64,000 nucleotides of DNA from Eubacteriales bacterium (lineage in GTDB: Bacteria > Bacillota > Clostridia > Oscillospirales > SIG627), in contig JAZNYT010000010.1 of NCBI GenBank assembly GCA_045594565.1, positions 321 to 64,320 of the forward strand, in the 5' to 3' direction. Position numbers and translations under genes: made by a program. Below the pieces are notes generated by a model. The model did no database searches and was not told the origin of the DNA. It saw nothing but the letters and a program-made list of their open reading frames with translations. How positions within the stretch are numbered: the stretch's first letter is position 1; each line of letters opens with the position of its first letter. Positions 1 to 64,000 of this stretch are shown in pieces.

Positions 1-1216
1 CCTTACAGTTGTTGAAATGGAATGCATTGAGTGTGTCTATCTCAACTCTGTGGAATATCTCCTTATATCCGATATCGGTAGCAGGTGCCTCGGCAAGCGT
101 ATTGTACATAAATCTGTTGATAAATACGTTCTTTATCTCGCAACCGTTGAAGTACATACCTATACCGCCGTCTGAGGTCATCATAAAGTTATCGAAAACA
201 GAATCGACAACGGAGTTTGCTATATATGCACCGAATCTTGCTCTTGTTACAACGTCGCGAACGATGATATTTCTCGTTTCGCCGGGTGTGTTAAGTCTGG
301 AAGGATAGTCACAGATATCTCCGATACGGATAGCCGCAAGCGCTCTATCCTTCTTATATTCGGGGGTAATGTCAACAACGTTCTTAATCTGCACGTTGTA
401 GATAACTCCGCCGCCTCTGTTGAGGATTCTTATAATGTCGCAGTTGTCACTCTGGTAGGAACGGACGTTGGAGATGATGATATCGTGAATGGAGGTATCC
501 ATATCACTTGTTTCAAGGAACCTGCCTGCAAAATTGGTAAGTGCTATGGTGTCGTCGCCGGTGAGTCCGTAGATGTTCTCAATAAGGAAGTTGTTACATC
601 CGACTCTTATGTCGATACCGTCCTGGTTGGGCACCTCGCCGAATGCCTCGAAGGTGATATCCGAAATATGTCCGTAGGTACAGAATTCAAAGCACATAGC
701 CCAATAACGAAGGTGAATAAAGCGAAGACCCTTAACTGTAATTCTGTCAACGTTTCTGAATTCGAGACCGCGGTTTACGGCGATAGAGGGAAGTCCTTTA
801 TATTTGATGCTCTTAACGAAGTTACCGTTTTCGTCATAGATATTGAAGTCCTTTTCAAAAACGCCGTTGTGCTTACCGCCGTCAAGCACCGCATTTCCCT
901 TTCCTTCAAGGCGGATATCGTGCTGCTTTGTGCTGCTTACGTACCATTCGCCGAAGTCGTCCGCCGAATCGTTTTCAAAGAAATGGATGTACGTATCGTC
1001 TGCAAGTCTTATGTGGCAGTTGTCGAGGGTAACGTAGCTTCCCGAATGAAGCTTGATGCTTTCGTCAAGCTCCCAAAGGCATTCTCCCGTTCTTTCGTTG
1101 AATCTGGGGATAACTACCTCTGCTCCGTATTTCACGGCTTCATCTACCGCCGCTTGAATCATTTTAGCGTCAGTGCCAAGCTCAAGATAGTCGTTAGGTG
1201 TGTAAACGTTCTTCAT
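1..1216 (-). CDS. right-handed beta-helix repeat protein (pectate-lyase fold / GH28-like); C-terminus lies beyond the window edge
   Basis: Absent from the ORF track because it runs off the left edge. My translation from ATG 1216-1214 (MKNVYTPNDYLELGTDAKMIQAAVDEAVKYGAEVVIPRF...) stays open for 405 codons. RBS GGAGGA at 1221-1226. Recurrent beta-helix-like rungs: ITVKGLRFIH, ISDITFEAF, NFLIENIYG, IHDIIISNV, VIYNVQIKNV, IIVRDVV. Confidence 0.6.
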   Translation of the reverse strand, partial: MKNVYTPNDYLELGTDAKMIQAAVDEAVKYGAEVVIPRFNERTGECLWELDESIKLHSGSYVTLDNCHIRLADDTYIHFFENDSADDFGEWYVSSTKQHDIRLEGKGNAVLDGGKHNGVFEKDFNIYDENGNFVKSIKYKGLPSIAVNRGLEFRNVDRITVKGLRFIHLRYWAMCFEFCTYGHISDITFEAFGEVPNQDGIDIRVGCNNFLIENIYGLTGDDTIALTNFAGRFLETSDMDTSIHDIIISNVRSYQSDNCDIIRILNRGGGVIYNVQIKNVVDITPEYKKDRALAAIRIGDICDYPSRLNTPGETRNIIVRDVVTRARFGAYIANSVVDSVFDNFMMTSDGGIGMYFNGCEIKNVFINRFMYNTLAEAPATDIGYKEIFHRVEIDTLNAFHFNNCK

Positions 1217-1236
1217 TTTTTCCTCCAAAATTTATA

Positions 1237-1602
1237 TTACCTCTCTTCAAGGTATCTTTTCATTGCATCAAAGGACCTTTCGCTTATAACGTGCTCAATT
1301 CTGCAGGCATCATCTGCCGCCGTCTTTTCGTCAACGCCAAGCGCTGTAAGAAGATTAGTGATTATAGTGTGTCTTTCGTATATTCTGTGCGCGGCTTCTA
1401 TTCCCGCATCGGTAAGAGTGAGATAGCCTTCCTCGTCCGACACAACGTATCCGCCCTGCTTCAGAAGTCCTACGGCACGGCTGACACTCGGCTTGGAATA
1501 ACCCATATATTCACTTATGTCCACAGAACGTACAGGCTTGTTTTTTCTCGTCAGAACGTATATGGTTTCAAGATACATCTCTCCCGATTCCTGAAGTGAC
1601 AT
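1237..1602 (-). CDS. DtxR/MntR-family metal-dependent transcriptional regulator
   Basis: 121 aa. Winged-helix segment YLETIYVL...VRSVDISEYMGYSKPSVSRAV followed by a dimerisation helix HRIYERHTIITNLL. Same strand as the beta-helix gene and 21 nt upstream of it. Confidence 0.8.
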   Translation of the reverse strand: MSLQESGEMYLETIYVLTRKNKPVRSVDISEYMGYSKPSVSRAVGLLKQGGYVVSDEEGYLTLTDAGIEAAHRIYERHTIITNLLTALGVDEKTAADDACRIEHVISERSFDAMKRYLEER

Positions 1603-1657
1603 CCCATCCCCTCCTTATCAAAAACATTATAGCACAAAAAAGTAAAAAAGCAATACG

Positions 1658-1945
1658 CTATTTTTCCTTACAGTAAGCCTGTATCGCAAGGCTCATATAA
1701 AACGCCGTTCCTTTTCCGAAAACGTCAATCTTTTCTCTGAAATCGTCCCCTGCGTACATAGCGCCCAGTGCTTCAAGAAGCTCGTCGGTGCACTCGTAAT
1801 AGTTGGCGCTCATAAAGCTCTGCCACCTTTTCACAAGGGCTTTTACCTCGGGAGAATCCACTCTCACTCCTGCATCCTTAAAGTCAACGAATTCATATAC
1901 TATATCGGCAAGGCCTCTGTCGAAGCCGTGAGCATCTCTTTTCAT
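1658..1945 (-). CDS. stand-alone TipAS-like antibiotic-recognition domain protein (no MerR HTH)
   Basis: 95 aa. ...SPEVKALVKRWQSFMSANYYECTDELLEALGAMYAGDDFREKIDVFGKGTAFYMSLAIQAY fits the C-terminal TipAS pattern. There is no room upstream for a MerR DNA-binding domain. Confidence 0.55.
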   Translation of the reverse strand: MKRDAHGFDRGLADIVYEFVDFKDAGVRVDSPEVKALVKRWQSFMSANYYECTDELLEALGAMYAGDDFREKIDVFGKGTAFYMSLAIQAYCKEK

Positions 1946-2020
1946 AAATACCCTCCTCCCAATCTTTACCTACATTTTAGCACATAAAAAAATTTATTCA
2001 ATGCTTTTTGAAAATAAAGT

Positions 2021-2049
2021 TTGAAATATTCGAAAATATATGATATAAT
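2021..2049 (+). promoter_or_regulatory. sigma-A type promoter (TTGAAA-17-TATAAT with TGn extension)
   Basis: TTGAAA 2021-2026, 17-nt spacer, TGATATAAT with the -10 at 2044-2049; about 30 nt upstream of the lipoprotein start. Confidence 0.6.
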
Positions 2050-2078
2050 TCTATTTGAAATATAAGGAGGTAACAGAT

Positions 2079-2822
2079 ATGAAGAAACTCGTTTTTTTGA
2101 CAATTACCGTTATTCTTGCCCTGCTCGTTACAGGATGTTCGGATACGGTTACAAATACAGAAGAATTTTTCCAATATGACCTTGTGCTTCGTCTGCCAAA
2201 GGGCGCGGTCATCGGAGAGGACTATACGCCCTCCGACGTTACCTCTCCCTATTACGACGAGTACCACGTTGCCGCAAAATCCGAGGACGACGTTATAGTA
2301 TTAAAAGCCGAGGGCTCTTACTTCGAGCCCTTTGAAATAAGCCTTAATCCCGATATCAAGAGCCTTGACTGCACCACCTCCGCCGTTCTGAAGGAAGGTG
2401 AGGAAAGAAAGATAATAAATTCCGCCGCAACCTACGTTATAGGTCTTTACTATGCGGCGCAGAACAGTGAAAAGGATATTCCTCTCGAAAGTTATCTTTT
2501 TTCGGGAATCTCCGATGAAGCAAAGAAAAAGCTTGAAGAGTACTACGGTCTTATAAAGTCCTCCTTCGCATCCCTTGACGAAGACGGAAGCGTCGATTCC
2601 CACGGAATGTACGACCTTATGTTTTCCGACTTTTTCGGAAACGTCACAAAGAATGACAACGGTACCTTTACCGCAAACGTTACCCTCTCCTATTCCTATA
2701 TTTTCAAGCATCCCGATAACGAGGATAACGACGTATTCTCAGATATAGTCATAAAAGTGGATATGACAAGAGAAAACGAAAAATGGGTAGTCATTGACCT
2801 TGAAAATCCGCTAATAATATAG
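2079..2822 (+). CDS. hypothetical lipoprotein
   Basis: ORF track 2055-2822. I prefer ATG 2079, preceded by AAGGAGG at 2064-2070. Signal peptide MKKLVFLTITVILALLVTGC with lipobox LVTGC. Confidence 0.7.
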   Translation: MKKLVFLTITVILALLVTGCSDTVTNTEEFFQYDLVLRLPKGAVIGEDYTPSDVTSPYYDEYHVAAKSEDDVIVLKAEGSYFEPFEISLNPDIKSLDCTTSAVLKEGEERKIINSAATYVIGLYYAAQNSEKDIPLESYLFSGISDEAKKKLEEYYGLIKSSFASLDEDGSVDSHGMYDLMFSDFFGNVTKNDNGTFTANVTLSYSYIFKHPDNEDNDVFSDIVIKVDMTRENEKWVVIDLENPLII

Positions 2823-2827
2823 AGTGC

Positions 2828-2861
2828 AAAAAAACAGCAGATCAGCTTCTGCTGTTTTTTT
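2828..2861. terminator. bidirectional intrinsic terminator between convergent genes
   Basis: AAAAAAACAGCAG-loop-CTGCTGTTTTTTT: a 13-bp stem with an A-run on one side and a T-run on the other. The stop codon of the minus-strand regulator sits in the loop. Confidence 0.7.
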
Positions 2862-3930
2862 CTCGTCTTCTCCTTCGTCTTACCGAATTTATGTGTCTTT
2901 CAAAGGAGCCGTCCGAAATAAGCTTCGCCAAAAGGAACTGCTCGAAGGTGGGAACGGTGCAGGAATAAAACGAAAGCTTTTTTTCAAATTCTTCGAAGAG
3001 CCTTTCGGGGAGCACCATATAAGCCGCTCTAAGGGATGAAGAGATAGTTTTCGAGAAGGTGTTTATGTAAATTACGTTTTCGTTTTTTGAAAGTGAAAAA
3101 AGTGTTTCTGCAGGCTTATGGAGAGGGGTAAATTCCGATTCAAAATCGTCCTCTACAATGAAAGAAGAGGTTTTTTTCGCCCATTTTACGTATTCGTATC
3201 TCTTTGAGGGTGTAGCTGTGACTCCGCTGGGGAAGCTTCTGTAGGGGGTTATGTGCAGAACGTTTGCACGCGTACGGTTAAGCTCGGAAGTGATGATACC
3301 GTCGGCGCCAAGCTTCAGGTGGTCTAGTCTCACTCCCTTTGCCCGATAGACCTGCTCTATCTTCATATATGACGGGTCCTCTATTCCCCATATTTTGTCG
3401 CGTCCCAGTAGCTCAACTATAAGTCCGTACAGGTATTCGGCACCCGAGCCGATGATTATTCTGTTGTACGGAACCTTTATCCCTCGGCTTCTGTAAAGAT
3501 GACCCGAAACAGAGCTTCTTAGCTCGTTCAAGCCATAGTTTTCGGTCTTCTGAAGTATCATTTCGCCTTTTTCCGAAATGACGCTTCTGACCGCCTTTGC
3601 AAACACCGAAAAAGGAAAGGAAACGTCGTCCTCGGGCAGTACCTCAGGGAAATTACGAGGCTCCTCCTCGGGCACTCCAAAGGTATCCTTTTCGAGATAG
3701 ATAACAAAATATCCGCTTCTCTGTCTTGCTTCGATATACCCTTCGTCCGCAAGAAGTCCGTAAGCATGCTCTACCGTTATTACGCTATACCCCGTTTTAT
3801 CGGACAAAGCCCTTTTAGACGGGAGCTTTTCGCCGTTTTTGTATACGCCCCTTACTATATCGCCTCTGACCTTTTCGTAGAGAGTGACGTATGCGGGCTT
3901 TGTAATCGTTCTTCCTAAATTGCGTTCCAT
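2842..3930 (-). CDS. GntR-family regulator with aminotransferase-like effector domain (MocR/PdxR-like), apparently short at the C-terminus
   Basis: 362 aa. GntR HTH (KLPSKRALSDKTGYSVITVEHAYGLLADEGYIEARQRSGYFV) followed by an AAT-fold region with a PLP-lysine context INTFSKTISSSLR. Ends at ...ERHINSVRRRRRR, roughly where full-length MocR proteins continue for about 90 aa. Confidence 0.75.
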   Translation of the reverse strand: MERNLGRTITKPAYVTLYEKVRGDIVRGVYKNGEKLPSKRALSDKTGYSVITVEHAYGLLADEGYIEARQRSGYFVIYLEKDTFGVPEEEPRNFPEVLPEDDVSFPFSVFAKAVRSVISEKGEMILQKTENYGLNELRSSVSGHLYRSRGIKVPYNRIIIGSGAEYLYGLIVELLGRDKIWGIEDPSYMKIEQVYRAKGVRLDHLKLGADGIITSELNRTRANVLHITPYRSFPSGVTATPSKRYEYVKWAKKTSSFIVEDDFESEFTPLHKPAETLFSLSKNENVIYINTFSKTISSSLRAAYMVLPERLFEEFEKKLSFYSCTVPTFEQFLLAKLISDGSFERHINSVRRRRRREKNSRS

Positions 3931-4025
3931 CTGGTATTATAAAAAACTCCTGTTTTGGTTATTTTAATATGTTCAGTTGTATTGTATACTCTTTTGTGTA
4001 AAAAGTCAACAGGAGATAACGAGAA

Positions 4026-4523
4026 ATGAATTCAACGAAAAAAATAATCACCGCCGCCATGCTTGCGGCTCTCACCTTTGTTGCTACTATAGTAATAAAA
4101 ATTCCATCACCCGTCGGCGGATATCTGAATTTAGGAGATGCTATAGTTCTTCTTTCGGGTGCGATGCTCCCTCCCCTCTACGCTTTTCTTGCGGCGGGAA
4201 TCGGCTCGGCGCTTGCCGATGCGGCGTTCGGATATTTCATATATATACCAGCCACCTTCCTTATAAAAGGTCTTATGGCGCTTTTAATTTCGTCTATATC
4301 AAAGCCTTCCATTTCAAGACCGCCCTTCCCCAAATTTATTGGCGGAATCGTTGCGGAAATTATTATGGTTTCAGGCTACTATATCTTTGAAGGCTTTCTC
4401 TACGGCTTCGGCCCTTCTATGATAAATATTTTTCCCAATGCAATTCAAGGTACAGTCGGTTTCATTATCGGTATGATACTCATAAAAATACTTGGAAAAT
4501 ACACGGATTTACGACACAGATAA
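4026..4523 (+). CDS. ECF-transporter substrate-specific (S) component, possibly vitamin B6-related by context
   Basis: 165 aa with about 5-6 TM segments. N-terminus KKIITAAMLAALTFVATIVIKIPSPVGGYLNLGDAIVLLSGAMLPP is typical of small ECF S components. Divergent from the MocR-type regulator. Confidence 0.65.
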   Translation: MNSTKKIITAAMLAALTFVATIVIKIPSPVGGYLNLGDAIVLLSGAMLPPLYAFLAAGIGSALADAAFGYFIYIPATFLIKGLMALLISSISKPSISRPPFPKFIGGIVAEIIMVSGYYIFEGFLYGFGPSMINIFPNAIQGTVGFIIGMILIKILGKYTDLRHR

Positions 4524-4534
4524 ACACCTATGAG

Positions 4535-4575
4535 ATAGGCGCAACGAAGGGTTGCGCCTATCTTTTGTTTTTTTA
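4535..4575 (+). terminator. intrinsic terminator
   Basis: ATAGGCGCAAC-GAAG-GGTTGCGCCTAT followed by a T-rich tract TCTTTTGTTTTTTT. Confidence 0.75.
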
Positions 4576-4616
4576 TGCAAAAATCGGCAAAAAAAGCAAC
4601 ATAACGAACAAAATTC

Positions 4617-4645
4617 TTGATTTTTATATATAACTATGATATTAT
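4617..4645 (+). promoter_or_regulatory. candidate promoter of the polysaccharide operon
   Basis: TTGATT 4617-4622, 17-nt spacer, TGATATTAT with the -10 TATTAT at 4640-4645. It is the only good promoter match I see ahead of the tightly packed 4.7-25.4 kb gene string. Confidence 0.5.
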
Positions 4646-4702
4646 ATAGGAAGAGTGTGCTAAAACAAAAGACTCATACTTTAAGAGAGGGTGGCGACAT
4701 CT

Positions 4703-5074
4703 ATGGTACAAATAATAAAATTTGCAATAGTGGGTTTAATTGCCGCCTTCGTAGACGTAAGCGTTCTCCTCCTTTTAAAAGAGGTATTTCTTCTGGACGT
4801 GCTTCTTTCATCGGGAATCTCCTTCGGCGTTTCGGTAACGGTGAATTATATATTGAGTATGACCTTTGTTTTCAAAGGGAAGAAGCAGAATAAGGCTTTG
4901 GAGTTTATCATATTTCTTCTCCTCAGCATCGGAGGACTTTTACTCAACGAGCTTATAATATGGCTGGGTGTGACGTATACGACCATTCACTACCTTGTGA
5001 TAAAATTTCTTGCAATGGTAATCGTTCCCGTTTATAACTTCATAACGAGAAAAATATTTCTCGAAGAAAAATGA
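4703..5074 (+). CDS. GtrA-family membrane protein
   Basis: ORF track 4691-5074; ATG 4703 preferred. MVQIIKFAIVGLIAAFVDVSVLLLL... with 4 TM segments and about 120 aa, the typical GtrA family architecture. Confidence 0.8.
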   Translation: MVQIIKFAIVGLIAAFVDVSVLLLLKEVFLLDVLLSSGISFGVSVTVNYILSMTFVFKGKKQNKALEFIIFLLLSIGGLLLNELIIWLGVTYTTIHYLVIKFLAMVIVPVYNFITRKIFLEEK

Positions 5075-5086
5075 GTGTGAAGAAAA

Positions 5087-5629
5087 ATGAACAGTACTTT
5101 TAAAAAAGACCTTTACAGATTTTACGGAGAAGAGGGAGAGCCCTTTTTGAAAAGGGTGTTCCGTCCTCTTGAAATTAAATATATCTCGCTATTCAGAAAG
5201 GCAAACGAATGCAATTTCTTGCCCTTAAAGCTTTTTTATACCGCGAGACTTCTTGCTTTATCGAAGAAAACACACATTCAGATTCCTGCAAGAACGAGCA
5301 TCGGCGAGGGCTTCTACATAGGGCATCTCGGACGCGTTATAATCCACCCCGACGCAAAGCTCGGTAAAAACGTAAACGTGGGCACGGGAGTTACCATCGG
5401 TGCAGAAAACCGAGGAAAAAGAAAGGGCGCTCCGATTATTTCGGACGACTGCTGGATAGGAACAAACGCGGTGGTAGTGGGAAACGTGCACATAGGAAGC
5501 GACGTGCTTATCGCTCCCCTTGCCTACGTAAATTTCGACGTACCCGATCACAGCATCGTTATGGGGAATCCCGCAAGGATAATACCGAGAGAAAACGCTA
5601 CGGAAGGCTACGTCCACAACCGTATATAA
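5087..5629 (+). CDS. hexapeptide-repeat (LbH) O-acetyltransferase, serine acetyltransferase-like
   Basis: 180 aa. IGEGFYIGHLGRVIIHPDAKLGKNVNVGTGVTIG...IGTNAVVVGNVHIGSDVLIAPLAYV shows left-handed beta-helix hexapeptide repeats. Confidence 0.8.
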   Translation: MNSTFKKDLYRFYGEEGEPFLKRVFRPLEIKYISLFRKANECNFLPLKLFYTARLLALSKKTHIQIPARTSIGEGFYIGHLGRVIIHPDAKLGKNVNVGTGVTIGAENRGKRKGAPIISDDCWIGTNAVVVGNVHIGSDVLIAPLAYVNFDVPDHSIVMGNPARIIPRENATEGYVHNRI

Positions 5630-5648
5630 AAAATAAGGGGGCGGCGAT

Positions 5649-7154
5649 TTGTCGAATACCGACTCAAGAATCAAGAACAATTTAATATCGTCACTTGTTT
5701 ATCAGGTAGTGCTCATAACGCTTAGCTTCCTTTTGCCGAGACTCTATCTCGAAAACTTCGGCTCGGAGGTCAACGGCATTCTTTCCACAATAAAGCAGAT
5801 ATTTATGTATATGGGTCTTCTGGAGGCAGGCGTAGGACTTGCCACCACCCAAGCTCTCTACAAAAGGATAGGAGAAAAGGACTACAAGAGTGCAAACGAG
5901 GTTATTTGTGCAACTCACTCCTATTACATACGTACAGGCGCAATATATCTGGCGATAGTGCTTATCATTGCAGTCCTTTACGCCTTCGTGATACCCACTT
6001 CTATAAGTAGCGGAGTAATATTTTCCATTGTACTACTCACCGCCCTCCCTGCTCTCTTCAGCTATTTTGTTCAGGCGAAATACAGAATTCTTATGGAGGT
6101 TGACGGAAGAAAGTACGTAATAAATAATTCCGAAACCGCGCTTCAGCTCATATCAAGCATTGCAAAAATACTCGTTTTGCTGCTCACCGACAGTCTCATT
6201 CTCATTCAGCTGGTTTACTGTATAATCGCGCTCTTTCAGCTCGCCTTTCTATACTTCTACGCTAAGCGCAGATATAGCTGGCTGGACCTTAAAGCAAGCC
6301 CCGACTTCAAAGCTATTTCCCAAAAAAACTCTGTGCTTGTTCATCAGCTTTCGGGTATGGTCTTCAACAATACCGACGTAATAATCATCTCTTTTCTCTG
6401 CGACTTTAAGGCGGTAAGTATTTACACCATATACAACATCTTCTTTTCGCAGGTACAGAATTTCATAACAAGTGTCGTTTCGTCCTTCACCTTCGCGCTT
6501 GGTCAGGCGTTTCATACAAACCGCGAAAAATTTGACAAACTCTACTGCGCATACGAAACCTTCTACGTTATGATGACCGCTATCATCTACACGCTTATGG
6601 CGGTATTCCTCCTCCCTCTCATACAGATATACACAAGCGGTATAAACGATGCGGAATACACCAACACTCTTCTCCTCTTTCTTTTCGTAATTATGAATAT
6701 TATTGCAAGCTGCAAGCTTCCGTCAAACATAGTTATTGAATTTTCGGGAGATTTTGAAAAGACACGTTCGCACGCAATATGGGAAATGGTGATAAATCTC
6801 ACGACTACGGTTGCGGCTGTAATAATTTGGGGAATATGCGGTGCTATAGTTGGAACGATTGCGGCGCTCCTTTACAGAGGAATTGTAACTATAAGATATT
6901 CGAACAGCGAAGTGCTTCACAGAAGTCAGCTTCGCACGTATAAGATAATTTTTTCAAACGCTTTGGTGTTTGCGGCAGTGATGTTAGTGTTCTTCGTGGA
7001 CACCTTCAGCGGAATGTCCTTCTTGAAGCTCCTTTTGAACGGTGTTATTCATTCTTTGTGGATAGTTCCCTTCTACGTAATTGTGAATTTCATATTTAAC
7101 AAGGATGCATTTAAAGCCGCTTTTGAATTGTACAAGGAGAAGAAAAATCAATGA
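5649..7154 (+). CDS. polysaccharide flippase (Wzx-like, MOP superfamily)
   Basis: 501 aa, TTG start, about 12-14 TM segments. The N-terminal NNLISSLVYQVVLITLSFLLPRLYLENFGSEVNGI is typical of oligosaccharide flippases. Confidence 0.8.
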   Translation: MSNTDSRIKNNLISSLVYQVVLITLSFLLPRLYLENFGSEVNGILSTIKQIFMYMGLLEAGVGLATTQALYKRIGEKDYKSANEVICATHSYYIRTGAIYLAIVLIIAVLYAFVIPTSISSGVIFSIVLLTALPALFSYFVQAKYRILMEVDGRKYVINNSETALQLISSIAKILVLLLTDSLILIQLVYCIIALFQLAFLYFYAKRRYSWLDLKASPDFKAISQKNSVLVHQLSGMVFNNTDVIIISFLCDFKAVSIYTIYNIFFSQVQNFITSVVSSFTFALGQAFHTNREKFDKLYCAYETFYVMMTAIIYTLMAVFLLPLIQIYTSGINDAEYTNTLLLFLFVIMNIIASCKLPSNIVIEFSGDFEKTRSHAIWEMVINLTTTVAAVIIWGICGAIVGTIAALLYRGIVTIRYSNSEVLHRSQLRTYKIIFSNALVFAAVMLVFFVDTFSGMSFLKLLLNGVIHSLWIVPFYVIVNFIFNKDAFKAAFELYKEKKNQ

Positions 7155-7885
7155 GTGTTCCGAAGGTAATTTATTATTGTTGGTTCGGACGCGGGAAAAT
7201 GCCCGCTCTTTCCGAGAAATGTCTTAAAAGCTGGAAAAGGTACTGTCCCGATTACGATATTGTTTGCATAAACGAGGATAATTTCGACATCAACCAAAAC
7301 AGATATGCAAAAGAGGCTTACGACGCAGGTAAATGGGCTTTCGTCAGCGACTATGCAAGGCTCAAGGTGCTTTACGAAAAGGGCGGAATATATCTTGACA
7401 CCGACGTTGAGATAATAAAGTCCATCGACAAGCTTACCGAAGGCGGTGGCTATATGGGCTTTGACGACAACGGTGTTGTTTCAACGGGTCTCGGCTTTGG
7501 ATGTGAAAAAGGGAACGAGCTTGTTCTGGCGCTTCTCAAGGATTACGACGATATCCCATTTGTTCTTGAGGATGGCAAATACGATATCACACCCTGTCCC
7601 GACAGAAACACCGAGACTATGAAAAGGCTTGGCATGGATATAACCGATCAGCATCAGATTTTTATGGGAATACAAATGCTTCCCGAAGAATATCTTTGTC
7701 CCATAAAATACTACACGGGAAAAAAGAAGATAACTAAAAACACTTATTCTATACATCACTTCTCTGCATCCTGGACTACACCTACCGCCAAAAGAACGCT
7801 TTTTGTAAAAAGGCTTGTGGGAGTCAAGATGTACGACAAGCTATACGGAAAGTTTTTGCATAAATTTAAATGGTTGGAGTGGTAA
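7151..7885 (+). CDS. glycosyltransferase, GT32-like (DXD sugar-binding region)
   Basis: 244 aa. IYYCWFGRGKMP...AFVSDYARLKVLYEKGGIYLDTDVEI matches the Gly_transf_sug / capsule-synthesis motif. ATGA overlap with the flippase stop. Confidence 0.8.
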   Translation: MSVPKVIYYCWFGRGKMPALSEKCLKSWKRYCPDYDIVCINEDNFDINQNRYAKEAYDAGKWAFVSDYARLKVLYEKGGIYLDTDVEIIKSIDKLTEGGGYMGFDDNGVVSTGLGFGCEKGNELVLALLKDYDDIPFVLEDGKYDITPCPDRNTETMKRLGMDITDQHQIFMGIQMLPEEYLCPIKYYTGKKKITKNTYSIHHFSASWTTPTAKRTLFVKRLVGVKMYDKLYGKFLHKFKWLEW

Positions 7886-9435
7886 CAGTGCCTGAAAAGA
7901 CGTTAAGAAAATTAAATACATATATTCCCTCTCAATGGAAGGTTGCATTTTTTTCGGCTATCATTGTGGGACTTTTTGCACACCTTTATAAGATAACGAG
8001 CTGGATTCCCAACTGGGATTCTCTTGTTTTCAGATATGATTCACAGAATATGATAGGACTTGGCAGGTGGTTTTTGCCTGTAGCTTGCTCTGCCACCTCC
8101 TTTTACGATCTGCCATTTTTGAACGGAATTGTGTCAATCATATTTCACGCTCTCGGTGCAGTTTGCATTTGCAAGGTGCTGAGCGTTGAAAAAAAGATTA
8201 CCGCCTCGATTATAGGCGCTTTGACCATATCCTTTCCTACCGTTACCTCGGTGCTTATGTATAACTACGTGGCAGATGGCTACGGCATCGCGTTTTTCCT
8301 TTCTGCTCTTGCGGCAGTTCTTATGACGAACGAAAAGCCGAGATATTTTCTTTCGGTAATTCTTATCGCCTTATCGGCAGGTATTTATCAGGCGTATCTT
8401 ACGGTAACTATAATGCTCCTGCTCCTCCATCTTATCGATGAAATTATTTACCGAAATGCCTCTACGGCAGTAATCTTAAAAAAAGGACTTTTTATGGCGC
8501 TTACCGGAGTAGCCGGGCTTCTCATCTACAGTGCAATCCTCAAGGTACTTCTTGCCGTATTTTCCACAGAGCTTCTCGACTATCAGGGAATGAGTGAAAC
8601 GGCATCCTTTTCGAATATAAATATCCCCGCTTCCCTTTACATCGTAAAGGAAACGTTTATAAGACTGTTCTTTGATCCCCGTCACGACGTGAACGTGTAT
8701 CTCATCGCAAACATTTTTGTTTTCATCTTTACCGCTTTTTACTATCTGAAAACCATATTCAAAAGCGGCATTTATAAAAACGTGTCCAAGCTTGTTGTTG
8801 TCTTTCTGCTCACAGTTCTTCTTGTGATAGGCGCAGGAGCACTTGCTTTCATAAATGCAAGCATCGACTATCACAGTCTTATGCTTATGGGCTACTTCGT
8901 CTTCTATCTGTTCTTCGTCATTATTTACGAAAGAGGCAGTGAGGGCGACAAAGCCGCTTGCTTCAAGTGCTGGACGGTGCTTATAGTATCGGCTATTATA
9001 ATAGCAAATCAGGTGGTTATAGCAAACGTAAGCTATCACAAGGGACAAATGGCTTATGAGCGGTCATACGGTGTTTTGATTCGTATTGCCGACAGGATAG
9101 AGGAAACGGAGGGTGCAGAGGATTGCGACAGAATTCTTGTTGTAGGCGCCCTTGACAATAGCGAAAGCTATAGCGTTGACCTTCCTCCAAACGTTACGGG
9201 TGTCACCGACGGATATATAATACGCGCAGACGATGAAACGGTAGGACAAAGCGTAGTTACCGCAGCTCTTCGTGACTACTGTGAAAAGGACTTTGACTTT
9301 TTATACGGAGATGAGAAAAAGGAATTTCTTCAGAAGGACCAAGTGAAAGCCATGGAGAAGTGGCCGTCGGAAAACTCCGTTGCAGTGATAGACAAAACTA
9401 TTGTTGTTAAGCTTGGTGCAGAAGGTGAAAATTAA
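7870..9435 (+). CDS. polytopic membrane glucosyltransferase-like protein (GtrC / Glucos_trans_II-like, GT-C type)
   Basis: 521 aa; an alternative GTG start at 7888 follows GGAGTGG. Many TM segments, then a soluble C-terminal domain. N-terminal HLYKITSWIPNWDSLVFRYDSQNMIGLGRWFLP resembles the GtrII family. Confidence 0.6.
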   Translation: MVGVVTVPEKTLRKLNTYIPSQWKVAFFSAIIVGLFAHLYKITSWIPNWDSLVFRYDSQNMIGLGRWFLPVACSATSFYDLPFLNGIVSIIFHALGAVCICKVLSVEKKITASIIGALTISFPTVTSVLMYNYVADGYGIAFFLSALAAVLMTNEKPRYFLSVILIALSAGIYQAYLTVTIMLLLLHLIDEIIYRNASTAVILKKGLFMALTGVAGLLIYSAILKVLLAVFSTELLDYQGMSETASFSNINIPASLYIVKETFIRLFFDPRHDVNVYLIANIFVFIFTAFYYLKTIFKSGIYKNVSKLVVVFLLTVLLVIGAGALAFINASIDYHSLMLMGYFVFYLFFVIIYERGSEGDKAACFKCWTVLIVSAIIIANQVVIANVSYHKGQMAYERSYGVLIRIADRIEETEGAEDCDRILVVGALDNSESYSVDLPPNVTGVTDGYIIRADDETVGQSVVTAALRDYCEKDFDFLYGDEKKEFLQKDQVKAMEKWPSENSVAVIDKTIVVKLGAEGEN

Positions 9436-10302
9436 ATGATTTATTTTTGTGCCGACGATTACGGGCTGAACCCACTGACGTCGAAGCGTATAAAGGAATG
9501 CGCCGACATCGGTGCGCTTAACAAGATAAGCGTATTTCCGAATATTGCGCCCTTTGATTTAAAGGAAATTCTTTCGGATAACAAAATAAGAGTTTCTCTG
9601 CATCTCAATCTTGTTGAAGGGCGTTGCATGGCAAAGCCACAAGAAATAGATTTGCTTGCGGATGAAAAGGGAAATTTAAAGCACACCTTCGGCGGACTTT
9701 TTAAATTAAATTTGACAAAAAGAAAAAAGCTTGAAGAACAGCTTTACAACGAAATAAAAGCGCAGGTTGTGTACTGGAAGAGTCTTCTTCCCGAGGGTAC
9801 TGCTTTTTGCATCGACTCTCATCAGCACACGCATATGATTCCCGCGGTATTTAGTACACTTTTAAGAGTGTTGAGGGATGAAAAAATCGACTTGGAATAC
9901 GTAAGAATTCCCGCCGAGCCGCTGCTCCCTTTTATAAAAACGCCTTCCCTGTATTTCACCTACAGTGCGGTGAATATCATAAAGCAATGGCTTCTGAAGC
10001 TCTTATGGCTTATAAACAAGGCTCACACAAAAGGATATAAAATACCCACGGCTTACTTTTTCGGAATTCTTTTTTCGGGTAAAATGGACGAGAAAAGAGT
10101 TATGAGAATTCTGCCTCATTACGTAAAGCTTGCCGAAAAACAGGGCAAGGATATAGAGGTTTTGTTTCACCCCGGTTACTTTTCGGAAGGCGAAGAGCTT
10201 TCTGAAAACGAAAGTATAGTTTTCCAAAAGTTTTATTTATCCAAAAGCAGAAAAACAGAATTTGATTCTGTAATTAAAATCGCAGAAAGAGGTAAACTGT
10301 AA
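9436..10302 (+). CDS. ChbG/HpnK (YdjC-like) carbohydrate deacetylase
   Basis: 288 aa. MIYFCADDYGLN...SLHLNLVEG...DSHQHTHMIP are the metal-binding motifs of the YdjC family. Confidence 0.8.
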   Translation: MIYFCADDYGLNPLTSKRIKECADIGALNKISVFPNIAPFDLKEILSDNKIRVSLHLNLVEGRCMAKPQEIDLLADEKGNLKHTFGGLFKLNLTKRKKLEEQLYNEIKAQVVYWKSLLPEGTAFCIDSHQHTHMIPAVFSTLLRVLRDEKIDLEYVRIPAEPLLPFIKTPSLYFTYSAVNIIKQWLLKLLWLINKAHTKGYKIPTAYFFGILFSGKMDEKRVMRILPHYVKLAEKQGKDIEVLFHPGYFSEGEELSENESIVFQKFYLSKSRKTEFDSVIKIAERGKL

Positions 10303-10982
10303 TGCCTTACATTGAACAAGACAAGGTAGACGAAAAAACAAGAGAAAAGCTGGAGGCTATCATAGAGAAATCCTATCGAACCTTCTGGAAAAGCAAGAGA
10401 CTTTTCGATATCTTCTTTGCAACGCTCATTCTTCTCTTCTTCCTTCCTTTGATGATAATAATTGCCATCGTCATAGTAATCGACGACCCCAGCGCAGGTC
10501 CCTTCTATAAGCAGATAAGAGTGGGACGCCACGGAAAAGAATTTTATATGTACAAGTTCAGAACCATGCGTGCCAATGCAGACAAAATGATTGAAGAGCT
10601 TGCTAAGATGAACGAAATGGACGGTCCTGTATTCAAGATTAAGAACGACCCCAGAATCACAAGAGTCGGAAAGTTCTTAAGAAAGCTCTCACTCGACGAG
10701 CTTATGCAGTTCTTTAACGTTCTCAAGGGTGATATGACCCTTGTAGGTCCGAGACCTCCGCTTCCTCGCGAGGTACAGTACTATACGGATTATCAGAAGC
10801 TCAGACTTCTCGTTACTCCCGGACTCACCTGTACCTGGCAGATATCTAAAAACAGAAACGATATTCCCTTCGAGCAGTGGGTTGAAATGGATATCGAATA
10901 CATACAGACAAGAACCTACGCTAACGATTTGAAAATTATGCTCAAAACACCGATAGTTATGCTTACGGCTACCGGAAGATAA
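10302..10982 (+). CDS. polyprenyl-phosphate sugar-phosphate transferase (priming bacterial sugar transferase)
   Basis: 226 aa. One N-terminal membrane hairpin, then KFRTMRANAD...GPVFKIKNDPRITRVGKFLRKLSLDELMQFFNVLKGDMTLVGPRPPLP, the Bac_transf signature. Confidence 0.9.
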   Translation: MPYIEQDKVDEKTREKLEAIIEKSYRTFWKSKRLFDIFFATLILLFFLPLMIIIAIVIVIDDPSAGPFYKQIRVGRHGKEFYMYKFRTMRANADKMIEELAKMNEMDGPVFKIKNDPRITRVGKFLRKLSLDELMQFFNVLKGDMTLVGPRPPLPREVQYYTDYQKLRLLVTPGLTCTWQISKNRNDIPFEQWVEMDIEYIQTRTYANDLKIMLKTPIVMLTATGR

Positions 10983-10996
10983 AACGGAGTAAAAAA

Positions 10997-12121
10997 ATGA
11001 AAATTGCTATGATCGGGCACAAGGTCGTTCCCTCCAGACGCGGAGGAATCGAAAACGTGCTTACAACTCTCTGTCCTATTCTTGTAGAAATGGGACACGA
11101 GGTCACCTGCTATAACCGCTCATCCGACAAGGTTGAAAACGAGTACGTGGGAACTGTAGAAAACAAGACATTTAAGGGTGTAAAGCTCAAAAACGCTCCC
11201 ACTCTTGACGTTCGAGGCTTTGCTGCAATGATAGCCTCCTTTACAGCCGCCATATCGGCGTCCTTCTGTAAATACGACGTGATACATTTTCACGCCGAGG
11301 GTCCATGTGCGGCGCTTTGGATTCCCAAGCTTTTCGGAAAGAAGTGCGTTGCTACCGTTCACGGACTCGATTGGCAGAGAGAAAAATGGGGTAAAGGCTT
11401 TGCATCCAAGTATATAAAGTTCGGTGAAAAGGTTCTTGCAAAATACGCCGACGAGGTAATCGTTTTGAGCGATGCCGCGCAGGATTATTTTAAAAAGACG
11501 TATAACAGAGAAACCACCGTCATTCACAACGGTATCAGCCGTCCCGAGAAAAAATCTGCCGAAATCATCACCGAAAAGTACGGACTGAATAAGGACGAAT
11601 ACATATCTGTGGTATCCAGACTTACAGCAGAAAAAGGAATTCATTACCTCATCGATGCTTATCTTTTGCTAAACACCGACAAAAAGCTCGTTATCGCGGG
11701 AGATACCAGTGATACCGACGATTACGTAAGGATGCTGAAGGAAAAAGCAGAGGGAAATCCTAACATCATTTTCACGGGATTCATTTCGGGCGATACCTTA
11801 AGCGAGGTATATTCCAATTCATATATTAACGTTCTCCCCTCCGACCTTGAGGGTATGTCACTCTGCCTTTTGGAGTCACTTGCCTACTCAAATGCTCTCG
11901 TTTGCTCGGACATTCCCGAAAACACAGCGGTAGCCGAAAACCGAGCGCTTTACTTCAAAAAGGGAAACGTAGACGACCTCAGAGAGAAGCTTCAGTTTCT
12001 TTGCGATAACCGCGAAGCAGTTGAGAAATACCGCGATGGCGCAGATGAGTTTATTTTAAGCAAGTATAATTGGCGAGACGTTGCAAAATCCACAGTTGAG
12101 CTATACCAAAAACAGAAATAA
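10997..12121 (+). CDS. glycosyltransferase family 4 (GT-B)
   Basis: 374 aa. MKIAMIGHKVVPSRRGGIENV... and the C-terminal E-x7-E region EGMSLCLLESLAYSNALVCSDIPEN. Confidence 0.85.
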   Translation: MKIAMIGHKVVPSRRGGIENVLTTLCPILVEMGHEVTCYNRSSDKVENEYVGTVENKTFKGVKLKNAPTLDVRGFAAMIASFTAAISASFCKYDVIHFHAEGPCAALWIPKLFGKKCVATVHGLDWQREKWGKGFASKYIKFGEKVLAKYADEVIVLSDAAQDYFKKTYNRETTVIHNGISRPEKKSAEIITEKYGLNKDEYISVVSRLTAEKGIHYLIDAYLLLNTDKKLVIAGDTSDTDDYVRMLKEKAEGNPNIIFTGFISGDTLSEVYSNSYINVLPSDLEGMSLCLLESLAYSNALVCSDIPENTAVAENRALYFKKGNVDDLREKLQFLCDNREAVEKYRDGADEFILSKYNWRDVAKSTVELYQKQK

Positions 12122-12133
12122 GGGTTTATTGAT

Positions 12134-13378
12134 ATGGATGAAAGAATAAACATTGATGATATGGAGCAGTATCAGGAAAAGATAAAAGAGCTTTTCGCAG
12201 AGCTTTCGTCGGAAGAGCTTGCTCGCACGTGGGCTGACACCTTTGACATAGACGAGATTGACGAAAAACGGATTACCGTTATTTATCACGGCACCGAAAG
12301 CGTCAAGCTTTTTAAGAAGAAATGCCGAGGGGCTTTGGAAATCTCGGTACACTCTCTTTTCGGCTCGGTGAAAAAAATAAAAATAGTAAAAAAGAAAAAA
12401 AGTAATACCTCTCACAAGGCTCTGGCACCCAAAACGAAAAAGAACATCAAGGCTTTGAATTTTTTCGTTATCGGTATTATCTTTCTTGGTATTGCGGCAT
12501 CGGTCATTGTCGTTTTGTGTAATTATATCGTCAACAGAAATTTCAGAGAGACGTTTTACATTACAAGCAGTATAAAGGTTGACAGTCCCATCAGAGTTAT
12601 TCAGATATCGGATCTGCACAGTACCTCTTACGGCAAGAACAACGAAGCACTTCTTGAACGAATCAGCAGGCTGAAGCCTGATATCATTATCTGTACAGGC
12701 GACATTGTGAATTCGGCGACAGAAGACCTTGACTATGCGACGTCCTTATGCAAAAGTCTTGCAGAGATCGCCCCCTCTTATTACGTATACGGAAACAACG
12801 AGGTGGAAAGCATTTACGGCTTCCCTCTCGTAAAGAATACCTTAGATAAGAAATTCGGATTTGACGACAACAACCGCGACGAATCGGCACTTTGGGATAT
12901 CGAAGACACCTTTGAGGAAAAGCTTGAGAGCGTCGGAATCAAGGTTTTGAAGAATGAAAAGGATACCGTAAGGATAAAAAATACGAACGTTGACGTATAC
13001 GGAGTTTTAAGCTCAAATCCTTCGGCGTTCTGGCCTTATTCGGGAAATGCTTTCCTCGATTATATGTACGAGGACACCGACAACGTTAAGATAACAGCGG
13101 TGCACGAGCCTTTCATTTTTGAAGAACTCGGTGCTGAATATTGGGGCGACCTGATGATAGCGGGGCATACACACGGCGGTATAATGAGAATACCCGTGCT
13201 TGGCCCTCTCTACACAAACGAAGGCGGTCTCTTCCCCGAAAGAAGCGGTGCTTTCGTTTACGGAAGATACAACGTGTCGGGCGCTACCCTTATAGTTAAC
13301 GCGGGTCTTGATAATTCAAGTATCCTTCGCATAAACAATCAGCCCGAGCTGGTTGTTATCGACGTCAATAGATTTTAG
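12134..13378 (+). CDS. membrane-anchored metallophosphoesterase with an N-terminal cytoplasmic domain
   Basis: 414 aa with one TM segment (FFVIGIIFLGIAASVIVVLCNYI). Calcineurin-like motifs IQISDLHS, CTGDIVN, GNNE, VHEP, GHTHGG. The first roughly 90 aa form a separate small domain. Confidence 0.75.
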   Translation: MDERINIDDMEQYQEKIKELFAELSSEELARTWADTFDIDEIDEKRITVIYHGTESVKLFKKKCRGALEISVHSLFGSVKKIKIVKKKKSNTSHKALAPKTKKNIKALNFFVIGIIFLGIAASVIVVLCNYIVNRNFRETFYITSSIKVDSPIRVIQISDLHSTSYGKNNEALLERISRLKPDIIICTGDIVNSATEDLDYATSLCKSLAEIAPSYYVYGNNEVESIYGFPLVKNTLDKKFGFDDNNRDESALWDIEDTFEEKLESVGIKVLKNEKDTVRIKNTNVDVYGVLSSNPSAFWPYSGNAFLDYMYEDTDNVKITAVHEPFIFEELGAEYWGDLMIAGHTHGGIMRIPVLGPLYTNEGGLFPERSGAFVYGRYNVSGATLIVNAGLDNSSILRINNQPELVVIDVNRF

Positions 13379-13385
13379 GAGGTGA

Positions 13386-14747
13386 ATGGATTTGTTTACA
13401 GGACTAATTCTGAAGCTGATACTTCTCGTTATCGGTTTGATATTTGTAGCATCTGTTGCATTAATTTTATTACGCTCAAAAAACGTAAACCGTACAGAGC
13501 GTACACAGATTTTCAAAACTGCCGAGTATTTCAACGCGGGAATAATTATGCTCTGCCTTATCATAGCCATTGTGTACGGACTTCTCAATCACTTTGAAAT
13601 GAAAAAATCCGTTCACGCCATAGTCGCACTCAATTATTCCGAAGCCTCCAATGCACTTAATTCCAACGGTACAAGATACAATATGTCGGAAATTATAAGC
13701 GACGAGGTAGTTGAAAGAGCCATCGAGAAGGGCGCACTTGAAAACGTCACCGTAAGTCAGCTTAAAAGCTGTCTCGTGGTTTACCCTTGTGTGCAGGGCG
13801 GTGTAGATGATGAAGCTCAATATCACATATCCACCGAATTTGCGGTAGAATACCACGCTTCAAAGGAAACCGCGCACCTGGATTCCGAAAACGTAATAAA
13901 ACTCATAACCTCGGCTTACAAGGAATACTATATCGAAAAATATACCGATAATTTCAGTCTTGATGCCGAAAAGCCCGACTTTGATAAGATGGAATATATG
14001 GACATCGTAGCTTATCTCGATAAGGAAACACAAGCTGTTCTCAATTATTTGTACGGTATGGCGGCAAAGAACAACAGCTTCGTTACCGAAAACGGAAGCA
14101 CATTTAATTCCATTGCGGGCAAGGTTTATCAGTTCAAGGAAACCCAGATAAATCAAAATCTGCGCGCACTCATTCTTCAAAACGGTGTTGTAAGAGATAA
14201 AAACGGCTACGTTGACCGACTCTCTTACCACAACAAGAACGTAGACTTTGACAGGCAGAAGAACGAGGCTTCATACAGACTTTGCAATGAAGCGATTGCT
14301 ATGTACAGTGAAGAAATGACCCGAATCGTTCTGGTACCCACCTGGGACCAATCGGGAAAATATTATATGGGTCGAACAAAGGTAGGTATCGACGAGCTTT
14401 CTGTTAAGGCTACCGAGTTCAGCGACTACGTTGCATCAAACGAAAAAGAGATTATGGACAACAAGCTGATAATCGACAAAATATCGGCAGCTGACTACGG
14501 CGCTAAATTTTACGTATCGGCAGATTCACTTGTAAATGCAATCTATGATAATCTAAAGGCTTTTGAAAAAGAAGCGGTAACGGCAGGAAGAGAGTATTCA
14601 AGACACAAAATGAATCAGTGTATCGCGGTAACCATTTACGGTATATCCATTATGGACGAGCTTCGGACACTGATACTCTTTGCGGCATTTGCATATCTGT
14701 CATTTGTGCTTTACAGAATTTCTAAAAAATTCCCCAAAAAATCTTAA
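13386..14747 (+). CDS. bitopic membrane protein with PCP/Wzz-like topology (function unknown)
   Basis: 453 aa with AGGAGG RBS. N-terminal TM segments, a large hydrophilic middle, and a C-terminal TM (LILFAAFAYLSFVLYRI). No kinase domain. Confidence 0.5.
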   Translation: MDLFTGLILKLILLVIGLIFVASVALILLRSKNVNRTERTQIFKTAEYFNAGIIMLCLIIAIVYGLLNHFEMKKSVHAIVALNYSEASNALNSNGTRYNMSEIISDEVVERAIEKGALENVTVSQLKSCLVVYPCVQGGVDDEAQYHISTEFAVEYHASKETAHLDSENVIKLITSAYKEYYIEKYTDNFSLDAEKPDFDKMEYMDIVAYLDKETQAVLNYLYGMAAKNNSFVTENGSTFNSIAGKVYQFKETQINQNLRALILQNGVVRDKNGYVDRLSYHNKNVDFDRQKNEASYRLCNEAIAMYSEEMTRIVLVPTWDQSGKYYMGRTKVGIDELSVKATEFSDYVASNEKEIMDNKLIIDKISAADYGAKFYVSADSLVNAIYDNLKAFEKEAVTAGREYSRHKMNQCIAVTIYGISIMDELRTLILFAAFAYLSFVLYRISKKFPKKS

Positions 14748-14768
14748 GCCGTCTGAGTGAGGATTAGA

Positions 14769-16628
14769 ATGAAAAATTTCCAGATTTTAAGATATATAAA
14801 AAAGCTTCTGCCGATTATTATAGTTTTTTGTCTTCTTATGACGTACGCTATTTATTTTAAGCTGTCGTCCTCAAACACCTATATTGCGTCAGAGGTTATA
14901 CACTACAACGATGAACAGGCTGAAAAGGGACTTGCTCCTACAGGTGACAAGCTGGACGTAAATGAAATAAAGTCCTCTGCGGTTATGTCGAAGGTCGTTG
15001 ACAGAATGGGTCTTACGGGAATCTATTCGGTTGACAATCTTATATCTAGAATCAACATAACGCCCATCGAGGACGCGGACAAGGTAGCACAGAAGGATGC
15101 AAAGCTGGAAGAAGGCGAAGAGTACGTATATAAGCCCAGTACCTTTATCGTTTCCTTCTCTTCAACCAGTGGAGAAGGTCCTGAATTTGCAAGAACGATA
15201 CTTGACGAAACCCTTGACGTCTATTTTGAACAGTTCAGTCAGAAATACGTAAACGTAGCTCCCGCCAATAACACCATAGAAAAGCTCAACAAAAACGATT
15301 ATGATTTTATTGAGATGATGGAGCTTATTGACACAAGTATTGATAATACACTGAACACGCTTTATCAGCGAATCGGTCAGAATAATTTCTATAGGTCAAG
15401 CGAAACGGGAGTGTCCTTTTCGGAGCTTGCCGACGACTTCAATTATCTGAGAGAGGTCAAGGTCTCCTCCCTCCTATCGAGAATTTACAAGTATCAGATA
15501 ACCAAGGACAAGACGGTGCTTGTTTCCGACTATACCACAAGAATAGATAACAACAATATTTCCAATGCAAAGGACGAAAGCATTGTAGAGGATATTGTTA
15601 CCGTAATTGATGCATACGTTACGAAAATGAGAGAGTCGGGAAATACGAACATTTCCTATGAATACATTCTCGACAACGTGCATGAAAGAAACGTTCAGGA
15701 TTATTTCGGAGATCAGACAGTAACCTACGACGAGCTTATATATAGCTGGCGAAACAACAACGAAAGCAAGGAACACTCCATTATTGACTCGGCATACTGC
15801 AAGTATATCCTTGACACCTTCACAAGCTGTACGGGAAAATGCAACGACAAATGCCAAGATTCTCCTCTTACCTGCGCAGAGCTTTGCGATAAGGAATATG
15901 CAAGGGTACGGGAAGAGGTGGAAAGCGAGATAGATACCCTTCTTGCAGAGCTGAACACCCTATATGAAACCACAACAAAAACAAATACTGAGTACAACAA
16001 ATATCTTGGTGCAAGCTACATTTCAGTTTTGTCTTCAGCTTCTATCAGAGAAAGTGTTAACGTTATTCTCTATACTGCAATTGCCTTCTTCTTCCTTGTA
16101 GTTGTTTGTATCGGCGGTGCAATAGTTCTCGGAAGAACCGGAGATATAATAAACTATATTTTCTATACAGACCACTTCACAGAATTCGGCAACAGAGCAT
16201 ATCTTGATAAATATTTCAAGGCGAAGGACAAAAAGCTCCTGGACGACGGTGTTGTGTACTGTCTTGTGGATATAGCAAATCTTGCGCACATCAACTCTGA
16301 ATATTCAAGAGAGGTGGGCGACGATATAATCAAGATGTTCGCAAACTATATAAAGGAAACCTTCGGTAAATCAAAGACAGAGTTCATATACAACGGTAAC
16401 GGCAGCTTCGTAATGCTTACGGAAAATGCAGATTATATCACAGTTGAAGATATAATGAGACTTTTCAGACTCAGACTGGACGAAAGAGATGAGCTGAGAA
16501 ACGTAGTTATCGAGTATAAGATAGGTATAGCAGAAACCTTCAAGGAAAATAAGACTGCAAGAAGACTGTTCTCCGAAGCTATAGAAAATAAAAAGAGCTA
16601 CGTTTCGGATTTAAGAATCAGTAACTAA
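14769..16628 (+). CDS. Wzz/PCP-type polysaccharide co-polymerase fused to a degenerate C-terminal GGDEF domain
   Basis: ORF track 14757-16628; ATG 14769 follows GAGTGAGGA. TM1 LLPIIIVFCLLMTYAIYF, a large outer domain, TM2 VILYTAIAFFFLVVVCIGGAIVLG. Then TDHFTEFGNRAYL...VYCLVDIANLAHINSEYSREVGDDIIKMF...IYNGNGSFVML, with NGNGSF where GG[DE]EF should be. Confidence 0.65.
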   Translation: MKNFQILRYIKKLLPIIIVFCLLMTYAIYFKLSSSNTYIASEVIHYNDEQAEKGLAPTGDKLDVNEIKSSAVMSKVVDRMGLTGIYSVDNLISRINITPIEDADKVAQKDAKLEEGEEYVYKPSTFIVSFSSTSGEGPEFARTILDETLDVYFEQFSQKYVNVAPANNTIEKLNKNDYDFIEMMELIDTSIDNTLNTLYQRIGQNNFYRSSETGVSFSELADDFNYLREVKVSSLLSRIYKYQITKDKTVLVSDYTTRIDNNNISNAKDESIVEDIVTVIDAYVTKMRESGNTNISYEYILDNVHERNVQDYFGDQTVTYDELIYSWRNNNESKEHSIIDSAYCKYILDTFTSCTGKCNDKCQDSPLTCAELCDKEYARVREEVESEIDTLLAELNTLYETTTKTNTEYNKYLGASYISVLSSASIRESVNVILYTAIAFFFLVVVCIGGAIVLGRTGDIINYIFYTDHFTEFGNRAYLDKYFKAKDKKLLDDGVVYCLVDIANLAHINSEYSREVGDDIIKMFANYIKETFGKSKTEFIYNGNGSFVMLTENADYITVEDIMRLFRLRLDERDELRNVVIEYKIGIAETFKENKTARRLFSEAIENKKSYVSDLRISN

Positions 16629-16648
16629 AAATAAAGGAGGGCAAGGGC

Positions 16649-17950
16649 GTGGAGAATAAACTGCTTGAAAAAGCAAAGGTATGTTATTTTGTGGCAGTTG
16701 CCGTAATGATGTATTATTTTCTCAACGAATATATCGATCTCGGTATCCACGTAACCTTCCGCCACGCTTTTGCCCTCGTTCTTTTCGGCTCAGCATTGCT
16801 TATGTTTATGTACAAGCCGAATATAGCAAGAGGCGTTACCTCTTTTACAGATGCCTGCATCTACAGCACCCCCCTTGCCGTTACAACGGTAGTATCCCTC
16901 TTTATATGGTTTGTGGGACTTGCCCCTACCGGCGTTATATCCAGAGGACTTTCAAGCTCATTTATATATGCTAATATGCTATCCTTTGCCCTTGGCGCAG
17001 GTGCCTTACTTTACGTTTTCGGGAACAAGGGCGTATGGTACAATCTGCTTGCAATACTTATTGCAAATATTTTAATGATACTTACCATCATTGCCGAATA
17101 CGGTCTCGGAAGCTATATGTCGGAATTTATAACACTTATAATCACCTTCGCAGGTGTTACAGGCGATATTATCATTCAAGCGGAAATACACGAGCTTGCT
17201 TTCTGTCTCGGAGCGTATCTTATTTATATGCTATTCAAGCCCCGAAAGAGTATAATTTACTTTATATTACTCATTTTAACTCTTTTCTGCTTCTTGTCGG
17301 CACTTAAAAGAATTGCAATTATCGCCATTGTCATCGCCCTGATCTTCGGTTACATTTTGAAGTTCATTGCGAAATACAATAAAAAAACCGCAAGCGGACT
17401 GGTTATATTTTTGACGGTAGCAATAATCCTTATACTTTTAGGATACGTTGCGCTCATAAAGATGGGCGCCTTCGAGCTTCTTGAAAAAGCAGGAATAGAA
17501 ACCAGCGGACGTGTTGAGATATATCAGGCGGTAGATAAATTTTACGACTTTGATCCGGGATTTTTAGGTAACGGAATAGGCTATTTGACATATCAGCTCA
17601 ATACCTTTATGAAAGTCGGAGTTGCATCTGTTCACAACGACTTCCTTCAGCATTTCATCGACCTTGGCTTCTGGGGCTATATTATATGGCTCACCTCCAT
17701 GACGCTTGTGAGAGTTTTATATTTCGGAAGAAAGGGTAACGTGGAAAATGCAATCATTGCTTTTATGCTTACCGTTTATCTGATAATAGTTTCATCAACC
17801 GACAACACAATGAACTATCCCCTTCTGACAGGTGTTCTTGCGATGCTGATGATGGGAAACTGCTATGACGAAAACGTGAGAAATACAGAATTTAAAATAT
17901 TTAAAAGAGTTTCTAAAGAAAACAAAACAGAAAGCGATTCTTTGCTATGA
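16649..17950 (+). CDS. O-antigen ligase/polymerase family membrane protein (Wzy-like)
   Basis: 433 aa, GTG start after AGGAGG, about 10-12 TM segments. The loop with SVHNDFLQHFIDLGFWGYIIW is typical of the Wzy_C domain. Confidence 0.75.
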   Translation: MENKLLEKAKVCYFVAVAVMMYYFLNEYIDLGIHVTFRHAFALVLFGSALLMFMYKPNIARGVTSFTDACIYSTPLAVTTVVSLFIWFVGLAPTGVISRGLSSSFIYANMLSFALGAGALLYVFGNKGVWYNLLAILIANILMILTIIAEYGLGSYMSEFITLIITFAGVTGDIIIQAEIHELAFCLGAYLIYMLFKPRKSIIYFILLILTLFCFLSALKRIAIIAIVIALIFGYILKFIAKYNKKTASGLVIFLTVAIILILLGYVALIKMGAFELLEKAGIETSGRVEIYQAVDKFYDFDPGFLGNGIGYLTYQLNTFMKVGVASVHNDFLQHFIDLGFWGYIIWLTSMTLVRVLYFGRKGNVENAIIAFMLTVYLIIVSSTDNTMNYPLLTGVLAMLMMGNCYDENVRNTEFKIFKRVSKENKTESDSLL

Positions 17951-19155
17951 AAATTTTGATGGTAAACAAATTTCTCTATCCTCGCGGAGGAAGCGAAAGC
18001 TATATGCTTTATCTCGGAGAGTACTTCGAAAAGCTTGGACACGAGGTTGAGTATTTCGGAATGTACGATGAAAAGAATACCGTTGGTAATTCGGCAGGGC
18101 TTTATACTCAGAATATGGACTTTCACTCAACGGGGCTTGCCAGATTCTTATATCCTTTCAAGATAATCTACTCTTTTGAGGCAAAAAAGAAGATTATGAA
18201 GGTAATCGACACCTTCAAGCCCGATATAGTTCATATGAACAATATAAACTTTCAGCTTACCCCTTCTATTATAGACGGGATAAAGAAGAAAGGCGTACCT
18301 CTTGTTCAGACGGTGCACGACTATCAGATGATTTGCCCCAACCACCTTTTCTATAATTTCGATAAAAACACCCCTTGTGAAAAGTGTGTTCACGGTTCCG
18401 TGTTTAACTGTGTTAAAAATAAATGCATTCACGGCTCAACGGTTAAAAGCCTTTTAGGTGTTGTTGAAGCAAAGTTCTATTCGCTCCTCAAGACCTACAA
18501 AAAGGTAGACCTATTCGTTTGCCCAAGCAACTTTCTTGAGAACAAGCTTTTGAATGCGAGAAGCTTTTACAAAGGCAAAACAATAACCATACATAACTTC
18601 ATAAACAAAGAAAAGTTCACAAATACCGACAGGAAGGCAGACTCGTATATAGTATACGTGGGAAGACTTTCCAAGGAAAAGGGAATCGAAAATATTGCAG
18701 GGGCGGCAAAGCTCCTCCCCGACTACAACTTCGTTATTGCAGGTAACGGTCCCGACGAGGATATGCTCAAGGATATTCCCAACGTAAAGCTTGCGGGATT
18801 CGTTACAGGCGAAAAGCTCACAAAGCTTGTAGGAGATGCAAAGCTGCTTCTTCTCCCCTCGGTATGCTACGAAAACTGCCCACTATCCATTCTTGAGGCG
18901 CACTGTATGGGTGTCCCCGTTGTCACTATGAATAGCGGAGGAATGGCAGAGCTTGTTCGTGACGGGGTCACAGGTACTCTTGTAAACGATCCTACCCCCG
19001 AGGGCGTTGCCGCTAAATTAAAGGAAACTATTGAAAACGAAGAGTACTACAAGACTATTGAGGAAAACTGCAAAAACGAGAAGGACAACATTCTAAGCGT
19101 TAAGACCTACTCGGATATTCTGATTGGAGAATATGAAAAACTGATTTCGAGGTGA
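17947..19155 (+). CDS. glycosyltransferase family 4 (GT-B)
   Basis: 402 aa. MKILMVNKFLYPRGGSESY... and ENCPLSILEAHCMGVPVVTMNSGGMAELV. ATGA overlap with the Wzy stop. Confidence 0.85.
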   Translation: MKILMVNKFLYPRGGSESYMLYLGEYFEKLGHEVEYFGMYDEKNTVGNSAGLYTQNMDFHSTGLARFLYPFKIIYSFEAKKKIMKVIDTFKPDIVHMNNINFQLTPSIIDGIKKKGVPLVQTVHDYQMICPNHLFYNFDKNTPCEKCVHGSVFNCVKNKCIHGSTVKSLLGVVEAKFYSLLKTYKKVDLFVCPSNFLENKLLNARSFYKGKTITIHNFINKEKFTNTDRKADSYIVYVGRLSKEKGIENIAGAAKLLPDYNFVIAGNGPDEDMLKDIPNVKLAGFVTGEKLTKLVGDAKLLLLPSVCYENCPLSILEAHCMGVPVVTMNSGGMAELVRDGVTGTLVNDPTPEGVAAKLKETIENEEYYKTIEENCKNEKDNILSVKTYSDILIGEYEKLISR

Positions 19156-19160
19156 GATAA

Positions 19161-20219
19161 TTGTCCGTACCAAAGATTAGTATTATCATTCCTGTATATA
19201 ACGTAGAAAAATATATCGAAAGATGTGTCGGTTCACTCATCTCTCAAACGCTTGATGAGCTTGAAATAATACTTGTGGACGACTCCTCAACAGATTCCTC
19301 CCTTGAAATATGCAAGAGGCTTGCGGAGTCCGACTCTCGCATAAGGGTTATTCATAAAGAAAATGAGGGTGCAGGAAAGGCAAGAAATGCGGCGCTTGAA
19401 ATAGCGCGCGGTGAATATATCGGCTTTGTCGACTCTGATGATTTCGTAGAGCCCGATATGTTCAAGACCCTTTACGAAAAAGCCGAAAAATACGGCTCTG
19501 ACCTTGTGATGTCGGGTGTTTTGTTTGTAAACGGAAATATGTTCAGTAAAAAAGGCGAGCGTGTTTCAAAATCATACTTCGAAAAGGATACTCATTTCGA
19601 GAGTGACGAAGAGCTGAAGGGACTCAGGATGGGCATCATAGGTGCCAAGCCCGAGGATGCAGACGACAGTAAATACGGAATGAGCATCTGGAAGAATCTT
19701 TTCAGAGCAGAGATTATAAAGGAAAACAATATTACCTTTGAATCCGAGCGTGAGATACTTTCGGAGGATGCTCTCTTTATGATAGACTATATTTCTCATA
19801 TCAAGAAAGCAACAGGCATAAAAGAAGCTTTTTATAACTATTACAGAAACGAAGCTTCAATTTCGAAGTCATATAAAAAAGACCGATTTGAAAAGAGTCT
19901 TATTTTCGTATCACAAGTGGAAAAGAGATTCCTTAAGGACATTCCGAAAAGTGAATATCGGATATATATCTACAGATTCTGGCAGGCGATGTGCAGAGTA
20001 CTCTGCTCTCAAGAAATAATGTATGCGGCTGCCAACAACATAAGATACAGTAAGCTGAAGGAAAGACTGAAGGCGATTTGCACAAATCCTTTGACGACAG
20101 AGGCGCTTAAATCCTATCCTCTGTCAACCCTTCCTCTGAAGCAAAGAATATTTGCCTACGGAGTAAAATGGAAGCTTTACCGTGTCTTAAAAATACTTGT
20201 AGGATTAAGGAGTAGATAG
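19161..20219 (+). CDS. glycosyltransferase family 2
   Basis: 352 aa, TTG start. ISIIIPVYNVEKYIERCVGSLISQT...VDDSSTD...FVDSDD. Confidence 0.85.
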   Translation: MSVPKISIIIPVYNVEKYIERCVGSLISQTLDELEIILVDDSSTDSSLEICKRLAESDSRIRVIHKENEGAGKARNAALEIARGEYIGFVDSDDFVEPDMFKTLYEKAEKYGSDLVMSGVLFVNGNMFSKKGERVSKSYFEKDTHFESDEELKGLRMGIIGAKPEDADDSKYGMSIWKNLFRAEIIKENNITFESEREILSEDALFMIDYISHIKKATGIKEAFYNYYRNEASISKSYKKDRFEKSLIFVSQVEKRFLKDIPKSEYRIYIYRFWQAMCRVLCSQEIMYAAANNIRYSKLKERLKAICTNPLTTEALKSYPLSTLPLKQRIFAYGVKWKLYRVLKILVGLRSR

Positions 20220-20227
20220 GCGATAAT

Positions 20228-21244
20228 ATGTTTTTTTCAGTAATCGTTCCCGTATACAAGGTTGAAAAATACCTGCCGATTTGTATAGAAAGTGTGTTAC
20301 AACAGACCTTCTCGGATTTTGAGCTGATTCTTGTAAATGACGGCTCACCCGATAACTGTCCTGCTATTTGCGACAGCTACAAGGAAAAGGATAGCCGTAT
20401 CAAGGTAGTTCACAAGGCTAACGGCGGACTTGCCAGTGCCAGAAGAGCAGGAATCAAGGTTGCCGAGGGAGAGTACGTATATAACCTGGACTCCGATGAC
20501 CTTATCGAAAAAGATACTCTTGAATGTGCGCACAAAATCATAACCGAAACGGGTGCACAAATCGTATCCTTTGCATACAGATGGGTTAAGGGTGGAAAAA
20601 CCGTTAATGTCACGAACGACGGACTTGACGAGGGCTTTTATGATAAGAACGCTATCGAAAAGTATATTTACCCAAGACTGTTGATGGACAAGAATATGAA
20701 TCACGTGTCCTTCTACCTGTCGGGCAAGGCGATTAAACGAGAGTTTATCCTCCCCCATCAGCTGAACGTCAGCGAAAAGATTTCCCTTGGTGAAGACCTG
20801 TGTTGTGTTGTTCCCTGTTATCTTAACGCAGAAAGCGTGTACATAAGCAAAAAAGAAGCATATTTATACACCGTAAGAGAAGACTCTCTGTCAAAGGAAT
20901 TCAACACAAAACAGATATTCCTCATCGAAAACGTTATAAACGAAATTGCGAAGAACGATTTTAGCAAAATTTCGAACTTTGACGAACAGGTTTGCCGTTA
21001 TTCGTTCTTCATGTGCTTTGCTATACTTGCATCTGCTGCGGAAGGTAATTATTTTTCGTGTATAAAGGAATTGAAAAACAACATCAAAAGCTCAATACAC
21101 ATAAAAAAAATACCACTTGCAAAATTTGAAAGCATCTCACCGAAAACAAAAATCGGTCTCTTCCTTATGAAAAGGAGCTATTACAGAACAGCCTTTTATT
21201 TTCTTAATCTTTGTAAAAATATCAAACGCGTATTTGGGAGGTAA
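20228..21244 (+). CDS. glycosyltransferase family 2
   Basis: 338 aa. FSVIVPVYKVEKYLPICIESVLQQT...VNDGSPD...NLDSDD. Confidence 0.85.
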   Translation: MFFSVIVPVYKVEKYLPICIESVLQQTFSDFELILVNDGSPDNCPAICDSYKEKDSRIKVVHKANGGLASARRAGIKVAEGEYVYNLDSDDLIEKDTLECAHKIITETGAQIVSFAYRWVKGGKTVNVTNDGLDEGFYDKNAIEKYIYPRLLMDKNMNHVSFYLSGKAIKREFILPHQLNVSEKISLGEDLCCVVPCYLNAESVYISKKEAYLYTVREDSLSKEFNTKQIFLIENVINEIAKNDFSKISNFDEQVCRYSFFMCFAILASAAEGNYFSCIKELKNNIKSSIHIKKIPLAKFESISPKTKIGLFLMKRSYYRTAFYFLNLCKNIKRVFGR

Positions 21245-21250
21245 ATTGTT

Positions 21251-22315
21251 ATGATGCCTGATATATCGATAATTATGAGTGTATATAACGGCGAAGCTTA
21301 TATTAAGGAAGCGGTAGAAAGCGTTATAAACCAAACGTTCAAAAACTGGGAGCTTATAATTATAAACGACTGCTCAACAGACTCAACAGGGGAAATTCTT
21401 GCAGAGCTTGAAAAAGCTGACAACCGTGTTAAGGTGTACCCGAACGAGGTAAACAGAAGGCTTCCCGCCTCTCTTAACAGAGCGGTTTCACTTTGCTGGG
21501 GCAAGTACATCGCCAGAATGGATGCCGACGATATATGTCTTCCCGACAGACTTGAAAAGCAATTTAAATTTATGGAAGAAAACCCCGACGTGGATATGTC
21601 CTCCTGTAGATTTATGACAGTCAAAAACGGAGTATATATGTCGGGCGGTGCAGGCGGAAGAACAGACTGTGGTGCCATAAAAGCTATGCTCCTTGTGGCA
21701 AATCCCATTCTTCACCCCGGTATCATTGCGAAAGCGGAGGTAATGAAGGAATTCCGCTATGACACAAAGCTTACCTGCACAGAAGACCTTGAGCTTTGGA
21801 CAAGAATGATTATGGGTGGAAAAAACATCCGCATTCTCCCCGAGTGCCTTATGATTTATCGTCTTCATGATAAGCAGATTACAAGCACAACTCTTGAAAG
21901 ACAGCGCAAGGAAGTGCTTGGCATTGAAGAAAAATACTACTCTTCCCTTCTTGAAGAAATGGAGGAGGATATTAAAGAGTTTTACATAAGCGGAATTTAT
22001 TTTAGAGAAACTGCCGACATTGATAAATTTATAAAATTTGCAAAATGGCTAAAAAAGGTAAGCGCAGACAAATTCGAGAAAGAGATAATAGACTATTCTC
22101 TTTTTGAGATTCTGGCTGAATACAAAAGACGCGGCATATCAAAGAAGGACCTTTTAAAGGGTATGCTTTCCTTTGACCTTTCATTCTTGATGAAGGAGAT
22201 ATCAAGAAGAAAGAAAGTGGCAAGGGAAGACATCGAAAAATGTGTTCGTGTTGCCAAGTCTATGGGACTTAAACAGACATCGGGAACGAAGGAGTATCCT
22301 ATTTTTGAAAAATAG
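21251..22315 (+). CDS. glycosyltransferase family 2
   Basis: 354 aa. ISIIMSVYNGEAYIKEAVESVINQT...INDCSTD...RMDADD. Confidence 0.85.
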   Translation: MMPDISIIMSVYNGEAYIKEAVESVINQTFKNWELIIINDCSTDSTGEILAELEKADNRVKVYPNEVNRRLPASLNRAVSLCWGKYIARMDADDICLPDRLEKQFKFMEENPDVDMSSCRFMTVKNGVYMSGGAGGRTDCGAIKAMLLVANPILHPGIIAKAEVMKEFRYDTKLTCTEDLELWTRMIMGGKNIRILPECLMIYRLHDKQITSTTLERQRKEVLGIEEKYYSSLLEEMEEDIKEFYISGIYFRETADIDKFIKFAKWLKKVSADKFEKEIIDYSLFEILAEYKRRGISKKDLLKGMLSFDLSFLMKEISRRKKVAREDIEKCVRVAKSMGLKQTSGTKEYPIFEK

Positions 22316-22331
22316 TAAACAGGTGAAATAA

Positions 22332-23690
22332 ATGCGAATTTTTGAATATCCTTACGTAATTATAACTATTCTTGCAATGATTTTTATTCTGATGGGACTG
22401 GTTGCCCTTTATTTTACAATAAAGTCGATGAGAACGGCAAAAGGTACTGCGGAAAAAGGCTTTTGCGGAATAGGTAAAATAGAAAGCGATTTTGAAAAAG
22501 CAGGGTCACTCAGAAAAAAGAGAACTCTTCTTTATATCTCGCTCTCCCTTGACTCTGTGAAAAGAGTGTATTCGGAATCCAAAGCCTTAAGAATATACGA
22601 ATATGTAAAAAAGGTGCTCTTTAATCATTTGTGTCTTGCCATTGACGGAGAGATATCTCATTACGGCAAAGAGAATTTTGTATCACTTAATATGTTGCCT
22701 GCCGAAGATATGCCTGCCATTATGGATGCCTGCTTTGAAGAAATTAACGAGGTTATTTCAAACCACGGCGCAATAAATGTAATACGTATAAACTTCGGCT
22801 ATCATACAACAAGCTCCACGGAGGTTTCATTTAAAACCGCTCTCAGCCGAGCGAAGCAGGCGTGCAGTATTGCCGAGGACAAAGAAGAATTGTACTGTCT
22901 TTGGGATAACGTAAACGGAAAAGAATTTGAAAGAAAAATTGAAATAGAAAACAGCATACAGAACGATATTGACAACAATAAATTCTTTCTGGAGTATCAA
23001 CCCATTCTTGAAGCAAAAACTCAAAAGATTATGGGAGCGGAGGTTCTTGCGAGACTTAATTCATCAAAGGAAGGTGTTCTAACCCCCAAACATTTTCTTT
23101 CTGCGGTAAACAACGTAGGACTTAATGAAAAATTCGATTATTATATTTTCGAAAAAAATTGCAAATGGATTTCCTGTGACAAAGAAAAACGAACACAAAA
23201 AATATATACTATAAATTTTTCGCGCTTCACTCTTTGTGACCAAGCTCTTGCCGACAACATAATAAATATTGTAGAAAAATACGGTATAGACTTTTCGTGT
23301 ATTGCAATAGAAATTTTGGAAGACAAGAACCTTAATAAAGATGAAAAAGCACATATGGTAAATAATCTCAAAGTACTGAAGGAAAAAGGTATTTTGATAC
23401 TTCTTGACGATTTCGGTAAAGGCTACACAAGCTTTGGAGACTTATCTGATTTCGATATAGATATTGTAAAGATTGATAAGGACATTACTCAAAAAGCAAT
23501 CAATCATACAGGATTTTTAATTCTCAAAAACATTATAAAAACTGCTCACGATCTGGGCTTTAAGACTCTTTGTGAGGGAATTGAAACAGAAGAGCACAGA
23601 AAAATAGTAACGGAAGCAGGATGTGACTTCCTTCAAGGATATTACTTTTACCGACCAATTCCCGTTACTCAATTTGAAACTTTAATTTAA
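22332..23690 (+). CDS. membrane-anchored degenerate-GGDEF / EAL-domain c-di-GMP phosphodiesterase
   Basis: 452 aa with an N-terminal TM segment. The GGDEF-like region has HYGKENF in place of GG[DE]EF. The EAL domain has YQPIL, GAEVLAR, INFS, IEILED, LDDFGKGYTS, VKIDKD, CEGIETEE and LQGYYF. Confidence 0.8.
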   Translation: MRIFEYPYVIITILAMIFILMGLVALYFTIKSMRTAKGTAEKGFCGIGKIESDFEKAGSLRKKRTLLYISLSLDSVKRVYSESKALRIYEYVKKVLFNHLCLAIDGEISHYGKENFVSLNMLPAEDMPAIMDACFEEINEVISNHGAINVIRINFGYHTTSSTEVSFKTALSRAKQACSIAEDKEELYCLWDNVNGKEFERKIEIENSIQNDIDNNKFFLEYQPILEAKTQKIMGAEVLARLNSSKEGVLTPKHFLSAVNNVGLNEKFDYYIFEKNCKWISCDKEKRTQKIYTINFSRFTLCDQALADNIINIVEKYGIDFSCIAIEILEDKNLNKDEKAHMVNNLKVLKEKGILILLDDFGKGYTSFGDLSDFDIDIVKIDKDITQKAINHTGFLILKNIIKTAHDLGFKTLCEGIETEEHRKIVTEAGCDFLQGYYFYRPIPVTQFETLI

Positions 23691-23703
23691 CAAGGTGATT
23701 TTT

Positions 23704-24630
23704 ATGTTATCGGTAATTATTCCGTCTTATAACGAGGAGAAGTGTATAAGACACGCCTATGATGCCATCAACTCTCTACTCGAAGAAAATGGTATTGAAT
23801 GTGAGCTTATTTTCATTGATGACGGCTCTCGCGACAACACCTACAAGGTAATAACCGAGTTGTCAAGCGAAAAGAGCAACGTCGTAGGACTTCATTTTTC
23901 CAGAAATTTTGGAAAAGAATCGGCTATATCTGCAGGACTTGCTGCGGTAAACGGAGATTGTGCAGTTGTTATTGACTGCGACCTTCAGCACCCACCGGAA
24001 AAGATTGTTGAAATGTACCGTCTGTGGGAACAGGGATATGAAGTCGTTGAAGGAATAAAAAAAGACCGCGGACAGGAAAAGAAAGTGCACAGTATGAGTG
24101 CAAAGCTCTTTTACTCGGTTATCAGCCGTATGGCAGGCTTTGATATGTCTAACTCCTCTGACTTCAAGCTTCTTGACAGAAAGGTTGTAGACGTACTCAA
24201 TAAGATGCCGGAAAGAGGCTTTTTTAGAGCAATCTCTTTCTGGGTAGGTTACAATAAAACCACTGTAGAATACAGTGTTGCAGAGCGCGTTGACGGCGAA
24301 TCAAAGTGGTCAACAAGAGGACTTGTAAAGTATGCACTCTCTAATATCACCTCATATTCCACAGCACCGATGCAAATTGTAACTATACTCGGCGTAGTAA
24401 TGCTTATAATATCTTGCATATTCGGAGTTTGGGCACTTATCGACAAAATAGTCGGAAGAGCTCTTGAAGGTATGACAACCGTCATAATTATAACAATTTT
24501 CATAGGTAGTATAATTATGATAAGTCTCGGCATTATCGGATACTACATTGCACGTATTTACGAAGAAATCAAAGGCAGACCCAAGTACATAATTTCATCA
24601 ACGGTAAAAAGTACAAAAAAAGATAAATGA
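23704..24630 (+). CDS. polyprenyl-phosphate glycosyltransferase (GtrB/CsbB/ArnC-like GT2 with two C-terminal TM segments)
   Basis: ORF track 23695-24630; ATG 23704 follows AAGGTGA. LSVIIPSYNEE...FIDDGSRDNT...FSRNFGKESAISAGL...IDCDLQHPP, plus two C-terminal TM helices. Confidence 0.8.
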   Translation: MLSVIIPSYNEEKCIRHAYDAINSLLEENGIECELIFIDDGSRDNTYKVITELSSEKSNVVGLHFSRNFGKESAISAGLAAVNGDCAVVIDCDLQHPPEKIVEMYRLWEQGYEVVEGIKKDRGQEKKVHSMSAKLFYSVISRMAGFDMSNSSDFKLLDRKVVDVLNKMPERGFFRAISFWVGYNKTTVEYSVAERVDGESKWSTRGLVKYALSNITSYSTAPMQIVTILGVVMLIISCIFGVWALIDKIVGRALEGMTTVIIITIFIGSIIMISLGIIGYYIARIYEEIKGRPKYIISSTVKSTKKDK

Positions 24631-24663
24631 TTTTATCAACAAGCCAAAAAGGAGTTTTTTGCT

Positions 24664-25443
24664 ATGGAAAATAATATTACTAAAAGCATTATTAAGGGTC
24701 TTGAAAACAATGAGTTCAAGATGTACCTCCAATTTATCGTTGATAATAAGACTAAAAGAATTGTGTCGGCAGAAGCCCTTTCAAGATGGGATAACCCTGA
24801 AAAAGGTGTTATAGGCCCTGTAAATTATATTGAACATATGGAAAAAAACGGACTCATAAGTAAGCACGATTTCTATATGTTTGAATTTGCTTGCCGTCAA
24901 CTTGAAAAATGGGATAATACACAGCATAAGGATATTTCAATTTCCTGTAATTTTACAAGAATTACACTCTCAGAGGATGACTGTATCGATAAGCTCAAGG
25001 AAATATCCGAGCGCTATAGCTTTGACAAGTCAAAGCTCGCAATTGAAATAACCGAAGATTCAATAGAAAAAAACGTAGAAGTAGCACGAAGAAACGTTGC
25101 TCTCTGCAAGGAGCTTGGGTTTATGGTGTATCTGGATGACTTGGGAAGCGGTTATACTCCCCTTGCAAACCTTTGTGATTACCCCATCGACGTTGTTAAA
25201 ATAGACAGAGACATTTTGCTGAAAACCGATACTGAAAAGGGTAAGGCATTACTTTCTGGTATTATAGAGCTTGCCCACAGTATGGATATGAGTGTAATCT
25301 GTGAGGGAGTTGAGACCGAAGAGCAAAACACGCTTGTTTCTCTCTCATGCTGCGATTATATTCAGGGATGGTACTATGCAAAAGCACTTCCTTTGGAGGA
25401 ATGCGAAGAGTTTATCGAAAAGCACGCCTTGAGATTCTTTTAA
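24664..25443 (+). CDS. stand-alone EAL-domain c-di-GMP phosphodiesterase
   Basis: 259 aa. SAEALSR, SCNFT, AIEITED, LDDLGSGYT, VKIDRD, CEGVETEEQ, IQGWYY; all the usual catalytic positions appear present. Confidence 0.8.
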   Translation: MENNITKSIIKGLENNEFKMYLQFIVDNKTKRIVSAEALSRWDNPEKGVIGPVNYIEHMEKNGLISKHDFYMFEFACRQLEKWDNTQHKDISISCNFTRITLSEDDCIDKLKEISERYSFDKSKLAIEITEDSIEKNVEVARRNVALCKELGFMVYLDDLGSGYTPLANLCDYPIDVVKIDRDILLKTDTEKGKALLSGIIELAHSMDMSVICEGVETEEQNTLVSLSCCDYIQGWYYAKALPLEECEEFIEKHALRFF

Positions 25444-25465
25444 TCGAACAAAAGCAACAAAAAAA

Positions 25466-25500
25466 GTGTAGCGCGACTGAATTCGCGCTACACATTTTTT
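25466..25500. terminator. bidirectional intrinsic terminator between the polysaccharide operon and rplQ
   Basis: GTGTAGCGCG-loop-CGCGCTACAC flanked by AAAAAAA upstream and TTTTTT downstream. Confidence 0.75.
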
Positions 25501-25504
25501 ATAA

Positions 25505-25849
25505 TTACTTTACAAGCTCGATGATTGCCATTTCAGCAGCGTCACCGCGTCTGGGTCCTTTACGAAGGATTCTTGTATAACCACCGTTTCTTTCTGCATA
25601 AGCAGGAGCGATTTCGTTGAAAAGCTTTGTTACAACGTCCTCTTTAGTGATAAATGCAAGTGCCTGTCTTCTGGATGCGAGTGTATTGGTCTTACCAAGT
25701 GTAATCATCTTTTCAGCAAGGCTTCTTACTTCCTTAGCTCTTGTTAAAGTGGTTTCTATTTTACCATTTTCCAAAAGGTATGTTGTCATGCCTCTGAGCA
25801 TTGCCATTCTCTGGTCGGTTGTGCGACCTAACTTTCTTGTTCCCGGCAT
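25505..25849 (-). CDS. rplQ: 50S ribosomal protein L17
   Basis: [21 protein letters not shown]...; canonical position after rpoA. Confidence 0.97.
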
Positions 25850-25890
25850 TTTGTGTTCCTCCTTTACTCAGTATTACAAACGTTGTGCGT

Positions 25891-26847
25891 TTACTCGTCT
25901 TCCTTCTTGAGTGAAAGTCCCATAGTTTCAAGCTTCTGGATTACTTCCTCAAGGGATTTCTTACCAAGATTACGCACCTTGATCATTTCGTCTTGTGTAC
26001 GATTAGTCAGATCGCCAACTGTGTCAATACCTGCTCTCTTCAAGCAGTTGAATGAACGAACTGACAAGTCAAGCTCCTCAATGGTCATCTCAAGCTGGAT
26101 TTTCATGACGGTTTTATCATCGTCTACCATTCCAACGGCAGGTGAATTTGCACTGTCCGAAAGATTGATAAACAATTCAAGATGATCGTTGAGAATCTTG
26201 GCGGCAATCGAAACTGCCTCTTTTGCAGTGAGTGTTCCGTCGGTCTGCACTTCAAGAGTAAGCTTGTCGAAATCTATACTGTTACCTACACGTGCGGGTG
26301 TAACGGTGTAATTAGCGTTATACACGGGTGTGTAGATGGAGTCAGTATAAATCATACCGATGGTACCTGCACCGTTCTGCTTGTTTTTATCAGAACTTAC
26401 ATATCCTCTGCCCTGATCGAAGGTAAGCTCCATATAGAACTTTGTATCAGCTGCAAGAGTTGCGATATGATGGTCGGGGTTGATAATTTCGATATCAGCG
26501 TCGGTCTTGATGTCACCTGCTGTTACCTCACCCTCGCCTGTCATATCAATTACTACTGTCTTAGGACAGTCGCAAAAGAGTTTAGCCGTAATGCCTTTTA
26601 CATTAAGGATAATTTCGGTTACGTCTTCCTTCACTCCGGATACTGTTGAGATTTCATGTAAAACACCATCTATTTTTACACAGGTTACAGCAACACCCGG
26701 AAGAGAGCTGAGAAGCACTCTGCGGAGGGAATTACCTAAAGTTATACCGAATCCTCTTTCGAGGGGTTCAATTTCGAATTTGCCATATGATCCGTTGTCG
26801 CTAACTTCAACAGTCTCTATACTCGGTCTCTTAAATTCTATCATCAT
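25891..26847 (-). CDS. rpoA: DNA-directed RNA polymerase subunit alpha
   Basis: 318 aa. [30 protein letters not shown]... and the C-terminal domain [17 protein letters not shown]. Confidence 0.97.
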
Positions 26848-26951
26848 TTTCCTCCTAATAATTAGTTTTAATTAAACTATACATGCTTTATCACGCGGCA
26901 CACTGAATTGTACCACGCAAATAAAAGCATCGGGCTTGTTGATGATAACTC

Positions 26952-27581
26952 TTATTTGGAGTACAATTCGACGATAAGGTTCTCCTGAATCTCAAAGTCA
27001 ACGTCTTCTCTTGCAGGAAGAGCAACTACCTTAGCGGTGAGATTTGTCTTGTTAACATCGAGCCACTGAGGATTCTTCTTATTGTCGATATTTTCGATAA
27101 GCGACTTGAACTTAGGAAGAGACTTGCTTGTTTCCTTAACTGCAATCTCGTCACCAAGCTTTACAAGCTGAGAAGGTATATTTGCCTTAACGCCGTTGAG
27201 AGTGAAGTGGCCGTGACGAACAAGCTGTCTTGCATCTCTTCTGCTTTCAGCAAATCCCATTCTGTAAACTACGTTGTCAAGTCTTCTTTCGATGAGCTTG
27301 AGAAGGTTTTCACCTGTCATACCCTCGGTTGCATTAGCCTTGTCATAGTAGTTTCTGAACTGCTTTTCAAGAACACCGTAGTATCTCTTTGCTTTCTGCT
27401 TTTCACGAAGCTGGAGACCGTAGTTCTTCATCATTCCTCTTCTGGCTGCACCGTGCTGACCGGGTATTGTGCTACGTCTTACGATGGCACACTTGTCGGT
27501 AAAGCATCTGTCACCCTTAAGGAACATCTTAACGCCTTCTCTGCGGCACTGTCTGCATGAAGGTCCTGTATATTTTGCCAT
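26952..27581 (-). CDS. rpsD: 30S ribosomal protein S4
   Basis: [26 protein letters not shown]...; 209 aa. Confidence 0.97.
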
Positions 27582-27603
27582 AATCTTGCACCTCCTTCTT
27601 TAA

Positions 27604-28005
27604 TTATACACGTCTTCTCTTGGGAGGACGGCATCCGTTGTGCGGAATAGGTGTTACGTCTTTGATGAGTGTAATGTCAAGACCTGCTGTCTGAAGAGCT
27701 CTGATTGCAGATTCTCTTCCCTGACCGGGGCCTTTTACAAATACTTCAACAGTTTTGAGTCCGTGCTCCATTGCTGCTCTGGCTGCCTGTTCTGCTGCCA
27801 TCTGTGCTGCAAAGGGTGTGGACTTCTTTGAACCCTTGAAACCGAGTTCACCGGCTGATGCCCAAGAAAGAGCATTTCCGTCTACGTCAGTAAGAGTAAC
27901 GATTGTGTTATTGTAAGTGGAGCAGATATGTGCCGCGCCCTTTTCAATGTTCTTTCTCTCACGACGTCTTTTAACAGTCTTTTTAGCCTGTGCTTTTGCT
28001 GCCAT
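27604..28005 (-). CDS. rpsK: 30S ribosomal protein S11
   Basis: ...[30 protein letters not shown]...[16 protein letters not shown]. Confidence 0.97.
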
Positions 28006-28020
28006 TTAACTTGTCACTCC

Positions 28021-28389
28021 TTACTTCTTCTTATTCGCAATTGTCTTTGCGGGACCCTTACGTGTTCTTGCGTTGGTCTTTGTTCTCTGTCCTCTTACAG
28101 GAAGTCCCTTGCGGTGACGGATTCCTCTGTAACATCCGATATCTGTCATTGTCTTGATGTCATAAGCAATCTTTCTTCTGAGGTCACCTTCTACAACGTA
28201 ACCGTTTTCGAGAGCTTCACGAAGCTTTGCGAGTTCGTCGTCTGTAAGGTCCTTAACACGTGTGTCAGGGTTAATACCTGTTTCTGCAAGTATTTTGTTG
28301 GATGCTGTTCTTCCGATACCGAAAATGTATGTGAGACCAATCTCAACACGCTTTTCTCTCGGAATATCTACGCCTGCTAAACGAGCCAT
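28021..28389 (-). CDS. rpsM: 30S ribosomal protein S13
   Basis: [26 protein letters not shown]... Confidence 0.97.
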
Positions 28390-28405
28390 TTACTTTTCCC
28401 TCCAA

Positions 28406-28519
28406 TCAGCCTTGTTTCTGCTTATGCTTAGGATTTTCGCATATAACCATTACAACGCCTTTTCTTCTGATAATCTTGCATTTTTCGCAAATTTTTTTTA
28501 CAGAAGGCTTAACTTTCAT
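28406..28519 (-). CDS. rpmJ: 50S ribosomal protein L36
   Basis: Below the ORF-track size cut-off. My translation is [37 protein letters not shown] (37 aa, TGA stop), in the expected slot between infA and rpsM. Confidence 0.93.
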
Positions 28520-28565
28520 ATCATTAACCTCCATTGTGTTATGATTTTATTTAAGTTTTTTAGAA

Positions 28566-28787
28566 TTACAATCTTCTTGTAATTCTGCCCTTTGTGGTGT
28601 CGTATACCGAAATATCTACGAGTACACGGTCACCGGGTACGATTTTAATATAGTTCATTCGCATCTTGCCTGAAATGTGAGCAAGTATTACGAGTTCGTT
28701 TTGAAGCTTTACCTTGAAGCACGCGTTGGGGAGTGTTTCCACAACGAGTCCTTCAAACTCCATTACGTCTTCTTTTCCCATAATCAT
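28566..28787 (-). CDS. infA: translation initiation factor IF-1
   Basis: ...[52 protein letters not shown]... The true start may be the third codon (MGKEDV). Confidence 0.95.
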
Positions 28788-28809
28788 TCTCCTAATCGAA
28801 AAGTTGTGT

Positions 28810-29067
28810 TTAACTGTTCAAACTTTCTTTGATTGCACGGTAGAGCATTTTGTTCGTAACTGTCATATTTTCGACTGCACGTTTTTGACTCTCCGCTAAT
28901 TCTTTGTTCAAAAATTCAACATGCTTTGGCTTTTTGTGCTTCGGATTATCAAGCTTTCGCTGTCTGCCGTTAGCAAGAACGAGCATATCGCCTGCCTCTC
29001 CGATAACCGCCAGATACATTCCTTTATCTCTGCCCGAGGTCGACCTCACTATTTTTCCTACCGACAT
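28810..29067 (-). CDS. KOW-domain RNA-binding protein (small conserved protein between map and infA)
   Basis: ORF track 28810-29091. I prefer ATG 29067 ([23 protein letters not shown]...), which starts 1 nt after the map stop. Confidence 0.7.
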
Positions 29068-29068
29068 T

Positions 29069-29815
29069 TTATGCCTCTGTAAGAATCTCAACGCCCGTAT
29101 CCGTTATAAGTACGGTGTTTTCGTAGTGTGCCGCAAGCTTTCCGTCACAGGTTACGACTGTCCAGTCATTGTCAAGTGTTCTGACTTTATAGTCGCCCTG
29201 ACAAATCATAGGCTCAATCGCAACTGTCACTCCGCTGTAAAGCCTCGGACCTCGTCCTGCTCTTCCGTAGTTCGGAACGTCAGGCTCTTCGTGGAGATGT
29301 TCACCAACGCCGTGACCGATATAGTCTCTGACTACCGAGTATCCGTGACCCTCGGCAAAGGCTTGAATGCCTGCACCGATATCACCAACTCTGGATGAAT
29401 CCTTTATATTTTTGATACCCTCGAAAAAGCTCTGTCGTGTGACATCAATGAGCCTTGCGGCATCATCCGATATATCACCAACGGGGAAAGTGTTGGCACA
29501 GTCGCCATGGAAGCCTTCGAAGTACGCTCCGACGTCTACCTTGACGATGTCGCCCTCAAGCAATATCCTTGTTCCCGGAATTCCGTGTATCACTTCTTCG
29601 TTAACACTTATACAAGCTGATGCAGGAAAACCGTTGTAATTGAGGAACGAGGGTTTTGCTCCGCTCTGTTCGATAAAGCTTTTTATCTTTCGGTCAAGCT
29701 CGGCAGTGGTCATACCCGGCCTTATTGCCTCGCCTGCCATCTTCAATGCACCTGCCGTAATTCGGCAAGCTTTACGCATTTTATCAATGTCTTTTTGATT
29801 TTTTACGTTAATCAT
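29069..29815 (-). CDS. map: type I methionine aminopeptidase
   Basis: 248 aa. ...VIHGIPG...GDIVKVDVGAYFEGFHGD...GHGVGEHLHEEP...IEPM... Confidence 0.95.
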   Translation of the reverse strand: MINVKNQKDIDKMRKACRITAGALKMAGEAIRPGMTTAELDRKIKSFIEQSGAKPSFLNYNGFPASACISVNEEVIHGIPGTRILLEGDIVKVDVGAYFEGFHGDCANTFPVGDISDDAARLIDVTRQSFFEGIKNIKDSSRVGDIGAGIQAFAEGHGYSVVRDYIGHGVGEHLHEEPDVPNYGRAGRGPRLYSGVTVAIEPMICQGDYKVRTLDNDWTVVTCDGKLAAHYENTVLITDTGVEILTEA

Positions 29816-30447
29816 TTCAGATCCAGTGCTTTCATAGTAAGTGCAGTTGTGTCGGAAACTTCTTCTTGTCCAACTACATCACACAAAATGCCGCGATTTC
29901 TGTAAAACTCTTCAAGAGGCGCCGTCTGCTTGTGATAAACTTCAAGACGCTTCATAATTGTTTCAGGCATGTCGTCAGCACGCTGAGTAAGCTCTTTTCC
30001 GCAATTTGTGCAATGAACGCCGTCCTTTGAAGGATTATATACTACGTGGTAGGTTGCACCGCATTCGCTGCAAGAGCGTCTGCCTGCAAGTCTCTCGACA
30101 ATCTTACCGTCGGGTACGTAGATATTTATAACCTTGTCAATTTTGATGCCCATTTCGTCAAGAGCTTCAGCTTGAGCAATCGTTCGGGGGAACCCGTCAA
30201 GGATATATCCATTCTTGCAATCCGACTCTTGAAGCCTTGCAGTGAGTATATCAATAACGAGTTCATCGGGAACGAGTTGTCCGTTTTCGATATAGGATTG
30301 TGCCGAAACACCCAAAGGAGTCTTGTTTTTGATTGCTTCCCTTAAAATAACACCGGTTGATATTGTAGGAATACCTACTTTTGCTGCGACCAGCTCTGCT
30401 TGTGTTCCCTTTCCGGCACCGGGAGCGCCCAAAAATATTATTTTCAT
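29812..30447 (-). CDS. adk: adenylate kinase (zinc-lid type)
   Basis: ORF track extends to 30486. The start at ATG 30447 (MKIIFLGAPGAGKGTQ) is preceded by AAGGAAG. The lid has CSECG...CTNCG. Confidence 0.95.
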   Translation of the reverse strand: MKIIFLGAPGAGKGTQAELVAAKVGIPTISTGVILREAIKNKTPLGVSAQSYIENGQLVPDELVIDILTARLQESDCKNGYILDGFPRTIAQAEALDEMGIKIDKVINIYVPDGKIVERLAGRRSCSECGATYHVVYNPSKDGVHCTNCGKELTQRADDMPETIMKRLEVYHKQTAPLEEFYRNRGILCDVVGQEEVSDTTALTMKALDLK

Positions 30448-30478
30448 CTTTCTTCCTTTCTGCGTGTCGGACACTTTC

Positions 30479-31762
30479 TTAATCAAGAAATCCCTTATAG
30501 TTACGCATCATAAGCTGGCTTTCGATTTCTCTTACGGTTTCAAGAGCAACACCAACAACGATAAGAAGTGATGTACCACCGAATGAAATGTTTCCGAGAG
30601 AAGGAACAACCATTGCGAGAACCATGGGAAGAATAGCGATAACGCCAAGGAAGAGAGCACCGATGAGAGTTACACGGCTAAGAATCTTAGTGATGTAATC
30701 TGCAGTGGGCTTACCGGGACGGATACCGAGTACCACGCCGCCGTTGTTCTTGATGTTATTTGCAACTTCCACGGGATTGAAAGAAATTGCGAGATAGAAG
30801 TATGCAAAAGCGATAATGAGTACAAAGAGGATGATAGCGTAAACAGGTGAGGTATAACCTACCAGATTGAACGCCTTATACCAGAATGTACCTGCTTCGG
30901 GACGGAAGATAAGCTGAAGAGTAGCGGGGATAGAAACTATCGACTGAGCGAAGATGATAGGCATAACGCCTGACATATTCAACTTTATGGGAAGTGATGA
31001 GCTCTGTCCGCCGTACATCTTTCTGCCAACTACCTTCTTAGCATACTGTACGGGAATTCTTCTCTCGGATTCGGTAACGAATACTACGAAAGCAACAATC
31101 GCGATAACGAAGATTGCAGTAAGAATTGCTGCAACGATCTTGAAGATAATGCTTTCGGGCTTAAGAACGACACCGAGAATCATTGAGGGAAGACCTGCAA
31201 CGATATTCGCGAAAAGTATCATTGAGATACCGTTTCCGATACCGTGCTCATTGATTTTTTCAGCAAGCCACATTACAAGTGCGGCACCTGCTGTGTAGGT
31301 TGCAACGATAACGATACCTGCGAACGCACCTCTGTCGGTGAGAACGCCGTCGATTGAACGGAGCCATGCATAGTAGCCGTATGCAGTGATAACTGCAAGA
31401 ACTACTGTAAAGTATCTGGTCCATGTTTCAATCTTACGTCTACCCTCTTCGCCCTCTTTAGCGATACGCTCGAGAGCAGGGATAGCGATTGTTAAAAGCT
31501 GCATAATAATCTGTGCTGTGATATAGGGTGAAACGGAAAGAGCGAAGAGAGTACCTCTTGCAAATGCTTCACCTGAAAGAATGTTGAGGTACTGGAATAC
31601 CGAGCCCTCTGCCGACTTGAAGGTCGCCTGAAGGATACCGGAATCGAAGTACGGAACGGGGATAACGGAACCTAAACGGAAGAGTACAAGGATGATTACC
31701 GTGAAGATCATTTTTGATCTAAGGTCAGCAACCTTCCATGCATTCTTAAGGGTGGTAAACAT
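30479..31762 (-). CDS. secY: preprotein translocase subunit SecY
   Basis: 427 aa, 10 TM segments. ...NILSGEAFARGTLFALSVSPYITAQIIMQLL... Confidence 0.97.
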   Translation of the reverse strand: MFTTLKNAWKVADLRSKMIFTVIILVLFRLGSVIPVPYFDSGILQATFKSAEGSVFQYLNILSGEAFARGTLFALSVSPYITAQIIMQLLTIAIPALERIAKEGEEGRRKIETWTRYFTVVLAVITAYGYYAWLRSIDGVLTDRGAFAGIVIVATYTAGAALVMWLAEKINEHGIGNGISMILFANIVAGLPSMILGVVLKPESIIFKIVAAILTAIFVIAIVAFVVFVTESERRIPVQYAKKVVGRKMYGGQSSSLPIKLNMSGVMPIIFAQSIVSIPATLQLIFRPEAGTFWYKAFNLVGYTSPVYAIILFVLIIAFAYFYLAISFNPVEVANNIKNNGGVVLGIRPGKPTADYITKILSRVTLIGALFLGVIAILPMVLAMVVPSLGNISFGGTSLLIVVGVALETVREIESQLMMRNYKGFLD

Positions 31763-32206
31763 TTAGATCACCTCTGCTTTTCCGCCTGCGGCCTCAATTT
31801 TTTCTTTGGCTGCAGCTGAAAAGACAGTTGCCTTTACAGTAACCTTCTTGGTGAGTTCGCCACCGCCGAGAATTTTAAGACCGTCATATGCTTTCTTAAT
31901 AACCTTTGTGTCGAGAAGAGTTTCAATGCTGATCACGTCGCCGTCATTGTACTTATCAAGATCACCAACATTTATTATTGCATATTTAGTAGCAAATTTG
32001 CTATTGTCAAAACCTCTCTTAGGAAGTCTTCTGTACGCAGGAATCTGACCGCCTTCAAATCCGGGTCTTACTCCTCCGCCGGAGCGCGCATTCTGTCCTT
32101 TATGTCCCTTTCCGGCTGTCTTACCGTTGCCGGAACCGGCACCTCTGCCTTTACGCCAAGCGGGTGTAGCAGAACCGGGAGCGGGTGAAAGTTCATGAAG
32201 CTTCAT
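31763..32206 (-). CDS. rplO: 50S ribosomal protein L15
   Basis: The ORF track starts at TTG 32266, but that extension overlaps rpm[13 protein letters not shown]... from ATG 32206, preceded by AAAGGAGGAAAAG, is the conserved L15 N-terminus. Confidence 0.93.
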
Positions 32207-32240
32207 ACTTTTCCTCCTTTGCTTTAATGAAATTAGTTTG

Positions 32241-32417
32241 TTAATCAGCCTGTTCAACCTTAACAAGATGCTTTATTACAAATATCTTGCCCTGCAAAGC
32301 CGGAGAGTCTTCAAGAACCTTTGAATCTCCGATTTTCTTCAATCCAAGAGAACCGGCAGTTTTAACCTGTTTGTCAAGTCTGCCTATGAGACTCTTTACA
32401 AGTGTAATCTTTACCAT
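32241..32417 (-). CDS. rpmD: 50S ribosomal protein L30
   Basis: Below the ORF-track cut-off. My translation is [58 protein letters not shown] (58 aa), in the expected slot between rpsE and rplO. Confidence 0.92.
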
Positions 32418-32428
32418 AATTTTTCTCC

Positions 32429-32932
32429 TTATTTCAGAATTTCTTCGGGCGTCTTATTTCTGATAGCTGCTACGTCTTCAACAGTTCTCAGGTTTCTAAG
32501 ACCTTCGAAGGTAGCCTTTACAACGTTTGTGGGGTTGTTGGATCTAAGGCACTTTGTTCTAACGTCCTTGATACCAGCCATCTCTACAACGCTTCTTACT
32601 TTACCGCCTGCAATGACACCGGTACCGGGTGCAGCGGGTTTGAGGAGGACTCTGCCTGCTCCGAACTCACCGATTATCTCGTGAGGAATTGTAGTTCCCT
32701 TGAGAGATACTTCGATGATATTCTTCTTGGCATCTTCCATACCTTTTCTTACAGCCTCGGGACGTTCTGCGGCTTTGCCGAGACCGTATCCTACGTGACC
32801 GTTTTCGTCTCCTACTACAACAAGAGCTGTGAACTTTCTTACACGACCGCCCTTAACTGTCTTGGAAACGCTCTTTACATCAACAACAACTTCTTTGAGA
32901 TCGAGTGTTGCGGGATCTATTTTACGAGCCAT
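32429..32932 (-). CDS. rpsE: 30S ribosomal protein S5
   Basis: The ORF track starts at 32959. The conserved N-terminus [30 protein letters not shown] begins at ATG 32932. Confidence 0.93.
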
Positions 32933-32959
32933 GAATGAATCCATTCCTTTCTTAAACAA

Positions 32960-33319
32960 TTAAAATTTCAAGCCGCCCTCACGCGCTGCTTCAGCAAGTG
33001 CCTGTACTCTTCCGTGATATACGTAACCGCCACGGTCAAATACTACTTCTGTGATGCCACGCTCGAGTGCTCTCTTAGCGATCATTGCGCCTACAGCCTT
33101 AGCTGCTTCCTTGTTTCCGCCGTAACCTTCAAATTCTTTATCAAGAGTTGAAGCAGAAAGAAGGGTTACGCCGTTTTCATCGTCAATAATCTGTGCGTAG
33201 ATGTTCGCATTGGAACGGTATACGTCAAGACGAGGTCTTGCAGTTGTTCCGGAAATCTTTGCACGAATTCTCTTATGTCTTCTAAGACGCTGTTTGTTAG
33301 TATCAACTTTACTAAACAT
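32960..33319 (-). CDS. rplR: 50S ribosomal protein L18
   Basis: ...[37 protein letters not shown]... Confidence 0.97.
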
Positions 33320-33337
33320 TTAATCCCACTCCTTTCT

Positions 33338-33874
33338 TTATTTACCGGCTTTTCCGGCCTTGTGACGAATAACTTCGTCAGCGTACTTGATACCCTTGCC
33401 ATGATAAGGTTCGGGAGGTCTCTTGCCTCTGATTTCAGCTGCAACCTGACCTACGAGCTGCTTATCTGCACCGCTGATTACGAGCTTGTTGGGGGTAGTT
33501 GCCTCAATCTTGATACCTGCGGGTGCATCATACTTTACGTCGTGTGAATAACCGAGGTTCATAACGAGGGTGTTACCGTTCATCTGCGCTCTGTAACCGC
33601 CTTCACTGATTTCAAGCTCCTTCTGGTAGCCGTTTGTTACACCCTCAACCATATTGGCGATAAGTGTACGGGTAAGTCCGTGAAGTGAACGATTAAGTTT
33701 AGCATCGTCGGGACGAGCTACTGTGATTTCAGCAGCGCCGACTTCAACTATCATATTGCTGTGTACAGCCTGAGAAAGCTTTCCCTTGGGGCCTTCAACG
33801 GTAATAACACCGTTTGCGAAAGCTACCTTTACACCGGCAGGAATAGCGATTGGCTGCTTACCAATTCTTGACAT
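33338..33874 (-). CDS. rplF: 50S ribosomal protein L6
   Basis: MSRIGKQPIAIPAGVKV... Confidence 0.97.
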   Translation of the reverse strand: MSRIGKQPIAIPAGVKVAFANGVITVEGPKGKLSQAVHSNMIVEVGAAEITVARPDDAKLNRSLHGLTRTLIANMVEGVTNGYQKELEISEGGYRAQMNGNTLVMNLGYSHDVKYDAPAGIKIEATTPNKLVISGADKQLVGQVAAEIRGKRPPEPYHGKGIKYADEVIRHKAGKAGK

Positions 33875-33887
33875 AGTCTATTCCTCC

Positions 33888-34286
33888 TTACCAAACGTAT
33901 GCGAGCACTTCGCCGCCAACGTTTTCTTTTCTTGCTTTCTTGTCTGTCATAACTCCCTTAGGTGTTGAGAGAATAGCGATACCGAGACCTCTCATTACAC
34001 TGGGAATGTCCTCGCAGCTTGTGTAGATACGAAGACCGGGCTTGGACACACGGCGAAGACCTGAAATAATTCTTGTCTTACCGGGGCCATACTTGAGTGT
34101 TACCTTAATAACACCCTGCTTTGTGTCGTCGATAACCGTGTAGCTCTTGATGTAGCCTTCTTCGAGAAGAATCTCGGCGATGGCCTTCTTGATATTAGAG
34201 CAAGGGATATCAACAGTTTCGTGCTTTGCTGAGTTAGCGTTACGAATTCTTGTAAGCATATCAGCAATTGCGTCTGTGATTTGCAT
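33888..34286 (-). CDS. rpsH: 30S ribosomal protein S8
   Basis: [25 protein letters not shown]... Confidence 0.97.
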
Positions 34287-34386
34287 CTTTTTTCCTCCTA
34301 TTCAGCAATCAGTTTGTTACTTGGCTTTGTGCCTTTCGCACTTAATATGCTCTAACCCAATCTTGCGATTGGATACGGCTATTACT

Positions 34387-34572
34387 TTACCAGCTTGCCT
34401 TTCTTACGCCGGGGATTTCACCCTTGTAAGCAAGTTCGCGGAAGCAGATACGGCAGATACCGTATTTACGAAGATAAGCATGAGGTCTGCCACAGATTTT
34501 GCATCTTGTGTATTCTCTTGTAGAGAACTTCTGCTTTCTCTGCTGCTTAATGATCATTGACTTCTTAGCCAT
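34387..34572 (-). CDS. rpsN: 30S ribosomal protein S14, type Z (zinc-binding, 61 aa)
   Basis: [46 protein letters not shown]... with a CxxC...CxxC motif. Confidence 0.96.
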
Positions 34573-34585
34573 TTACTTATCCTCC

Positions 34586-35125
34586 TTACTTCTGAAAAGG
34601 GGCACCCATCAGAGCGAGGAAGTCACGTGCTTCTTCGTCTGTTTTGGAACTTGTAACGAATACAATGTCCATGCCTCTTATCTTGTCGATTTTTTCATAT
34701 TCGATTTCAGGGAATATGAGCTGTTCTTTGAGTCCGAGTGTGTAGTTTCCTCTGCCGTCGAAAGCGTTGGGGTTGATACCCTTGAAGTCACGAACTCTGG
34801 GAAGAGCGAGGTTGAAGAGTCTGTCTACGAACTCATACATTCTCTCGCCTCTGAGTGTAACCTTAGCACCAATCTTTGTGCCCTGACGGAGTTTGAAGTT
34901 TGCAACCGACTTCTTAGCAGTTGTAGGAACGGCTCTCTGACCGGTGATAGCTGAAAGGTCTTCGATAACGCTGTCAATTACCTTTGAGTTATCCTTAGCG
35001 TCGCCTGCGCCTACGTTGATTACTACCTTTTCAAGTCTGGGAATCTGCATAACACTTTTGTAGTTATACTTTTTCATAAGTTCGGGAGCAACTTCATTCT
35101 TATAAACTTCTGCAAGTCTTGCCAT
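34586..35125 (-). CDS. rplE: 50S ribosomal protein L5
   Basis: [39 protein letters not shown]... Confidence 0.97.
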
Positions 35126-35143
35126 TCTGTTTGTCCTCCCTTA

Positions 35144-35461
35144 TTATAATGTCTCGCCGCATTTTGCACAAACGCGAACGCTCTTACCATCTTCGAGTTT
35201 CTTATGCTTAACTCTTGTAGCCTTGCCGCACTTTTCGCAGTAAAGCTGTACCTTTGAAGCGTACATAGCTCCCTCAACCTTGACGATGCTGCCTGCTTCG
35301 CCCTGACGACGAGGCTTAACGTGCTTTGTCACGATGTTAGCACCTTCAACGATTACCTTCTTTTCCTTGGGAGAAACTTCAAGTACCTTACCCTTTGTTC
35401 CTTTAGAGTTACCAGAAACAACGATTACGGTATCGTCTTTTCTTACATGAATCTTATTCAT
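35144..35461 (-). CDS. rplX: 50S ribosomal protein L24 (with C-terminal four-Cys knuckle)
   Basis: MNKIHVRKDDTVIVVSGNSKGTKGKVLEV... (KOW motif). The C-terminus is CEKCGKATRVKHKKLEDGKSVRVCAKCGETL. Confidence 0.96.
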   Translation of the reverse strand: MNKIHVRKDDTVIVVSGNSKGTKGKVLEVSPKEKKVIVEGANIVTKHVKPRRQGEAGSIVKVEGAMYASKVQLYCEKCGKATRVKHKKLEDGKSVRVCAKCGETL

Positions 35462-35474
35462 TTCTTTACCCCCA

Positions 35475-35843
35475 TTAAAGTACTTCGGGTGCCAAGGACA
35501 GAATCTTCATAAAGTCCTTTTCACGAAGCTCTCTTGCTACCGGGCCAAATATACGGGTACCCTTGGGTGTCTTGTCTTCCTTGATTACTACTGCTGCGTT
35601 TTCATCGAACTTGATGTAGGAGCCGTCATTTCTTCTGATTCCTTTAACGCTGCGTACGATAACCGCCTTAACAACTTCACCCTTCTTAACCGCACCGCCG
35701 GGAGCTGCTTTCTTTACAGATGCGACTACGATGTCGCCGATGTTGGCATAACGTCTGCCTGTACCGCCAAGCACACGGATGCACATCAATTCTTTAGCGC
35801 CGCTATTATCAGCGACTTTCATAAGTGTTTGTGTCTGTATCAC
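35475..35843 (-). CDS. rplN: 50S ribosomal protein L14
   Basis: [27 protein letters not shown]... Confidence 0.97.
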
Positions 35844-35863
35844 TGTGTGTATCCTCCTTTGGC

Positions 35864-36118
35864 TTACTTAGCTTTCTCAATAATTTCCACGAGACGCCAG
35901 TTCTTATCCTTGGAAAGCGGTCTTGTTTCCATGATGAGTACCTTATCGCCTACACGGCATTCATTGTTTTCGTCATGAGCTTTGAATTTAACGGTTCTTC
36001 TTACTATCTTGTTGTAAAGAGAATGTTTTACGCTGGTTTCGATAGCAACAACGATGGTCTTGTCCATCTTATCGCTTACTACTTTACCTACACGTGTTTT
36101 TCTGAGTGATCTTTCCAT
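35864..36118 (-). CDS. rpsQ: 30S ribosomal protein S17
   Basis: ...[34 protein letters not shown]... Confidence 0.97.
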
Positions 36119-36137
36119 TTTCTATTCTCCTTCCCGC

Positions 36138-36344
36138 TTAATTCTTACTGCTTTCAGCAAGTTCTTTCTCTCTGATAGCTGTCATAATTCTGGCAATATC
36201 CTTCTTTGTTTCAACTATCTTGTGAGGGTTATCAAGCTGATTGATAGCATGCTGGAAGCGGAGATGTAAGAGCGCGTCCTTCTTCTCGCGAAGTTCCGCG
36301 TTAAGCTCTTCGGTAGTCTTTTCTCTTATTTCAGTAATTTTCAT
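36138..36344 (-). CDS. rpmC: 50S ribosomal protein L29
   Basis: [43 protein letters not shown]... Confidence 0.96.
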
Positions 36345-36766
36345 TCTGCTACCTCCTCAGCTTCTTTCTTGATGAATTTACATTTAATGGGAAGCTTGTG
36401 TGTTGCAAGACGCATAGCTTCCTTTGCTACTTCCTCTGAAACGCCGTCCATCTCGAAGAGTACTCTTCCGGGCTTAACTACTGCTACCCAGTACTCAGGA
36501 GAACCTTTACCGGAACCCATTCGAGTTTCAGCAGGCTTTTCTGTTACAGGCTTATCGGGGAAAATCTTAATCCATACATTACCGCCACGCTTTGTGTAAC
36601 GGGTCATAGCGATACGGGCTGCCTCTATCTGGTTTGAGGTTACCCAAGCAGGCTCTTCTGCAACGAGACCGTAGCATCCGTAAGCAAGTGTGTTGCCTCT
36701 GTATGCACGTCCTGTGAGTCTGCCACGCTGCTGACGTCTGTATTTAACTCTCTTAGGCATTAACAT
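36341..36766 (-). CDS. rplP: 50S ribosomal protein L16
   Basis: [21 protein letters not shown]... Confidence 0.97.
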
Positions 36767-37469
36767 TTCTTTTTCCTCCTTCTCTGGAAGAACGTTCTCT
36801 ACGACGAGGTGCGGGCTTTTCTACATCTCTCTTAACAGATGTGCCAAGCACTTCACCCTTGTAGATCCATACCTTGATACCGATCTTACCGTAGGTTGTA
36901 TTTGCTTCTGCAAAACCGTAGTCGATGTCAGCACGGATTGTCTGAAGGGGTATTGTACCTTCATGATACTGCTCTGTACGAGCAATTTCCGCACCTGCAA
37001 GACGTCCGGATGCTGCAATCTTGATACCCTTTGCACCAAGCTTCATTGTTCTGCCGATGCACTGCTTCATTGCTCTTCTGAAAGCGATTCTTCTTTCAAG
37101 CTGGCTTGCGATGTTCTCTGCAACGAGCTGAGCGTTGAGGTCGGGGTTCTTGATTTCGTTTACGTTAACTGAAACAGGCTTGCCAAGGAAGGCTTCGATG
37201 TCCTGTCTGAGCTTTTCGATCTCAGCACCGCCCTTACCGATAACCATACCGGGCTTAGCACAGTGGATGAGAACCTTAACTCTGGCGCTATCTCTTTCGA
37301 TTTCAATCTTAGGTACGCCAGCAAGCTGGAGCTTGTTTTTGAGATACTTTCTTAATTTGTAATCGGATACGAGGGTGTCGCCGATGTTCTTGTCGCCAAG
37401 AAGCCATCTGGAATCCCAATCCTTGATTACGCCGACACGGAGTCCGTGAGGATTAACTTTCTGTCCCAT
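36753..37469 (-). CDS. rpsC: 30S ribosomal protein S3
   Basis: [22 protein letters not shown]... Confidence 0.97.
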
Positions 37470-37493
37470 AAAACTGATTCAACCTCCCTTTCT

Positions 37494-37841
37494 TTAGTTT
37501 CTCTCTTTTACCACGAGGGTAATATGAGATGTTCTCTTTAAAATACGGTCTGCTCTGCCCTTTGCTCTCGGCATAATTCTCTTAAGTGTTCTGCCGGGGG
37601 TAGCAAAGCATTCAGCTACGTAGAGCTTATCCGCGCTCATACCGAAATTGTTTTCAGCATTTGCGATTGCTTCTTTTACTAATTTTGTTATATAAGGTGC
37701 AGCTGCCTTAGGTGTATTCTTCAATATACCAAGTGCAAGGCTTGCATCTTTGTCTCTGATAAGGTCGAGTACTATCATGACTTTTCTGGTGCTGATTCGC
37801 ACGTCACGACGGTATACCTTAGACACTGCTTGTTCTGCCAT
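37494..37841 (-). CDS. rplV: 50S ribosomal protein L22
   Basis: ...RDVRISTRKVMIVLDLIRDKDASLALGILKNTPKAAAP... Confidence 0.97.
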   Translation of the reverse strand: MAEQAVSKVYRRDVRISTRKVMIVLDLIRDKDASLALGILKNTPKAAAPYITKLVKEAIANAENNFGMSADKLYVAECFATPGRTLKRIMPRAKGRADRILKRTSHITLVVKERN

Positions 37842-37889
37842 GCAGATCCTCCTTTCGCGGCTTTAAGCTTGTTACCGCGTTTCCTTATT

Positions 37890-38165
37890 TTAGTTATTTG
37901 ATGTTTTAGATCCTGAGTGACCCTTGAAGGTTCTTGTCAGGGCAAATTCACCAAGTTTGTGACCTACCATATCTTCGGTAACATATACGGGAACATGCTT
38001 TCTTCCGTCATAAACCGCTATCGTATGTCCTACGAACTCGGGGAATATTGTTGAGGCGCGTGACCAGGTCTTTATAACCTTCTTTTCGCCTGCCTTGTTC
38101 ATGGCTTCGATTCTGTCATAAAGCACTTTTTGAACAAAAGGGCCTTTCTTTACGCTTCTACTCAT
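37890..38165 (-). CDS. rpsS: 30S ribosomal protein S19
   Basis: [23 protein letters not shown]...[29 protein letters not shown]... Confidence 0.97.
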
Positions 38166-38191
38166 TATTGTTTCCTCCTTTCGATAACAGC

Positions 38192-39022
38192 TTATTTGTC
38201 GTTTCTGCGTTTAACTATGAACTTGTTTGTGCGAGCCTTCTTGTTACGAGTCTTGTAACCAAGTGCGGGCTTGCCCCAAGGAGTAACAGGTCCGGGACGA
38301 CCGATGGGAGCACGTCCTTCACCACCACCGTGAGGGTGATCTACGGGGTTCATTACAGAACCTCTTACTGTAGGACGGATACCGAGGTAACGTGTCTTAC
38401 CTGCCTTACCGCGTTTAACGTTTTCCGCTTCAACGTTGCCTATCTGACCGATAGTAGCCTTACAATCCATACGGATGTATCTTACTTCACCAGAGGGAAG
38501 TCTTACCTGAGCCATTTCGCCTTCCTTCGCCATGAGCTGTGCTGCAGAGCCTGCTGTTCTTACAAGCTGAGCGCCCTTACCGGGATAGAGCTCGATGTTG
38601 TGAATGAAGGTACCAACAGGAATGTTAGCAATAGGAAGTGTGTTACCGGGCTTGATGTCAGCTTCGGGTGAGGACATAATCTTGTCGCCAACCTTAAGTC
38701 CAACAGGAGCGATAACGTATGCCTTTGTGCCATCCTCATGCTCGATAAGTGCGATGTAAGGATTTCTGTTGGGGTCATATTCGATTGCGATAACAGTTGC
38801 GGGTGTCGCATTCTGTCTCTTGAAATCGATAATTCTGTATTTTTTCTTGTTTCCGCCGCCTCTGTGACGAACTGTGATTCTACCGGTGTTGTTACGGCCG
38901 GAGTTCTTCTTGAGTTCTACAATAAGGCTTTTCTCAGGTGTCTTCTTTGTTACTTCCTCAAATGTGGGAACAGACATCTGTCTTCTACCGGGAGTTGTGG
39001 GTTTATAAACTCTTGTAGCCAT
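38192..39022 (-). CDS. rplB: 50S ribosomal protein L2
   Basis: [18 protein letters not shown]...[14 protein letters not shown]... Confidence 0.97.
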
Positions 39023-39041
39023 TTTTTCACTCCTCCTTCGA

Positions 39042-39335
39042 TTACATCATACCGTCGAAGAATTCGATGGTCTTGGAGTCAGCTGTAAGTGTTACAACTG
39101 CCTTCTTCCATTCACTTGTCTTACCAAGGTGAACGCCAAGTCTCTTGGGCTTGGACTTCATGTTAACTGTGTTAACGTCAAGTACCTTTACCTTAAAGAT
39201 TTCTTCGATAGCTTTTTTGATTTCTACTTTATTTGCAGTTTTTGCAACTTCGAAGGTGTACTTCTTGTCTGCAATGCCCTGCATGCTGGCTTCTGTGATA
39301 ATCGGTCTTATGATAATATCGCAGGATGTTTTCAT
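39042..39335 (-). CDS. rplW: 50S ribosomal protein L23
   Basis: ...[46 protein letters not shown]... Confidence 0.96.
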
Positions 39336-39958
39336 TTTGCATATACCTCCTCGATTATTTCAATTGCCGGTTTTGCTATAACGAGACTGCCTGCATTGAG
39401 AATGTCATAAACATTCAGATTGTTGGCAAGTGTTGTTTTAACTCCGGGAATGTTTGCAAAAGACTTGATAACTGTCTTGTCGTTTTCAGGGAGTACTACG
39501 AGAGCCTTCTTTGCTGCTCCGATTGCTGCAAGCATGTTAACCATGGTCTTTGTCTTGAATTCGCTTGTTGCGATAGACTCAACAACCTTGATATCTTCTG
39601 CTGCACATTTAGCGGAAAGTGCACTCTGAAGAGCGATAGCACGTACTTTCTTGTTGAGAGAAAGTCTGTAGCATCTGGGCTTAGGACCAAGAGCTACACC
39701 GCCGTGTGTCCACTGAGGAGAACGGGTTGAACCCTGACGTGCTCTACCTGTACCCTTCTGTCTCCAAGGCTTGATACCGCCACCGGAAACCTCAGCTCTT
39801 GTAAGGGTAGACTGTGTACCCTGTCTCTGATTTGCAAGGTAAGTGCGAACCGCTGCGTGAAGAACTGCTTCATTTACTTCAGCTCCGAAAAGCTTTTCAG
39901 AAAGCACTACTTCGCCGGTTTCTTTACCTGTCATATCGTATACTTTAACGTTCGGCAT
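39332..39958 (-). CDS. rplD: 50S ribosomal protein L4
   Basis: ...[38 protein letters not shown]... Confidence 0.97.
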
Positions 39959-39980
39959 TGTTTTTCCTCCTTCCTAAAGG

Positions 39981-40610
39981 TTACGCCTTAACAGAGTTGC
40001 GAATGAACACAATACCGCCCTTAGGTCCGGGAACCGCACCCTTAACTGCGATGATGTTCTTTTCGGCATCAACTCTTACGACGTCGAGGTTCAGTATAGT
40101 AACCTGCTCGTTACCCCACTGACCAGCCATTTTCTTGTTCTTGAATATTCTCGCGGGGTCGATAACACCCATAGAGCCTGACTGACGGTGGATAGGACCA
40201 ATACCGTGAGTCTTACCAAGCATAGAAAGGTTCCAACGCTTGATGGCACCGGTGTAACCGTGACCCTTGGAAGTACCTGTAACGTCAATCTTGTCGCCTG
40301 CTGCGAAAATGTCAGCCTTAACTTCGTCGCCTACGTTGTAAGCGCTGATGTCGTCAAGTCTGAATTCCTTGAGATGACGCTTGAGGGTGATGTTAGCTTT
40401 CTTGAAATGTCCCTTAACAGGGTTTGTTACCTTCTTTTCAGTAACGTCTGCAAATCCGAGCTGGATTGCATCATAACCGTCTGTCGTGGCAGTCTTCTTC
40501 TGTACTACTGCACAGGGGCCTGCTTCGATAACGGTTACGGGAATTACTTCTCCGCTTTCGAGGAAGATCTGGGTCATACCAATCTTCTTACCGATAATAC
40601 CTTTATTCAT
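39981..40610 (-). CDS. rplC: 50S ribosomal protein L3
   Basis: [33 protein letters not shown]... Confidence 0.97.
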
Positions 40611-40679
40611 TTTTTCCTCCTAATTATTGGTTGGCTTTTGCCAACATGACTAGTTTTTGTTTTTTGCCGTGCTTACGAA

Positions 40680-40991
40680 TTAAAATACTTTAAGTTCGAT
40701 TTCAACGCCGGCGGGAAGTTCAAGACTTGTGAGAGCTTCAACAGCTGCCTTGGACGGCTTGATAACGTCAATAAGGCGCTTGTGAGTACGCATCTCGAAC
40801 TGCTCACGGGAATCCTTGTACTTGTGAACCGCACGAAGGATAGTTACCACTTCCTTTTCGGTGGGCAACGGAATAGGACCTGAAACCTGAGCGCCTAAAC
40901 GCTTTGCAGTTTCCACAATCTTTTCCGCTGACTGGTCGATGAGAGTGTGGTCGTAAGCTTTAAGTCTTACGCGGATTTTTTCGTTTGCCAT
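40680..40991 (-). CDS. rpsJ: 30S ribosomal protein S10
   Basis: [44 protein letters not shown]...; AAGGAGG RBS at 41000-41006. Confidence 0.97.
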
Positions 40992-41290
40992 AATTTGCCT
41001 CCTTAAAAATTTGTGTTTTTTGGGAGCAGAAACTCAACACCGCACCGGGTGTTTCATCAACACCCTTTACAAAAGGATTTCAAGGTTACTCAAAATCCAC
41101 AGGCGCACCTCACCCATAAGAGCAAGGCTCTTTACTGTTGCAACTCGATTTACGCCCCCTATATATATAGAAGGAAGAAAATCCAAACAGTATCGAATTA
41201 TGTTGGTTTTACTGTCGCCCGTTTGTCGGACATACTCTGCGGAAATTCCCTACCTCACGGTAGCAACCTCCCGCTTCATCGCATATCAAG
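40992..41290 (-). promoter_or_regulatory. long structured 5' leader of the S10 operon (candidate autoregulatory leader)
   Basis: About 300 nt lie between the consensus promoter and the rpsJ start. On the minus strand there are several hairpins: CTACC-GTGA-GGTAG, AAGAGC-CTT-GCTCTT and GGATTT-N12-AAATCC. A three-segment alternative pairing, GGGTGTT / AACACCC / GGTGTT, occupies 41036-41065. Confidence 0.5.
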
Positions 41291-41297
41291 CTTTGTT

Positions 41298-41326
41298 ATT
41301 ATAATATATGTTGTAAAATTTTGCAA
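41298..41326 (-). promoter_or_regulatory. sigma-A promoter of the S10-spc-alpha cluster
   Basis: On the minus strand: TTGCAA (41326-41321), 17-nt spacer, TATAAT (41303-41298). Confidence 0.65.
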
Positions 41327-41433
41327 CATTTTTTCTTCAAAAAATTTCCCGTTTTTTGCAGAATTTACAATTTGTTCATAATTTTTTGTTATTTTCACTG
41401 GTTTTGAATTTACTTTTACTTAATATTTCACTA

Positions 41434-41462
41434 TTGACAAAATGATACTGTTAGGGTATAAT
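41434..41462 (+). promoter_or_regulatory. consensus sigma-A promoter
   Basis: TTGACA 41434-41439, 17-nt spacer, TATAAT 41457-41462; about 40 nt upstream of the 41502 start. Confidence 0.7.
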
Positions 41463-41501
41463 TGGAATGTTAAATAAACGTTCTAACAAGGAGATTACAT
41501 A

Positions 41502-41945
41502 ATGAAAAGATTTGCGTTTTTGATGCTCGCTCTTCTCATGCTTTCTATGACACTTCTCACCTCTTGCTCTGCAAAGACAGTTACAGTAAGAGTTCTTGAT
41601 GCAGAGGGCAAGGTTATTTGTGAAGAAGCAGTTGAACTCGGACAGGCTTTTGAAGAAGGTGCTCACGATGGCGTTGTATACTACGGTATCGACTGCCTTG
41701 AGGTTGCTCTTAAGCAGGCAGGCGTTGAATACTACGTTAACAAGGAAGACTTTGAGGCATTCGCTGTAACAAACATCGGAGACATTGCTTGTGACAAGGA
41801 AAATCAGTTCGTTTACTACGTTAAGGAAAAGGGCGAAAAAGAATTTGTCAACATGAACGGTCTCTCTGCACAGCATGACGCTATGGAAGGCGGAGAAGTT
41901 CTTGAGTTCAGATACGAGGTAGTTTCTACCGAGGAAGCAAAGTAA
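41502..41945 (+). CDS. small lipoprotein (DUF4430-like?)
   Basis: 147 aa. MKRFAFLMLALLMLSMTLLTSC with a lipobox. The mature part (VRVLDAEGKVI...VYYVKEKGEKEFVNMNGLSAQHDAMEGGEVLEFRY) loosely resembles the DUF4430 pattern. Confidence 0.6.
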   Translation: MKRFAFLMLALLMLSMTLLTSCSAKTVTVRVLDAEGKVICEEAVELGQAFEEGAHDGVVYYGIDCLEVALKQAGVEYYVNKEDFEAFAVTNIGDIACDKENQFVYYVKEKGEKEFVNMNGLSAQHDAMEGGEVLEFRYEVVSTEEAK

Positions 41946-41954
41946 AAAGCTTTT

Positions 41955-41988
41955 AATAATGACCGCTAAAGAGCGGTCATTATTTTTT
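41955..41988 (+). terminator. intrinsic terminator
   Basis: AATAATGACCGCT-AAAG-AGCGGTCATTATT: a 13-bp stem running into TTTTTT. Confidence 0.85.
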
Positions 41989-42062
41989 GTAAAGTGTTGT
42001 ATTTGCAACACTTTTTTGATATAATATAAACAAAGACATAAAACAATAAATAAGGAAGCACT

Positions 42063-43787
42063 ATGAAATTCATAAAAAAAGATTCAAATTTTACAAAAGA
42101 AGAAATTTTAAAATTGTCAAGAGACAATCTCCTGGAATGGAAAGAAAAGGCAGGCGGTGACCCTGACTTCTATCAAAGCCTCAACGATGAAGGAATTGTA
42201 CTCAATTTCGGGTACATTATAGGATTCGGCACTGCAGGTCTTCGCGGAAAGATGTTGCCGGGTCCTGCCAATATGAATAAAGAGACTGTCGCCCTTGCCA
42301 CCTTCTCTCTTGCACAGCTGGTTCTCGAAGCAGGCGGAAAGGATGCAGGCGTTGTAATAGCTTGTGATTCAAGAAACAACTCCGACGAATTCTCACGTCT
42401 TGCGGCAAGTGTTCTGGCGGCGACAGGCGTCAAGGCTTATATATTCGATTCTCTGCGCCCTACCCCCGAGCTTTCCTTTGCTATAAGATACCTCGGTTGC
42501 AAGGCAGGTATCAACATTACCGCATCTCACAACACCAAGGAATACAACGGATACAAGGTGTACTGGGAAGATGGTGCACAGCTTCCCCCTATCGAAGCCA
42601 AGAAGGTAGCCGACAGATTCTATGAAACGGATATATGGAATATACCCGTCATCGACTTCGGCAAAGGAGTTTCTGAAGGAAAGATTGAAGTGGTTGGCAA
42701 GAACGTTGACGATGAATACGTCAAGAACGTGCTTGCACAGATAAAGAACGAAAATCTTATAAAGGAAAATTCAGATAAGCTGAACGTACTTTACACCCCC
42801 CTTCACGGTGCAGGCTACAGACTTGTTCCGACGGTGCTTGAAAAGGCGGGCTTTAAGAACGTTAAAACTGTTGCCACACAGCTTCAGCCCGACGGCGACT
42901 TTCCTACCGTTGAGCGTCCTAATCCTCAGTTCATTCAGGCATTCAACGAGGGAATTAAGGTTGCGGGCGATGCCGACGTTATAATCGCCACCGACCCAGA
43001 TGCCGATAGAATGGGTGTCGCCCTTAAAAACTCAAATGGTGAATTTGAAGCTCTTACCGGTAATCAAATTGCGCTTGTCATCATAGACTATATAATAAAG
43101 TCAAAGAATCTACCAACGAATCCTGCTATGGTTAAATCTATCGTTTCCTCTGTTCTTGCAGAAGTAATGTGTAAGAAGAACGGAATCAAGGTTTTCGACG
43201 TTTATACAGGCTTTAAGTATATAGGTGAGAAAATCAAGGAGTTTGAAGAAAAGGGAGATTATAACTTCATCTTCGGCTTTGAGGAAAGCTACGGATATCT
43301 CACAGGCACTTATGCCCGTGACAAGGACGGCGTATCCGCCTCTCTTACCCTTGCAGAAGCGGCACTTTATGCAAAGCTTCAGGGTAAAACACTTCTTGAT
43401 ATAATAGATGACATATACAAGGAATACGGCTTCTGGGGTGAGTACTGGGGAGAGACGATAATCACAGTACCTAACTTTGCAGAGGAAATGTCGAGCATTA
43501 TGAAGAAGCTCAGATGCGACCCTCCGCATGATATTGCAGGACTTACGGTTGTAAAGATAACCGACTATGAAAAGAGTATTGCCAAGGACCTTGTGACAGG
43601 CAAGGAGGATCCCATTCCCTTTGCTCCCGACAACGTGCTCTCCTACACTCTTTCAGACGGAAGCTCGGTGACAATTCGTCCATCGGGTACAGAACCGAAA
43701 ATCAAGCTTTATTACTTTATTTCTTCCAATACTAAAGAGGAAAGTCTCGAAAAGCTCGAAAAATTAAAGTCGTTTTTCAATTTTTGA
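42063..43787 (+). CDS. pgcA: phosphoglucomutase / phospho-sugar mutase (alpha-D-phosphohexomutase family)
   Basis: 574 aa. Active-site loop GINITASHNTKEYNGYKVY, metal loop ATDPDADRMGV, and sugar/phosphate loops GFEESYGY and RPSGTEPKIK. Confidence 0.88.
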   Translation: MKFIKKDSNFTKEEILKLSRDNLLEWKEKAGGDPDFYQSLNDEGIVLNFGYIIGFGTAGLRGKMLPGPANMNKETVALATFSLAQLVLEAGGKDAGVVIACDSRNNSDEFSRLAASVLAATGVKAYIFDSLRPTPELSFAIRYLGCKAGINITASHNTKEYNGYKVYWEDGAQLPPIEAKKVADRFYETDIWNIPVIDFGKGVSEGKIEVVGKNVDDEYVKNVLAQIKNENLIKENSDKLNVLYTPLHGAGYRLVPTVLEKAGFKNVKTVATQLQPDGDFPTVERPNPQFIQAFNEGIKVAGDADVIIATDPDADRMGVALKNSNGEFEALTGNQIALVIIDYIIKSKNLPTNPAMVKSIVSSVLAEVMCKKNGIKVFDVYTGFKYIGEKIKEFEEKGDYNFIFGFEESYGYLTGTYARDKDGVSASLTLAEAALYAKLQGKTLLDIIDDIYKEYGFWGEYWGETIITVPNFAEEMSSIMKKLRCDPPHDIAGLTVVKITDYEKSIAKDLVTGKEDPIPFAPDNVLSYTLSDGSSVTIRPSGTEPKIKLYYFISSNTKEESLEKLEKLKSFFNF

Positions 43788-43794
43788 AAAGCTA

Positions 43795-43823
43795 TTGACG
43801 AAATATAAAAAATAGTGTAAAAT
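43795..43823 (+). promoter_or_regulatory. sigma-A type promoter
   Basis: TTGACG 43795-43800, 17-nt spacer, TAAAAT 43818-43823. Confidence 0.55.
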
Positions 43824-43857
43824 ATGAGTAGTAAAACACTTAAAGGAGGATAATAAA

Positions 43858-44169
43858 ATGGCAGAAAGAGAAGAATTTGAAGCGGATATACTCACACTCA
43901 CAGATGAAGAGGGTGTAGAAAAGAATTTTGCAGTAATCGGAGATATGGAGCTTGACGGCAATAACTATCTTGCTCTCGTTCCCGAGGATGAGGATGGCGA
44001 CGAGTTCGTTATTCTTAAGCTCGCTGTTGATGAGAACGGCAACGAAATGCTCGTTACTATCGACGACGACGATGAGTTCGACAAGGTTGCTGATGCATTC
44101 GAGGACGAGCTTATGGAAGAGTGCGACCACGACGGCTGCGACTGTGGCTGTGAGGATTGCAAGCACTAA
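43858..44169 (+). CDS. DUF1292-family acidic protein with Cys/His-rich tail
   Basis: 103 aa. ILTLTDEEGVEKNFAVIGDMELDGNNYLALVPEDEDGDEFVILKL...NEMLVTIDDDDEFDKVADAFEDEL fits DUF1292. The tail is ECDHDGCDCGCEDCKH. Confidence 0.75.
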   Translation: MAEREEFEADILTLTDEEGVEKNFAVIGDMELDGNNYLALVPEDEDGDEFVILKLAVDENGNEMLVTIDDDDEFDKVADAFEDELMEECDHDGCDCGCEDCKH

Positions 44170-44256
44170 GTCGTACAAGGGTTTTACCCTTGACCCACTT
44201 AGAAACTTTTTATAAAAAGTTTCTTGGAACTTCAAAAATTCTTATAATTTAAATTT

Positions 44257-44387
44257 GATTTTCGATAAGAAAATCTACCTTAACGTTGACTTTGTCAACA
44301 TTTCACGTGCGATAGCACATTTCATACGCCAACGGCGTATTTAACTCGGCAAAGCCGAATTTCATTGTATAACGCGTAGCGTTATAC
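44257..44387. repeat. array of six short perfect hairpins with about 20-nt periodicity and conserved ATTTCA-like linkers
   Basis: GATTTTC-GATAA-GAAAATC (44257-44275); GTTGAC-TTT-GTCAAC (44285-44299); GTGC-GATA-GCAC (44307-44318); ATACGCC-AAC-GGCGTAT (44324-44340); TCGGC-AAA-GCCGA (44346-44358); GTATAACGC-GTA-GCGTTATAC (44367-44387). The last five centres fall at 44292, 44312, 44332, 44352 and 44377. Confidence 0.8.
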
Positions 44388-44586
44388 TCTATTCCTGCGA
44401 TTCTCGTGATACCCGTATATAAACCCACAACACTAAAATGGATTCCCCTACTCGAAGCAGGTGCAGACCTCCCGTACAGGCTCGACCTATACGGACGTTG
44501 GGAGCAAAAATGTTAGAAAGCGGAAACCGCCCTTGCTTATGCAGGGTTTTTATCTATGGGTACACGGCCTTGTGGGAAGGACGTGT

Positions 44587-44623
44587 AAAAAAATAGTGAG
44601 TACTTCGGTACTCACTTATTTTT
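44587..44623. terminator. bidirectional terminator-like palindrome (copy 1 of a repeated element)
   Basis: AAAAAAAT-AGTGAGTAC-TTCG-GTACTCACT-TATTTTT. Confidence 0.65.
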
Positions 44624-44671
44624 AGTTATATTTGTGCTTACGCACAAGTTATATTGCTTCGCAGTTATATT
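44624..44671 (+). repeat. three direct copies of AGTTATATT
   Basis: Copies at 44624-44632, 44647-44655 and 44663-44671, separated by small hairpins TGTGC-TTAC-GCACA and GC-TTC-GC. Confidence 0.7.
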
Positions 44672-44718
44672 TTTCCTTCGGACAAGTGATGTTTTCTCCT
44701 GCGTAGAAAATTCAGGTT

Positions 44719-44750
44719 GATTTGCCTCAAGGGCAAATCTTCCTTTTTTT
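44719..44750 (+). terminator. plus-strand intrinsic terminator with no upstream plus-strand CDS
   Basis: GATTTGCC-TCAAG-GGCAAATC followed by TTCCTTTTTTT. It abuts the stop codon of the minus-strand gene at 44755. Confidence 0.55.
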
Positions 44751-44754
44751 ATAC

Positions 44755-45150
44755 TTATTTTACTACTTTTTTGTGGCAAGAGGGGCAATAAAAAGTATTA
44801 CTTTCTATATCTGAATTACCGTGTGGACATTTTATAAAATTATCTTCATTGTCATTTTTTTCATGTTCTTCGTCTTTATCTTCACCGTTATTTCCAAAAG
44901 ACAAATATTTCATTGAATTAGATATACTTTTCATGTAGCATAAAAATTCTCCGTAAGCATAATACATAACTCCGGACAAAAATAGTATAACAAGCACCAA
45001 CAGTGAACACACTACCCCTGTTGTAAACTCAAGCATAGTTGTTTCAAAATCAAGCAATAATACTATCAACATAGCAAACTGAAGTACCAGACCCAATAAA
45101 ATAATAAATTGACCGATAATCTTCAATACTTTTCCTATATTATTAAACAT
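44755..45150 (-). CDS. small two-TM membrane protein with acidic linker and C-terminal zinc-ribbon
   Basis: 131 aa. TM segments IIGQFIILLGLVLQFAMLIVLLL and VVCSLLVLVILFLSGVMYYAY, linker GEDKDEEHEKNDNED, then CPHG-x13-CPSC. Confidence 0.6.
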   Translation of the reverse strand: MFNNIGKVLKIIGQFIILLGLVLQFAMLIVLLLDFETTMLEFTTGVVCSLLVLVILFLSGVMYYAYGEFLCYMKSISNSMKYLSFGNNGEDKDEEHEKNDNEDNFIKCPHGNSDIESNTFYCPSCHKKVVK

Positions 45151-45171
45151 TTTTCTTCTCCTTTTTATGAT

Positions 45172-45188
45172 TATTCACCGCGTGAATA
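45172..45188. promoter_or_regulatory. 7-3-7 palindrome, candidate operator for the adjacent XRE regulator
   Basis: TATTCAC-CGC-GTGAATA, in the 105-bp divergent intergenic region. Confidence 0.4.
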
Positions 45189-45255
45189 TTATATTCCGAA
45201 TCTTTATGAATGTCAAGAATAAAATATGTCATAATTGAATATAGAGGTGAGGAAT

Positions 45256-45474
45256 ATGAAAAATATAAAGCTTATCAGAGTTTCAAAGGATTATACACAG
45301 CTAAAAGTTCAAATGGATACGGGAATTTCGCAGAGTGTTTTATCAAAATATGAAAGAGGCGACCTCATGCCAACAAGCGAAAATCTTTTGATACTTGCAA
45401 AATACTATAACACAAGTCTTGATTTTCTAATGGACCTCACCGATGAAACGTCGCCGTATCCTAGAAAGAAATAA
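45256..45474 (+). CDS. XRE-family helix-turn-helix transcriptional regulator
   Basis: ORF track 45235-45474; ATG 45256 follows GAGGTGAGGA. MKNIKLIRVSKDYTQLKVQMDTGISQSVLSKYERGDLMPTSENLLILAKYYNTSLDFLMDLT. Confidence 0.8.
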   Translation: MKNIKLIRVSKDYTQLKVQMDTGISQSVLSKYERGDLMPTSENLLILAKYYNTSLDFLMDLTDETSPYPRKK

Positions 45475-45506
45475 AAACAGTGAGTACTTCGGTACTCACT
45501 GTTTTT
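45473..45506. terminator. bidirectional terminator palindrome (copy 2 of the repeated element)
   Basis: AAAAACAGTGAGTAC-TTCG-GTACTCACTGTTTTT: a perfect 15-bp stem. The 22-nt core is identical to 44595-44616. Confidence 0.8.
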
Positions 45507-45579
45507 ACAGTTGAAAATGAAAAATTATGTTTGAATTCTGCCACAGAGGGTATTTTGCAAAACAAAATCTTCTTTTTTA

Positions 45580-45608
45580 TTGCTTTTTATAGCTATATAT
45601 GATATAAT
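45580..45608 (+). promoter_or_regulatory. promoter of the small toxin mRNA
   Basis: TTGCTT 45580-45585, 17-nt spacer, TGATATAAT with the -10 at 45603-45608. Confidence 0.6.
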
Positions 45609-45726
45609 CACCTCGGCTACCAAAAACGGTAGGCGGTTAGCCCTCTGACTCAGAGGGAGATTATAAGCCCTCTGTTAACATAGAAATCTGACTTGTCGGA
45701 AATCGAATCATCAGGGGGAATGCATC

Positions 45727-45816
45727 GTGACATCGTATGAAGTAATTACACTTTTTATTGCTGTAATCAGTATAATAGTGAAATTGCTCATTGAGCTAAT
45801 AAATGCAAAAAAGTAA
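45727..45816 (+). CDS. 29-aa hydrophobic peptide, putative holin-like type I toxin
   Basis: Below the ORF-track cut-off. GTG start 7 nt after GGGGGA (45714-45719). Translation MTSYEVITLFIAVISIIVKLLIELINAKK: one TM helix and a Lys-Lys tail, resembling the M-[ST]-x-Y-E...KK pattern I recall for the putative holin-like toxin family. Confidence 0.6.
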   Translation: MTSYEVITLFIAVISIIVKLLIELINAKK

Positions 45817-45899
45817 CCGCCCGAGCCTGAGAAACTTGGCGGTTACCTTTTCGTAACTGTTAAATTCAGGGCTAACCGTCTATCGGTAGCCTTTTTTCT
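45807..45899 (-). ncRNA. candidate antisense antitoxin sRNA, convergent with the toxin mRNA and overlapping its 3' end
   Basis: The consensus minus-strand promoter at 45906-45934 points into the toxin 3' region. On the minus strand, GTAACCGCC-N16-GGCGGTTAC followed by TTTTTT (45847-45807) gives a transcript of about 90 nt, covering the toxin stop codon and 3' UTR. Confidence 0.55.
45870..45897 (+). terminator. intrinsic terminator of the toxin mRNA
   Basis: GGCTAACCG-TCTAT-CGGTAGCC followed by TTTTTT. Confidence 0.7.
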
Positions 45900-45905
45900 G
45901 TAATC

Positions 45906-45934
45906 ATTATACCATAAGATATAAACAGTGTCAA
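45906..45934 (-). promoter_or_regulatory. consensus sigma-A promoter for the antisense RNA
   Basis: On the minus strand: TTGACA (45934-45929), 17-nt spacer, TGGTATAAT with TATAAT at 45911-45906. Confidence 0.7.
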
Positions 45935-46117
45935 GTTTTTTATTTTTGTGTGTATTTTCAGTTGACAAAGTATTACACGGAATTTCAAAGAAAAGTAATT
46001 TCGAAGTATTTTTTCGTTATGCGAGTGCACACGAGCGAGGCAAGGAAACTTTACAAATGTAAAGTGACGATGCCGAGTCGAGTAAGTAGCGAAGCAGAAC
46101 GGAAAAAGACGAAGAAA

Positions 46118-47311
46118 TTATTCGGTAGTGTAGTTGTCGAAGTACCCCTGTATATAAACAATAGGTGTACCCTTGTCGCCCGAGCCTGATGTAAGATCGC
46201 AAAGAGAGCCGATAAGGTCGGTGAGACGGCGGGGTGTTGTACCCTCACTTGCCATTTTACCGAAAAGGTTTCCGTCCTTTTCCTTGATCTTGCCCTTAAT
46301 AGCTTCCTTGAGAGCGTCGCCCGAGAGACCTGCAAATTCGTTATCTGCAAGGTACTTGAGCTTAAGCTCGTTGGGGGTTCCTTCAAGTCCTGCGGTATAT
46401 GCGGGTGAAACAACGGGGTCAGCAAGCTCCCAAATCTTTCCTACGGGATCCTTGAAAGCTCCGTCGCCGTAAACCATAACCTCAACAGTCTTACCTGTTG
46501 CATCAAAAATATTCTTCTGAATGGCATCAACTACAGGCTGACATTCGCGGGGGAAGAGCTTAACCTGGTCTTCGGTTGCCTTGTTAGAGCCAAGTAGACC
46601 GTAATGTTCGTTATATCCGCTGCCGTTGACGCTTTCGTTCAAAATCTCGTCAAGTCCGAATACACGCTCAGCGCCTGCTGCACGGAGAAGTCTCTTGCTT
46701 CTCGCTCTTGTATGAATATCGCAGGTAATAACGTTCTTGGTGTAATCAAGCACTGCACGGGGGTCGTTTGCAAAAATTATTTCAGCCTCGGCGCCGCACT
46801 CCTTGATAAGAGTTTCATAGTACTCAACGTAGTCAATACCTGTAAATCTGTGCTTCTCATAACCGAAAAGCTCACGATATTTTTTAAGGTCAAGAACGTC
46901 GCGGTAGGGATCAACTCCCTTTTCATCAAGGGCATCAAGAGAAATAAGGTGGTTTCCTACCTTGTCGGAGGGGTAAGAAAGCTGAAGAACTATCTTCTTT
47001 GCGCCTTTAGCGATACCTCTGAGACAAATAGCGAAGCGGTTACGGCTGAGGATAGGAAGAATAACACCAACGTCCTCGCCGCCGAGCTTTCTCTTCACAT
47101 CGAAAGCTATATCATCAACCGATGCATAGTTACCCTGCGCACGAGCAACGATAGCTTCGGTCATGGCAATAATATCTCTGTCCCGAATTTCAAATCCCGC
47201 ATCCCTCGATGCTTCGAGAACGGATTCGGTAACGATTTTTACAATATCGTCGCCGTTTCTGATAATAGGTGCACGAACACCTCTGGAAACTGTACCGATT
47301 GTACGGCTCAT
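46118..47311 (-). CDS. CofE-like protein (F420-0:gamma-glutamyl ligase family)
   Basis: The ORF track starts at 47350. ATG 47311 (MSRTIGTVSRGVRAPIIRNGDDIV...) follows AAGGAG. The family call rests on overall similarity as I recall it for clostridial CofE-like proteins. Confidence 0.6.
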   Translation of the reverse strand: MSRTIGTVSRGVRAPIIRNGDDIVKIVTESVLEASRDAGFEIRDRDIIAMTEAIVARAQGNYASVDDIAFDVKRKLGGEDVGVILPILSRNRFAICLRGIAKGAKKIVLQLSYPSDKVGNHLISLDALDEKGVDPYRDVLDLKKYRELFGYEKHRFTGIDYVEYYETLIKECGAEAEIIFANDPRAVLDYTKNVITCDIHTRARSKRLLRAAGAERVFGLDEILNESVNGSGYNEHYGLLGSNKATEDQVKLFPRECQPVVDAIQKNIFDATGKTVEVMVYGDGAFKDPVGKIWELADPVVSPAYTAGLEGTPNELKLKYLADNEFAGLSGDALKEAIKGKIKEKDGNLFGKMASEGTTPRRLTDLIGSLCDLTSGSGDKGTPIVYIQGYFDNYTTE

Positions 47312-47431
47312 AGTTTTAACACTCCTTGTTACGCCGAGATACCTCGGCACATAAAATAACGTATATATTTTATACCAAAAGATAGTCTATGTAAAGATTT
47401 TTTTTAAATTTTTTCAAAAAAATTTATATTT

Positions 47432-48241
47432 TCAGTTATTTTCAACAAAATAACTGTTGTTGGTTTCTCGAAGAAGCCTTGCAGCGTTTTTGTAGAAAAT
47501 CATTTCCTTTTCACTATCTGTTAAATTCGGGTCAAGTGCAACACCGCCAATATAGGCAGATGGATTACATACCGGATAGTCAGAGCCATACAAAAATCTT
47601 TCTACTCCAACCATCTTTATTCCGTACGGAAGAAGTCTGTTTCGCAAAACACCTGTACCGGAAATATCTAGCTTGTAATTCTCATTTTCCTTCATAAGTT
47701 CCAAATGCAGAAGGAAGGTTCCTTTTTCACCGGGATGCGCCGCCACAAAACGTGTTTTTGGGTGCTTCTTTATCATATTTATAAAAGGCTCTTCAATAGT
47801 TGCGGTATGAAAATTGAAAATCATATCATATTCAGTTATGAGGTCTATTATTTCATCAAGATTCTCACTGCCATATCCCCAACCGTGAATATATGGAACA
47901 AGCTCTCCAACAAAGTTTATTCCAAGCTTATGCATTCTTTCAATTTCTTCAAGAGACTCTTTTAAAAATAGCGGTGACACGTGAAAGCCGGGTATGTAAA
48001 AGCCACGGTACTTTTCGGCGAGGCGGATTGCTGTATCGTTAAGTGCTTTTATTCCTTGCCATGAAACGTCTTTCTCGGGACGTGCATCTATAACAGAACC
48101 GCAAACATAGCTCACTCCCCATGAGTTCATTTCCTCTTTTATCAGAGTTTCGGGCATATCGAATGCATCACGGTACATACAGATATTTTCATTTTTTACA
48201 AATGGGTGGGTATGAAAATCAATAATTTTAAAATTTTTCAT
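47432..48241 (-). CDS. amidohydrolase-family metal-dependent hydrolase (TIM barrel)
   Basis: 269 aa. MKNFKIIDFHTHPF... with downstream His/Asp positions (FHTAT, AAHPG, GSDYP). Confidence 0.7.
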   Translation of the reverse strand: MKNFKIIDFHTHPFVKNENICMYRDAFDMPETLIKEEMNSWGVSYVCGSVIDARPEKDVSWQGIKALNDTAIRLAEKYRGFYIPGFHVSPLFLKESLEEIERMHKLGINFVGELVPYIHGWGYGSENLDEIIDLITEYDMIFNFHTATIEEPFINMIKKHPKTRFVAAHPGEKGTFLLHLELMKENENYKLDISGTGVLRNRLLPYGIKMVGVERFLYGSDYPVCNPSAYIGGVALDPNLTDSEKEMIFYKNAARLLRETNNSYFVENN

Positions 48242-48699
48242 ATACTACTCTCCTTCTTTTTCCTAAGTTCTTTGAAAAAATCACTCAATTCTTTTGAGCA
48301 TTCCTCCTCCATTATGCCTCCTATCACGTTTGGGTGGTGGTTATATGGGAAGGAATTGAAATCCGCAACGCTTCCGAAGGAGCCTGCTTTTTTATCGTAC
48401 GCACCGAAATAAACGTTTCTTATTCTTGAATTTATTATAGCTCCCGCACACATAGGACAAGGCTCGAGGGTAACGTAGAGATCGCACTCCCAGAGTCGCC
48501 ATCCGCCAAGCTTACGGCAAGCCTTGTCTATAGCCATAATTTCGGCGTGGCAAAGGGCGTTCTTTTTCGTTTCTCTTTTATTGTATCCAAAGGACACAAT
48601 TTCCTCTCCTCTGACTATTACCGCCCCAACGGGTGTTTCGCCCTTTTTTGCGGCAAGGCGAGCATAATGAAGGGCTTTTTCCATATATTCTTTATTCAT
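48238..48699 (-). CDS. tadA: tRNA adenosine(34) deaminase
   Basis: 153 aa. ...ETPVGAVIV...HAEIMAI...LYVTLEPCPMCAGAI... Confidence 0.92.
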   Translation of the reverse strand: MNKEYMEKALHYARLAAKKGETPVGAVIVRGEEIVSFGYNKRETKKNALCHAEIMAIDKACRKLGGWRLWECDLYVTLEPCPMCAGAIINSRIRNVYFGAYDKKAGSFGSVADFNSFPYNHHPNVIGGIMEEECSKELSDFFKELRKKKESSI

Positions 48700-49571
48700 T
48701 TGAGCACCGTTTCCATAAGAAGCCTTAAAAGGAAGTAAAGGAGATATGCAAGTATAAAATAGAGTGCGATTCTTGGCAGCGCCTGTATTCGCATTTTGTC
48801 CTTGTACTTCTCTCTTTTTTCTACTTTTTTGATTTCCTTTTCTATCACAAACTCTTTGGCTTCGTCAGTAGGCTTGTAGTCGCGTTTTTCGATAAACCTC
48901 GCCTTCTCTGCACGGCGGGTCATGGTGAGAGTACCCTCGCTTCCCTCTGCCGCAACAATCTCGAGATTTTTTGCATCATAGGTCTCAATCAGCCACTGTT
49001 TACTTCTGCCGCATTTTTCGCAAGCTTCACTTGCGGTTGAATTTTTGTGAGAGCAAGAGCAAATCCAAGCATTTTCGCCGAATTTCGGCATGGCGATTGC
49101 AGGATAGCTTTCGTGAAGCGTCTCGCTTTCCTCCACAAGCTCACAGGCGGTAATTGTTGAAAGAGTCTGGTCTTTTATAAGCTCCGACTTCTTTCTTGAG
49201 GAAAAATTATATTTTTCTTTTCTGCCATCGCTGAAGGTAACCTCGGTAAGCACTATTTCAAAAGACTTATAAAAGCTTTCGGGAATAGGTATGTGAAGGT
49301 TCGCTCCCAGTATATCAGTTTTATCTTTCTTGAAATCGTATGTAATCTCCATCTTTTTATATGGCACAACGTTATTATCAAGAAAAAGATGAATAAGAAG
49401 TTTTGCACCTTTTATTTTTTCACCAGACACGTTTTTCATTCTTATAACAAGAGAATAGTCAAAGGTTTCGATGTCGTAATAGTTTACCGCATCAATAAAT
49501 TCAATAGGGCTATTCTCAAAAATGAAATTGAAGGGCATAGTGTTTATTTCTTTGTAATACTTTTTCTTCAT
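48696..49571 (-). CDS. hypothetical tail-anchored membrane protein with internal zinc-ribbon-like motif
   Basis: The ORF track starts at 49625, overlapping the upstream gene. ATG 49571 (MKKKYYKEINT...) follows AAAGGA. Contains CSCSHKNSTASEACEKCGR and a C-terminal TM segment RIALYFILAYLLYFLLRLL. Confidence 0.55.
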   Translation of the reverse strand: MKKKYYKEINTMPFNFIFENSPIEFIDAVNYYDIETFDYSLVIRMKNVSGEKIKGAKLLIHLFLDNNVVPYKKMEITYDFKKDKTDILGANLHIPIPESFYKSFEIVLTEVTFSDGRKEKYNFSSRKKSELIKDQTLSTITACELVEESETLHESYPAIAMPKFGENAWICSCSHKNSTASEACEKCGRSKQWLIETYDAKNLEIVAAEGSEGTLTMTRRAEKARFIEKRDYKPTDEAKEFVIEKEIKKVEKREKYKDKMRIQALPRIALYFILAYLLYFLLRLLMETVLK

Positions 49572-49581
49572 ATTTTTTCCT

Positions 49582-50115
49582 TTACATAAAAACGTAAGCC
49601 ATAATATTATTGGCGGAATGTACAATAAACGGAATTTTTATATCGTCGGACTCTTTATAGATGAAATACAGTACAAGGCCTACAAAAAAAGCAGGGATGA
49701 ATCTATCTATGCCGTGAAAAAGTCCGAAAATCAAGGATGATATGACAGGAGCAGAATACTTTCCGAATGCAGTTGGCAAAAGCTTTCTGAAAAACAACTC
49801 CTCATAAAAGGGTCCAAGCATTGTTATCAAAAAAGCGTTAATAAAGTTCTTTTCTATCATTGGTGATTGGGCTTGAGGAAAAAGCAAAGATAAGATAACC
49901 GAAAGCACTATAAAAAGAGGAACATATATCATAACTCTTTTAAAAGAAAACGGCTTTTCAAGGTCGCAAATTAAATTCAGCTCTTTTCTGAAAAACACAA
50001 GTACCGCAGTAAAGAAAATATAACTTAAAGCAGCACTTCTTGAAAAATAAAAAAATATCTGCAGAATTACAGTTGCCGCAAGTATGCGGCAACTGTAGAG
50101 AAGGTTTCTTGTCAT
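49582..50115 (-). CDS. CPBP-family intramembrane glutamic endopeptidase (CAAX protease / Abi-like)
   Basis: 177 aa. Motifs FYEELFFRKLL, FGLFH and HSANN. Confidence 0.8.
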   Translation of the reverse strand: MTRNLLYSCRILAATVILQIFFYFSRSAALSYIFFTAVLVFFRKELNLICDLEKPFSFKRVMIYVPLFIVLSVILSLLFPQAQSPMIEKNFINAFLITMLGPFYEELFFRKLLPTAFGKYSAPVISSLIFGLFHGIDRFIPAFFVGLVLYFIYKESDDIKIPFIVHSANNIMAYVFM

Positions 50116-52655
50116 TCAGCTTTTTCTTCCCCTTCTTCTCCCTCTTCTTCGTCCTCAAATTCCTCCGGATGCTCAAGTCGATAGATTTCACAAAGAGTAG
50201 CCCAGGATTCGTTATTCGTGTTGTTATGCTCCACGCACCAGCTGTTAACAGGGCGTGTTACACCCGACGTATATCCCGGTAAGGTTCCATTGACATAGAG
50301 ATTTATAAAGAAGGGTAAATTCGTTTCGGTAGGATAAATATAATCAGACGGTACGTCCATATAGGTATACTGGGCATCGGTTACCGCCGCATCCTTTTCA
50401 AGACGTCTCTTTTCGTTTCTGATAAGAGCGATGGTTACAACACCTTCCTTTGGGCATCCCGCTCCTGCAACGGAACCCGTCCCCGTACACCACTGAACAG
50501 GAACGTGTACGTCACAGGTAGTTGTAGGGATACTGTCTCTTGTAGCATATCCCGTTGCCACTCTTGAGCCTCTCGGGTCAAGTGAACAGTACTCGCCAAC
50601 AAGGAGTCCCGAGTCTCTGCAATAGGTGTAGGCGGAAAGCTCAGAATAGTCGAAGTGACGAAGAGCAGGTCCTCCATTCTTAGCGGATTCTATATAGTCC
50701 TCGTGTATTTTGTTCATTACAAGGTCCCAAAGAGTAAGAGAGGGACTGGGCTGTAAATTGGGAAGGTATCTCGGCTGTTCGTAGCCGAACCACACACCGC
50801 CTACGAAATAGGGTGTATATCCCACAAAATAGATATCCTTGTTATCGTTTGTTGTACCTGTCTTTGCGGCAACGTCAACCTTGCTTGTAACGGTGAGTCT
50901 TCTTGCGGTACCGTAGCCTGCGGGATTTGCAACCTCTTCGAGCATATTGGTCATCAGCTGGGCGGTACCCGTGCTGAGTACTACTTCACTATCCTCTTCG
51001 TTAGAGAGAATAATATTTCCGTTTGCATCACAAACCTTGATGTAGGTTCTCGAAGCGGTATAAACACCCGAATTTGCAAAGGTAGCGTAAGCGGTGGTTA
51101 TATCTCTGATAGTTACACCGTGAGTAAGACCACCAAGAGCCTTGGCAAGTCCCATATCGTTAGATGTGCCCGAGTCAACGAGGGTTGATATTCTGAACTT
51201 ATCACGAAGGAAATAGAAGGATTCCTCGGCACCGATCTCCTCCATAAGCCTTACTGCGACGGTATTTACCGAACGGATAATGGCATCGCAAACACTGGTG
51301 TAGCCTCTGTACTGGTTAGGTGAGTTGGATGGCCATAGCTTGCCTGTTGCGGGATTTACATTTACGGGATAGTCGTCAACAATGGTAGAATATCCTGCAA
51401 TTCCTGCCTCTATCGCCTGTGCATAAACTGCAATAGGCTTAAAGGATGAGCCGGGCTGACGGCGTGACATTGTAGCGTTATTCCAGTCACCGTTGGTCTT
51501 CTTCTCCCCTCTCGCACCTATAACTCCAAGAACGTTACTGTTATATGGGTTTATAACTATCATAGCCGATTCGGGCTGTACGCCTTCAAGCTTGGGGTAG
51601 TTTTCTTCATTTGCAAAGACCTCGTCCATAGCCGACTGTACCTTACGGTCAACGGTGGAATAGATCTTCAGACCGCCCGAATACACAAGCTTTGTAGCGG
51701 TGTTTTCGTCCAATCCCTTTTCTTCCATAAGGTCGGAGATAACGTCTGCTATAAGAACCTCGGTAAACCATGAATGGACTACCGCATCCTCCTCTTCCTT
51801 CTCATAATCGTCATCGTCAAAGAATACAAGCTTTGCTCCTATCGCCTTTTTGTGCTCGTCTTTGCTTATATACTTTTGCTCAAGCATCTGGTCGAGGATT
51901 ACTTCCTGACGGTATTTGTTGTTTTCGGGATTCTGAATGGGGTCGTAATAGGTAGGTCTGTTAGTAATTGCCGCAAGGGATGCGCACTCTGCGAGAGTAA
52001 GCTCGGAAACGTCCTTATGGAAATAGAAGTTTGCCGCCGACTGTACTCCGTTACAGCCCTGTGACATATAGATAGTATTGAGGTACATTTCAAGGATATC
52101 TTCCTTGCTCTTCTTCTCCTCAAGAGAGAGAGCACGGAAAATTTCCTCTATTTTTCTCTGTATTTTAACGTCCTTGTCACCCGATACGTTCTTTATAAGC
52201 TGCTGGGTGATAGTCGAACCGCCGTAGCCGAAGGAGCCTGTTTTAAATACTGTTACAACCGCACCGAGAGTTCTTTTCCAGTCAACTCCCTTGTGGTCCC
52301 AGAAGCGCTGGTCTTCAATAGCGACGAAGGCGTTTATAAGATGCTCGGGAATATCGTCGTAGGAAACCCAAAGGCGGTTTTCACTGCCGTGTATTCTCTC
52401 CTCCTCCCACTCTATCCAGTTACCGACAGTTCTCTCTTCATCGGTATAATCCATATAGTAGATAGAGGTAGTCTGGTCAAGGTCAAGCTTTAAGTTCTCG
52501 ATATCGTATTCGGTATTTACATAGCTCTTGATGTACATAGCAAGAGCAAGTCCCATAATAGTGCCCGATATCATCATTATAAGAAAAATAGTCAACAGAG
52601 TGTTAAGAACTCCTTTGAGAATCTTCTTTGTTCTGTCAGAACTGCGTTTTTTCAT
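50112..52655 (-). CDS. class A penicillin-binding protein (transglycosylase/transpeptidase, PBP1A-like)
   Basis: 847 aa with an N-terminal TM segment. GT51 motifs AIEDQRFWDHKGVD and GGSTITQQL, transpeptidase SSFKP and KTGTT, and an acidic C-terminal tail. Confidence 0.92.
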   Translation of the reverse strand: MKKRSSDRTKKILKGVLNTLLTIFLIMMISGTIMGLALAMYIKSYVNTEYDIENLKLDLDQTTSIYYMDYTDEERTVGNWIEWEEERIHGSENRLWVSYDDIPEHLINAFVAIEDQRFWDHKGVDWKRTLGAVVTVFKTGSFGYGGSTITQQLIKNVSGDKDVKIQRKIEEIFRALSLEEKKSKEDILEMYLNTIYMSQGCNGVQSAANFYFHKDVSELTLAECASLAAITNRPTYYDPIQNPENNKYRQEVILDQMLEQKYISKDEHKKAIGAKLVFFDDDDYEKEEEDAVVHSWFTEVLIADVISDLMEEKGLDENTATKLVYSGGLKIYSTVDRKVQSAMDEVFANEENYPKLEGVQPESAMIVINPYNSNVLGVIGARGEKKTNGDWNNATMSRRQPGSSFKPIAVYAQAIEAGIAGYSTIVDDYPVNVNPATGKLWPSNSPNQYRGYTSVCDAIIRSVNTVAVRLMEEIGAEESFYFLRDKFRISTLVDSGTSNDMGLAKALGGLTHGVTIRDITTAYATFANSGVYTASRTYIKVCDANGNIILSNEEDSEVVLSTGTAQLMTNMLEEVANPAGYGTARRLTVTSKVDVAAKTGTTNDNKDIYFVGYTPYFVGGVWFGYEQPRYLPNLQPSPSLTLWDLVMNKIHEDYIESAKNGGPALRHFDYSELSAYTYCRDSGLLVGEYCSLDPRGSRVATGYATRDSIPTTTCDVHVPVQWCTGTGSVAGAGCPKEGVVTIALIRNEKRRLEKDAAVTDAQYTYMDVPSDYIYPTETNLPFFINLYVNGTLPGYTSGVTRPVNSWCVEHNNTNNESWATLCEIYRLEHPEEFEDEEEGEEGEEKAE

Positions 52656-52672
52656 CTGTTTCCTCCGTTTTT

Positions 52673-55600
52673 TTACTTAACAACAACGTTTTCTTTTCCA
52701 ACAAGCTTTCCAAGGCTTTCGATAAGCTCACCCGACGCATCGGCTAATGCGCCTACAAGCCTGAACTGCTTTTTCTCGTCTTCTACGAATATGATAACGG
52801 GTACGTTCCCGTCGAATATTCCAACAAGTGCTCCCACTCTTTTGAGAAGTGGCTCGTCGTGCGTTTTAAGTCTTACGTAAATCTTTGAGGGTGCGGTGTC
52901 TCTTTTCTGCTCGATGCGAGGCTTTACGTCTTCACCGTATCTTATCATCTTGGGAAATACTTTTGCTTCAGGTTGTGTGTCGGTGAACTTATCATCGGGG
53001 ACGGCGTATCTTATACCCCTTGCAAGAAGCTTCACCTCATCGTCCTTTTGAGATATTTCACTCTTTACAACCACTACCTTATCCTTGTCTATTAAGGAGG
53101 CGGTGCTTTCATAGGTCTTGGAAAACACAACCACTTCAGCAGATGAGGATACGTCAAAAATGGTGAAGAACGCCATAAGCGCCCCGGTCTTTGTGTCCTT
53201 TATCTTCTTTTCTCCCACAACGCCCAGTATGTCTACCACCTGTCCTTCTCGGTAGTCGCCCGTATCATTTTCGAGAGAAAGTCTTATATCGGTAATCGCA
53301 GCGCATCGTCTGCTCTCTTTTTTATAGTCGTCAAGAGGATGTCCCGAAAGGTATACTCCCGTGACGCTCTTTTCCATATTGAGTCTTTCGGTGAGAGTGT
53401 CGGGGGTAAGCTCGGGGTAAGTGAGCTTAAAGAGCGTTTCTCCGGTATCGCCCTCCGAGAAGAGATCGAGCTGACCCGTAACGTTACGCCTGTTCATATC
53501 CGAAAGGGTAGTTATTGCAGAATCAAGCACACCCACCTTTTCGCTTCGCGAATGGGGAAACTCATCGAGAGCACCTGCGAAAATAAGACTTTCCACCATT
53601 TTTCGATTTAGTGTTACGGTGGACATCCTTTGAAGAAAGTCCTCAAAATCTCGGAATCGTCCGTTTTCTCTTTCAAGTACAATAGCGTTTACAAAATTTA
53701 TACCAACGTTCTTTACCGCGAGAAGTCCGAATCGTATGCCGTCATCCGTTATGCCGAATCCCGCGTCGCTTTCGTTGATATCGGGAGGCAGTACCTTTAT
53801 ACCGCAGGACCTGCAATCGCTGACGTAAAAGTTTACCTTTTCCTCGTCATCGAGGGTAGAGGTTATGAGAGACGCCATGTACTGCTTCGGATAGTAGCAC
53901 TTAAGATACGCGGTCTGGTAGGTCAGGTAGCTGTATGCGCAGGCATGTGATTTATTGAAGGCGTATTTTGCAAATTCCGCCATATCGTCGAAAAGCTGCT
54001 CTGCCCTTTTCTTATCCACACCCCTTGAAACAGCGCCTTCTATAAACGTACCTCTCTCGCTTTCCATAACGTCGGCTTTTTTCTTCGCCATGGCACGTCT
54101 CACTATATCGGCGTGTCCGTATGAATAGCCTGCGACCTCGCGGAAAATCTGCATTACCTGTTCCTGATATACTATACATCCGTAGGTAAGAGAAAGAATA
54201 TCCTTAAGGCATGGTGGGTCATAGGTTATCTCGGAGCGTTTTTTACTGTTCTCGATATATTTCGGTATTGCATCCATAGGTCCGGGGCGGTACAGGGCGA
54301 TTGCCGCCGTTATGTCCTCCACCGACTGCGGACGGAGTCTCATTATAACGTTTTTCATTCCGTGAGACTCAATCTGAAACATACCCGATGTATTACCGTC
54401 AGATACGTATTCAAATACCTTCTTGTCCTCATAGTCGATTTTCGACAAATCAAAGGACGGGTTCGTTTTCTTTATCATTCTCACCGCCGTATCAATAACG
54501 GTAAGATAGCGAAGACCAAGAAAGTCTATTTTAAGAAGTCCAAGGTCTGCTATGGTATTCATAGGATACTGAGTTATCACCGCATCTCCGCTTGTGCAAA
54601 GAGGTACGTATTCACTTACCGGATTATCGGTTATTACCACCGCCGCCGCGTGAACGGATGCGTGTCTCGGCATTCCCTCAAGTGTACGGGATATATTTAT
54701 AAGCCTTTTTACGTCGGGGAATGTTAGATATTTATCCTTCAGCTCCCCTACCTCATCTATGGCTTTGTCAATAGTCATATCAAGTCTACGTGGGATAAGC
54801 CTTGCCACCTCGTCAACGTTTGCATAAGGCATACCCATAGCACGTCCTACGTCACGCACTACCGCACGAGCCGCCATGGTATTAAAGGTGATAATCTGCG
54901 AAACGTGGCTCTGTCCGTATTTCTCCGCAACGTACTCTATCACCTCGTGTCGTCTTTCCTGACAGAAGTCGATATCAAAGTCGGGCATACTAACTCTTTC
55001 GGGATTTAAAAATCTTTCGAAGAGAAGCTTGTGCTTTATAGGGTCGATTCCGGTAATTCCAAGGCAGTACGCCGCGAGGCTTCCCGCTCCCGAGCCTCTG
55101 CCGGGACCTACGGGAATACCGTGGCTTTTGGCATAATTCACAAAATCGCGTACAATGAGAAAGTACTCGCAAAAGCCCATTTCTATAATAACCGAAAGCT
55201 CGTAGTCTACCCTCTTTCTGTATTCTTCCTTTTCGTCGGAATCTACGTGGCTTTCACGGAAAATTCTGTCAAGTCCTTCACGGACGAGCTTTTTGAGGTA
55301 GTCCTCGTTTGTCATTCCCTCGTTGTTTTTGAAGGATGGCAAAAAGTGAGCGTCAAAATCAAAATCAAAATTGCACTTATCGGCAATTTTACCGCTATTT
55401 TCTATGGCTTCGGGAAAAGCGCGGAAAAGTGTTTCCATTTCCTCGGTGGATTTAAGGTAGAATTCATCAGTCTTAAAGCCCTCGGGGCGTCCCCCGTCTA
55501 TCGTTGTATTGGTCTGTATGCACATCAGCACCGCGTGGCTGTCGGCATCGGTTTTGTCAAGATAGTGAACGTCGTTGGTTGCTACGAGAGGAATATTCTC

Positions 55601-56185
55601 CTCTCTTGATATACGAAGGAGTCCTGAATTTGAGGTAGCTTCCTCGGCAATAAAATGATTCTGCACCTCAAGGTAGAAATCCTCTCCGAATATCTCCTTC
55701 ATTTCACGGGCATAAGATAGCGCCCCATCAAAATCTCCTGACAATATATACTGAGGTATTCGGCCTCCTATACAGGCAGAGAGGGCAATGAGTCCCTCGT
55801 GGTAGAGGCGAAGAGTTTTCATATCTATTCTCGGCTTTGAATAAAAGCCTTCGGTATGCGCTATTGAATTGAGCTTTATGAGGTTCTTATAGCCTTTTTC
55901 GTTTTTTACGAGAAGAACTAAATGGTAATTTTCGCGGTCGAGGGAATGAAGCTTGTCCTCAAGCCCTCTCGATGCCATGTACATCTCACATCCGATAATA
56001 GGCTTGACGCCTGCTTTTTTCGCTGCCTTGTAAAAATCCACCGCACCGTACATTACGCCGTGGTCGGCTATGGCACCAGCCTTCTGACCGTGCTCTTTCA
56101 CGCGGTCAAAAAGAGAGTCTATACGGCAAGCGCCGTCAAGCAGACTGTATTCGGTATGAAGGTGAAGATGTACGAAATCCGCCAT
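52673..56185 (-). CDS. dnaE: DNA polymerase III alpha subunit (DnaE-type)
   Basis: 1170 aa. PHP N-terminus FVHLHLHTEYSLLDG, and polymerase core motifs PDFDIDF and RPGPM. Confidence 0.95.
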   Translation of the reverse strand: MADFVHLHLHTEYSLLDGACRIDSLFDRVKEHGQKAGAIADHGVMYGAVDFYKAAKKAGVKPIIGCEMYMASRGLEDKLHSLDRENYHLVLLVKNEKGYKNLIKLNSIAHTEGFYSKPRIDMKTLRLYHEGLIALSACIGGRIPQYILSGDFDGALSYAREMKEIFGEDFYLEVQNHFIAEEATSNSGLLRISREENIPLVATNDVHYLDKTDADSHAVLMCIQTNTTIDGGRPEGFKTDEFYLKSTEEMETLFRAFPEAIENSGKIADKCNFDFDFDAHFLPSFKNNEGMTNEDYLKKLVREGLDRIFRESHVDSDEKEEYRKRVDYELSVIIEMGFCEYFLIVRDFVNYAKSHGIPVGPGRGSGAGSLAAYCLGITGIDPIKHKLLFERFLNPERVSMPDFDIDFCQERRHEVIEYVAEKYGQSHVSQIITFNTMAARAVVRDVGRAMGMPYANVDEVARLIPRRLDMTIDKAIDEVGELKDKYLTFPDVKRLINISRTLEGMPRHASVHAAAVVITDNPVSEYVPLCTSGDAVITQYPMNTIADLGLLKIDFLGLRYLTVIDTAVRMIKKTNPSFDLSKIDYEDKKVFEYVSDGNTSGMFQIESHGMKNVIMRLRPQSVEDITAAIALYRPGPMDAIPKYIENSKKRSEITYDPPCLKDILSLTYGCIVYQEQVMQIFREVAGYSYGHADIVRRAMAKKKADVMESERGTFIEGAVSRGVDKKRAEQLFDDMAEFAKYAFNKSHACAYSYLTYQTAYLKCYYPKQYMASLITSTLDDEEKVNFYVSDCRSCGIKVLPPDINESDAGFGITDDGIRFGLLAVKNVGINFVNAIVLERENGRFRDFEDFLQRMSTVTLNRKMVESLIFAGALDEFPHSRSEKVGVLDSAITTLSDMNRRNVTGQLDLFSEGDTGETLFKLTYPELTPDTLTERLNMEKSVTGVYLSGHPLDDYKKESRRCAAITDIRLSLENDTGDYREGQVVDILGVVGEKKIKDTKTGALMAFFTIFDVSSSAEVVVFSKTYESTASLIDKDKVVVVKSEISQKDDEVKLLARGIRYAVPDDKFTDTQPEAKVFPKMIRYGEDVKPRIEQKRDTAPSKIYVRLKTHDEPLLKRVGALVGIFDGNVPVIIFVEDEKKQFRLVGALADASGELIESLGKLVGKENVVVK

Positions 56186-56209
56186 TTTTGTCCTTTCCTT
56201 ACGTTTTTT

Positions 56210-57139
56210 CTATTCTTTTGATAACTCCACGAGCTTTTTCATTCTGTGGTTAAGTCCCGAGCGGGAAATCCCCCCTTCATAGAGTAAAGCAAGTGAGGAA
56301 AGCGGCTCCTCGGGATACTTTTCTCTCAGCTCCGCCGTCTTTTTAAGCTCATCGGGGAGTGAGGAATATTTTCCGCTATCACGTAATTTTTTTATTGCAT
56401 AGCACACCTCAACCGATGCGGTAACCGTTTTTTTGGTGTTTGCATTCTCGCAGTTACAGCTTCTGTTAAGGGAATTCATAGTTTCTTTTTCTATTGTTCG
56501 CTCTATAATGTCAAGGCTCACGCTTTCGGCACCGATAAGGGTAAAAAAGCTCTCTACTCTTTCGCTTCCCTTGATATATACCACGTATGAGGTGCCCCTC
56601 TTGGTAAGCTTGCCCTCGATATAAGGTGACAGAAATTTCAAGAAGGACTCTGCCGTCTTTTTGTCACCCAGTACAAACTCCACGCGGTAATCACGTTCGG
56701 GGTCGGTTATGTTTCCTGCTCCTAAAAAAGCGCCTCTCAAAAAGAAGCTTAAGCAGTTGGGGCAAACCGAAGCAAACGAAAAATCAAGCTCTTCGTCAAA
56801 AAACTTATCGCGCAAATCCTGACCCACAAGCTCCTTCTTGAAGGATACCTCGAATTTCCTCTTACCCGCCCTTTCTCTCTCTCTGACGGTTGGTACTGCA
56901 AGAAAATGTTGTATCATTATATAGGTGCATATTTCGAGAAGCTTTTCGTTGTCAAGAGATAGGGTCATCGTTTCCTTATCAAGCTTTTTTGAAAGTAGTG
57001 TTACTCCGTAGAAAAAAGCAAGAGAGCAGCATTTGTCGGTAAGCTTCCCTTTATTTATGCCGTGAAGCCCTATCCCCTTTGCCGTCTTTTCGGAAAGCTT
57101 TTCCTTGACGGTCATACTGTATGAAGGATTGAAGCTCAA
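56210..57139 (-). CDS. whiA: DNA-binding protein WhiA
   Basis: 309 aa. LAGLIDADG-like core (FLRGAFLGAGNITDPERDYRVEF) and a C-terminal HTH (LSSLALLYEGGISRSGLNHRMKKL). Confidence 0.9.
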   Translation of the reverse strand: MSFNPSYSMTVKEKLSEKTAKGIGLHGINKGKLTDKCCSLAFFYGVTLLSKKLDKETMTLSLDNEKLLEICTYIMIQHFLAVPTVRERERAGKRKFEVSFKKELVGQDLRDKFFDEELDFSFASVCPNCLSFFLRGAFLGAGNITDPERDYRVEFVLGDKKTAESFLKFLSPYIEGKLTKRGTSYVVYIKGSERVESFFTLIGAESVSLDIIERTIEKETMNSLNRSCNCENANTKKTVTASVEVCYAIKKLRDSGKYSSLPDELKKTAELREKYPEEPLSSLALLYEGGISRSGLNHRMKKLVELSKE

Positions 57140-58056
57140 ATCTTCCCCTCCCCATCGGGTGAAAGGTATTTTACCTCACACTCTATTATAACGCCCTCTT
57201 TTTCGTATACCTTTTCTCGAACGGCAGAAATGAGAGATATCATATCGGAGGCGGTAGCACTACCGTCACTCACGAGAAAGCCTGCGTGCTTCTCCGAAAC
57301 GAAAGCGCCTCCCACGCGAAAGCCCTTAAGCCCTGCATCCTCTATCATCTTACCTGTGAATCTGCCGGGGTATCTTTTAAAGGTGGAGCCTGCGCTGGGG
57401 TATTCGAGAGGCTGCTTATCACGTCTTGCCTTAAGGTGCTCCTCCTCTTTTGCCTGAATTTCAAGAGGGTCGCCCTCATTTAATTTCATAGTACAGGAAA
57501 TTATTATCTTATCACTTCCCGAGTATGCACTGTGACGGTAAGAAAAATCCTGCTCTTCCCCCACAAGTGTACCGAATCCAAAAGTTGGAGAATAGTAATC
57601 GGAGGATACAGTTATATCCTTCATTTCACCGCCGTATGCACCTGCATTCATATACACCGCACCGCCAACGCTTCCGGGTATTCCGCAAAGGCATTCCATC
57701 CCCGAAAGCCCGCGCTTTCCCGCTGCTCTCGAAAGAGCGGTAAGCCCTGCTCCGCATTCGGCACGAACTGTTGTACCCTCGAATTCTATGCCGTTTATAT
57801 CCGAAGTGAATATGATAACACCGCGGTACCCTTCATCTGAAACGAGAAGGTTGGAGCCCCGTCCTACAACGTAGTACGAAAGTCCCGTATCCTTCGCAAG
57901 AGTCACCGCACCTCTGAGCTCGTCGGCAGATTTAGGAAAGAGTGCAACATCGGCAATGCCACCTATCTTGAAGGTGGTATATTCACTCATTTTAGCGCCT
58001 TGTTTAACGTTCCATTTATTTGAAGCTTCCTTTAAGAAAAGCTCGGTTTTTGTCAT
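57136..58056 (-). CDS. murB: UDP-N-acetylenolpyruvoylglucosamine reductase
   Basis: 306 aa. ...TTFKIGGIADVALFP...VVGRGSNLLVSDEGYRGVII...GSVGGAVYMNAGAYG... Confidence 0.93.
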   Translation of the reverse strand: MTKTELFLKEASNKWNVKQGAKMSEYTTFKIGGIADVALFPKSADELRGAVTLAKDTGLSYYVVGRGSNLLVSDEGYRGVIIFTSDINGIEFEGTTVRAECGAGLTALSRAAGKRGLSGMECLCGIPGSVGGAVYMNAGAYGGEMKDITVSSDYYSPTFGFGTLVGEEQDFSYRHSAYSGSDKIIISCTMKLNEGDPLEIQAKEEEHLKARRDKQPLEYPSAGSTFKRYPGRFTGKMIEDAGLKGFRVGGAFVSEKHAGFLVSDGSATASDMISLISAVREKVYEKEGVIIECEVKYLSPDGEGKI

Positions 58057-58071
58057 AACTTATACTCCAAA

Positions 58072-59010
58072 TTATCTTTCTTCGGGAGCGTCAATATTTC
58101 CCATAAGCTTTTTATTGAATTCAACCGCAGTATTGTAGCCCATCTTCTTCTGGCGGTGATTCATAGCGGCAATCTCTATAATTACCGCAAGGTTTCTACC
58201 CGGCTTTACAGGGACGGTTATACTGGGAATCTGTAGTCCCATTATATCGGTGTACTCGGTTTCAAGACCGAAGCGGTCGTAAAACTTATCCTTGTCCCAA
58301 AGCTCAAGGTTTATAATAAGGTCTATCTTTTCTGTGTTCTTTACGGCACCCATACCGAAGATTCGTCTTACGTCAACGATACCGATACCTCTCAGCTCAA
58401 TATAGTGGCGAATGATTTCGGGGGCTGAACCGACAAGAGTCTTATCCGATACTCGTCTTATTTCAACCGAGTCGTCGGCAACAAGTCGGTGTCCTCGCTT
58501 TACAAGCTCTATCGCCGCTTCGCTCTTACCTATTCCGCTATCGCCCGTAATAAGAATACCCTCGCCGTATACCTCGACGAATACGCCGTGCTGTGAAATC
58601 ATGGGGGCGAGCTTTACGCTGAGCGACGAAATAAGAGCCGCCATAAACTGTGAGGTTTTTTGACCCGTATGAAGAAGAGGCACTCTATGCTTTTCCGCAA
58701 GCTTGGAAATACCGTCCATTACCTTTTCGTTGTGGGAAAGAATAACGCAAACAGGCTTTCTTGCAAAAAATGCGTCAAGCTTGGAAAATCTCTCCTCCTC
58801 CGAAAGGCTTTCAAGATATCCGTATTCAACCATACCGATAACCTGAATACGACCGTTGTCGAAAAAGTCGAAAAAGCCCGCAAGAGGAAGACCCGGTCTG
58901 TTTACCTCGTTCTTTGTTATATGTATATTTTCACCATCCTCGGGAAGATAAACCGACGTGAGAGAAAACTCCTTTATCAATTCCCCCAGTGTGCAGAAAA
59001 TTTCATCCAT
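58072..59010 (-). CDS. hprK: HPr kinase/phosphorylase
   Basis: 312 aa. ...HGVFVEVYGEGILITGDSGIGKSEAAIELVKRGHRLVADD...ELRGIGI... Confidence 0.93.
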   Translation of the reverse strand: MDEIFCTLGELIKEFSLTSVYLPEDGENIHITKNEVNRPGLPLAGFFDFFDNGRIQVIGMVEYGYLESLSEEERFSKLDAFFARKPVCVILSHNEKVMDGISKLAEKHRVPLLHTGQKTSQFMAALISSLSVKLAPMISQHGVFVEVYGEGILITGDSGIGKSEAAIELVKRGHRLVADDSVEIRRVSDKTLVGSAPEIIRHYIELRGIGIVDVRRIFGMGAVKNTEKIDLIINLELWDKDKFYDRFGLETEYTDIMGLQIPSITVPVKPGRNLAVIIEIAAMNHRQKKMGYNTAVEFNKKLMGNIDAPEER

Positions 59011-59203
59011 TTCATTTACCTCTTTTCTCCATATACTTATACATGGTATATTATACTATATTAAATATAAAATTACAATAGGAAAATAAAAAAGTCGCCT
59101 TCGGCAACCGATGTTTGCTAACGCTCACGATTTTATAGGTAGACTTTATTTGTTACACGCAAATTGCGATGCAATTTCCTATGTAATAAAAAAACAAACT
59201 TTG

Positions 59204-59232
59204 TTGAAAAAAGCTATGATTTATGATATAAT
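59204..59232 (+). promoter_or_regulatory. sigma-A type promoter upstream of the ECF sigma gene
   Basis: TTGAAA 59204-59209, 17-nt spacer, TGATATAAT with the -10 at 59227-59232. Confidence 0.6.
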
Positions 59233-59276
59233 TCTATCATGAATTATATCATTTTGAATTAAGCAGGGGTGACGTT

Positions 59277-59849
59277 TTGTTTTTATTATTTCTAATTGAG
59301 ACCTTTGACAAAAAAAACGGCAAACTTTTAAGAGTGCTTGTCGAAGAACACAGCGATAAGCTTTATTCTATCGCTTATTCCTATTTGAAAAATCATCATG
59401 ATGCAAAGGATGCAGTTCAAGACGTTTTTATAAACGTTTATAAAAATATTGAATTTTTTTATGAGTTAGAGCGTGACAAAAGGGTATCTTTGCTCGTTAA
59501 GTATACGAGAAACAAAGCTATCGACTACATAAGACGCAAAAAACGCCGTCCCGACACCATTTCTCTTTCTTATGAAATCGAAGATGAAGAAATAAACTAT
59601 GAAATACCCGACTTCACGAATACGCCTGAAGAAAAGTATCTCGAAAAAGAAGCGCTTGAAAAAGTTGCAGAGCTGATTTCCACCCTTCCCGACGCTCAAC
59701 GCGAGGTAGTTGAAATGAGGTATCGGTATTCAATGTCCAACCGTGAGATAGCCGAGGCTCTTAATATTAACACAAGTGCGGTAACGTCAAGAATGAATCG
59801 TGCAAAAAGCACTCTTCTAAAGCTCTTGAAAGGAGAAAATGATGAATAG
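59277..59849 (+). CDS. ECF-type RNA polymerase sigma-70 family factor
   Basis: 190 aa, TTG start. Region 2 LYSIAYSYLKNHHDAKDAVQDVFINVY...TRNKAIDYIRRKK; region 4 LPDAQREVVEMRYRYSMSNREIAEALNINTSAVTSRMNRAKSTL. Confidence 0.85.
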   Translation: MFLLFLIETFDKKNGKLLRVLVEEHSDKLYSIAYSYLKNHHDAKDAVQDVFINVYKNIEFFYELERDKRVSLLVKYTRNKAIDYIRRKKRRPDTISLSYEIEDEEINYEIPDFTNTPEEKYLEKEALEKVAELISTLPDAQREVVEMRYRYSMSNREIAEALNINTSAVTSRMNRAKSTLLKLLKGENDE

Positions 59850-60552
59850 GTCAGACTCACTTGACTTTTTGATTATGAAGGCAATTCCGTACGTCAAAGA
59901 TACCGACCTTGAAATATATCTTTCCGCCAACCCCCACCTTACCCTATCGGAGAAAGAGAAAGAGAAAATCTTAAAACGTGCCGAAAAAGAAAAGCGTTAT
60001 TCAGACAGTCACAAGAAATACCGCCCCGTTTACGAAGCAATCAGGCGTGTTGCAGTGGTCGTGCTTATAGTTACCTCTATACTCTTTGCCTCTGCCATGA
60101 GTGTTAAAGCTGTAAGAGAAGCCGTATGGGAAATAATCGTGGGATGGTACGAAGAATATATAAGGCTTGATTTCACGAAAGACGCTTCAATCACGGAAAA
60201 CAAAACAAATACGGCGTTGGAGTTTGAATATAAAGAACCTTCCCTTAACGAGGGATATGAAAGATACGTAATATCACAAAAGCCAAACCGTTTCTTCGTC
60301 GAATACGAAAAAGGTGAAATTCTAATTTGTTATTCTCAAACCTTACTTGACGGTCATAATATAACAATCACCAACAATGATACTACGGTAACGGAAATCA
60401 TTATAAATAATTATAACGGCTATGCATTTTACTATAAAAGAGACAATATGGAACAAAACGAAATTATGTGGGAGGACAATACATACATTTACTCGCTTAG
60501 TGCCAATCTTCCTCTCGACGAACTAAAAGCAATTGCTAAAACGATAGAATAA
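59839..60552 (+). CDS. single-pass anti-sigma factor candidate with DUF4367-like extracellular domain
   Basis: 237 aa, overlapping the sigma gene by 11 nt. TM segment VAVVVLIVTSILFASAM. The C-terminal IMWEDNTYIYSLSANLPLDELKAIAKTIE fits the DUF4367 pattern. Confidence 0.65.
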   Translation: MMNRSDSLDFLIMKAIPYVKDTDLEIYLSANPHLTLSEKEKEKILKRAEKEKRYSDSHKKYRPVYEAIRRVAVVVLIVTSILFASAMSVKAVREAVWEIIVGWYEEYIRLDFTKDASITENKTNTALEFEYKEPSLNEGYERYVISQKPNRFFVEYEKGEILICYSQTLLDGHNITITNNDTTVTEIIINNYNGYAFYYKRDNMEQNEIMWEDNTYIYSLSANLPLDELKAIAKTIE

Positions 60553-60556
60553 ATAT

Positions 60557-60586
60557 ATGACGGCAGAAAAACTGCCGTCATTTTTT
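60557..60586 (+). terminator. intrinsic terminator
   Basis: ATGACGGCAG-AAAAA-CTGCCGTCAT running into TTTTTT. Confidence 0.85.
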
Positions 60587-60723
60587 ATAAACTGTGCCGA
60601 TATTTTTTGACACATTTTACAAATTTTAGATTTTTTGCAAAAAACTTAAAAAATCGCGTGATATTTCTCACCTTTCTTTCGTTATGGTAAACGAAGGACT
60701 ATAAAAAGAAGGGAGGTGAAAAT

Positions 60724-61137
60724 ATGAAAAAGACAATATCTCTCACACTCGCAATACTTATGCTTTTTTCCTTCTCGGCTACTGCCGCCGATATAGGAGA
60801 AAACGAAATTCAGCCCCTATGGAACTATATGAACGGCGTGGAATATGACTTTACAATTTCTTCGGGTGATGGTAATGCATGGATAATGGTTAAACGCTCC
60901 ACAGGCATTACAACAAAAATTGAAGCAAGCATTGCAATCTATGAGCAAGTTGGTTCTTATTGGTTTTTGGTTGACGGAGACTATACCGAATCGACACAAA
61001 GCGTAGATTTGGAAGTAACCATTCCCACCGAAAGCGGAAAGAAGTACAAGGCAGTATTTGAAGTCGTCGCTTATAGTGGTACAAACAGCGAAACCTTCGA
61101 AGACACTATTATCAAAACAGCACCGTCGATAAACTAA
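60724..61137 (+). CDS. small secreted protein, function unknown
   Basis: 137 aa. Signal peptide MKKTISLTLAILMLFSFSATA-AD. The mature part looks beta-rich. GGGAGGTG RBS. Confidence 0.6.
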   Translation: MKKTISLTLAILMLFSFSATAADIGENEIQPLWNYMNGVEYDFTISSGDGNAWIMVKRSTGITTKIEASIAIYEQVGSYWFLVDGDYTESTQSVDLEVTIPTESGKKYKAVFEVVAYSGTNSETFEDTIIKTAPSIN

Positions 61138-61236
61138 ATCACTTACTTTCCCAAAAGCCATTCTCTCGCATTTAAGTTGTGGTACGGGAGCAAGGCGAAG
61201 GGAAATAAAATCTAAAAGAAAGGAATCTTATTTACT

Positions 61237-62430
61237 ATGAAAAAATTTTTATCATTATTACTCTCAATCGTTATGCTGTTTTCTCTTTCTGCAAGTGCTT
61301 TTAACGCTCAAAGCGAAGCCTCGACTGAAGCGGATTTTATTACAGTTGAAGACTGTTACCGTGCGGGAGAAAAATGGATAACCGCAAATTACGACAGTGA
61401 AACAGAAATATCAAGCGTTATACCCGTCAAAGATTTCAACGAAGAAATAAACGGATACTGCATCAATTTTCAAACCAGTGGCGAGCCCAATGGATATCTC
61501 TTGATAAACGCAAGAAAAGACTCAACAATGTTCATACGAGAATTTTCATTAGACGGAAATGGAATTTATGAACAATTATCAATAAACAGTAATATTACTA
61601 AAAACATTGAACCTGCAATATACACAACAGATTCTTTTCAATACGCAATAAAATACAAAGATAACAACGAAGTTAAAGTGTACAACAGTGATAGCACTAC
61701 GATGTCATTAAGCGAAGCAAAAGTTAAATTTTCGGAAAGCACACTTACAAAAGACGTCGCTAATACAGCTTTAAATAACCAATCTGCAAAACCTTTAAGC
61801 GATAAAGAAGAAATTTATGATTTGTTTTTCAATAGTGCTGATCTTTTAAACTACACCAGTGAAAACAATTATGTTATTCCCGGAACCGCCTCTTTCGATT
61901 TCTACACCATGGATACATTAAGGACAGGACTCAATCGAGGTAATTGCGCCCCCACTGCTCTCACAAATCTTTGCCTTTATTACTACCACAACGGTTTATC
62001 AAATATTCTAAAGAATAACAGTGTTTGTGATACGTACGACGAATTAGTAACACAAATAGGATTTAATCCAAATATTGATGGCGAAGAAGGTCCTTCTAGG
62101 GACAATATCATCCCCGGTTTGCAGGATTACGTTAGAAGCAGATCATATAACACAGCACTATTCGTTCCAGTTTTGAATCTGTGGGTTTATTATAAATTTG
62201 GTTTTGACGAAGGAGTTCCTTGTGTTATTTTTGTCGATGGATACAAACTTGAAGAAAATGTTTGGGAAACCACCGCACATGCTATAATTGGTATCGGATA
62301 CAGAGTACTAACAGATAACACTAGATACATAAGAGTTGTTGATGGGTGGATATCTTCCAATTCCAGATTTTTAAATTACGACTCGGAATACCTCTTAGAC
62401 ATTGAAGGAACTTTCACCGATATTTATTAA
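61237..62430 (+). CDS. secreted papain-fold cysteine peptidase, streptopain-like (C10-type) with N-terminal pro/inhibitor-like domain
   Basis: 397 aa. Signal peptide ...LFSLSASAFNA. Pro-region ...INGYCINFQTSGEPNGYLLINARKDSTMFIREFSLDG. Candidate catalytic Cys in GNCAPTALTNLCLYYYH and His in TTAHAIIGIGY. Confidence 0.6.
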   Translation: MKKFLSLLLSIVMLFSLSASAFNAQSEASTEADFITVEDCYRAGEKWITANYDSETEISSVIPVKDFNEEINGYCINFQTSGEPNGYLLINARKDSTMFIREFSLDGNGIYEQLSINSNITKNIEPAIYTTDSFQYAIKYKDNNEVKVYNSDSTTMSLSEAKVKFSESTLTKDVANTALNNQSAKPLSDKEEIYDLFFNSADLLNYTSENNYVIPGTASFDFYTMDTLRTGLNRGNCAPTALTNLCLYYYHNGLSNILKNNSVCDTYDELVTQIGFNPNIDGEEGPSRDNIIPGLQDYVRSRSYNTALFVPVLNLWVYYKFGFDEGVPCVIFVDGYKLEENVWETTAHAIIGIGYRVLTDNTRYIRVVDGWISSNSRFLNYDSEYLLDIEGTFTDIY

Positions 62431-62513
62431 GCGAAAAAATTAAATACATTTTATTTTTTACCGATCACTAATACAAAAATTTATGTATAAGCAAAAATAT
62501 AAATAGCCTTTAA

Positions 62514-62543
62514 TTGACAAAACTAATGCCGTTGCAGTATAAT
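62514..62543 (+). promoter_or_regulatory. sigma-A promoter
   Basis: TTGACA 62514-62519, 18-nt spacer, TATAAT 62538-62543. Confidence 0.6.
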
Positions 62544-62594
62544 GAACTTGTAGTATAATAGTGTTATACTGCAATGCACTTAAAAGAGGTAATC

Positions 62595-63098
62595 ATGAAA
62601 AAAACATTTTTAACAGTTGCTTTTTCTATAATCTTAATAGTTCTATCGGTGTCAATCTTGCTTTTGTCAATTAAGATACACCGTCAGCAAAGAGAGATTC
62701 ACGACCTCGTGCTTTTATCGGCAAGTGATATAGGAATAAACGAAATCAGAAATATTGAAGGTGCGAGTGTAAAAACAAGCGTTGCGGTGGGACCAATGAA
62801 AGAAAAAATTGATGACCTTGAGCCTGTCAACGAAATTCTCGAGATTTTAAGAAACTCGGTTTACCAAAAGGCGAAAGAGCCTGAAAAAGAACATAAGCCA
62901 AATCCCGGAAGCGGTGCAACTTGGTTGACCTTGACTACAAAAGACGGAGAATTTACGCTTGGAAGCAAGGGAAAACTATTCTATTTTCGTATAGGAAATG
63001 AAACAAATTATTACATATGCTCCAATAAAGCTCAGTTTTACACAAAGCTTGTAGAAATTATGGATATGATAAACGGACGGGGATCTTATAACGGATAG
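62595..63098 (+). CDS. membrane-anchored hypothetical protein
   Basis: The ORF track starts at 62574. ATG 62595 (MKKTFLTVAFSIILIVLSVSILLLSI...) follows AAAGAGG. It has a single N-terminal TM segment. Confidence 0.6.
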   Translation: MKKTFLTVAFSIILIVLSVSILLLSIKIHRQQREIHDLVLLSASDIGINEIRNIEGASVKTSVAVGPMKEKIDDLEPVNEILEILRNSVYQKAKEPEKEHKPNPGSGATWLTLTTKDGEFTLGSKGKLFYFRIGNETNYYICSNKAQFYTKLVEIMDMINGRGSYNG

Positions 63099-63109
63099 GA
63101 GGACATCAC

Positions 63110-63380
63110 ATGTTCAAAAAATCACTTATTTTAATTTTGTTTTAACTTTTCTTCTCTTTTCTACGATACGAACAGAGATAAAATAGTAAACGTTGACCCA
63201 TTAAACGACGGCAATCGCTACGTGGGGTACGTAAGCGAAGATTATCTCATTTTTGAAGCACACAAATTCATCCCTGACGAATCGGTGGGAGATGGTGCTA
63301 TCACAACAGAAGCACTTACTTACTACTATATCAAAATTGATACACAAAGCAAAAAACATTTTAATGAAGGGCGACAATGA
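63110..63380 (+). pseudogene. frameshifted small exported-protein gene (or sequencing error in a T-run)
   Basis: AGGAGG (63097-63102) then ATG 63110 gives MFKKSLILILF followed by a stop at 63143. The +1 frame is open from 63135 (FCFNFSSLFYDTNRDKIVNVDPLNDGNRYVGYV...HFNEGRQ). It ends in an ATGA overlap with the next gene. Confidence 0.4.
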
Positions 63381-63922
63381 AAAATATTTATTTAATACTA
63401 CTCGTGGTATGTATGTTATTATCTTCCTGTCAGCAAAAAACTGTAACCCCTCCTGAAATTTCAACCATAAGAAACTCACAGATTGAATCTTTGATAGACA
63501 ATGACAGACTGTTTTATAAATATACGCACTGGGATTCTGCATCGCTTAGCGTAGACTATACTATCAAAGATGACACAGGGGAATATTATAAAATCATACA
63601 AGAAGACCTTGACACTTTTTCAGAATGGGAAGATTTTGCAAAAGAAACCTATTCTATGGAACTCCTTGAGGACAAATTAAATATATTAAAAGAAACAATA
63701 AAAAATATTGATGGTGATGCCTACGTTCGCCCCGCAAGCAGAGGTAATCCAGTTTCGCAGGACTACACCTATGAAATCGTTAGCTTTGACGAAAGAAACG
63801 CTATGATTGAAGTGAATTTTACAAGTCTTCACGAGGAAGATTACGGAGAAATCATCACTTACACGTACAAAATGACAAAGGAAGAAAATGGTTGGAGAAT
63901 AACCGACTTCAGTCAAGATTAA
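63377..63922 (+). CDS. hypothetical lipoprotein
   Basis: 181 aa. MKNIYLILLVVCMLLSSC with lipobox LSSC. Confidence 0.65.
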   Translation: MKNIYLILLVVCMLLSSCQQKTVTPPEISTIRNSQIESLIDNDRLFYKYTHWDSASLSVDYTIKDDTGEYYKIIQEDLDTFSEWEDFAKETYSMELLEDKLNILKETIKNIDGDAYVRPASRGNPVSQDYTYEIVSFDERNAMIEVNFTSLHEEDYGEIITYTYKMTKEENGWRITDFSQD

Positions 63923-64000
63923 GTCTTTGCACAAAAAAGAACTCTGTTTGTTTGAACAAGTCCAGTAAAAACGGACAATGACAAAAAAGGCCTCCTATGG

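Follow-up and report, generated by a model that had tools for sequence, protein, structure and literature searches.

A co-polymerase-like protein with a catalytically degenerate GGDEF domain encoded in a clostridial glycopolymer operon

In Gram-positive Wzy-dependent clusters the co-polymerase task usually falls to a polysaccharide co-polymerase (PCP) of type 2b together with a BY-kinase. The Firmicutes pairs CpsC/CpsD, YwqC/YwqD and EpsA/EpsB are of this type, with a small outer domain and a need for a separate tyrosine kinase and a phosphatase. In Wzc, the PCP-2a of the group 1 capsules of E. coli and Klebsiella, the P-loop BY-kinase with its Tyr-rich tail is part of the same polypeptide, whereas the PCP-1 proteins Wzz, WzzE and FepE (PF02706) have no cytoplasmic domain. 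To our knowledge, post-translational control of Wzy-dependent assembly is known only via cycles of BY-kinase and phosphatase, and direct control by c-di-GMP only in synthase-dependent systems (cellulose, alginate, Pel, PNAG and Listeria Pss). Synthase-dependent pathways are served by PssE of Listeria, PelD of Pseudomonas and YdaK of Bacillus alike, and PelD and YdaK bind c-di-GMP via the inhibitory site (I-site), as PssE does; we know of no degenerate-GGDEF receptor of an exopolysaccharide machine that does not use this site. GGDEF and EAL domains are commonly paired, and in the GGDEF-EAL phosphodiesterase PdeA of Caulobacter the degenerate GGDEF domain senses GTP at the substrate site. PssE is a degenerate GGDEF c-di-GMP receptor that is required for exopolysaccharide synthesis and binds its ligand via an RxxD I-site (PMC4125290). 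An earlier reading of the DNA studied here, made from the sequence alone, had named such receptors as precedents, and for PssE this is upheld.

The window analysed in our study, i.e. the whole stretch of 64,000 nucleotides, contains at 14769..16628 a gene for a PCP-like protein with a degenerate GGDEF tail. It lies on the + strand, as do all genes and protein features given below. The ORF call and translation identify it as a genuine open reading frame of 619 aa starting with ATG at 14769. This start is favoured over GTG at 14757 because a GAGGA ribosome-binding site precedes it by 8 nt and M1 is invariant across 69 aligned relatives. By hydropathy there are two hydrophobic segments and no more, one at about aa 13-30 and one at 432-454. 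The first, TM1 (14805..14858; helix 6-34 in the AF2 models), follows a K/R-rich cytoplasmic N-terminus, MKNFQILRYIKK. The second, TM2 (16062..16130), has a Gly-rich inner end (CIGGAIVLG; column counts gave G447 in 63/69 and G455 in 65/69 members) and is followed by the practically invariant R456 (Arg in 65/69). The two segments and their flanking charges indicate an N-terminus inside, an outer domain of about 400 aa and a C-terminus inside, and both AF2 models concur (pLDDT 88.3 for the full-length model). TM2 is prolonged into the cytoplasm as a helical stalk (16131..16166) that reaches up to the GGDEF-like domain; DSSP of both AF2 models assigned TM2 and stalk to one helix, 432-466. The domain order is thus TM1, outer domain, TM2, stalk and cytoplasmic GGDEF-fold domain, and the PCP topology suggested by the sequence-only reading is borne out by hydropathy, charge pattern and AF2 models.

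The gene is part of a co-directional glycopolymer operon of 19 genes (4691..25443, delimited by gene content), preceded by a terminator-like hairpin (4532-4564) and a promoter-like site (4617-4645) and followed by a bidirectional terminator (25466-25493). The gene order of this operon is conserved in related MAG loci. Synteny extends to at least 70 species-level genomes, where the operon is set among housekeeping genes, indicating that the polymer is probably a core envelope component of these abundant, uncultured gut bacteria. The initiating phosphoglycosyl transferase (Bac_transf, 10302..10982, Pfam E 1e-65) is encoded four genes upstream of the PCP-GGDEF gene. Besides Wzy and this enzyme the operon encodes eight further glycosyltransferases; a ninth, of the GtrII type, belongs to a side-branch set. 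The product of 5649..7154 (501 aa, at least 8 hydrophobic segments by hydropathy) gave no Pfam or NCBIfam match and is a candidate Wzx-type flippase. The position in the pathway is the same as that of CpsC, YwqC and EpsA. No BY-kinase or P-loop (CbiA/AAA_31) match was detected in the PCP-GGDEF protein or in the other ORFs scanned, which comprised every ORF of the operon and of its close surroundings and ten of the larger ones from the rest of the window. The remark that no BY-kinase is found where one would be expected therefore holds for the ORFs scanned.

Directly downstream of the PCP-GGDEF gene follows the gene for a Wzy-type polymerase (16649..17950; 433 aa, multi-pass membrane protein; Pfam Wzy_C, E 7e-10). 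In eight of nine distant loci Wzy adjoins the PCP pair or lies within two genes of it, and this adjacency is conserved down to 27-36% identity; Wzy and the initiating transferase are likewise found in the distant loci. The pair is completed by a PCP-like paralog of 453 aa encoded upstream (13386..14747), which comprises a TM segment, an outer domain of about 350 aa and a second TM segment, with no cytoplasmic domain. BLASTP aligned it with the N-terminal part of the PCP-GGDEF protein at 21% identity (E 3e-7). Its orthologs are located directly upstream of the PCP gene in 9/9 distant and 77/80 close loci. The next gene upstream (12134..13378, Pfam Metallophos) encodes a membrane-anchored metallophosphoesterase with weak similarity to YaeI and LpxG. 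Its single TM segment (aa 103-135) follows a K-rich segment, and the predicted orientation of the catalytic domain is outward. This gene is present in 73/80 close and 7/9 distant loci. In one relative (P0221) the paralog is fused in tandem to the PCP, and in another (P0200) the metallophosphoesterase is fused behind the PCP-GGDEF protein with an extra TM segment in between. As judged from these protein sequences, both fusions support a physical coupling of the partners. Neither the paralog nor the metallophosphoesterase had been noticed in the sequence-only reading.

The GGDEF-fold tail matched Pfam GGDEF (PF00990) on aa 466-604 (16164..16580) with 42.4 bits and an E-value of 8.1e-11, well above the gathering score of 23.8, whereas NCBIfam TIGR00254 scored 33.3 bits and thus remained under its cut-off of 37.4. 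DgcR, PleD and other cyclases were matched when the protein was searched against PDB sequences, and Foldseek aligned the tail with isolated GGDEF domains at target-normalised TM-scores of 0.70-0.74 (rmsd 2.6-3.1 A). Profile and fold thus agree on a significant GGDEF assignment of the C-terminus, and each of the correspondences that had been drawn by eye is upheld by a residue-wise alignment to DgcR. In this alignment D468..N475-R476 is the equivalent of DxLTGLxNR, and D501-I-A...N509...G517-D518 that of DIDxFKxINDxxGHxxGD. Instead of [RF]-GG[DE]EF, the protein contains Y541-N-G-N-G-S-F547 with one residue extra (16389..16409). Both acidic residues of GG[DE]EF are lost, so the tail should not synthesise c-di-GMP, in agreement with the earlier view that the NGNGSF signature makes cyclase activity very unlikely. 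The RxxD position of the I-site, expected five residues ahead of the signature, is occupied by GKSK (G533-K-S-K536, 16365..16376), again as first read from the letters, and classical inhibitory-site binding of c-di-GMP is not to be expected because RxxD is missing. Given the lost signature and the TIGR00254 score, the database name "diguanylate cyclase", the only label the family carries, is misleading.

Degeneracy is a property of the whole family. All 69 diverse members are degenerate and share the motif Y-N-G-x-G-Q-[FY]; GG[DE]EF was found in 0/69 and RxxD at the I-site in 0/69, two of its four positions being gapped in most members. Across 226 sequences no substitution occurs at N475, R476, D480, N509, Y541, N542 or R598, and 225 of them have Arg at position 514. 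N509 (226/226) and D518 (209/226, the remainder Asn) align with the Asn and Asp of the IND...GD motif, to which the PleD literature assigns guanine binding. The putative phosphate-side basic residues are kept, too (R598 in 226/226, K/R599 in 170/226). Judged by these residues, the tail appears to keep a putative pocket made of the guanine-binding Asn and Asp of the substrate site and basic residues. The metal-binding Asp D501 is kept in 154/226 sequences, those of the clade of the window, and is not conserved in distant members, which argues against canonical Mg-GTP binding. In close orthologs conservation is similar in the tail and in the outer domain (identity 0.81 vs 0.84). The common motif and the retention of the Asn and Asp for guanine binding suggest a domain put to a new use rather than one in decay; with its family-wide degeneracy, a motif of its own and no I-site it defines a distinct GGDEF subfamily. 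In two relatives an EAL domain takes exactly the place of the GGDEF domain while the gene context is unchanged, and truly tail-less versions of the PCP in the same context were confirmed in two cases. The tail is therefore accessory to the machine and not essential. At one locus (L089) an apparently split gene, with ORFs for a 458-aa PCP and a 149-aa GGDEF protein, turned out to be one frame with a single in-frame TAA and was rejected as independent evidence; some "tail-less" database entries may thus be artefacts.

We give about an even chance to the reading that the protein is a PCP-type co-polymerase component of a Wzy-dependent pathway for a cell-surface glycopolymer and that its tail is a nucleotide sensor. 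The outer domain would probably work with the adjacent Wzy and the upstream paralog, likely in a hetero-oligomeric ring, and the GGDEF-like domain would take the place of the BY-kinase ring of Wzc. The tail would sense a guanine nucleotide; the likeliest candidates are c-di-GMP, bound where the active site used to be, and GTP. Ligand occupancy or the dimerisation state may be relayed via stalk and TM2 to the outer domain and there switch or tune polymerisation, chain length or release. In the clade of the window, the two apparently active EAL phosphodiesterases predicted for the operon may lower c-di-GMP locally. A link to c-di-GMP is suggested by the replacement of GGDEF by EAL in two relatives and by two EAL genes with complete motifs in the operon. 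Several points count against the sensor reading: the known receptors use the I-site, which is missing here, an Rfam scan of the window found no c-di-GMP riboswitch, a motif scan of the window found no protein with intact GG[DE]EF, i.e. no cyclase, and the stretches covered of nine distant loci contained no EAL gene.

The resemblance to described receptors is partial. Like PssE, PelD and YdaK, the protein combines a dead GGDEF domain with a membrane protein encoded in a polysaccharide operon; unlike these, it lacks the I-site throughout the family, belongs to a Wzy-dependent pathway and is a fusion to the co-polymerase itself. With PdeA it shares a dead GGDEF domain retaining the substrate site and an association with EAL domains. 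In PdeA, however, both domains reside in one soluble protein, whereas here the EAL domains are separate and confined to one clade, and the signature is far more diverged.

One of the two EAL proteins of the operon is TM-anchored (22332..23690; Pfam EAL, E 4e-57), and all catalytic motifs are present as read from its sequence (EVLAR, NFS, EILED, DDFGKG, KID, EGIE, QGY). Its gene occurs in 64/67 close loci extending far enough. The other is a stand-alone EAL protein (24664..25443; E 2e-58), the motifs of which are complete, too (EALSR, NFT, EITED, DDLGSG, KID, EGVE, QGW). A raw count of 64/80 close loci for its gene was rejected as too high, since it included cross-matches to the TM-EAL gene; the recount gave at least 26/59. 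Going by these gene contents, operon-encoded EAL proteins are specific to the clade of the window. The TM-EAL protein may possess a GGDEF remnant in its linker region: the GGDEF part of a PdeR-like composite model (NCBIfam) covers its aa 71-200, and an HMM of the GGDEF-like domain of the family gave no signal there (0.6 bits).

These proteins bear on an alternative in which the tail binds no ligand and is a scaffold for dimerisation or for docking of the operon's EAL proteins or of cytoplasmic glycosyltransferases. Such a scaffold would fit the usual action of GGDEF and EAL in pairs, for which a split GGDEF-EAL is a precedent, as well as the conservation of the TM-EAL gene in close loci, the PdeR-like alignment of its product and the EAL domain replacing GGDEF in two relatives. 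We consider it unlikely, since the same module exists in distant loci with no EAL gene in the stretches covered, and conservation in the tail is highest at the nucleotide pocket (N509, D518, R598, N475-R476), which a pure scaffold would not need. The earlier suggestion of a docking platform for the two EAL proteins is weakened as a general function, the EAL link being restricted to the clade of the window, but within this clade it keeps the support of the conserved TM-EAL gene.

The co-polymerase part of our preferred reading, i.e. a PCP with a sensor tail, depends on the identity of the extracytoplasmic domain (aa 31-431, 14859..16061). In the AF2 model of the N-terminal part (pLDDT 92.6, pTM 0.82) it is composed of an alpha/beta base (strands 37-46, 95-100, 125-133 and 418-428) and a bundle of long helices (138-161, 180-204, 217-242, 248-289, 319-352 and 377-417). 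The model thereby shows the PCP fold, in which an alpha/beta base close to the membrane is closed off by a strand immediately preceding TM2 and is joined by a long helical hairpin. The best 12 Foldseek matches in the PDB were all Wzc or WzzE (ranks 9 and 11), with E-values of 3e-6 to 3e-3 and probabilities of 0.99-1.0, followed by KpsE. The query-normalised TM-scores to PCPs are low (0.24-0.29), and the likeness is therefore local and topological rather than a global superposition. Wzc, the best structural match, resembles the protein in its two TM segments, in its large outer domain built from an alpha/beta base and long helices, in carrying a nucleotide-binding domain (putative in our case) in the cytoplasm after TM2 and in acting with Wzy (probable in our case). 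It differs by its kinase and Tyr-rich tail in place of a dead GGDEF fold, and there is no Wza partner in this organism of Gram-positive type and no detectable sequence similarity. Topology, fold class and the place beside Wzy are shared with Wzz, WzzE and FepE; the outer domain is larger here and a cytoplasmic domain is present.

At sequence level the assignment is marginal. Pfam Wzz (PF02706) did not match the 619-aa protein even at E<=10, while weak matches at E<=0.01 were obtained for 30/116 relatives (16/47 and 14/69; best 1e-6). These fall on TM1 and the region of the first strand, and the four with scores seen reached 21.2-24.6 bits, under the gathering score of 25.5. An hhalign comparison of a 102-sequence family profile with WzzE and WzzB of E. 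coli was not significant (probability 0.4% and 2%), and we therefore claim no sequence-level homology to PCP-1. When PDB sequences were searched with the family profile, no PCP was matched, and all hits were coiled-coil noise (PI3K regulatory subunit). PCPs typically possess a Pro-rich motif before TM2 and a Gly-rich TM2 (PX2PX4SPKX11GGMXGAG). The Pro-rich motif was not found, aa 410-432 containing no Pro, and only the Gly-rich TM2 end is present (G447, G450 and G455 in the family). PCP identity of the outer part is thus supported by topology, predicted fold, relatives and gene context, with marginal membership of Wzz by sequence. Of the Wzz/PCP assignment in the sequence-only reading, the PCP part stands by fold, topology and operon context, but the protein itself does not match the Wzz profile.

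The missing Wzz match of the 619-aa protein and the failed hhalign comparison would suit an ordinary membrane signalling protein, in which the outer domain is a ligand sensor and the degenerate regulator lies in a polysaccharide operon by chance. Two TM segments, a periplasmic domain and GGDEF is the commonest layout of membrane cyclases, and helical sensor domains of chemoreceptors were among the weak Foldseek matches to the outer domain (E 0.06-0.2). This explanation is quite improbable, as PCPs account for all of the best structural matches, their E-values lying 3 to 4 orders of magnitude below those of sensor domains, a good quarter of the relatives do match Wzz, homologs devoid of tail or output domain exist and are always paired next to Wzy, and the place beside Wzy is retained down to 27-36% identity. 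That the tail still catalyses at a non-canonical site, forming another cyclic or a linear dinucleotide or hydrolysing NTPs as reported for some degenerate GGDEF domains, is most improbable of all: guanine- and phosphate-binding residues are kept, D501 persists in the clade of the window and Y-N-G-x-G-Q-F is as strictly conserved as an active-site loop, but none of the 69 diverse members retains either acidic residue of GG[DE]EF, most of the distant members lack the first metal-binding Asp, and besides D468 and D480 the tail shows no further group of conserved acidic residues.

Returning to the sensor-tailed co-polymerase, its dead GGDEF domain suggests an undescribed coupling of polymer assembly to a nucleotide signal and a possible third regulatory route, and a co-polymerase with a domain of the c-di-GMP type would join the fields of BY-kinases and c-di-GMP. 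A wider proposal, which we put forward as tentative and rather doubtful, is that both PCP-like proteins, the tail with its dead GGDEF or its EAL domain and the outward metallophosphoesterase may form an unrecognised control module of Wzy-dependent cell-wall glycopolymers in Clostridia. In this module a ring of GGDEF-like domains would bind a guanine nucleotide (c-di-GMP), and this binding would stand in for the tyrosine phosphorylation cycle of the BY-kinase co-polymerases. If this module is real, it would be the first case of a Wzy-dependent pathway under direct post-translational control by a second messenger and would involve a new ligand-binding mode of the GGDEF domain at the Y-N-G-x-G-Q-F site. 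The subfamily, having an invariant motif of its own and no I-site, is a good candidate for a new mode of nucleotide binding.

The sequence-only reading knew of no described fusion of this kind, and we found no paper on a PCP-GGDEF fusion in the literature covered, which includes few subscription journals. It is not rare, however, but widespread in Clostridia: the relatives form more than 1000 clusters at 90% identity, and about 62% of 115 full-length proteins among the 150 cluster representatives listed carry the GGDEF domain. The named sources are gut and rumen Clostridia only. One carrier, Lacrimispora sp. 210928-DFI.3.58 (47% identity), is cultured, which makes the idea tractable.

The tip of the outer domain carries a Cys-rich segment (aa 344-373, 15798..15887), over which AF2 confidence is reduced. 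It contains C344, C354, C358, C362, C369 and C373, and conservation counts showed the first five to be kept in 191-201 of 226 relatives.

The open reading frame of the PCP-GGDEF protein, a putative polysaccharide co-polymerase (PCP) with a GGDEF-like tail, spans 14757/14769..16628 on the + strand. We place its start at the ATG at 14769, since this codon is preceded by a GAGGA ribosome-binding site and its M1 does not vary among the aligned relatives; translation from there gives the 619-aa protein described in the sequence-only reading. Hydropathy reveals exactly two hydrophobic segments (about aa 13-30 and 432-454) and the N-terminus is rich in K/R. The predicted arrangement is therefore N-in, an outer domain of about 400 aa and C-in, matching the PCP topology that had been proposed.

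The cytoplasmic C-terminal tail matches the Pfam GGDEF model PF00990 over aa 466-604 (42.4 bits, E 8e-11), well above the gathering score, and falls just below the cut-off of the generic NCBIfam GGDEF model. Among PDB sequences, diguanylate cyclases were the only matches to the protein. AlphaFold2 modelling of the full-length protein from 69 diverse relatives gave a mean pLDDT of 88.3, and the C-terminal 146-150 or so residues of the model align in Foldseek with isolated GGDEF domains of the PDB (target-normalised TM-scores 0.70-0.74, rmsd 2.6-3.1 Å). The GGDEF fold is thus not in doubt, profile and structure prediction both recovering it. In an alignment to DgcR, all motifs fall where they had been placed by eye: D501 aligns with the first Asp of DIDxFK, and N509 and D518 with the Asn and Asp of IND..GH..GD. 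The same alignment bears out the degenerate signature, with Y541-NGNGSF at the position of [RF]-GG[DE]EF (one residue extra) and G533-KSK at that of the RxxD I-site motif.

This degeneracy is family-wide and not peculiar to the gene in the window. Neither GG[DE]EF nor an RxxD upstream of the signature occurs in any of 69 diverse representatives (0/69 each), which share only 22-48% identity with the protein and have Y-N-G-x-G-Q-[FY] as their common motif; in most members the alignment is gapped at two of the four I-site positions. Among 226 relatives, N475, R476, D480, N509, Y541, N542 and R598 are invariant, R514 is Arg in 225, and D468, G517, D518, G543 and F547 are nearly invariant. D501, the first metal-binding Asp, persists in the clade of the window, but distant members have R, Q, N or K at this position. 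In close orthologs the tail is conserved to the same degree as the rest of the protein (identity 0.81 versus 0.84; 0.70 versus 0.71 in a second comparison). We read the tail, from these residue patterns, as an old, neofunctionalised GGDEF subfamily which has lost catalysis and I-site and retains the guanine- and phosphate-binding residues of the substrate site, whose roles we take from PleD and the structural literature on DGCs.

The proposed Wzz/PCP identity of the outer part stood with respect to predicted fold, topology and context, but not to sequence. Pfam Wzz gave no match in the protein even at E<=10, a profile of relatives found no PCP among PDB sequences, and hhalign of a 102-sequence family profile with E. 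coli WzzE and WzzB (taken from NC_000913.3) was not significant; at the sequence level, membership in Pfam Wzz cannot be demonstrated for the protein. PF02706 matched at E<=0.01 in 16 of 47 tail-less and 14 of 69 GGDEF-bearing relatives (best E 1e-6), and the four matches inspected lay over TM1 and the first strand with scores under the gathering cut-off. A model of aa 1-465 alone (pLDDT 92.6, pTM 0.82) runs from TM1 through an alpha/beta base, long helices (<=42 residues) and two short strands to TM2. Its 12 best PDB matches in Foldseek were all co-polymerases (E 3e-6 to 3e-3), namely ten Wzc cryo-EM chains (9r68, 9exo, 7nhr and others) and full-length WzzE (8p3p, 8p3o), with KpsE next, at low global TM-scores to PCPs of 0.24-0.29. 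Because of predicted fold, topology and gene context the protein is called PCP-like. In both AlphaFold2 models TM2 extends as a single helix (aa 432-466) into the GGDEF-like domain; in cyclases, signalling helices act on GGDEF domains through this geometry. At its tip, the outer helical domain carries a Cys-rich segment, C-x9-C-x3-C-x3-C-x6-C-x3-C (aa 344-373; 15798-15887, + strand), five of whose six Cys are kept in about 191-201 of the 226 relatives; it could form disulfides or bind a metal at the apex. In Wzz proteins, chain length is influenced by the apical loops.

The PCP-like protein, with its cytoplasmic domain from the c-di-GMP toolkit, is accompanied by a PCP-like paralog and nearly always lies by Wzy. 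The paralog is the tail-less 453-aa product of 13386-14747 (+), which has no Pfam match, is distantly related to the outer part (21% identity, E 3e-7) and shows the same TM, loop, TM layout. An ortholog lies directly upstream in all of nine distant loci (27-47% identity to the PCP-GGDEF protein; E 1e-11 to 1e-106), and the pair is kept in 77 of 80 close loci, which suggests a hetero-oligomeric co-polymerase. Wzy adjoins the pair or lies within two genes of it in 8/9 distant loci, and a metallophosphoesterase is present in 7/9. Fusion proteins of relatives confirm these partnerships: P0221 joins paralog and PCP in tandem, and P0200 consists of PCP-GGDEF, a TM and a metallophosphoesterase. The metallophosphoesterase of the window (12134-13378, +) has a K-rich N-terminal stretch of about 100 aa, predicted to be cytoplasmic, and one TM; owing to this single N-terminal signal-anchor its catalytic domain is probably outward-facing. 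It shows weak similarity to YaeI and the LpxG pyrophosphatase and, given that the operon has no LCP ligase, might process the Und-PP-linked polymer.

The fusion is common: relatives form more than 1000 90%-identity clusters, those with names being all Clostridia MAGs annotated as "diguanylate cyclase" or "GGDEF domain-containing protein". One cultured carrier was found, a Lacrimispora sp. (47% identity). Of 96 loci with a relative in a scan of species-representative genomes, 80 were retained; these belong without exception to Clostridia assemblies from gut or rumen and are syntenic over the whole operon. Aa 1-465 alone retrieved 662 50%-identity clusters (HMMER). The cytoplasmic domain is a dead, conserved GGDEF fold in most lineages, occasionally an EAL domain, and sometimes missing; among 115 full-length proteins from the best 150 of the 662 clusters, about 71 have a GGDEF-like tail, two an EAL domain instead and the rest no tail. 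Of the fused EAL domains in the PCP-EAL proteins P0249 and P0258, one is intact and one reads DNFG, a degenerate form, in place of DDFG. The P0249 locus, with Wzy, paralog, PCP-EAL and metallophosphoesterase, has the same context as GGDEF-bearing members. At one distant locus (L089), a single in-frame TAA in the stalk (9375-9377 of that locus) splits the PCP-GGDEF frame (…DIFDY*LHTDHKLGIPNR…), so that database entries show a "tail-less" PCP and a 149-aa GGDEF protein; sequencing error, a pseudogene and read-through could each account for the TAA.

Both EAL proteins of the operon carry the full catalytic motif set established in EAL enzymology. The TM-anchored EAL gene (22332-23690, +) occurs in 64/67 loci of the window's clade and the second EAL gene in at least 26/59; no operon-encoded EAL gene was present within the stretches examined at any of the nine distant loci. 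About 170 aa separate TM and EAL domain in the TM-anchored protein. Its aa 71-450 align with positions 272-652 of a PdeR-like NCBIfam model, and the inter-domain stretch, which matches neither Pfam GGDEF nor the family HMM, falls on the GGDEF part of that model and is possibly a further GGDEF remnant. At L089 the PCP module is immediately preceded by PAS-GGDEF-EAL and PAS-GGDEF genes (1-4164 of that locus), which may locally supply and remove c-di-GMP in that lineage.

A nucleotide-sensing tail on a PCP-type co-polymerase, acting on Wzy output, is a reading to which we give about even credence. A guanine nucleotide would be bound at the former substrate site, and its presence there would shift the co-polymerase pair to another oligomeric or conformational state and thereby alter Wzy output. 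Owing to the EAL swaps and the operon EAL proteins, c-di-GMP is the first ligand candidate and GTP the second. A ligand-free docking platform seems unlikely beside the retained substrate-site residues. That the protein is an ordinary sensor and not a PCP would suit the missing Wzz match, but is improbable given its structural matches and gene context. Residual non-canonical catalysis, with the signature lost family-wide, is very improbable.

The cytoplasmic kinase ring of Wzc is the closest functional analogy to this putative sensing tail. PelD and YdaK use the I-site and, like PssE, serve synthase-dependent machines. In signalling logic these three are the closest analogy, PssE binding c-di-GMP via its I-site (PMC4125290). 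The sequence-only reading, supported as a whole with corrections, knew of no fusion of GGDEF to a chain-length regulator; we likewise found no co-polymerase fused to a GGDEF domain described in the full-text literature searched, whose incomplete coverage makes this absence of evidence only. The parts are of known kinds and, as far as we can tell, the combination is new, as are the family-wide Y-N-G-x-G-Q-F site without I-site and the conserved partner set of paralog and, usually, metallophosphoesterase.

Between 4691 and 25443 all genes run in the same direction and the gaps are minimal; the set is preceded by a terminator-like hairpin (4532-4564) and a promoter-like site (4617-4645) and followed by a bidirectional terminator (25466-25493). 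They encode, in order, GtrA (4691-5074, +), an acetyltransferase, a probable flippase, a DXD glycosyltransferase, GtrII (7870-9435, +), YdjC, the initiating Bac_transf, a GT4, the metallophosphoesterase, the paralog, the PCP-GGDEF protein, Wzy_C, a GT4, three GT2, the TM-anchored EAL, a GtrB-like GT2 with two C-terminal TMs (23695-24630, +) and the stand-alone EAL. The GtrA-, GtrII- and GtrB-like genes form a putatively complete set for sugar side-branch addition outside the membrane. The ORFs scanned (operon, near flanks and ten of the larger ORFs elsewhere in the window) yielded no BY-kinase, no LCP ligase and no intact cyclase, and Rfam gave no c-di-GMP riboswitch in the window. At least 70 species-level genomes share the gene order of the 19-gene operon, and identity of the initiating transferase is 85-94% in closer members of the clade, down to 65% in the most distant. 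The operon's surroundings in the rest of the window hold housekeeping genes (rpoA, the S10 operon, a class A PBP, dnaE, murB and hprK), and its product resembles a core glycopolymer of the cell wall more than a variable capsule. Downstream of the operon, a Gut-1 RNA (44295-44367, -; 56.9 bits) and an S10-Clostridia ribosomal leader (41215-41288, -; 42.5 bits) were detected.

Follow-up and report, generated by a model that had tools for sequence, protein, structure and literature searches.

The question raised by this locus is what a run of short, evenly spaced hairpins joined by A/U-rich linkers represents, and whether it constitutes a new class of structured RNA. The hairpins lie in a 585-bp gap between genes, within a 64,000-nt stretch of DNA that was analysed as a whole and that we call the window. 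Six palindromes had been listed in the first-pass annotation; all are found in the sequence with perfect Watson-Crick pairing, and the spacing given for the centres of the last five (~20, 20, 20 and 25 nt) holds. A scan of the 64 kb for evenly spaced perfect hairpins returned a single run of seven (44236-44387), with other runs no longer than three. Among 200 Markov-1 random windows, the longest run was three in 157, four in 31 and five in one, and no run was found in 11. The hairpins are real and far beyond chance expectation. For a block immediately to the left (44194-44238), no second copy was found in the window or in the fetched array loci.

Periodic arrays in non-coding DNA call to mind ToxI and CRISPR loci, both of which had been dismissed at first sight, and we concur. 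ToxI consists of identical 36-nt repeats beside toxN, and CRISPRs have 24-48-nt repeats, non-palindromic spacers and cas genes, whereas the array has a constant part of only 7 nt and a palindromic variable part, its units all differ, and neither gene set is nearby. Next to it are a DUF1292 gene and an unannotated 131-aa ORF, and no cas gene was present among the six gap-flanking ORFs scanned against Pfam.

The family to which the array belongs is already catalogued. A cmscan search placed the Rfam motif Gut-1 (RF01706) at 44295-44367 of the minus strand, matching the full model (1-77) with 56.9 bits (E 1.3e-8, whole window) against a gathering score of 50 bits. Because this match is clean, we conclude that the array is a copy of Gut-1 and not a new RNA family; the first-pass annotation had found no family to match it and had itself named such a match as grounds for giving up its view. 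The resemblance extends to the defining features of Gut-1, which are consecutive short hairpins (at least three) with variable, covarying stems, heptamers of the GUGAAAU/GUGAUAU type between them, and occurrence in gut metagenomes. The array has five hairpins, and on the minus strand their linkers are GTGAAAT, ATGAAAT, GTTAAAT and AATGAAAT. All metagenomes in which the sequence recurs are gut, sheep-gut or bovine-gut ones, and the nearest genome to the window is a sheep-rectum Clostridia MAG. Gut-1 was catalogued in 2010 by Weinberg et al. as a probable non-coding RNA with covariation, in a paper that gives no function, tRNA link or protein link (PMC2864571). Our literature search found the motif mentioned in Weinberg 2010 alone, in one descriptive sentence, and a text search with the heptamers returned irrelevant matches only.

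The gap had been described as gene-free, a description that must be withdrawn: a previously unannotated gene for 6S RNA lies there, followed by a bidirectional terminator and then by a second array (Table 1). The full-length Rfam match to 6S (RF00013; 30.5 bits, E 2.7e-4 in a local search) falls below the gathering score of 46.4. A syntenic orthologue in L360, a locus that lacks the flagged array, scores 27.2 bits; the two sequences are ~88% conserved, with G.U pairs on the plus strand and three compensatory pairs, and a rod fold is predicted. Contigs from RNA runs start at 44392 and span 44392-44568/44583, although all such runs are direction-less, low-depth metatranscriptome contigs in which DNA carry-over is possible. 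Between the end of the flagged array and the closing helix of 6S there are 4 nt. Upstream of the array, a consensus promoter scan called no full promoter for 6S at the TATAAT box, and relatives carry boxes resembling TAAATT, TAAAGA or TAAAAA 13-15 nt before the 6S body.

Table 1. Features of the gap and its left border, in window coordinates.
Feature	Position	Strand	Sequence or basis
DUF1292 gene, left neighbour	43858-44169	+	own terminator hairpin 44166-44202
Possible -10 box of 6S unit (putative)	44241-44246	+	TATAAT
Hairpin outside the indel, in 6S promoter/leader region	44257-44275	+	GATTTTC-GATAA-GAAAATC; 7 bp, 5-nt loop
Lineage-specific segment, absent in relatives	~44283-44391	.	edges good to a few bases only
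Hairpin 1 of array proper	44285-44299	+	GTTGAC-TTT-GTCAAC
Linker	44300-44306	+	ATTTCAC
Hairpin 2 of array proper	44307-44318	+	GTGC-GATA-GCAC
Linker	44319-44325	+	ATTTCAT
Hairpin 3 of array proper	44324-44340	+	ATACGCC-AAC-GGCGTAT
Linker	44339-44345	+	ATTTAAC
Hairpin 4 of array proper	44346-44358	+	TCGGC-AAA-GCCGA
Linker	44359-44366	+	ATTTCATT
Hairpin 5 of array proper	44367-44387	+	GTATAACGC-GTA-GCGTTATAC
6S (SsrS) RNA gene	44389-44582	+	Rfam match, synteny, fold, RNA-run contigs
Bidirectional intrinsic terminator	44588-44623	both	terminator scan; A-tract, 9-bp stem 44595-44616, T-tract
Second Gut-1-like array	44623-44697	.	GTTATAT linkers on +; hairpins 44632-44647, 44655-44663, one imperfect
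Intrinsic terminator-like hairpin and T-tract, closing the gap	44719-44750	+	terminator scan

By comparison with relatives, the flagged array is an insertion specific to this lineage, placed immediately before the 6S gene. In contigs of runs X2, X25, X27 and X29 the upstream region is joined directly to 44391/44392, and the array is absent also from X28 and L360; four related lineages without it have the 6S promoter region running straight into 6S. Contigs of X2, X3, X5, X10 and X25 carry the array with 0-3 differences. At the indel, a search for a target-site duplication gave only a weak TCTA(Y)TT resemblance, relatives being strongly diverged there. The array proper thus comprises five mini-hairpins (44285-44387), every stem perfectly Watson-Crick paired, and these stand from the six-hairpin array first described. 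The remaining hairpin (44257-44275), the first of the six, falls beyond the segment that relatives lack; its flank AAGAAAATCTAC is present in the array-less allele too, and it is not a Gut-1 unit.

Across other loci the arrays take part in a larger architecture. We found 31 composites of inverted arrays; Gut-1 as modelled is one half of a larger dyad element. In its full form, a tRNA gene and a bidirectional terminator are followed by a proximal array with GTGAAAT-type linkers inside a long-range helix, then by a distal array in inverted orientation with ATTTCAC-type linkers and, often, by a gene for a four-helix-bundle protein. Polarity with respect to the tRNA is absolute: proximal halves lie behind a tRNA in 17/17 cases, at 36-407 nt (most at 36-70), and distal halves in 25/25, at 52-390 nt (22 of them at 121-140), and no array upstream of a tRNA was seen among the loci examined. 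The long-range helix spans ~110 nt and covaries through at least seven sequence versions, with 2/220 cells broken. Seven linker classes co-vary between the halves as reverse complements. Heptamers, spaced 18-26 nt apart, are conserved while stems vary, there being 507 distinct spacers in 211 arrays and adjacent units being unrelated in sequence. Stems of the 461 usable distinct hairpins contain 2725 Watson-Crick pairs against 54 others, and orthologous hairpins differ by many double compensatory changes, in agreement with the original proposal of selection on a single-stranded fold. The same terminator-plus-element unit occurs behind different tRNAs and in multiple copies, many of them at contig ends. 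Its hosts are mostly gut or rumen Clostridia; it occurs as well in certain Akkermansia and Victivallales, and in two further MAGs, one labelled Bacteroidaceae and the other Bacteroides. On the reading that we favour below, Gut-1 arrays are modules of a dispersed, polymorphic intergenic element, and not free-standing sRNA genes.

Set against the canonical element, the flagged array stands apart in several respects. Rfam modelled no more than three hairpins, all from the tRNA-proximal half, whereas the array has five units with mixed linkers (ATTTCAC, ATTTCAT, ATTTAAC), lacks both the long-range helix and an inverted partner array, and lies in front of the 6S gene with no preceding terminator instead of directly behind the T-tract of a tRNA or other stable-RNA terminator, co-oriented with it in the GUGAAAU reading. 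The second array does occupy that canonical position, which is the position of a proximal half, although it too is without a long-range helix and a distal half. It scores 40.3 bits with Rfam Gut-1 on the plus strand, below the gathering score, and 29.8 bits on the minus strand with model R1, built from distal halves. In L360 a 2-unit version is found at the same position, and unit content varies among relatives.

The complementarity of linkers between halves could reflect direct linker-linker pairing, and a ladder fold of this kind is predicted for one locus (L031). However, many class-2 elements combine GTTATAT proximal linkers with invariant ATATCAC distal linkers, which gives a U.C mismatch, and the covarying long-range helix closes the proximal half on itself. 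Three other ideas were rejected. Kissing between loops of the two halves was discarded when the loops in L137 and L177, compared by eye, were found not to be complementary within the element. A small ORF running through the array was discarded also: although one open frame was seen by eye in L137, the units are not a whole number of codons long and indels occur often. As for a phage origin, only ~5/119 pattern matches in viral contigs are real arrays.

Which strand functions is indicated by the loops. On the strand that reads ATTTCAC, GNA loops outnumber TNC loops 130 to 7 and GNNA outnumber TNNC 88 to 0, in both halves, and G.T wobbles outnumber A.C 24 to 12. Because of this loop polarity we take the ATTTCAC-reading strand to be functional, which for the flagged array would be the plus strand, that of 6S, and opposite to the Rfam strand. 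A distal-half model matches the array on the plus strand (44300-44368, 25.6 bits), and the Rfam strand is reversed for both arrays in the window. At six loci a start codon comes within 14-17 nt after the last linker, with nothing but a ribosome-binding site between them, and the distal array must therefore lie in a 5′ UTR in the ATTTCAC reading.

These observations make it improbable that the array is an independent trans-acting sRNA gene on the minus strand, with GUGAAAU linkers and divergent from 6S. Such a gene would agree with the strand of the Rfam match, with the classification of Gut-1 as a probable covarying non-coding RNA by Weinberg et al. 2010 (PMC2864571), and with the canonical long-range helix, which has 5 G.U versus 1 A.C cells in the tRNA (GUGAAAU) orientation. 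Its loops, however, would be of the disfavoured TNC and TNNC types (130:7 and 88:0 against), and it would start inside the 5′ end of 6S, where no promoter is called, and have no terminator after it. Moreover, the strand call flips when the model is taken from the other half, and in canonical elements the Rfam-oriented half directly follows an efficient-looking tRNA terminator with no promoter between.

We favour, with a confidence that stops a little short of even, the reading that the flagged array is a solo five-unit Gut-1 repeat copy in the leader of the 6S precursor, read on the plus strand. Transcription from the 6S promoter region would yield the array as a ~100-140-nt leader of the form hairpin-AUUUCAC-hairpin, presumably trimmed off as 6S matures. 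The C-G-closed mini-hairpins with their G...A loops may keep the heptamers unpaired, and the array could then recruit or soak up, as landing pad or sponge, a single-strand binder with sequence specificity, perhaps a four-helix-bundle protein. No four-helix-bundle gene was found within the 64-kb window, and the copy here would be a tolerated, probably near-neutral insertion. Counting against a leader, the sole RNA contig over the array, with the same reservation about direction and carry-over as above, starts at 44235, upstream of the putative -10 box. The RNA reading is also opposed by a level of only ~1% G.U wobble in array stems, where adjacent terminators have 16 G.U versus 4 A.C cells. Half of the loops are C(GNA)G triloops, and the conserved 3-bp unit TGC-GAA-GCA is not folded by RNA parameters (0.0 kcal/mol). 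Such triloops and this unit suit DNA mini-hairpins at least as well as RNA.

A DNA-level element is an alternative, albeit one that we consider unlikely. The hairpins would function on DNA that is single-stranded in the course of replication, repair or single-strand transposition, as a selfish or structural repeat resembling REP/BIME or REPIN sequences; the C(GNA)G and C(GNNA)G mini-hairpins of each half would be hyper-stable on their own strand, and the copy in the window would be transposed or converted and non-autonomous. Consistent with this, loop polarity is dyad-symmetric, the bottom strand being favoured in the proximal half and the top strand in the distal half, between which there is too little space for divergent promoters; none that is convincing was found there. 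Triloops make up 53% of the first 246 loops and are mostly GNA closed by C-G, tetraloops of the GNYA type (39) are nearly as common as GNRA (64), and the conserved unit contains d(GCGAAGC). In work by Hirao, this heptanucleotide is reportedly an extraordinarily stable DNA mini-hairpin whose RNA version is unstable. Stems are strictly Watson-Crick beside terminators with G.U wobble, the element is multi-copy, sits behind different tRNAs, is present or absent among relatives and occurs across phyla, and RNA depth over a canonical element, from the same low-depth runs, is at least 300-fold below that of the adjacent tRNA. On the other hand, six loci force the distal array into a 5′ UTR, and a covarying long-range helix over ~110 nt is commoner in RNA. 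Among the commonest neighbour clusters, which comprise the four-helix-bundle gene and common families, no transposase or HUH gene was recognised; the indel shows no clear target-site duplication; and few of the viral-contig matches (~5/119) are real.

The comparison with the REP/BIME/REPIN repeats of Proteobacteria deserves to be more qualified than the outright rejection first offered. Both are extragenic hairpin repeats after genes or terminators, occurring as inverted pairs in many copies and varying among relatives, and in view of this dispersed, polymorphic inverted-pair organization the rejection was too strong. What remains of it is that within any one genome REPs keep a conserved stem sequence, with a 5′ GTAG recognised by the RAYT transposase, whereas in Gut-1 arrays stems differ freely (507 distinct spacers in 211 arrays), the linker is conserved, no RAYT/Y1 gene was recognised among the commonest neighbouring clusters and hosts are mostly Clostridia. 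Among the 15 commonest ORF clusters (3-13 loci each) within 2.5 kb of 166 loci, none is transposase-like by leading sequence, three having been scanned against Pfam.

Two further readings concern the duplex or the act of transcription. The hairpin-AUUUCA units might be weak terminators that attenuate 6S, the inverted halves of canonical elements then forming a two-way transcription insulator. An A/U-rich tract does follow every hairpin in the ATTTCAC reading, the scan calls TCGGCAAAGCCGA+ATTTCATTGT terminator-like, same-strand terminators number 50 downstream versus 17 upstream of arrays in that reading and tend to be contiguous with them, and two-way symmetry would suit an insulator. We nevertheless judge this very improbable: the U-tracts are just 3 U in class 1 or missing (AUAUCAC) in class 2, distal arrays lie within 5′ UTRs of expressed genes, and in several samples the allele with the array persists almost without change, so that the array does not abolish 6S. 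Least credible of all is that the heptamers are double-stranded iterons, sites for a DNA-binding protein with incidental palindromic spacers. Although heptamers are found in either orientation and covary from one half to the other, like operator half-sites or transposon-end sites, duplex binding leaves unexplained the near-perfect palindromy of 461/507 distinct spacers, and at a spacing of 18-26 bp the sites are therefore not phased on the helix.

A candidate reader of the heptamers is suggested by gene neighbourhoods. The four-helix-bundle gene belongs to PF05635/TIGR02436, the '23S rRNA intervening-sequence protein' family, for which our literature search found no functional study. It lies immediately downstream in 11-12/166 pattern-found loci and is missing from ~93% of pattern-found arrays; searching from the protein, a periodic 6-mer precedes the gene in 58/75 loci, with the reverse complement further upstream in 49 of the 58 and the same orientation in 2. 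Intervening sequences interrupt 23S rRNA and are excised at a long flanking stem. Canonical Gut-1 composites resemble them in having a PF05635 protein alongside and in being lodged in or against stable-RNA genes; they differ in lying behind a tRNA terminator and in carrying hairpin arrays, and the copy in the window has no PF05635 gene. A second likeness is to CsrB, RsmY and RsmZ, in which many copies of a short conserved motif lie between variable stems or on them, as for titrating or recruiting a single-strand binder. In Csr/Rsm RNAs, however, the motif is GGA, mainly in loops, and the binder is CsrA, whereas Gut-1 arrays carry theirs in linkers, have only a candidate binder, carry the motif's complement in their partner half and do not form a stand-alone abundant sRNA.

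A rather unlikely model is that of an undescribed element behind stable-RNA genes, made up of a bidirectional terminator, two inverted arrays whose heptamer linkers co-evolve as reverse complements and a pentameric TIGR02436 (Avd/S23p-like) reader of the heptamers, with gene-less arrays, including both that flank 6S, as non-autonomous copies or extra landing pads. For the window itself, most of the observation is accounted for, and the annotation should gain a 6S gene and two Gut-1-type arrays, not a new RNA class. Gut-1 has stood without function or context since 2010, and the dyad element, its fixed polarity behind tRNA terminators, the G...A loop rule and the four-helix-bundle neighbour provide handles on this orphan. 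If the model is true, Gut-1 'RNAs' would be cis-acting arrays and not sRNA genes, with the heptamers presented either on single-stranded RNA or on mini-hairpins of DNA. The observations bear equally on the large PF05635/TIGR02436 family, whose structures have been solved and whose role is unassigned.

The first-pass annotation had reported six hairpins between 44257 and 44387, and all are present with perfect Watson–Crick stems. When the window was scanned for evenly spaced perfect hairpins, a run of seven was recovered at this site and no other run exceeded three; among 200 random windows matched for first-order composition, none gave a run longer than five, a length reached once. On the + strand, the linkers of the array (44285-44387) read ATTTCAC, ATTTCAT, ATTTAAC and ATTTCATT. 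The annotation could match the array to no RNA family and had named a clean match to a known one as grounds for abandoning its reading, and precisely such a match exists. A cmscan search that covered the complete window and applied Rfam gathering thresholds gave two matches in total, one of them to Gut-1 RNA (RF01706), which scores 56.9 bits at 44295-44367 on the minus strand (threshold 50, E = 1.3e-8). An S10-Clostridia ribosomal-protein leader (RF03136) at 41215-41288 (minus strand) scores 42.5 bits, where the gathering score is 35.1. Gut-1 was described as a probable non-coding RNA from human-gut metagenomes only, with no function given; its alignment holds GUGAAAU and GUGAUAU linker classes, some arrays of more than three hairpins, and arrays located behind terminators and tRNA 3′ ends (Weinberg et al., 2010; PMC2864571). 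The structure is real and non-random, and is a new member of this known family of unknown function.

Features of the intergenic gap that carries the Gut-1-type array
Feature	Position	Strand	Remarks
Hairpin GATTTTC/GAAAATC	44257-44275		Perfect Watson–Crick
Hairpin GTTGAC/GTCAAC	44285-44299		Perfect Watson–Crick
Hairpin GTGC/GCAC	44307-44318		Perfect Watson–Crick
Hairpin ATACGCC/GGCGTAT	44324-44340		Perfect Watson–Crick
Hairpin TCGGC/GCCGA	44346-44358		Perfect Watson–Crick
Hairpin GTATAACGC/GCGTTATAC	44367-44387		Perfect Watson–Crick
6S (SsrS) RNA gene, unannotated	44389-44582	+	Full-length match, 30.5 bits, below gathering score 46.4
Bidirectional terminator after 6S	stem 44595-44616
Second Gut-1-like array, GTTATAT linkers	44623-44697	+ (Rfam match)	40.3 bits, below gathering score
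Terminator-like hairpin	44719-44739

The surrounding gap had been described as gene-free, but a permissive local scan revealed both a 6S RNA gene and a second Gut-1-like array within it. Independently of its sub-threshold score, the 6S call is supported by the predicted fold, which is a long rod, and by synteny with the closest genome (L360, a Clostridia MAG from sheep rectum with a 68% identical phosphoglucomutase), where phosphoglucomutase, DUF1292, 6S (27.2 bits), a terminator and a short array occur in the same order. The two 6S sequences are ~88% identical, with three compensatory pairs and with G.U pairs possible on the + strand only, and metatranscriptome contigs over the gene start at 44392 and end at 44568-44583. 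On the + strand, the DUF1292 gene and its own terminator are followed by a promoter region, the flagged array, 6S, the bidirectional terminator, directly behind it the second array (of which L360 has a 2-unit version at the equivalent place), a terminator and a convergent 131-aa ORF. This ORF (44755-45150, minus strand), whose 3′ end points at the second array, matched no Pfam family and gave only a 17-bit CoiA_N trace.

Further upstream, at 44194-44238, a 24-bp perfect palindrome (AGAAACTTTTTATAAAAAGTTTCT) is followed by TGGAACTTCAAAAATTC. This block matches many unrelated metagenome and metatranscriptome contigs with differing flanks, some at an RNA word depth of 47-60, and is usually preceded by a hairpin plus ...CCCGCCA and followed by a sequence resembling a ribosome binding site. 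Neither the fetched loci nor the rest of the window contained a copy. The block is a dispersed intergenic module in its own right and may serve as a promoter or operator.

In contigs of four other lineages (sequencing runs X27/X29, X25, X2 and X28), the upstream region is joined straight to ~44391/44392 and the five hairpins are absent, as they are from L360. Array-bearing contigs from X2, X3, X5, X10 and X25 carry 0-3 differences from the window. Both forms occur in sample X2, where the array-less contig represents a related lineage rather than the same strain, because 16 bases differ in the 124 nt upstream. As AAGAAAATCTAC(C)TT is common to both forms, the left boundary lies near 44283 and the hairpin at 44257-44275 falls outside the array. 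Comparison of these contigs points to a lineage-specific insertion. The unit content of the second array also varies among relatives.

Two pattern scans with one genome per species identified at least 211 hairpin arrays in at least 166 loci. Clostridia MAGs from gut or rumen make up nearly all carriers among the loci listed, alongside some Akkermansia and a single Bacteroidaceae MAG. The canonical element exceeds the Rfam model and consists, in order, of a tRNA gene, a terminator (A-tract, hairpin and T-tract), a proximal array and an inverted distal array. The proximal array, which is the part modelled by Rfam (55-88 bits), has GTGAAAT- or GTGATAT-type linkers and short G+C-rich stems; the distal array has ATTTCAC or ATATCAC linkers and longer stems. 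Among the loci listed polarity is absolute, with no array upstream of a tRNA: proximal halves follow the tRNA in 17 of 17 cases, at 36-407 nt (mostly 36-70 nt), and distal halves in 25 of 25, at 52-390 nt (22 at 121-140 nt). The tRNAs are of many isotypes, and identical terminator-plus-element units occur behind different ones; at locus L031, two copies 2.7 kb apart have common sequence that begins at the terminator A-tract. Of 23 tRNA-anchored elements, 21 have their proximal half enclosed by a long-range complement of 7-12 nt, which occurs in seven or more sequence versions; RNAalifold predicts it as a 10-bp helix in which double changes are numerous and 2 of 220 cells are broken. Set against this architecture, the second array of the window represents a proximal half that is truncated and lies behind the 6S terminator. 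The stems of the flagged array are of proximal type, yet this array resides upstream of a stable-RNA gene, and this position beside 6S is atypical for Gut-1.

Tandem arrangements also occur. An Akkermansia sp. MAG from goat caecum (L004, 2280-3330) carries three copies of a ~440 bp unit in which a Gut-1 array (GTGAAAT linkers, 60-67 bits) precedes a same-orientation array with (C)GAGATT linkers, unlike the clostridial inverted pair, and one contig in the Weinberg seed alignment has four Gut-1 copies at 240-nt spacing.

Stem pairs say little about the functional strand: in the ATTTCAC reading, 461 usable distinct hairpins provide 2779 pairs, comprising 2725 Watson–Crick, 24 G.T, 12 A.C and 18 other mismatches. 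Loop polarity is decisive in favour of the ATTTCAC reading, on which triloops are GNA in 130 cases versus TNC in 7, tetraloops are GNNA in 88 versus TNNC in 0, and the closing pair is C-G in 81% of a first set of 246 hairpins. Proximal halves read antisense to the tRNA and distal halves read in the tRNA sense each obey this rule on their own, and therefore the element is dyad-symmetric. The ATTTCAC reading corresponds to the + strand at the flagged array (loops TTT, GATA, AAC, AAA and GTA) and to the minus strand at the second array (loops GTAA, GAA and CGAA). When a covariance model was made from 21 distal halves, it gave only two window matches with E <1, at 44300-44368 (+) and 44622-44692 (minus), which are opposite to the Rfam strands at both arrays. 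Thus, the strand called by a covariance model depends on the half used to build it. We infer that the flagged array is transcribed on the + strand.

Clustering of ORFs within 2.5 kb of arrays produced a single specific recurrent neighbour, a ~115-aa protein encoded 16-55 nt past the distal half in the same direction at 11-12 of the loci listed. It belongs to PF05635 (23S rRNA intervening-sequence protein) and TIGR02436 (four helix bundle protein), and the solved structure closest to it is 2RLD, an entry with five chains. Example genes are L039 1046-1393, L056 1271-1618 and L007 4811-5170, with others in 80 further loci (L440-L519). In gut Clostridia these genes sit in a fixed module of tRNA, terminator, inverted hairpin arrays and gene, and the last linker is followed by a TTGAAA-17-TATAAT promoter in some and by a ribosome binding site alone in others. 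When the search began from the protein (80 loci), 42 of 76 loci showed a recognisable array whose end lay 14-66 nt ahead of the start codon, and 35 of 76 showed a same-strand tRNA ending 203-290 nt upstream. No array lay behind a PF05635 gene. A motif-free test detected a periodic 6-mer ahead of the gene in 58 of 75 loci, which recurs further upstream as its reverse complement in 49 of the 58 and in the same orientation in 2. Each of seven linker classes (ATTTCAC, ATATCAC, ATTTCAT, ATTTCAA, ACTTCAC, ATAACAC and ATTTAG) has its complement in the partner half, a co-variation compatible either with pairing between linkers or with a common, co-evolving binder. The four-helix-bundle protein is a candidate partner of the arrays. 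None is encoded in the window, so both window arrays are solo copies.

At six protein-anchored loci, the start codon lies 14-17 nt past the last ATTTCAC-type linker with a ribosome binding site alone between them; as this leaves no room for a promoter, the distal array is in the 5′ UTR there, in its ATTTCAC reading. This placement counts for action as RNA, as do the covarying long-range helix, the metatranscriptome contigs that cover canonical arrays at depth 10-17, and the site of the flagged array between the 6S promoter region and 6S. A serious rival is that the hairpins act as single-stranded DNA. Wobble is nearly absent from array stems (adjacent terminators show 16 G.U versus 4 A.C cells), triloops predominate, GNYA tetraloops (39) are almost as common as GNRA (64), no promoter lies at the centre of the dyad, and RNA depth over a canonical element is at least 300-fold below that of the neighbouring tRNA. 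DNA is also favoured by a conserved 3-bp unit, TGC-GAA-GCA, for which no RNA fold is predicted and which contains d(GCGAAGC), known as a hyper-stable DNA mini-hairpin. For the flagged copy, RNA is somewhat more likely than DNA as the acting form, because its position makes + transcription nearly unavoidable.

Most likely, the flagged array is a solo copy of a Gut-1-type repeat that inserted into the 6S leader. Within this leader, which would presumably be processed, the array would be transcribed on the + strand and would be tolerated, probably as a near-neutral insertion. The Gut-1 family would act by displaying conserved heptamers between mini-hairpins, and a binder of such heptamers may also recognise the flagged copy.

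Follow-up and report, generated by a model that had tools for sequence, protein, structure and literature searches.

The closest described systems to the locus analyzed here are bsrG/SR4 and txpA/RatA of Bacillus subtilis, in which convergent genes produce a toxin mRNA and an antisense RNA that covers the 3' end and stop region of that mRNA. The toxins of this TxpA/BsrG kind are short peptides that have a single membrane helix and end in a basic tail, the Shine-Dalgarno sequence of the mRNA is sequestered, and in the Rfam BsrG consensus a small 3' hairpin interrupts the helix that closes the 5' and 3' ends; SR4 is approximately 180 nt long and RatA approximately 220 nt. Transcription is also convergent in the par module of pAD1 (fst RNA I/RNA II), where the two genes share a bidirectional terminator, the mRNA is structured and stable with a sequestered Shine-Dalgarno sequence, and direct repeats make the 5' regions of both RNAs complementary. 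In hok/Sok of R1 and aapA1/IsoA1 of Helicobacter pylori, the full-length toxin mRNA is closed by pairing between its distant 5' and 3' ends. The role of such 5'/3' interactions has been reviewed (PMC6733600), as has the dual action of SR4 on bsrG (PMC6563280). In Enterococcus faecalis, EF3263 (txpA-like)/RatA-like combines a divergent TxpA-family peptide with an antisense RNA of approximately 110 nt over the 3' UTR (PMC2887945), and the type I modules of Clostridioides difficile have convergent antisense RNAs and hydrophobic peptides (PMC5961336, PMC6563280).

We examined a locus within a 64,000-nucleotide stretch of DNA from Eubacteriales bacterium, the whole of which is called the window below. 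The locus is a 350-base gap with one ordinary gene on either side. An original prediction, made from the sequence alone, had described it as a type I toxin-antitoxin module, and direct reading of the window placed every sequence feature of that prediction at its given coordinates. The analysis below leads us to conclude, with a probability of about 0.78, that this chromosomal locus is a type I toxin-antitoxin module of the TxpA/BsrG (Hol-Tox) kind; we regard it as real and as a divergent, unannotated member of a kind already known. Its features are as follows.

45580-45608, plus strand: sense (putative toxin) promoter, TTGCTT-17-TGATATAAT (extended -10), read from the sequence
G45615/G45616, plus strand: predicted sense transcription start
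45615-45897, plus strand: predicted full-length putative-toxin mRNA, ~283 nt (fold, metatranscriptome contigs)
45615-45644, plus strand: 5' arm GGCTACC-AAAAAC-GGTAGGCGGTTAGCCCT, which pairs with the 3' arm (fold, family comparison)
45641-45674, plus strand: CCCTCTG, an anti-Shine-Dalgarno sequence, in two copies (45641-45647 and 45668-45674) with CAGAGGG (45651-45657) between them
45712-45719, plus strand: Shine-Dalgarno region CAGGGGGA, with the start codon 7 nt on (read from the sequence)
45727-45816, plus strand: putative toxin ORF, 29 aa, MTSYEVITLFIAVISIIVKLLIELINAKK, GTG start, TAA stop (sequence, family profile)
45813-45846, both strands: interior hairpin, GTAACCGCC (45813-45821), 16-nt loop, GGCGGTTAC (45838-45846), with the stop codon inside
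45867-45897, plus strand: 3' arm and sense terminator, CAGGGCTAACCG-TCTAT-CGGTAGCC-TTTTTT (sequence, fold)
45870-45897, plus strand: 3' hairpin, GGCTAACCG-TCTAT-CGGTAGCC-T6 (read from the sequence)
45808-45899, minus strand: predicted antisense (antitoxin) RNA, ~92 nt, with a 5' hairpin GCUACCG-AUAGA-CGGUUAGC, a spacer, and a terminator hairpin
45906-45934, minus strand: antisense promoter TTGACA, 17 nt, TGgTATAAT (12/12 match)

The sense promoter is constitutive-looking, and the predicted mRNA agrees with the sense transcript of approximately 280 nt, ending in a hairpin and T6, that had been proposed. On the opposite strand, the promoter originally called a perfect TTGACA-17-TATAAT also carries the upstream TG. 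The antisense RNA predicted to start there would overlap the mRNA from 45808 to 45897 and be complementary to its stop codon, 3' UTR, and 3' arm, which is the convergent overlap of the mRNA 3' end found in the TxpA/BsrG kind; it folds at -37 kcal/mol (z = -4.8). At the level of sequence, the antisense gene has its own promoter (45934-45906) and terminator (45846-45808). The terminator, the interior hairpin, is followed by T6 on the minus strand as stated for an RNA of approximately 90 nt, but it does not serve the antisense RNA only, since it is bidirectional; on the sense side it is a weak terminator (CTTTTCG). Neither hairpin was listed by a simple terminator scan of the window because the interior loop exceeds the 8-nt limit of that scan and the stem of the 3' arm is bulged. 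The GGCGGTTA motif, counted four times in the original prediction, is present in three exact copies, but the fourth is imperfect and both strands are needed to reach this number. The 21-nt 3' arm occurs once in the window, where 0 matches are expected.

Compared with bsrG/SR4 and txpA/RatA, the locus differs in that the window peptide and RNA fall below every curated threshold, the antisense RNA is predicted to be shorter (~92 nt), the stop codon lies within a bidirectional terminator, and the 5' domain of the antisense RNA is a copy of the 5' arm of the mRNA. In addition, its hosts belong to the anaerobic gut Clostridia and Negativicutes, and the site is not a prophage. The EF3263 module was found by the same reasoning as was used here (Fozo et al. 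2010, PMC2887945) but has no detectable DNA similarity to the locus; plasmid and phage searches gave clostridial-type loci only, and the arms GGTAGGCGGTTAGCC and GGCTAACCGTCTATCGGTAGC were seen in the clostridial family only. Unlike in par, the repeats are inverted, so that the 5' regions of the two RNAs are alike, not complementary, and it is the 3' part that provides the complementarity; none of the family peptides scanned was matched by an Fst model. The hok/Sok and aapA1/IsoA1 systems, with whose long and 3'-shortened mRNA forms the locus may compare if both forms coexist here, have unrelated sequences and Gram-negative hosts, and their antisense RNAs act at the 5' region and not, as we infer for this locus, at the 3' end. 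The C. difficile modules (CD2517.1/RCd8, CD2907.1/RCd9, and others) share clostridial hosts, a hydrophobic N terminus, a lysine-rich tail, and a convergent antisense RNA with the locus, but their toxins are 34 to 59 aa long, prophage or CRISPR adjacent, and reported without TxpA similarity; this separation was made from their descriptions.

Related loci were gathered by blastn and by a 3'-arm scan of a genome collection, and the comparison set comprised 133 related copies, 119 of them with full flanks. The same 21-mer 3' arm was present in at least 119 stretches of the species-representative genome collection; relatives were collected by the exact 3'-arm pattern, and the invariance of this arm is therefore ascertainment and not evidence. 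The relatives came from Lachnospiraceae, Acutalibacteraceae, Anaerovoracaceae, Negativicutes, a Monoglobus plasmid, and a phage scaffold, and kept the Shine-Dalgarno sequence and ORF, the hairpin-buried stop codon, the antisense promoter at a fixed position, and the helix that closes the 5' and 3' ends. Among the matches listed, an antisense promoter of at least 9/12 stood 12 to 17 nt from the arm in 101 of the 119 fully flanked copies. At a threshold of at least 10/12, it was found in 78/119 copies versus 2/119 in each control segment. Judged from these sequence comparisons, the antisense promoter and terminator are conserved and not due to chance, and the convergent 3'-overlapping layout proposed by analogy with txpA/RatA and bsrG/SR4 recurs, together with the small hydrophobic ORF and the pairing of the mRNA ends, in most of the 119 copies. 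A promoter-like site (at least 9/12) was present no more than 75 nt upstream in 55 of the 77 related copies with a recognizable 5' arm, and the listing of related copies placed the sense -10 box approximately 7 nt ahead of this arm.

Matches to known families were found at the level of the family. The peptides that four relatives (L070, L040, L080, and L109) carry within the same RNA frame passed Pfam Hol_Tox (PF16935) with 26.5 to 35.2 bits against a gathering cutoff of 23.3, and in two strains whose left flank is 98.3% identical to that of the window locus (L124 and L125) the same promoter and 5' arm are followed by a peptide of the Hol_Tox type. The description of the peptide as holin-like therefore stands for the family and for the same site in a near-identical strain but not for the window peptide itself, which did not reach the Hol_Tox threshold (its nearest relative, L042, scored 12.2 bits) and had no match in Pfam (E up to 10), NCBIfam, or PHROG; three peptides of the family alignment matched PHROG 'holin'. 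Database names of family peptides are 'hypothetical' or 'uncharacterized' only. For the RNA, a search of the window locus against Rfam gave no match at an E value of up to 10 and hence did not reach the 55-bit gathering score of BsrG (RF01412); the L080 locus matched this model over its full length but weakly, with 28.5 bits (E = 1e-4 in 1.1 kb). The PepG1 model (SprG/SprF; NF041589) was matched with at most 22.9 bits by a relative, compared to a cutoff of 70, and not by the window peptide.

RNA evidence was taken from metatranscriptome contigs, which are unstranded. One contig (X4) spanned positions 45643 to 45873 of the window, and the depth in both flanks was 0. Contigs of 266 and 269 nt (X37 and X38) covered a paralogous locus approximately from the 5' arm to the 3' arm. 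At the Coprococcus comes locus the depth was 50 to 985 versus 0 to 3 in the flanks (X47), and at the Roseburia faecis locus an RNA contig with a depth of 737 ended just past the interior hairpin (X36). According to these unstranded contigs, transcription of family loci was strong in gut samples from humans, mice, and ruminants. The abundant RNA in relatives of class A, the commonest peptide class, may end at the interior hairpin, and the antisense overlap would therefore be much shorter in them than was originally assumed.

Close strains differed by the presence or absence of the locus and by cassette swaps, and there were also tandem arrays, as well as remnants that have lost the ORF but retain the antisense gene. 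The locus was absent from two strains (L126 and L127), and the presence/absence boundaries fell outside both promoters. There was no prophage and no obvious mobile element at the window locus, and a stabilizing role is therefore not evident. Some of these observations could be accommodated by a small membrane peptide that has a physiological role under cis-antisense control and is not a toxin or part of an addiction module; such a role might be the modulation of a transporter, competence, or envelope stress, as for ComI-type small membrane proteins. The chromosomal site among housekeeping genes, the weak NCBIfam matches of relatives to ComI as well as to PepG1, the high abundance of the mRNA in the unstranded gut metatranscriptome contigs, and the lack of toxicity of some family members in some hosts (Fozo et al. 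2010, PMC2887945) are in keeping with this alternative. We nevertheless consider it unlikely, given that sequestration of the Shine-Dalgarno sequence, closure of the mRNA ends, and a strong antisense gene dedicated to the mRNA make up the architecture of experimentally proven toxins, that some peptides set in this RNA frame pass Hol_Tox, the TxpA family, and that presence/absence variation, cassette swaps, tandem arrays, and antisense-keeping remnants are typical of toxin-antitoxin loci.

The proposed ORF, from GTG at 45727 to TAA at 45816 behind GGGGGA (45714-45719), proved to be the sole ORF of 20 aa or more within the predicted sense transcript, and as a hydrophobic ORF of fewer than 60 aa with its own ribosome-binding site it has the form expected of a type I toxin. 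The predicted peptide has one membrane helix, an acidic N terminus, and a Lys-Lys tail. A profile built from related-locus peptides only placed it at the top of the 1,421 small ORFs of the window, with 14.9 bits (E = 0.0016) against 8.8 bits for the runner-up. Among the matches listed, a Shine-Dalgarno sequence and a hydrophobic ORF of 20 to 40 aa were present in 77 of the 119 fully flanked copies, the ORFs being 22 to 36 aa long, with AGGAGG, GGAGG, or GGGGG standing 7 to 10 nt from the start, and the stop codon lay within the hairpin stem in 66 of these 77. The K/R-rich tail was found in 79 of the 83 ORFs analyzed, and the hydrophobic core, acidic N terminus, and K/R tail were kept in approximately 95% of them. 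Coding selection was assessed with 38 ORFs of class A: differences at codon positions 1, 2, and 3 numbered 5,318, 3,703, and 10,101, and synonymous and nonsynonymous differences 5,307 and 1,422, a ratio of 3.7 compared to 0.24 and 0.08 in the shifted frames. These sequence statistics point to clear coding selection on the commonest peptide class, and with the 77 copies they bear out the conservation among homologous loci on which the original prediction depended.

That the locus instead encodes two structured noncoding RNAs, with the 29-codon ORF incidental and untranslated, is very improbable. The RNA arms and hairpins are better conserved than the peptide, the window peptide matches no protein family, and the folds are very stable, all of which would be expected of such a pair; yet a strong and rightly spaced Shine-Dalgarno sequence precedes the ORF in the 77 copies despite wide peptide divergence, variation at the third codon position dominates, the core, N terminus, and tail of the peptide persist, and GTG and ATG are exchanged in near-identical strains, with ATG replacing the window's GTG start in a relative that is 97.8% identical (L123), as it does in X1 and X8 contigs.

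The sense RNA (286 nt) folded at -99.8 kcal/mol (z = -7.1), and none of 200 shuffled sequences was as stable. In this fold the first 30 nt paired with the last 25 nt, in line with the complementarity of the mRNA ends noted earlier. Across 74 loci, the predicted arm-arm pairing probability had a mean of 0.95 and was at least 0.8 in 70. The outer 9 bp of the end helix showed compensatory changes, with all nine positions paired in 50 of the 74 loci and variants that included GGTGCTACC/GGTAGCACC, AAGGCTACC/GGTAGCCTT, AAGGCAACC/GGTTGCCTT, and AGAGCTACC/GGTAGCTCC. When 55 full-length sequences were aligned and folded with RNAalifold, the long-range 16-bp core of the end helix was the sole helix retained; the others were absent because the lengths of the 5' UTR helices are too variable for alignment, and these helices were analyzed apart from the 55-sequence alignment, in Python. 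The interior hairpin was present in 71 of 74 relatives, preceded by a run of A and followed by a run of T, and 36 stem variants kept its pairing (TAACC/GGTTA, TGACC/GGTCA, TAGCC/GGCTA, and TAATC/GATTA among them). In relatives, the sense transcript too can end at this bidirectional terminator.

The compensatory changes fit an RNA helix and, together with the position of both promoters outside the arms and their conservation with them, presence/absence boundaries beyond the promoters, the lack of a visible transposase or target duplication, and negative scans for directly joined arms, they make it scarcely credible that the arms are the ends of a small MITE-like mobile element or a generic terminator repeat with the ORF and promoters as passengers, even though the arms are imperfect, multicopy inverted repeats around a cassette of approximately 230 bp that varies between strains with a common left flank and is missing in L126 and L127. 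The scans in question concerned 'joints' in X1 and X8, where the 5' arm appeared to be connected to the 3' arm with approximately 225 nt skipped. Stand-alone hairpins or a deletion form were considered and rejected: arms joined within 16 nt gave 0 matches in the metagenome collection, and a search of the fetched loci for directly joined arms returned only an ORF-less remnant (L016). The joints are read as paralogues that share the arms and have an interior too different to align; the interval between the joined arms was reported as 'between: not known'. The arm sequences are multicopy in metagenomes.

In the minimum-free-energy fold, CCCUCUG at 45668-45674 paired with the Shine-Dalgarno stretch at 45712-45718, and the CCCTCTG/CAGAGGG copies at 45641-45674 allow alternative helices, in line with the suggestion that alternative folds could hide the ribosome-binding site. 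The window Shine-Dalgarno sequence was paired with a probability of 0.72 in the long form and of 1.0 when the 3' part was removed or unpaired. Over the 74 loci, this probability rose from 0.83 to 0.92 with the 3' part held unpaired (P = 1e-8). Shine-Dalgarno sequestration by itself was a weak discriminator (0.83 versus 0.74 in shuffled sequences) and was rejected as one. The predicted tightening of the Shine-Dalgarno helix upon antisense binding resembles the dual action of SR4.

These predictions suggest how the type I module might operate. In sequence, the 5' arm is similar to the antisense RNA's 5' part and not complementary to it. Over the 3' arm, the spacer, and the stop-codon hairpin of the mRNA, the antisense RNA would be complementary throughout. 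Its 5' part would be a better-matched copy of the mRNA 5' arm, lacking both G-U pairs and a bulge, and could therefore take the place of the 5' arm on the 3' arm. Such displacement would open the protective end-to-end helix, make a long duplex for RNase III, and, according to the thermodynamic predictions, let the 5' UTR refold with the Shine-Dalgarno sequence fully locked. If the unstable antisense RNA were lost, the stable mRNA would be translated and the peptide would damage the membrane. The short sense form of many relatives, ended at the stop-codon hairpin, would overlap the antisense RNA at that hairpin only.

We tentatively raise a broader reading, to which we give somewhat less than even odds: the family may represent an undescribed and very widespread RNA 'chassis' of gut Clostridia and Negativicutes, made up of a pair of almost invariant arms closing the mRNA, a bidirectional terminator that swallows the stop codon, and an antisense RNA that mimics the 5' arm and acts by strand displacement, with peptides exchanged as cassettes. 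At least three unrelated-looking peptide classes would share it, and the dominant class, which has an 'LGYxxGK' motif, is without a match among known families. If so, the arrangement would be a Gram-positive counterpart of the hok/aapA1 end closure combined with SR4-like control at a distance, and it would supply some of the most abundant transcripts of gut metatranscriptomes.

The gut-Clostridia family of which this locus is a copy is large, lacks annotation, and is highly transcribed. To our knowledge, type I toxin-antitoxin loci are almost never annotated, and recognition of this family would improve the annotation of gut commensal genomes. It also provides a naturally varied set of sequences for the study of mRNA end closure and 3' antisense control of translation, as well as candidate counterselection or plasmid stabilization parts for genetically difficult Lachnospiraceae.

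Several minor observations were made during the searches. An XRE ORF is on record in its 72-aa form with an ATG start and not in the 79-aa form with a TTG start. Matches in Planctomycetota and Zeaxanthinibacter were set aside, as other module features are missing there and they look like chance pattern matches. Alistipes and Sphaerochaetaceae bins had an arm match, but no ORF with a Shine-Dalgarno sequence was found in them. Bacteroides, Paludibacteraceae, and Bacteroidaceae bins did contain module copies, which are probably due to binning error.

The promoters, Shine-Dalgarno sequence, ORF and interior and 3' hairpins claimed by the original prediction were all present in the sequence as stated, as follows.

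45580-45608, + strand: sense promoter, TTGCTT-17 nt-TGATATAAT
45615-45644, + strand: 5' arm, GGCTACC-AAAAAC-GGTAGGCGGTTAGCCCT
45714-45719, + strand: Shine-Dalgarno sequence, GGGGGA
45727-45816, + strand: toxin ORF, GTG 45727 to TAA 45816, product MTSYEVITLFIAVISIIVKLLIELINAKK
45813-45846: interior hairpin, GTAACCGCC (45813-45821, including the stop codon), 16-nt loop, GGCGGTTAC (45838-45846)
45870-45897: 3' hairpin, GGCTAACCG-TCTAT-CGGTAGCC-TTTTTT
45934..45906, - strand: antisense promoter previously called perfect, TTGACA-17-TATAAT with TG ahead of the -10 box, score 12/12

The toxin ORF was the sole ORF of at least 20 aa within the predicted sense transcript, and the module was single-copy within the window. 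Because the peptide is too short for protein searches, relatives were sought by DNA. A distant blastn search returned three similar loci, located in an unannotated gap of the [Eubacterium] eligens ATCC 27750 megaplasmid with a MATE transporter gene on either side, on a Monoglobus pectinilyticus plasmid as three tandem copies, and on a phage scaffold from human faeces. The parts were arranged identically in each: a promoter, 5' arm and structured leader came first, then a Shine-Dalgarno sequence and a small ORF whose stop codon lay within a hairpin, and finally the 3' arm and an opposing promoter. The wider search for copies, using the 3' arm (GGCTAACCGTNTANCGGTWRC) and one genome per species, matched at least 119 stretches. 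Hosts among the matches listed were mostly Lachnospiraceae (Butyrivibrio, Pseudobutyrivibrio, Roseburia faecis, Coprococcus comes, Agathobacter, Acetatifactor, Oribacterium, Waltera and Hominiventricola), together with Acutalibacteraceae, Anaerovoracaceae, Family XIII, Bulleidia and the Negativicutes Anaerovibrio, Schwartzia, Megasphaera and Selenomonadaceae. Module copies were also present in bins labelled Bacteroides, Paludibacteraceae and Bacteroidaceae, labels that are probably binning errors. Matches in Planctomycetota and Zeaxanthinibacter lacked the other module features and look like chance pattern matches.

Conservation was counted over 119 copies with full flanks among the matches listed. 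An antisense promoter scoring at least 9/12, with its -10 box 12 to 17 nt past the arm, was found in 101 of the 119, and one scoring at least 10/12 in 78, compared to 2 of 119 in each of two control segments given the latter test. The 5' arm core was recognisable in 77 of 119 copies, and 77 of 119 carried a hydrophobic ORF of 22 to 36 aa with AGGAGG, GGAGG or GGGGG 7 to 10 nt upstream; in 66 of the 77 copies with an ORF, the stop codon lay within a perfect hairpin stem. At least two K/R residues occurred among the last six residues in 79 of 83 ORFs and an acidic residue among the first nine in 81 of 83. Several of the related loci were tandem arrays (L002 900-1650; L018 3600-7060; L030 4090-4800): the Monoglobus plasmid had three copies, one Lachnospiraceae MAG had four, and several others had two. 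Another, L016 (3716-3836), is an ORF-less remnant in which both arms and half of the interior hairpin remain along with an intact antisense promoter; it looks like a toxin deletion with the antitoxin gene left behind.

The peptides fell into at least three classes: the dominant class A (for example, MLTIEGLIAVISLCLTCFSLGYSFGKNSKTQK), class B (M-[TS]-x-Y-E...), to which the window peptide belongs, and class C (for example, MEYVYIIIFMIVFITLIESIKK). Pairwise differences among 38 distinct class-A genes numbered 5318, 3703 and 10101 at codon positions 1, 2 and 3, and single-base codon differences were 5307 synonymous versus 1422 non-synonymous, a ratio of 3.7 that fell to 0.24 and 0.08 in the two shifted frames. 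This pattern of variation is a coding signature. For the window subtype, a class-B profile built only from the peptides of other loci ranked ORF 45727 first of 1421 small window ORFs (E = 0.0016, 14.9 bits; runner-up, 8.8), and the window GTG start is ATG in the related locus L123 and in metagenome contigs; this sequence support for translation is thinner than that for class A and points in the same direction.

The peptide had been described as holin-like, and Fozo et al. 2010 (PMC2887945) equate 'holin-like toxins' with the TxpA family. That description fits at the level of the family: four class-B peptides in the same RNA frame passed the Pfam Hol_Tox (PF16935) cut-off of 23.3 bits with 26.5 to 35.2 bits, but the window peptide had no Hol_Tox match and its nearest relative scored 12.2 bits, below the cut-off. 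The PHROGs 'holin' family matched 3 peptides of the family alignment, and NCBIfam matches to PepG1 and ComI were weak and sub-threshold. The window module gave no match in Rfam. The Rfam BsrG model (RF01412) aligned full length to L080, a relative from Acutalibacteraceae, at 28.5 bits (E = 1e-4 in 1.1 kb), below its gathering score of 55; like the module, the BsrG consensus closes its 5' and 3' ends with a helix, into whose 3' side a small hairpin is inserted. Family peptides were named only 'hypothetical' or 'uncharacterized' in public databases, where single sequences occurred on more than 1000 contigs.

The 286-nt sense RNA had a predicted fold of -99.8 kcal/mol (z = -7.1; no shuffle out of 200 was equally stable), with the Shine-Dalgarno sequence paired with CCCUCUG (45668-45674) and the two ends paired to each other, as had been proposed; the predicted 96-nt antisense RNA folded with z = -4.8. 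The 16-bp long-range end helix was the sole helix kept by RNAalifold across 55 full-length sequences, and the 5' arm core paired with the 3' arm with a mean predicted probability of 0.95 in 74 loci. Invariance of the 3' arm core is no evidence here, because the search pattern fixed that core. The outer 9 bp, largely free of the pattern, covaried among loci (GGTGCTACC/GGTAGCACC, AAGGCTACC/GGTAGCCTT, AAGGCAACC/GGTTGCCTT and AGAGCTACC/GGTAGCTCC, among other variants) and were paired at all nine positions in 50 of the 74. The 5' arm could instead form a local hairpin, but in loci with GCAACC this hairpin would break while the long-range pair is kept, which favours the end-to-end helix. Of 74 loci, 71 had the interior hairpin, with pairing retained across 36 stem variants; an A-run on one side and a T-run on the other make it a bidirectional terminator. 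Between the anti-Shine-Dalgarno region and the Shine-Dalgarno sequence is a strongly conserved leader motif (window 45690-45705; alignment A2 columns 92-137) made up of ACATAGAAATC, a short variable hairpin and GAAATC; the stem of this hairpin covaries (CCC/GGG, CUGC/GCAG, UCC/GGA).

RNA evidence came from assembled, unstranded contigs. In a gut metatranscriptome (X4), one contig covered 45643-45873 of the window locus with a flank depth of 0, and contigs of 266 and 269 nt from bovine metatranscriptomes (X37 and X38) ran approximately from 5' arm to 3' arm of a paralogous locus. At the C. comes locus, module depth was 50 to 985 and flank depth 0 to 3 in a bovine metatranscriptome (X47), versus a flat 12 to 16 in a DNA-like run (X53). 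A 242-nt contig of depth 737 from a mouse-gut RNA library (X36) started inside the 5' arm of the R. faecis locus and ended at the T-run past the interior hairpin, with adapter on its 5' side. The module is thus a discrete, very abundant transcription unit. Two sense forms seem to exist, a long one that runs to the 3' arm and a short one that stops at the interior terminator. One end of the X36 contig lay some 19 nt within the predicted transcript (L059 7486, in the R. faecis locus), with an inverted 4-mer and adapter, and may mark a 5'-processed RNA. An X34 contig skipped 272 nt of this locus (L059 7062-7333), comprising the ORF 3' end, hairpin, 3' arm and antisense promoter.

The data show the anatomy, its conservation, coding selection and high RNA abundance. 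Mechanistically, the end-closed mRNA with its masked Shine-Dalgarno sequence would be stable and poorly translated. The arms are inverted DNA repeats, so the antisense RNA 5' domain (GGCUACCGAUAGACGGUUAGCC) repeats the mRNA 5' arm in the same sense; it matches the 3' arm better than the 5' arm does, with no G-U pair and no bulge, and on this model should outcompete it. The antisense RNA would pair with the 3' arm, spacer and stop-codon hairpin, displacing the 5' arm and making an RNase III substrate. Thermodynamic prediction suggests that this pairing would also raise the Shine-Dalgarno paired probability, from 0.83 to 0.92 across 74 loci (p = 1e-8) and from 0.72 to 1.0 in the window, an effect similar to that reported for SR4 on bsrG. 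Were the antisense RNA lost, a membrane-damaging peptide could be made. The hok and aapA1 mRNAs are activated by 3' or 5' processing.

TxpA-like sequences in Clostridiales were noted already in 2010 (PMC2887945), and a 2019 review named Clostridium bolteae alone for them. We found no literature description of the module family in gut Lachnospiraceae and allies, and Rfam has no model for it. Since the kind is known and the family is undescribed in the literature found, the locus, judged from its sequence, appears to add a new and divergent member to a known kind of type I toxin-antitoxin module. Interest at the family level lies in the conserved arms, mimicry of the mRNA 5' arm by the predicted antisense RNA, very high expression and toxin-cassette exchange.

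Such exchange was seen among five strains with an XRE protein identical to that of the window. L123 (97.8% identical, 3320-3690) had the same module with an ATG start and the peptide change N27I. Two metagenome scaffolds, L124 (1290-1610) and L125, shared the XRE gene, promoter and 5' arm with the window at 98.3% identity and, downstream of the arm, carried a different, Hol_Tox-type cassette encoding MVSYEEMFLFGSLVVSIIALVYNITKKK, which is close to the L080 peptide, the best Hol_Tox match. L126 (690-875) and L127 had no module at the site.

In the window, the module lies directly 3' of the terminator of this XRE regulator, part of a divergent gene pair (44755-45474). The pair comprises the 72-aa XRE/HTH_3 regulator (45256-45474, +) and a 131-aa ORF (44755..45150, -) under a perfect 12/12 promoter (45216..45188), whose product has membrane helices at its N-terminus and a CxxC...CxxC zinc ribbon at its C-terminus. 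A 22-nt terminator hairpin core, AGTGAGTACTTCGGTACTCACT, occurs twice, about 880 nt apart, after a 6S-like RNA (44595-44616) and after the XRE gene (45479-45500). The sub-threshold 6S RNA match (44389-44582, +; 30.5 bits, E = 7e-4) is flanked by two Gut-1-type copies inverted relative to each other: a Gut-1 RNA (RF01706; 56.9 bits, 44295-44367, -), also present in L124 (95-167), and a sub-threshold second copy (40.3 bits, 44623-44697, +).
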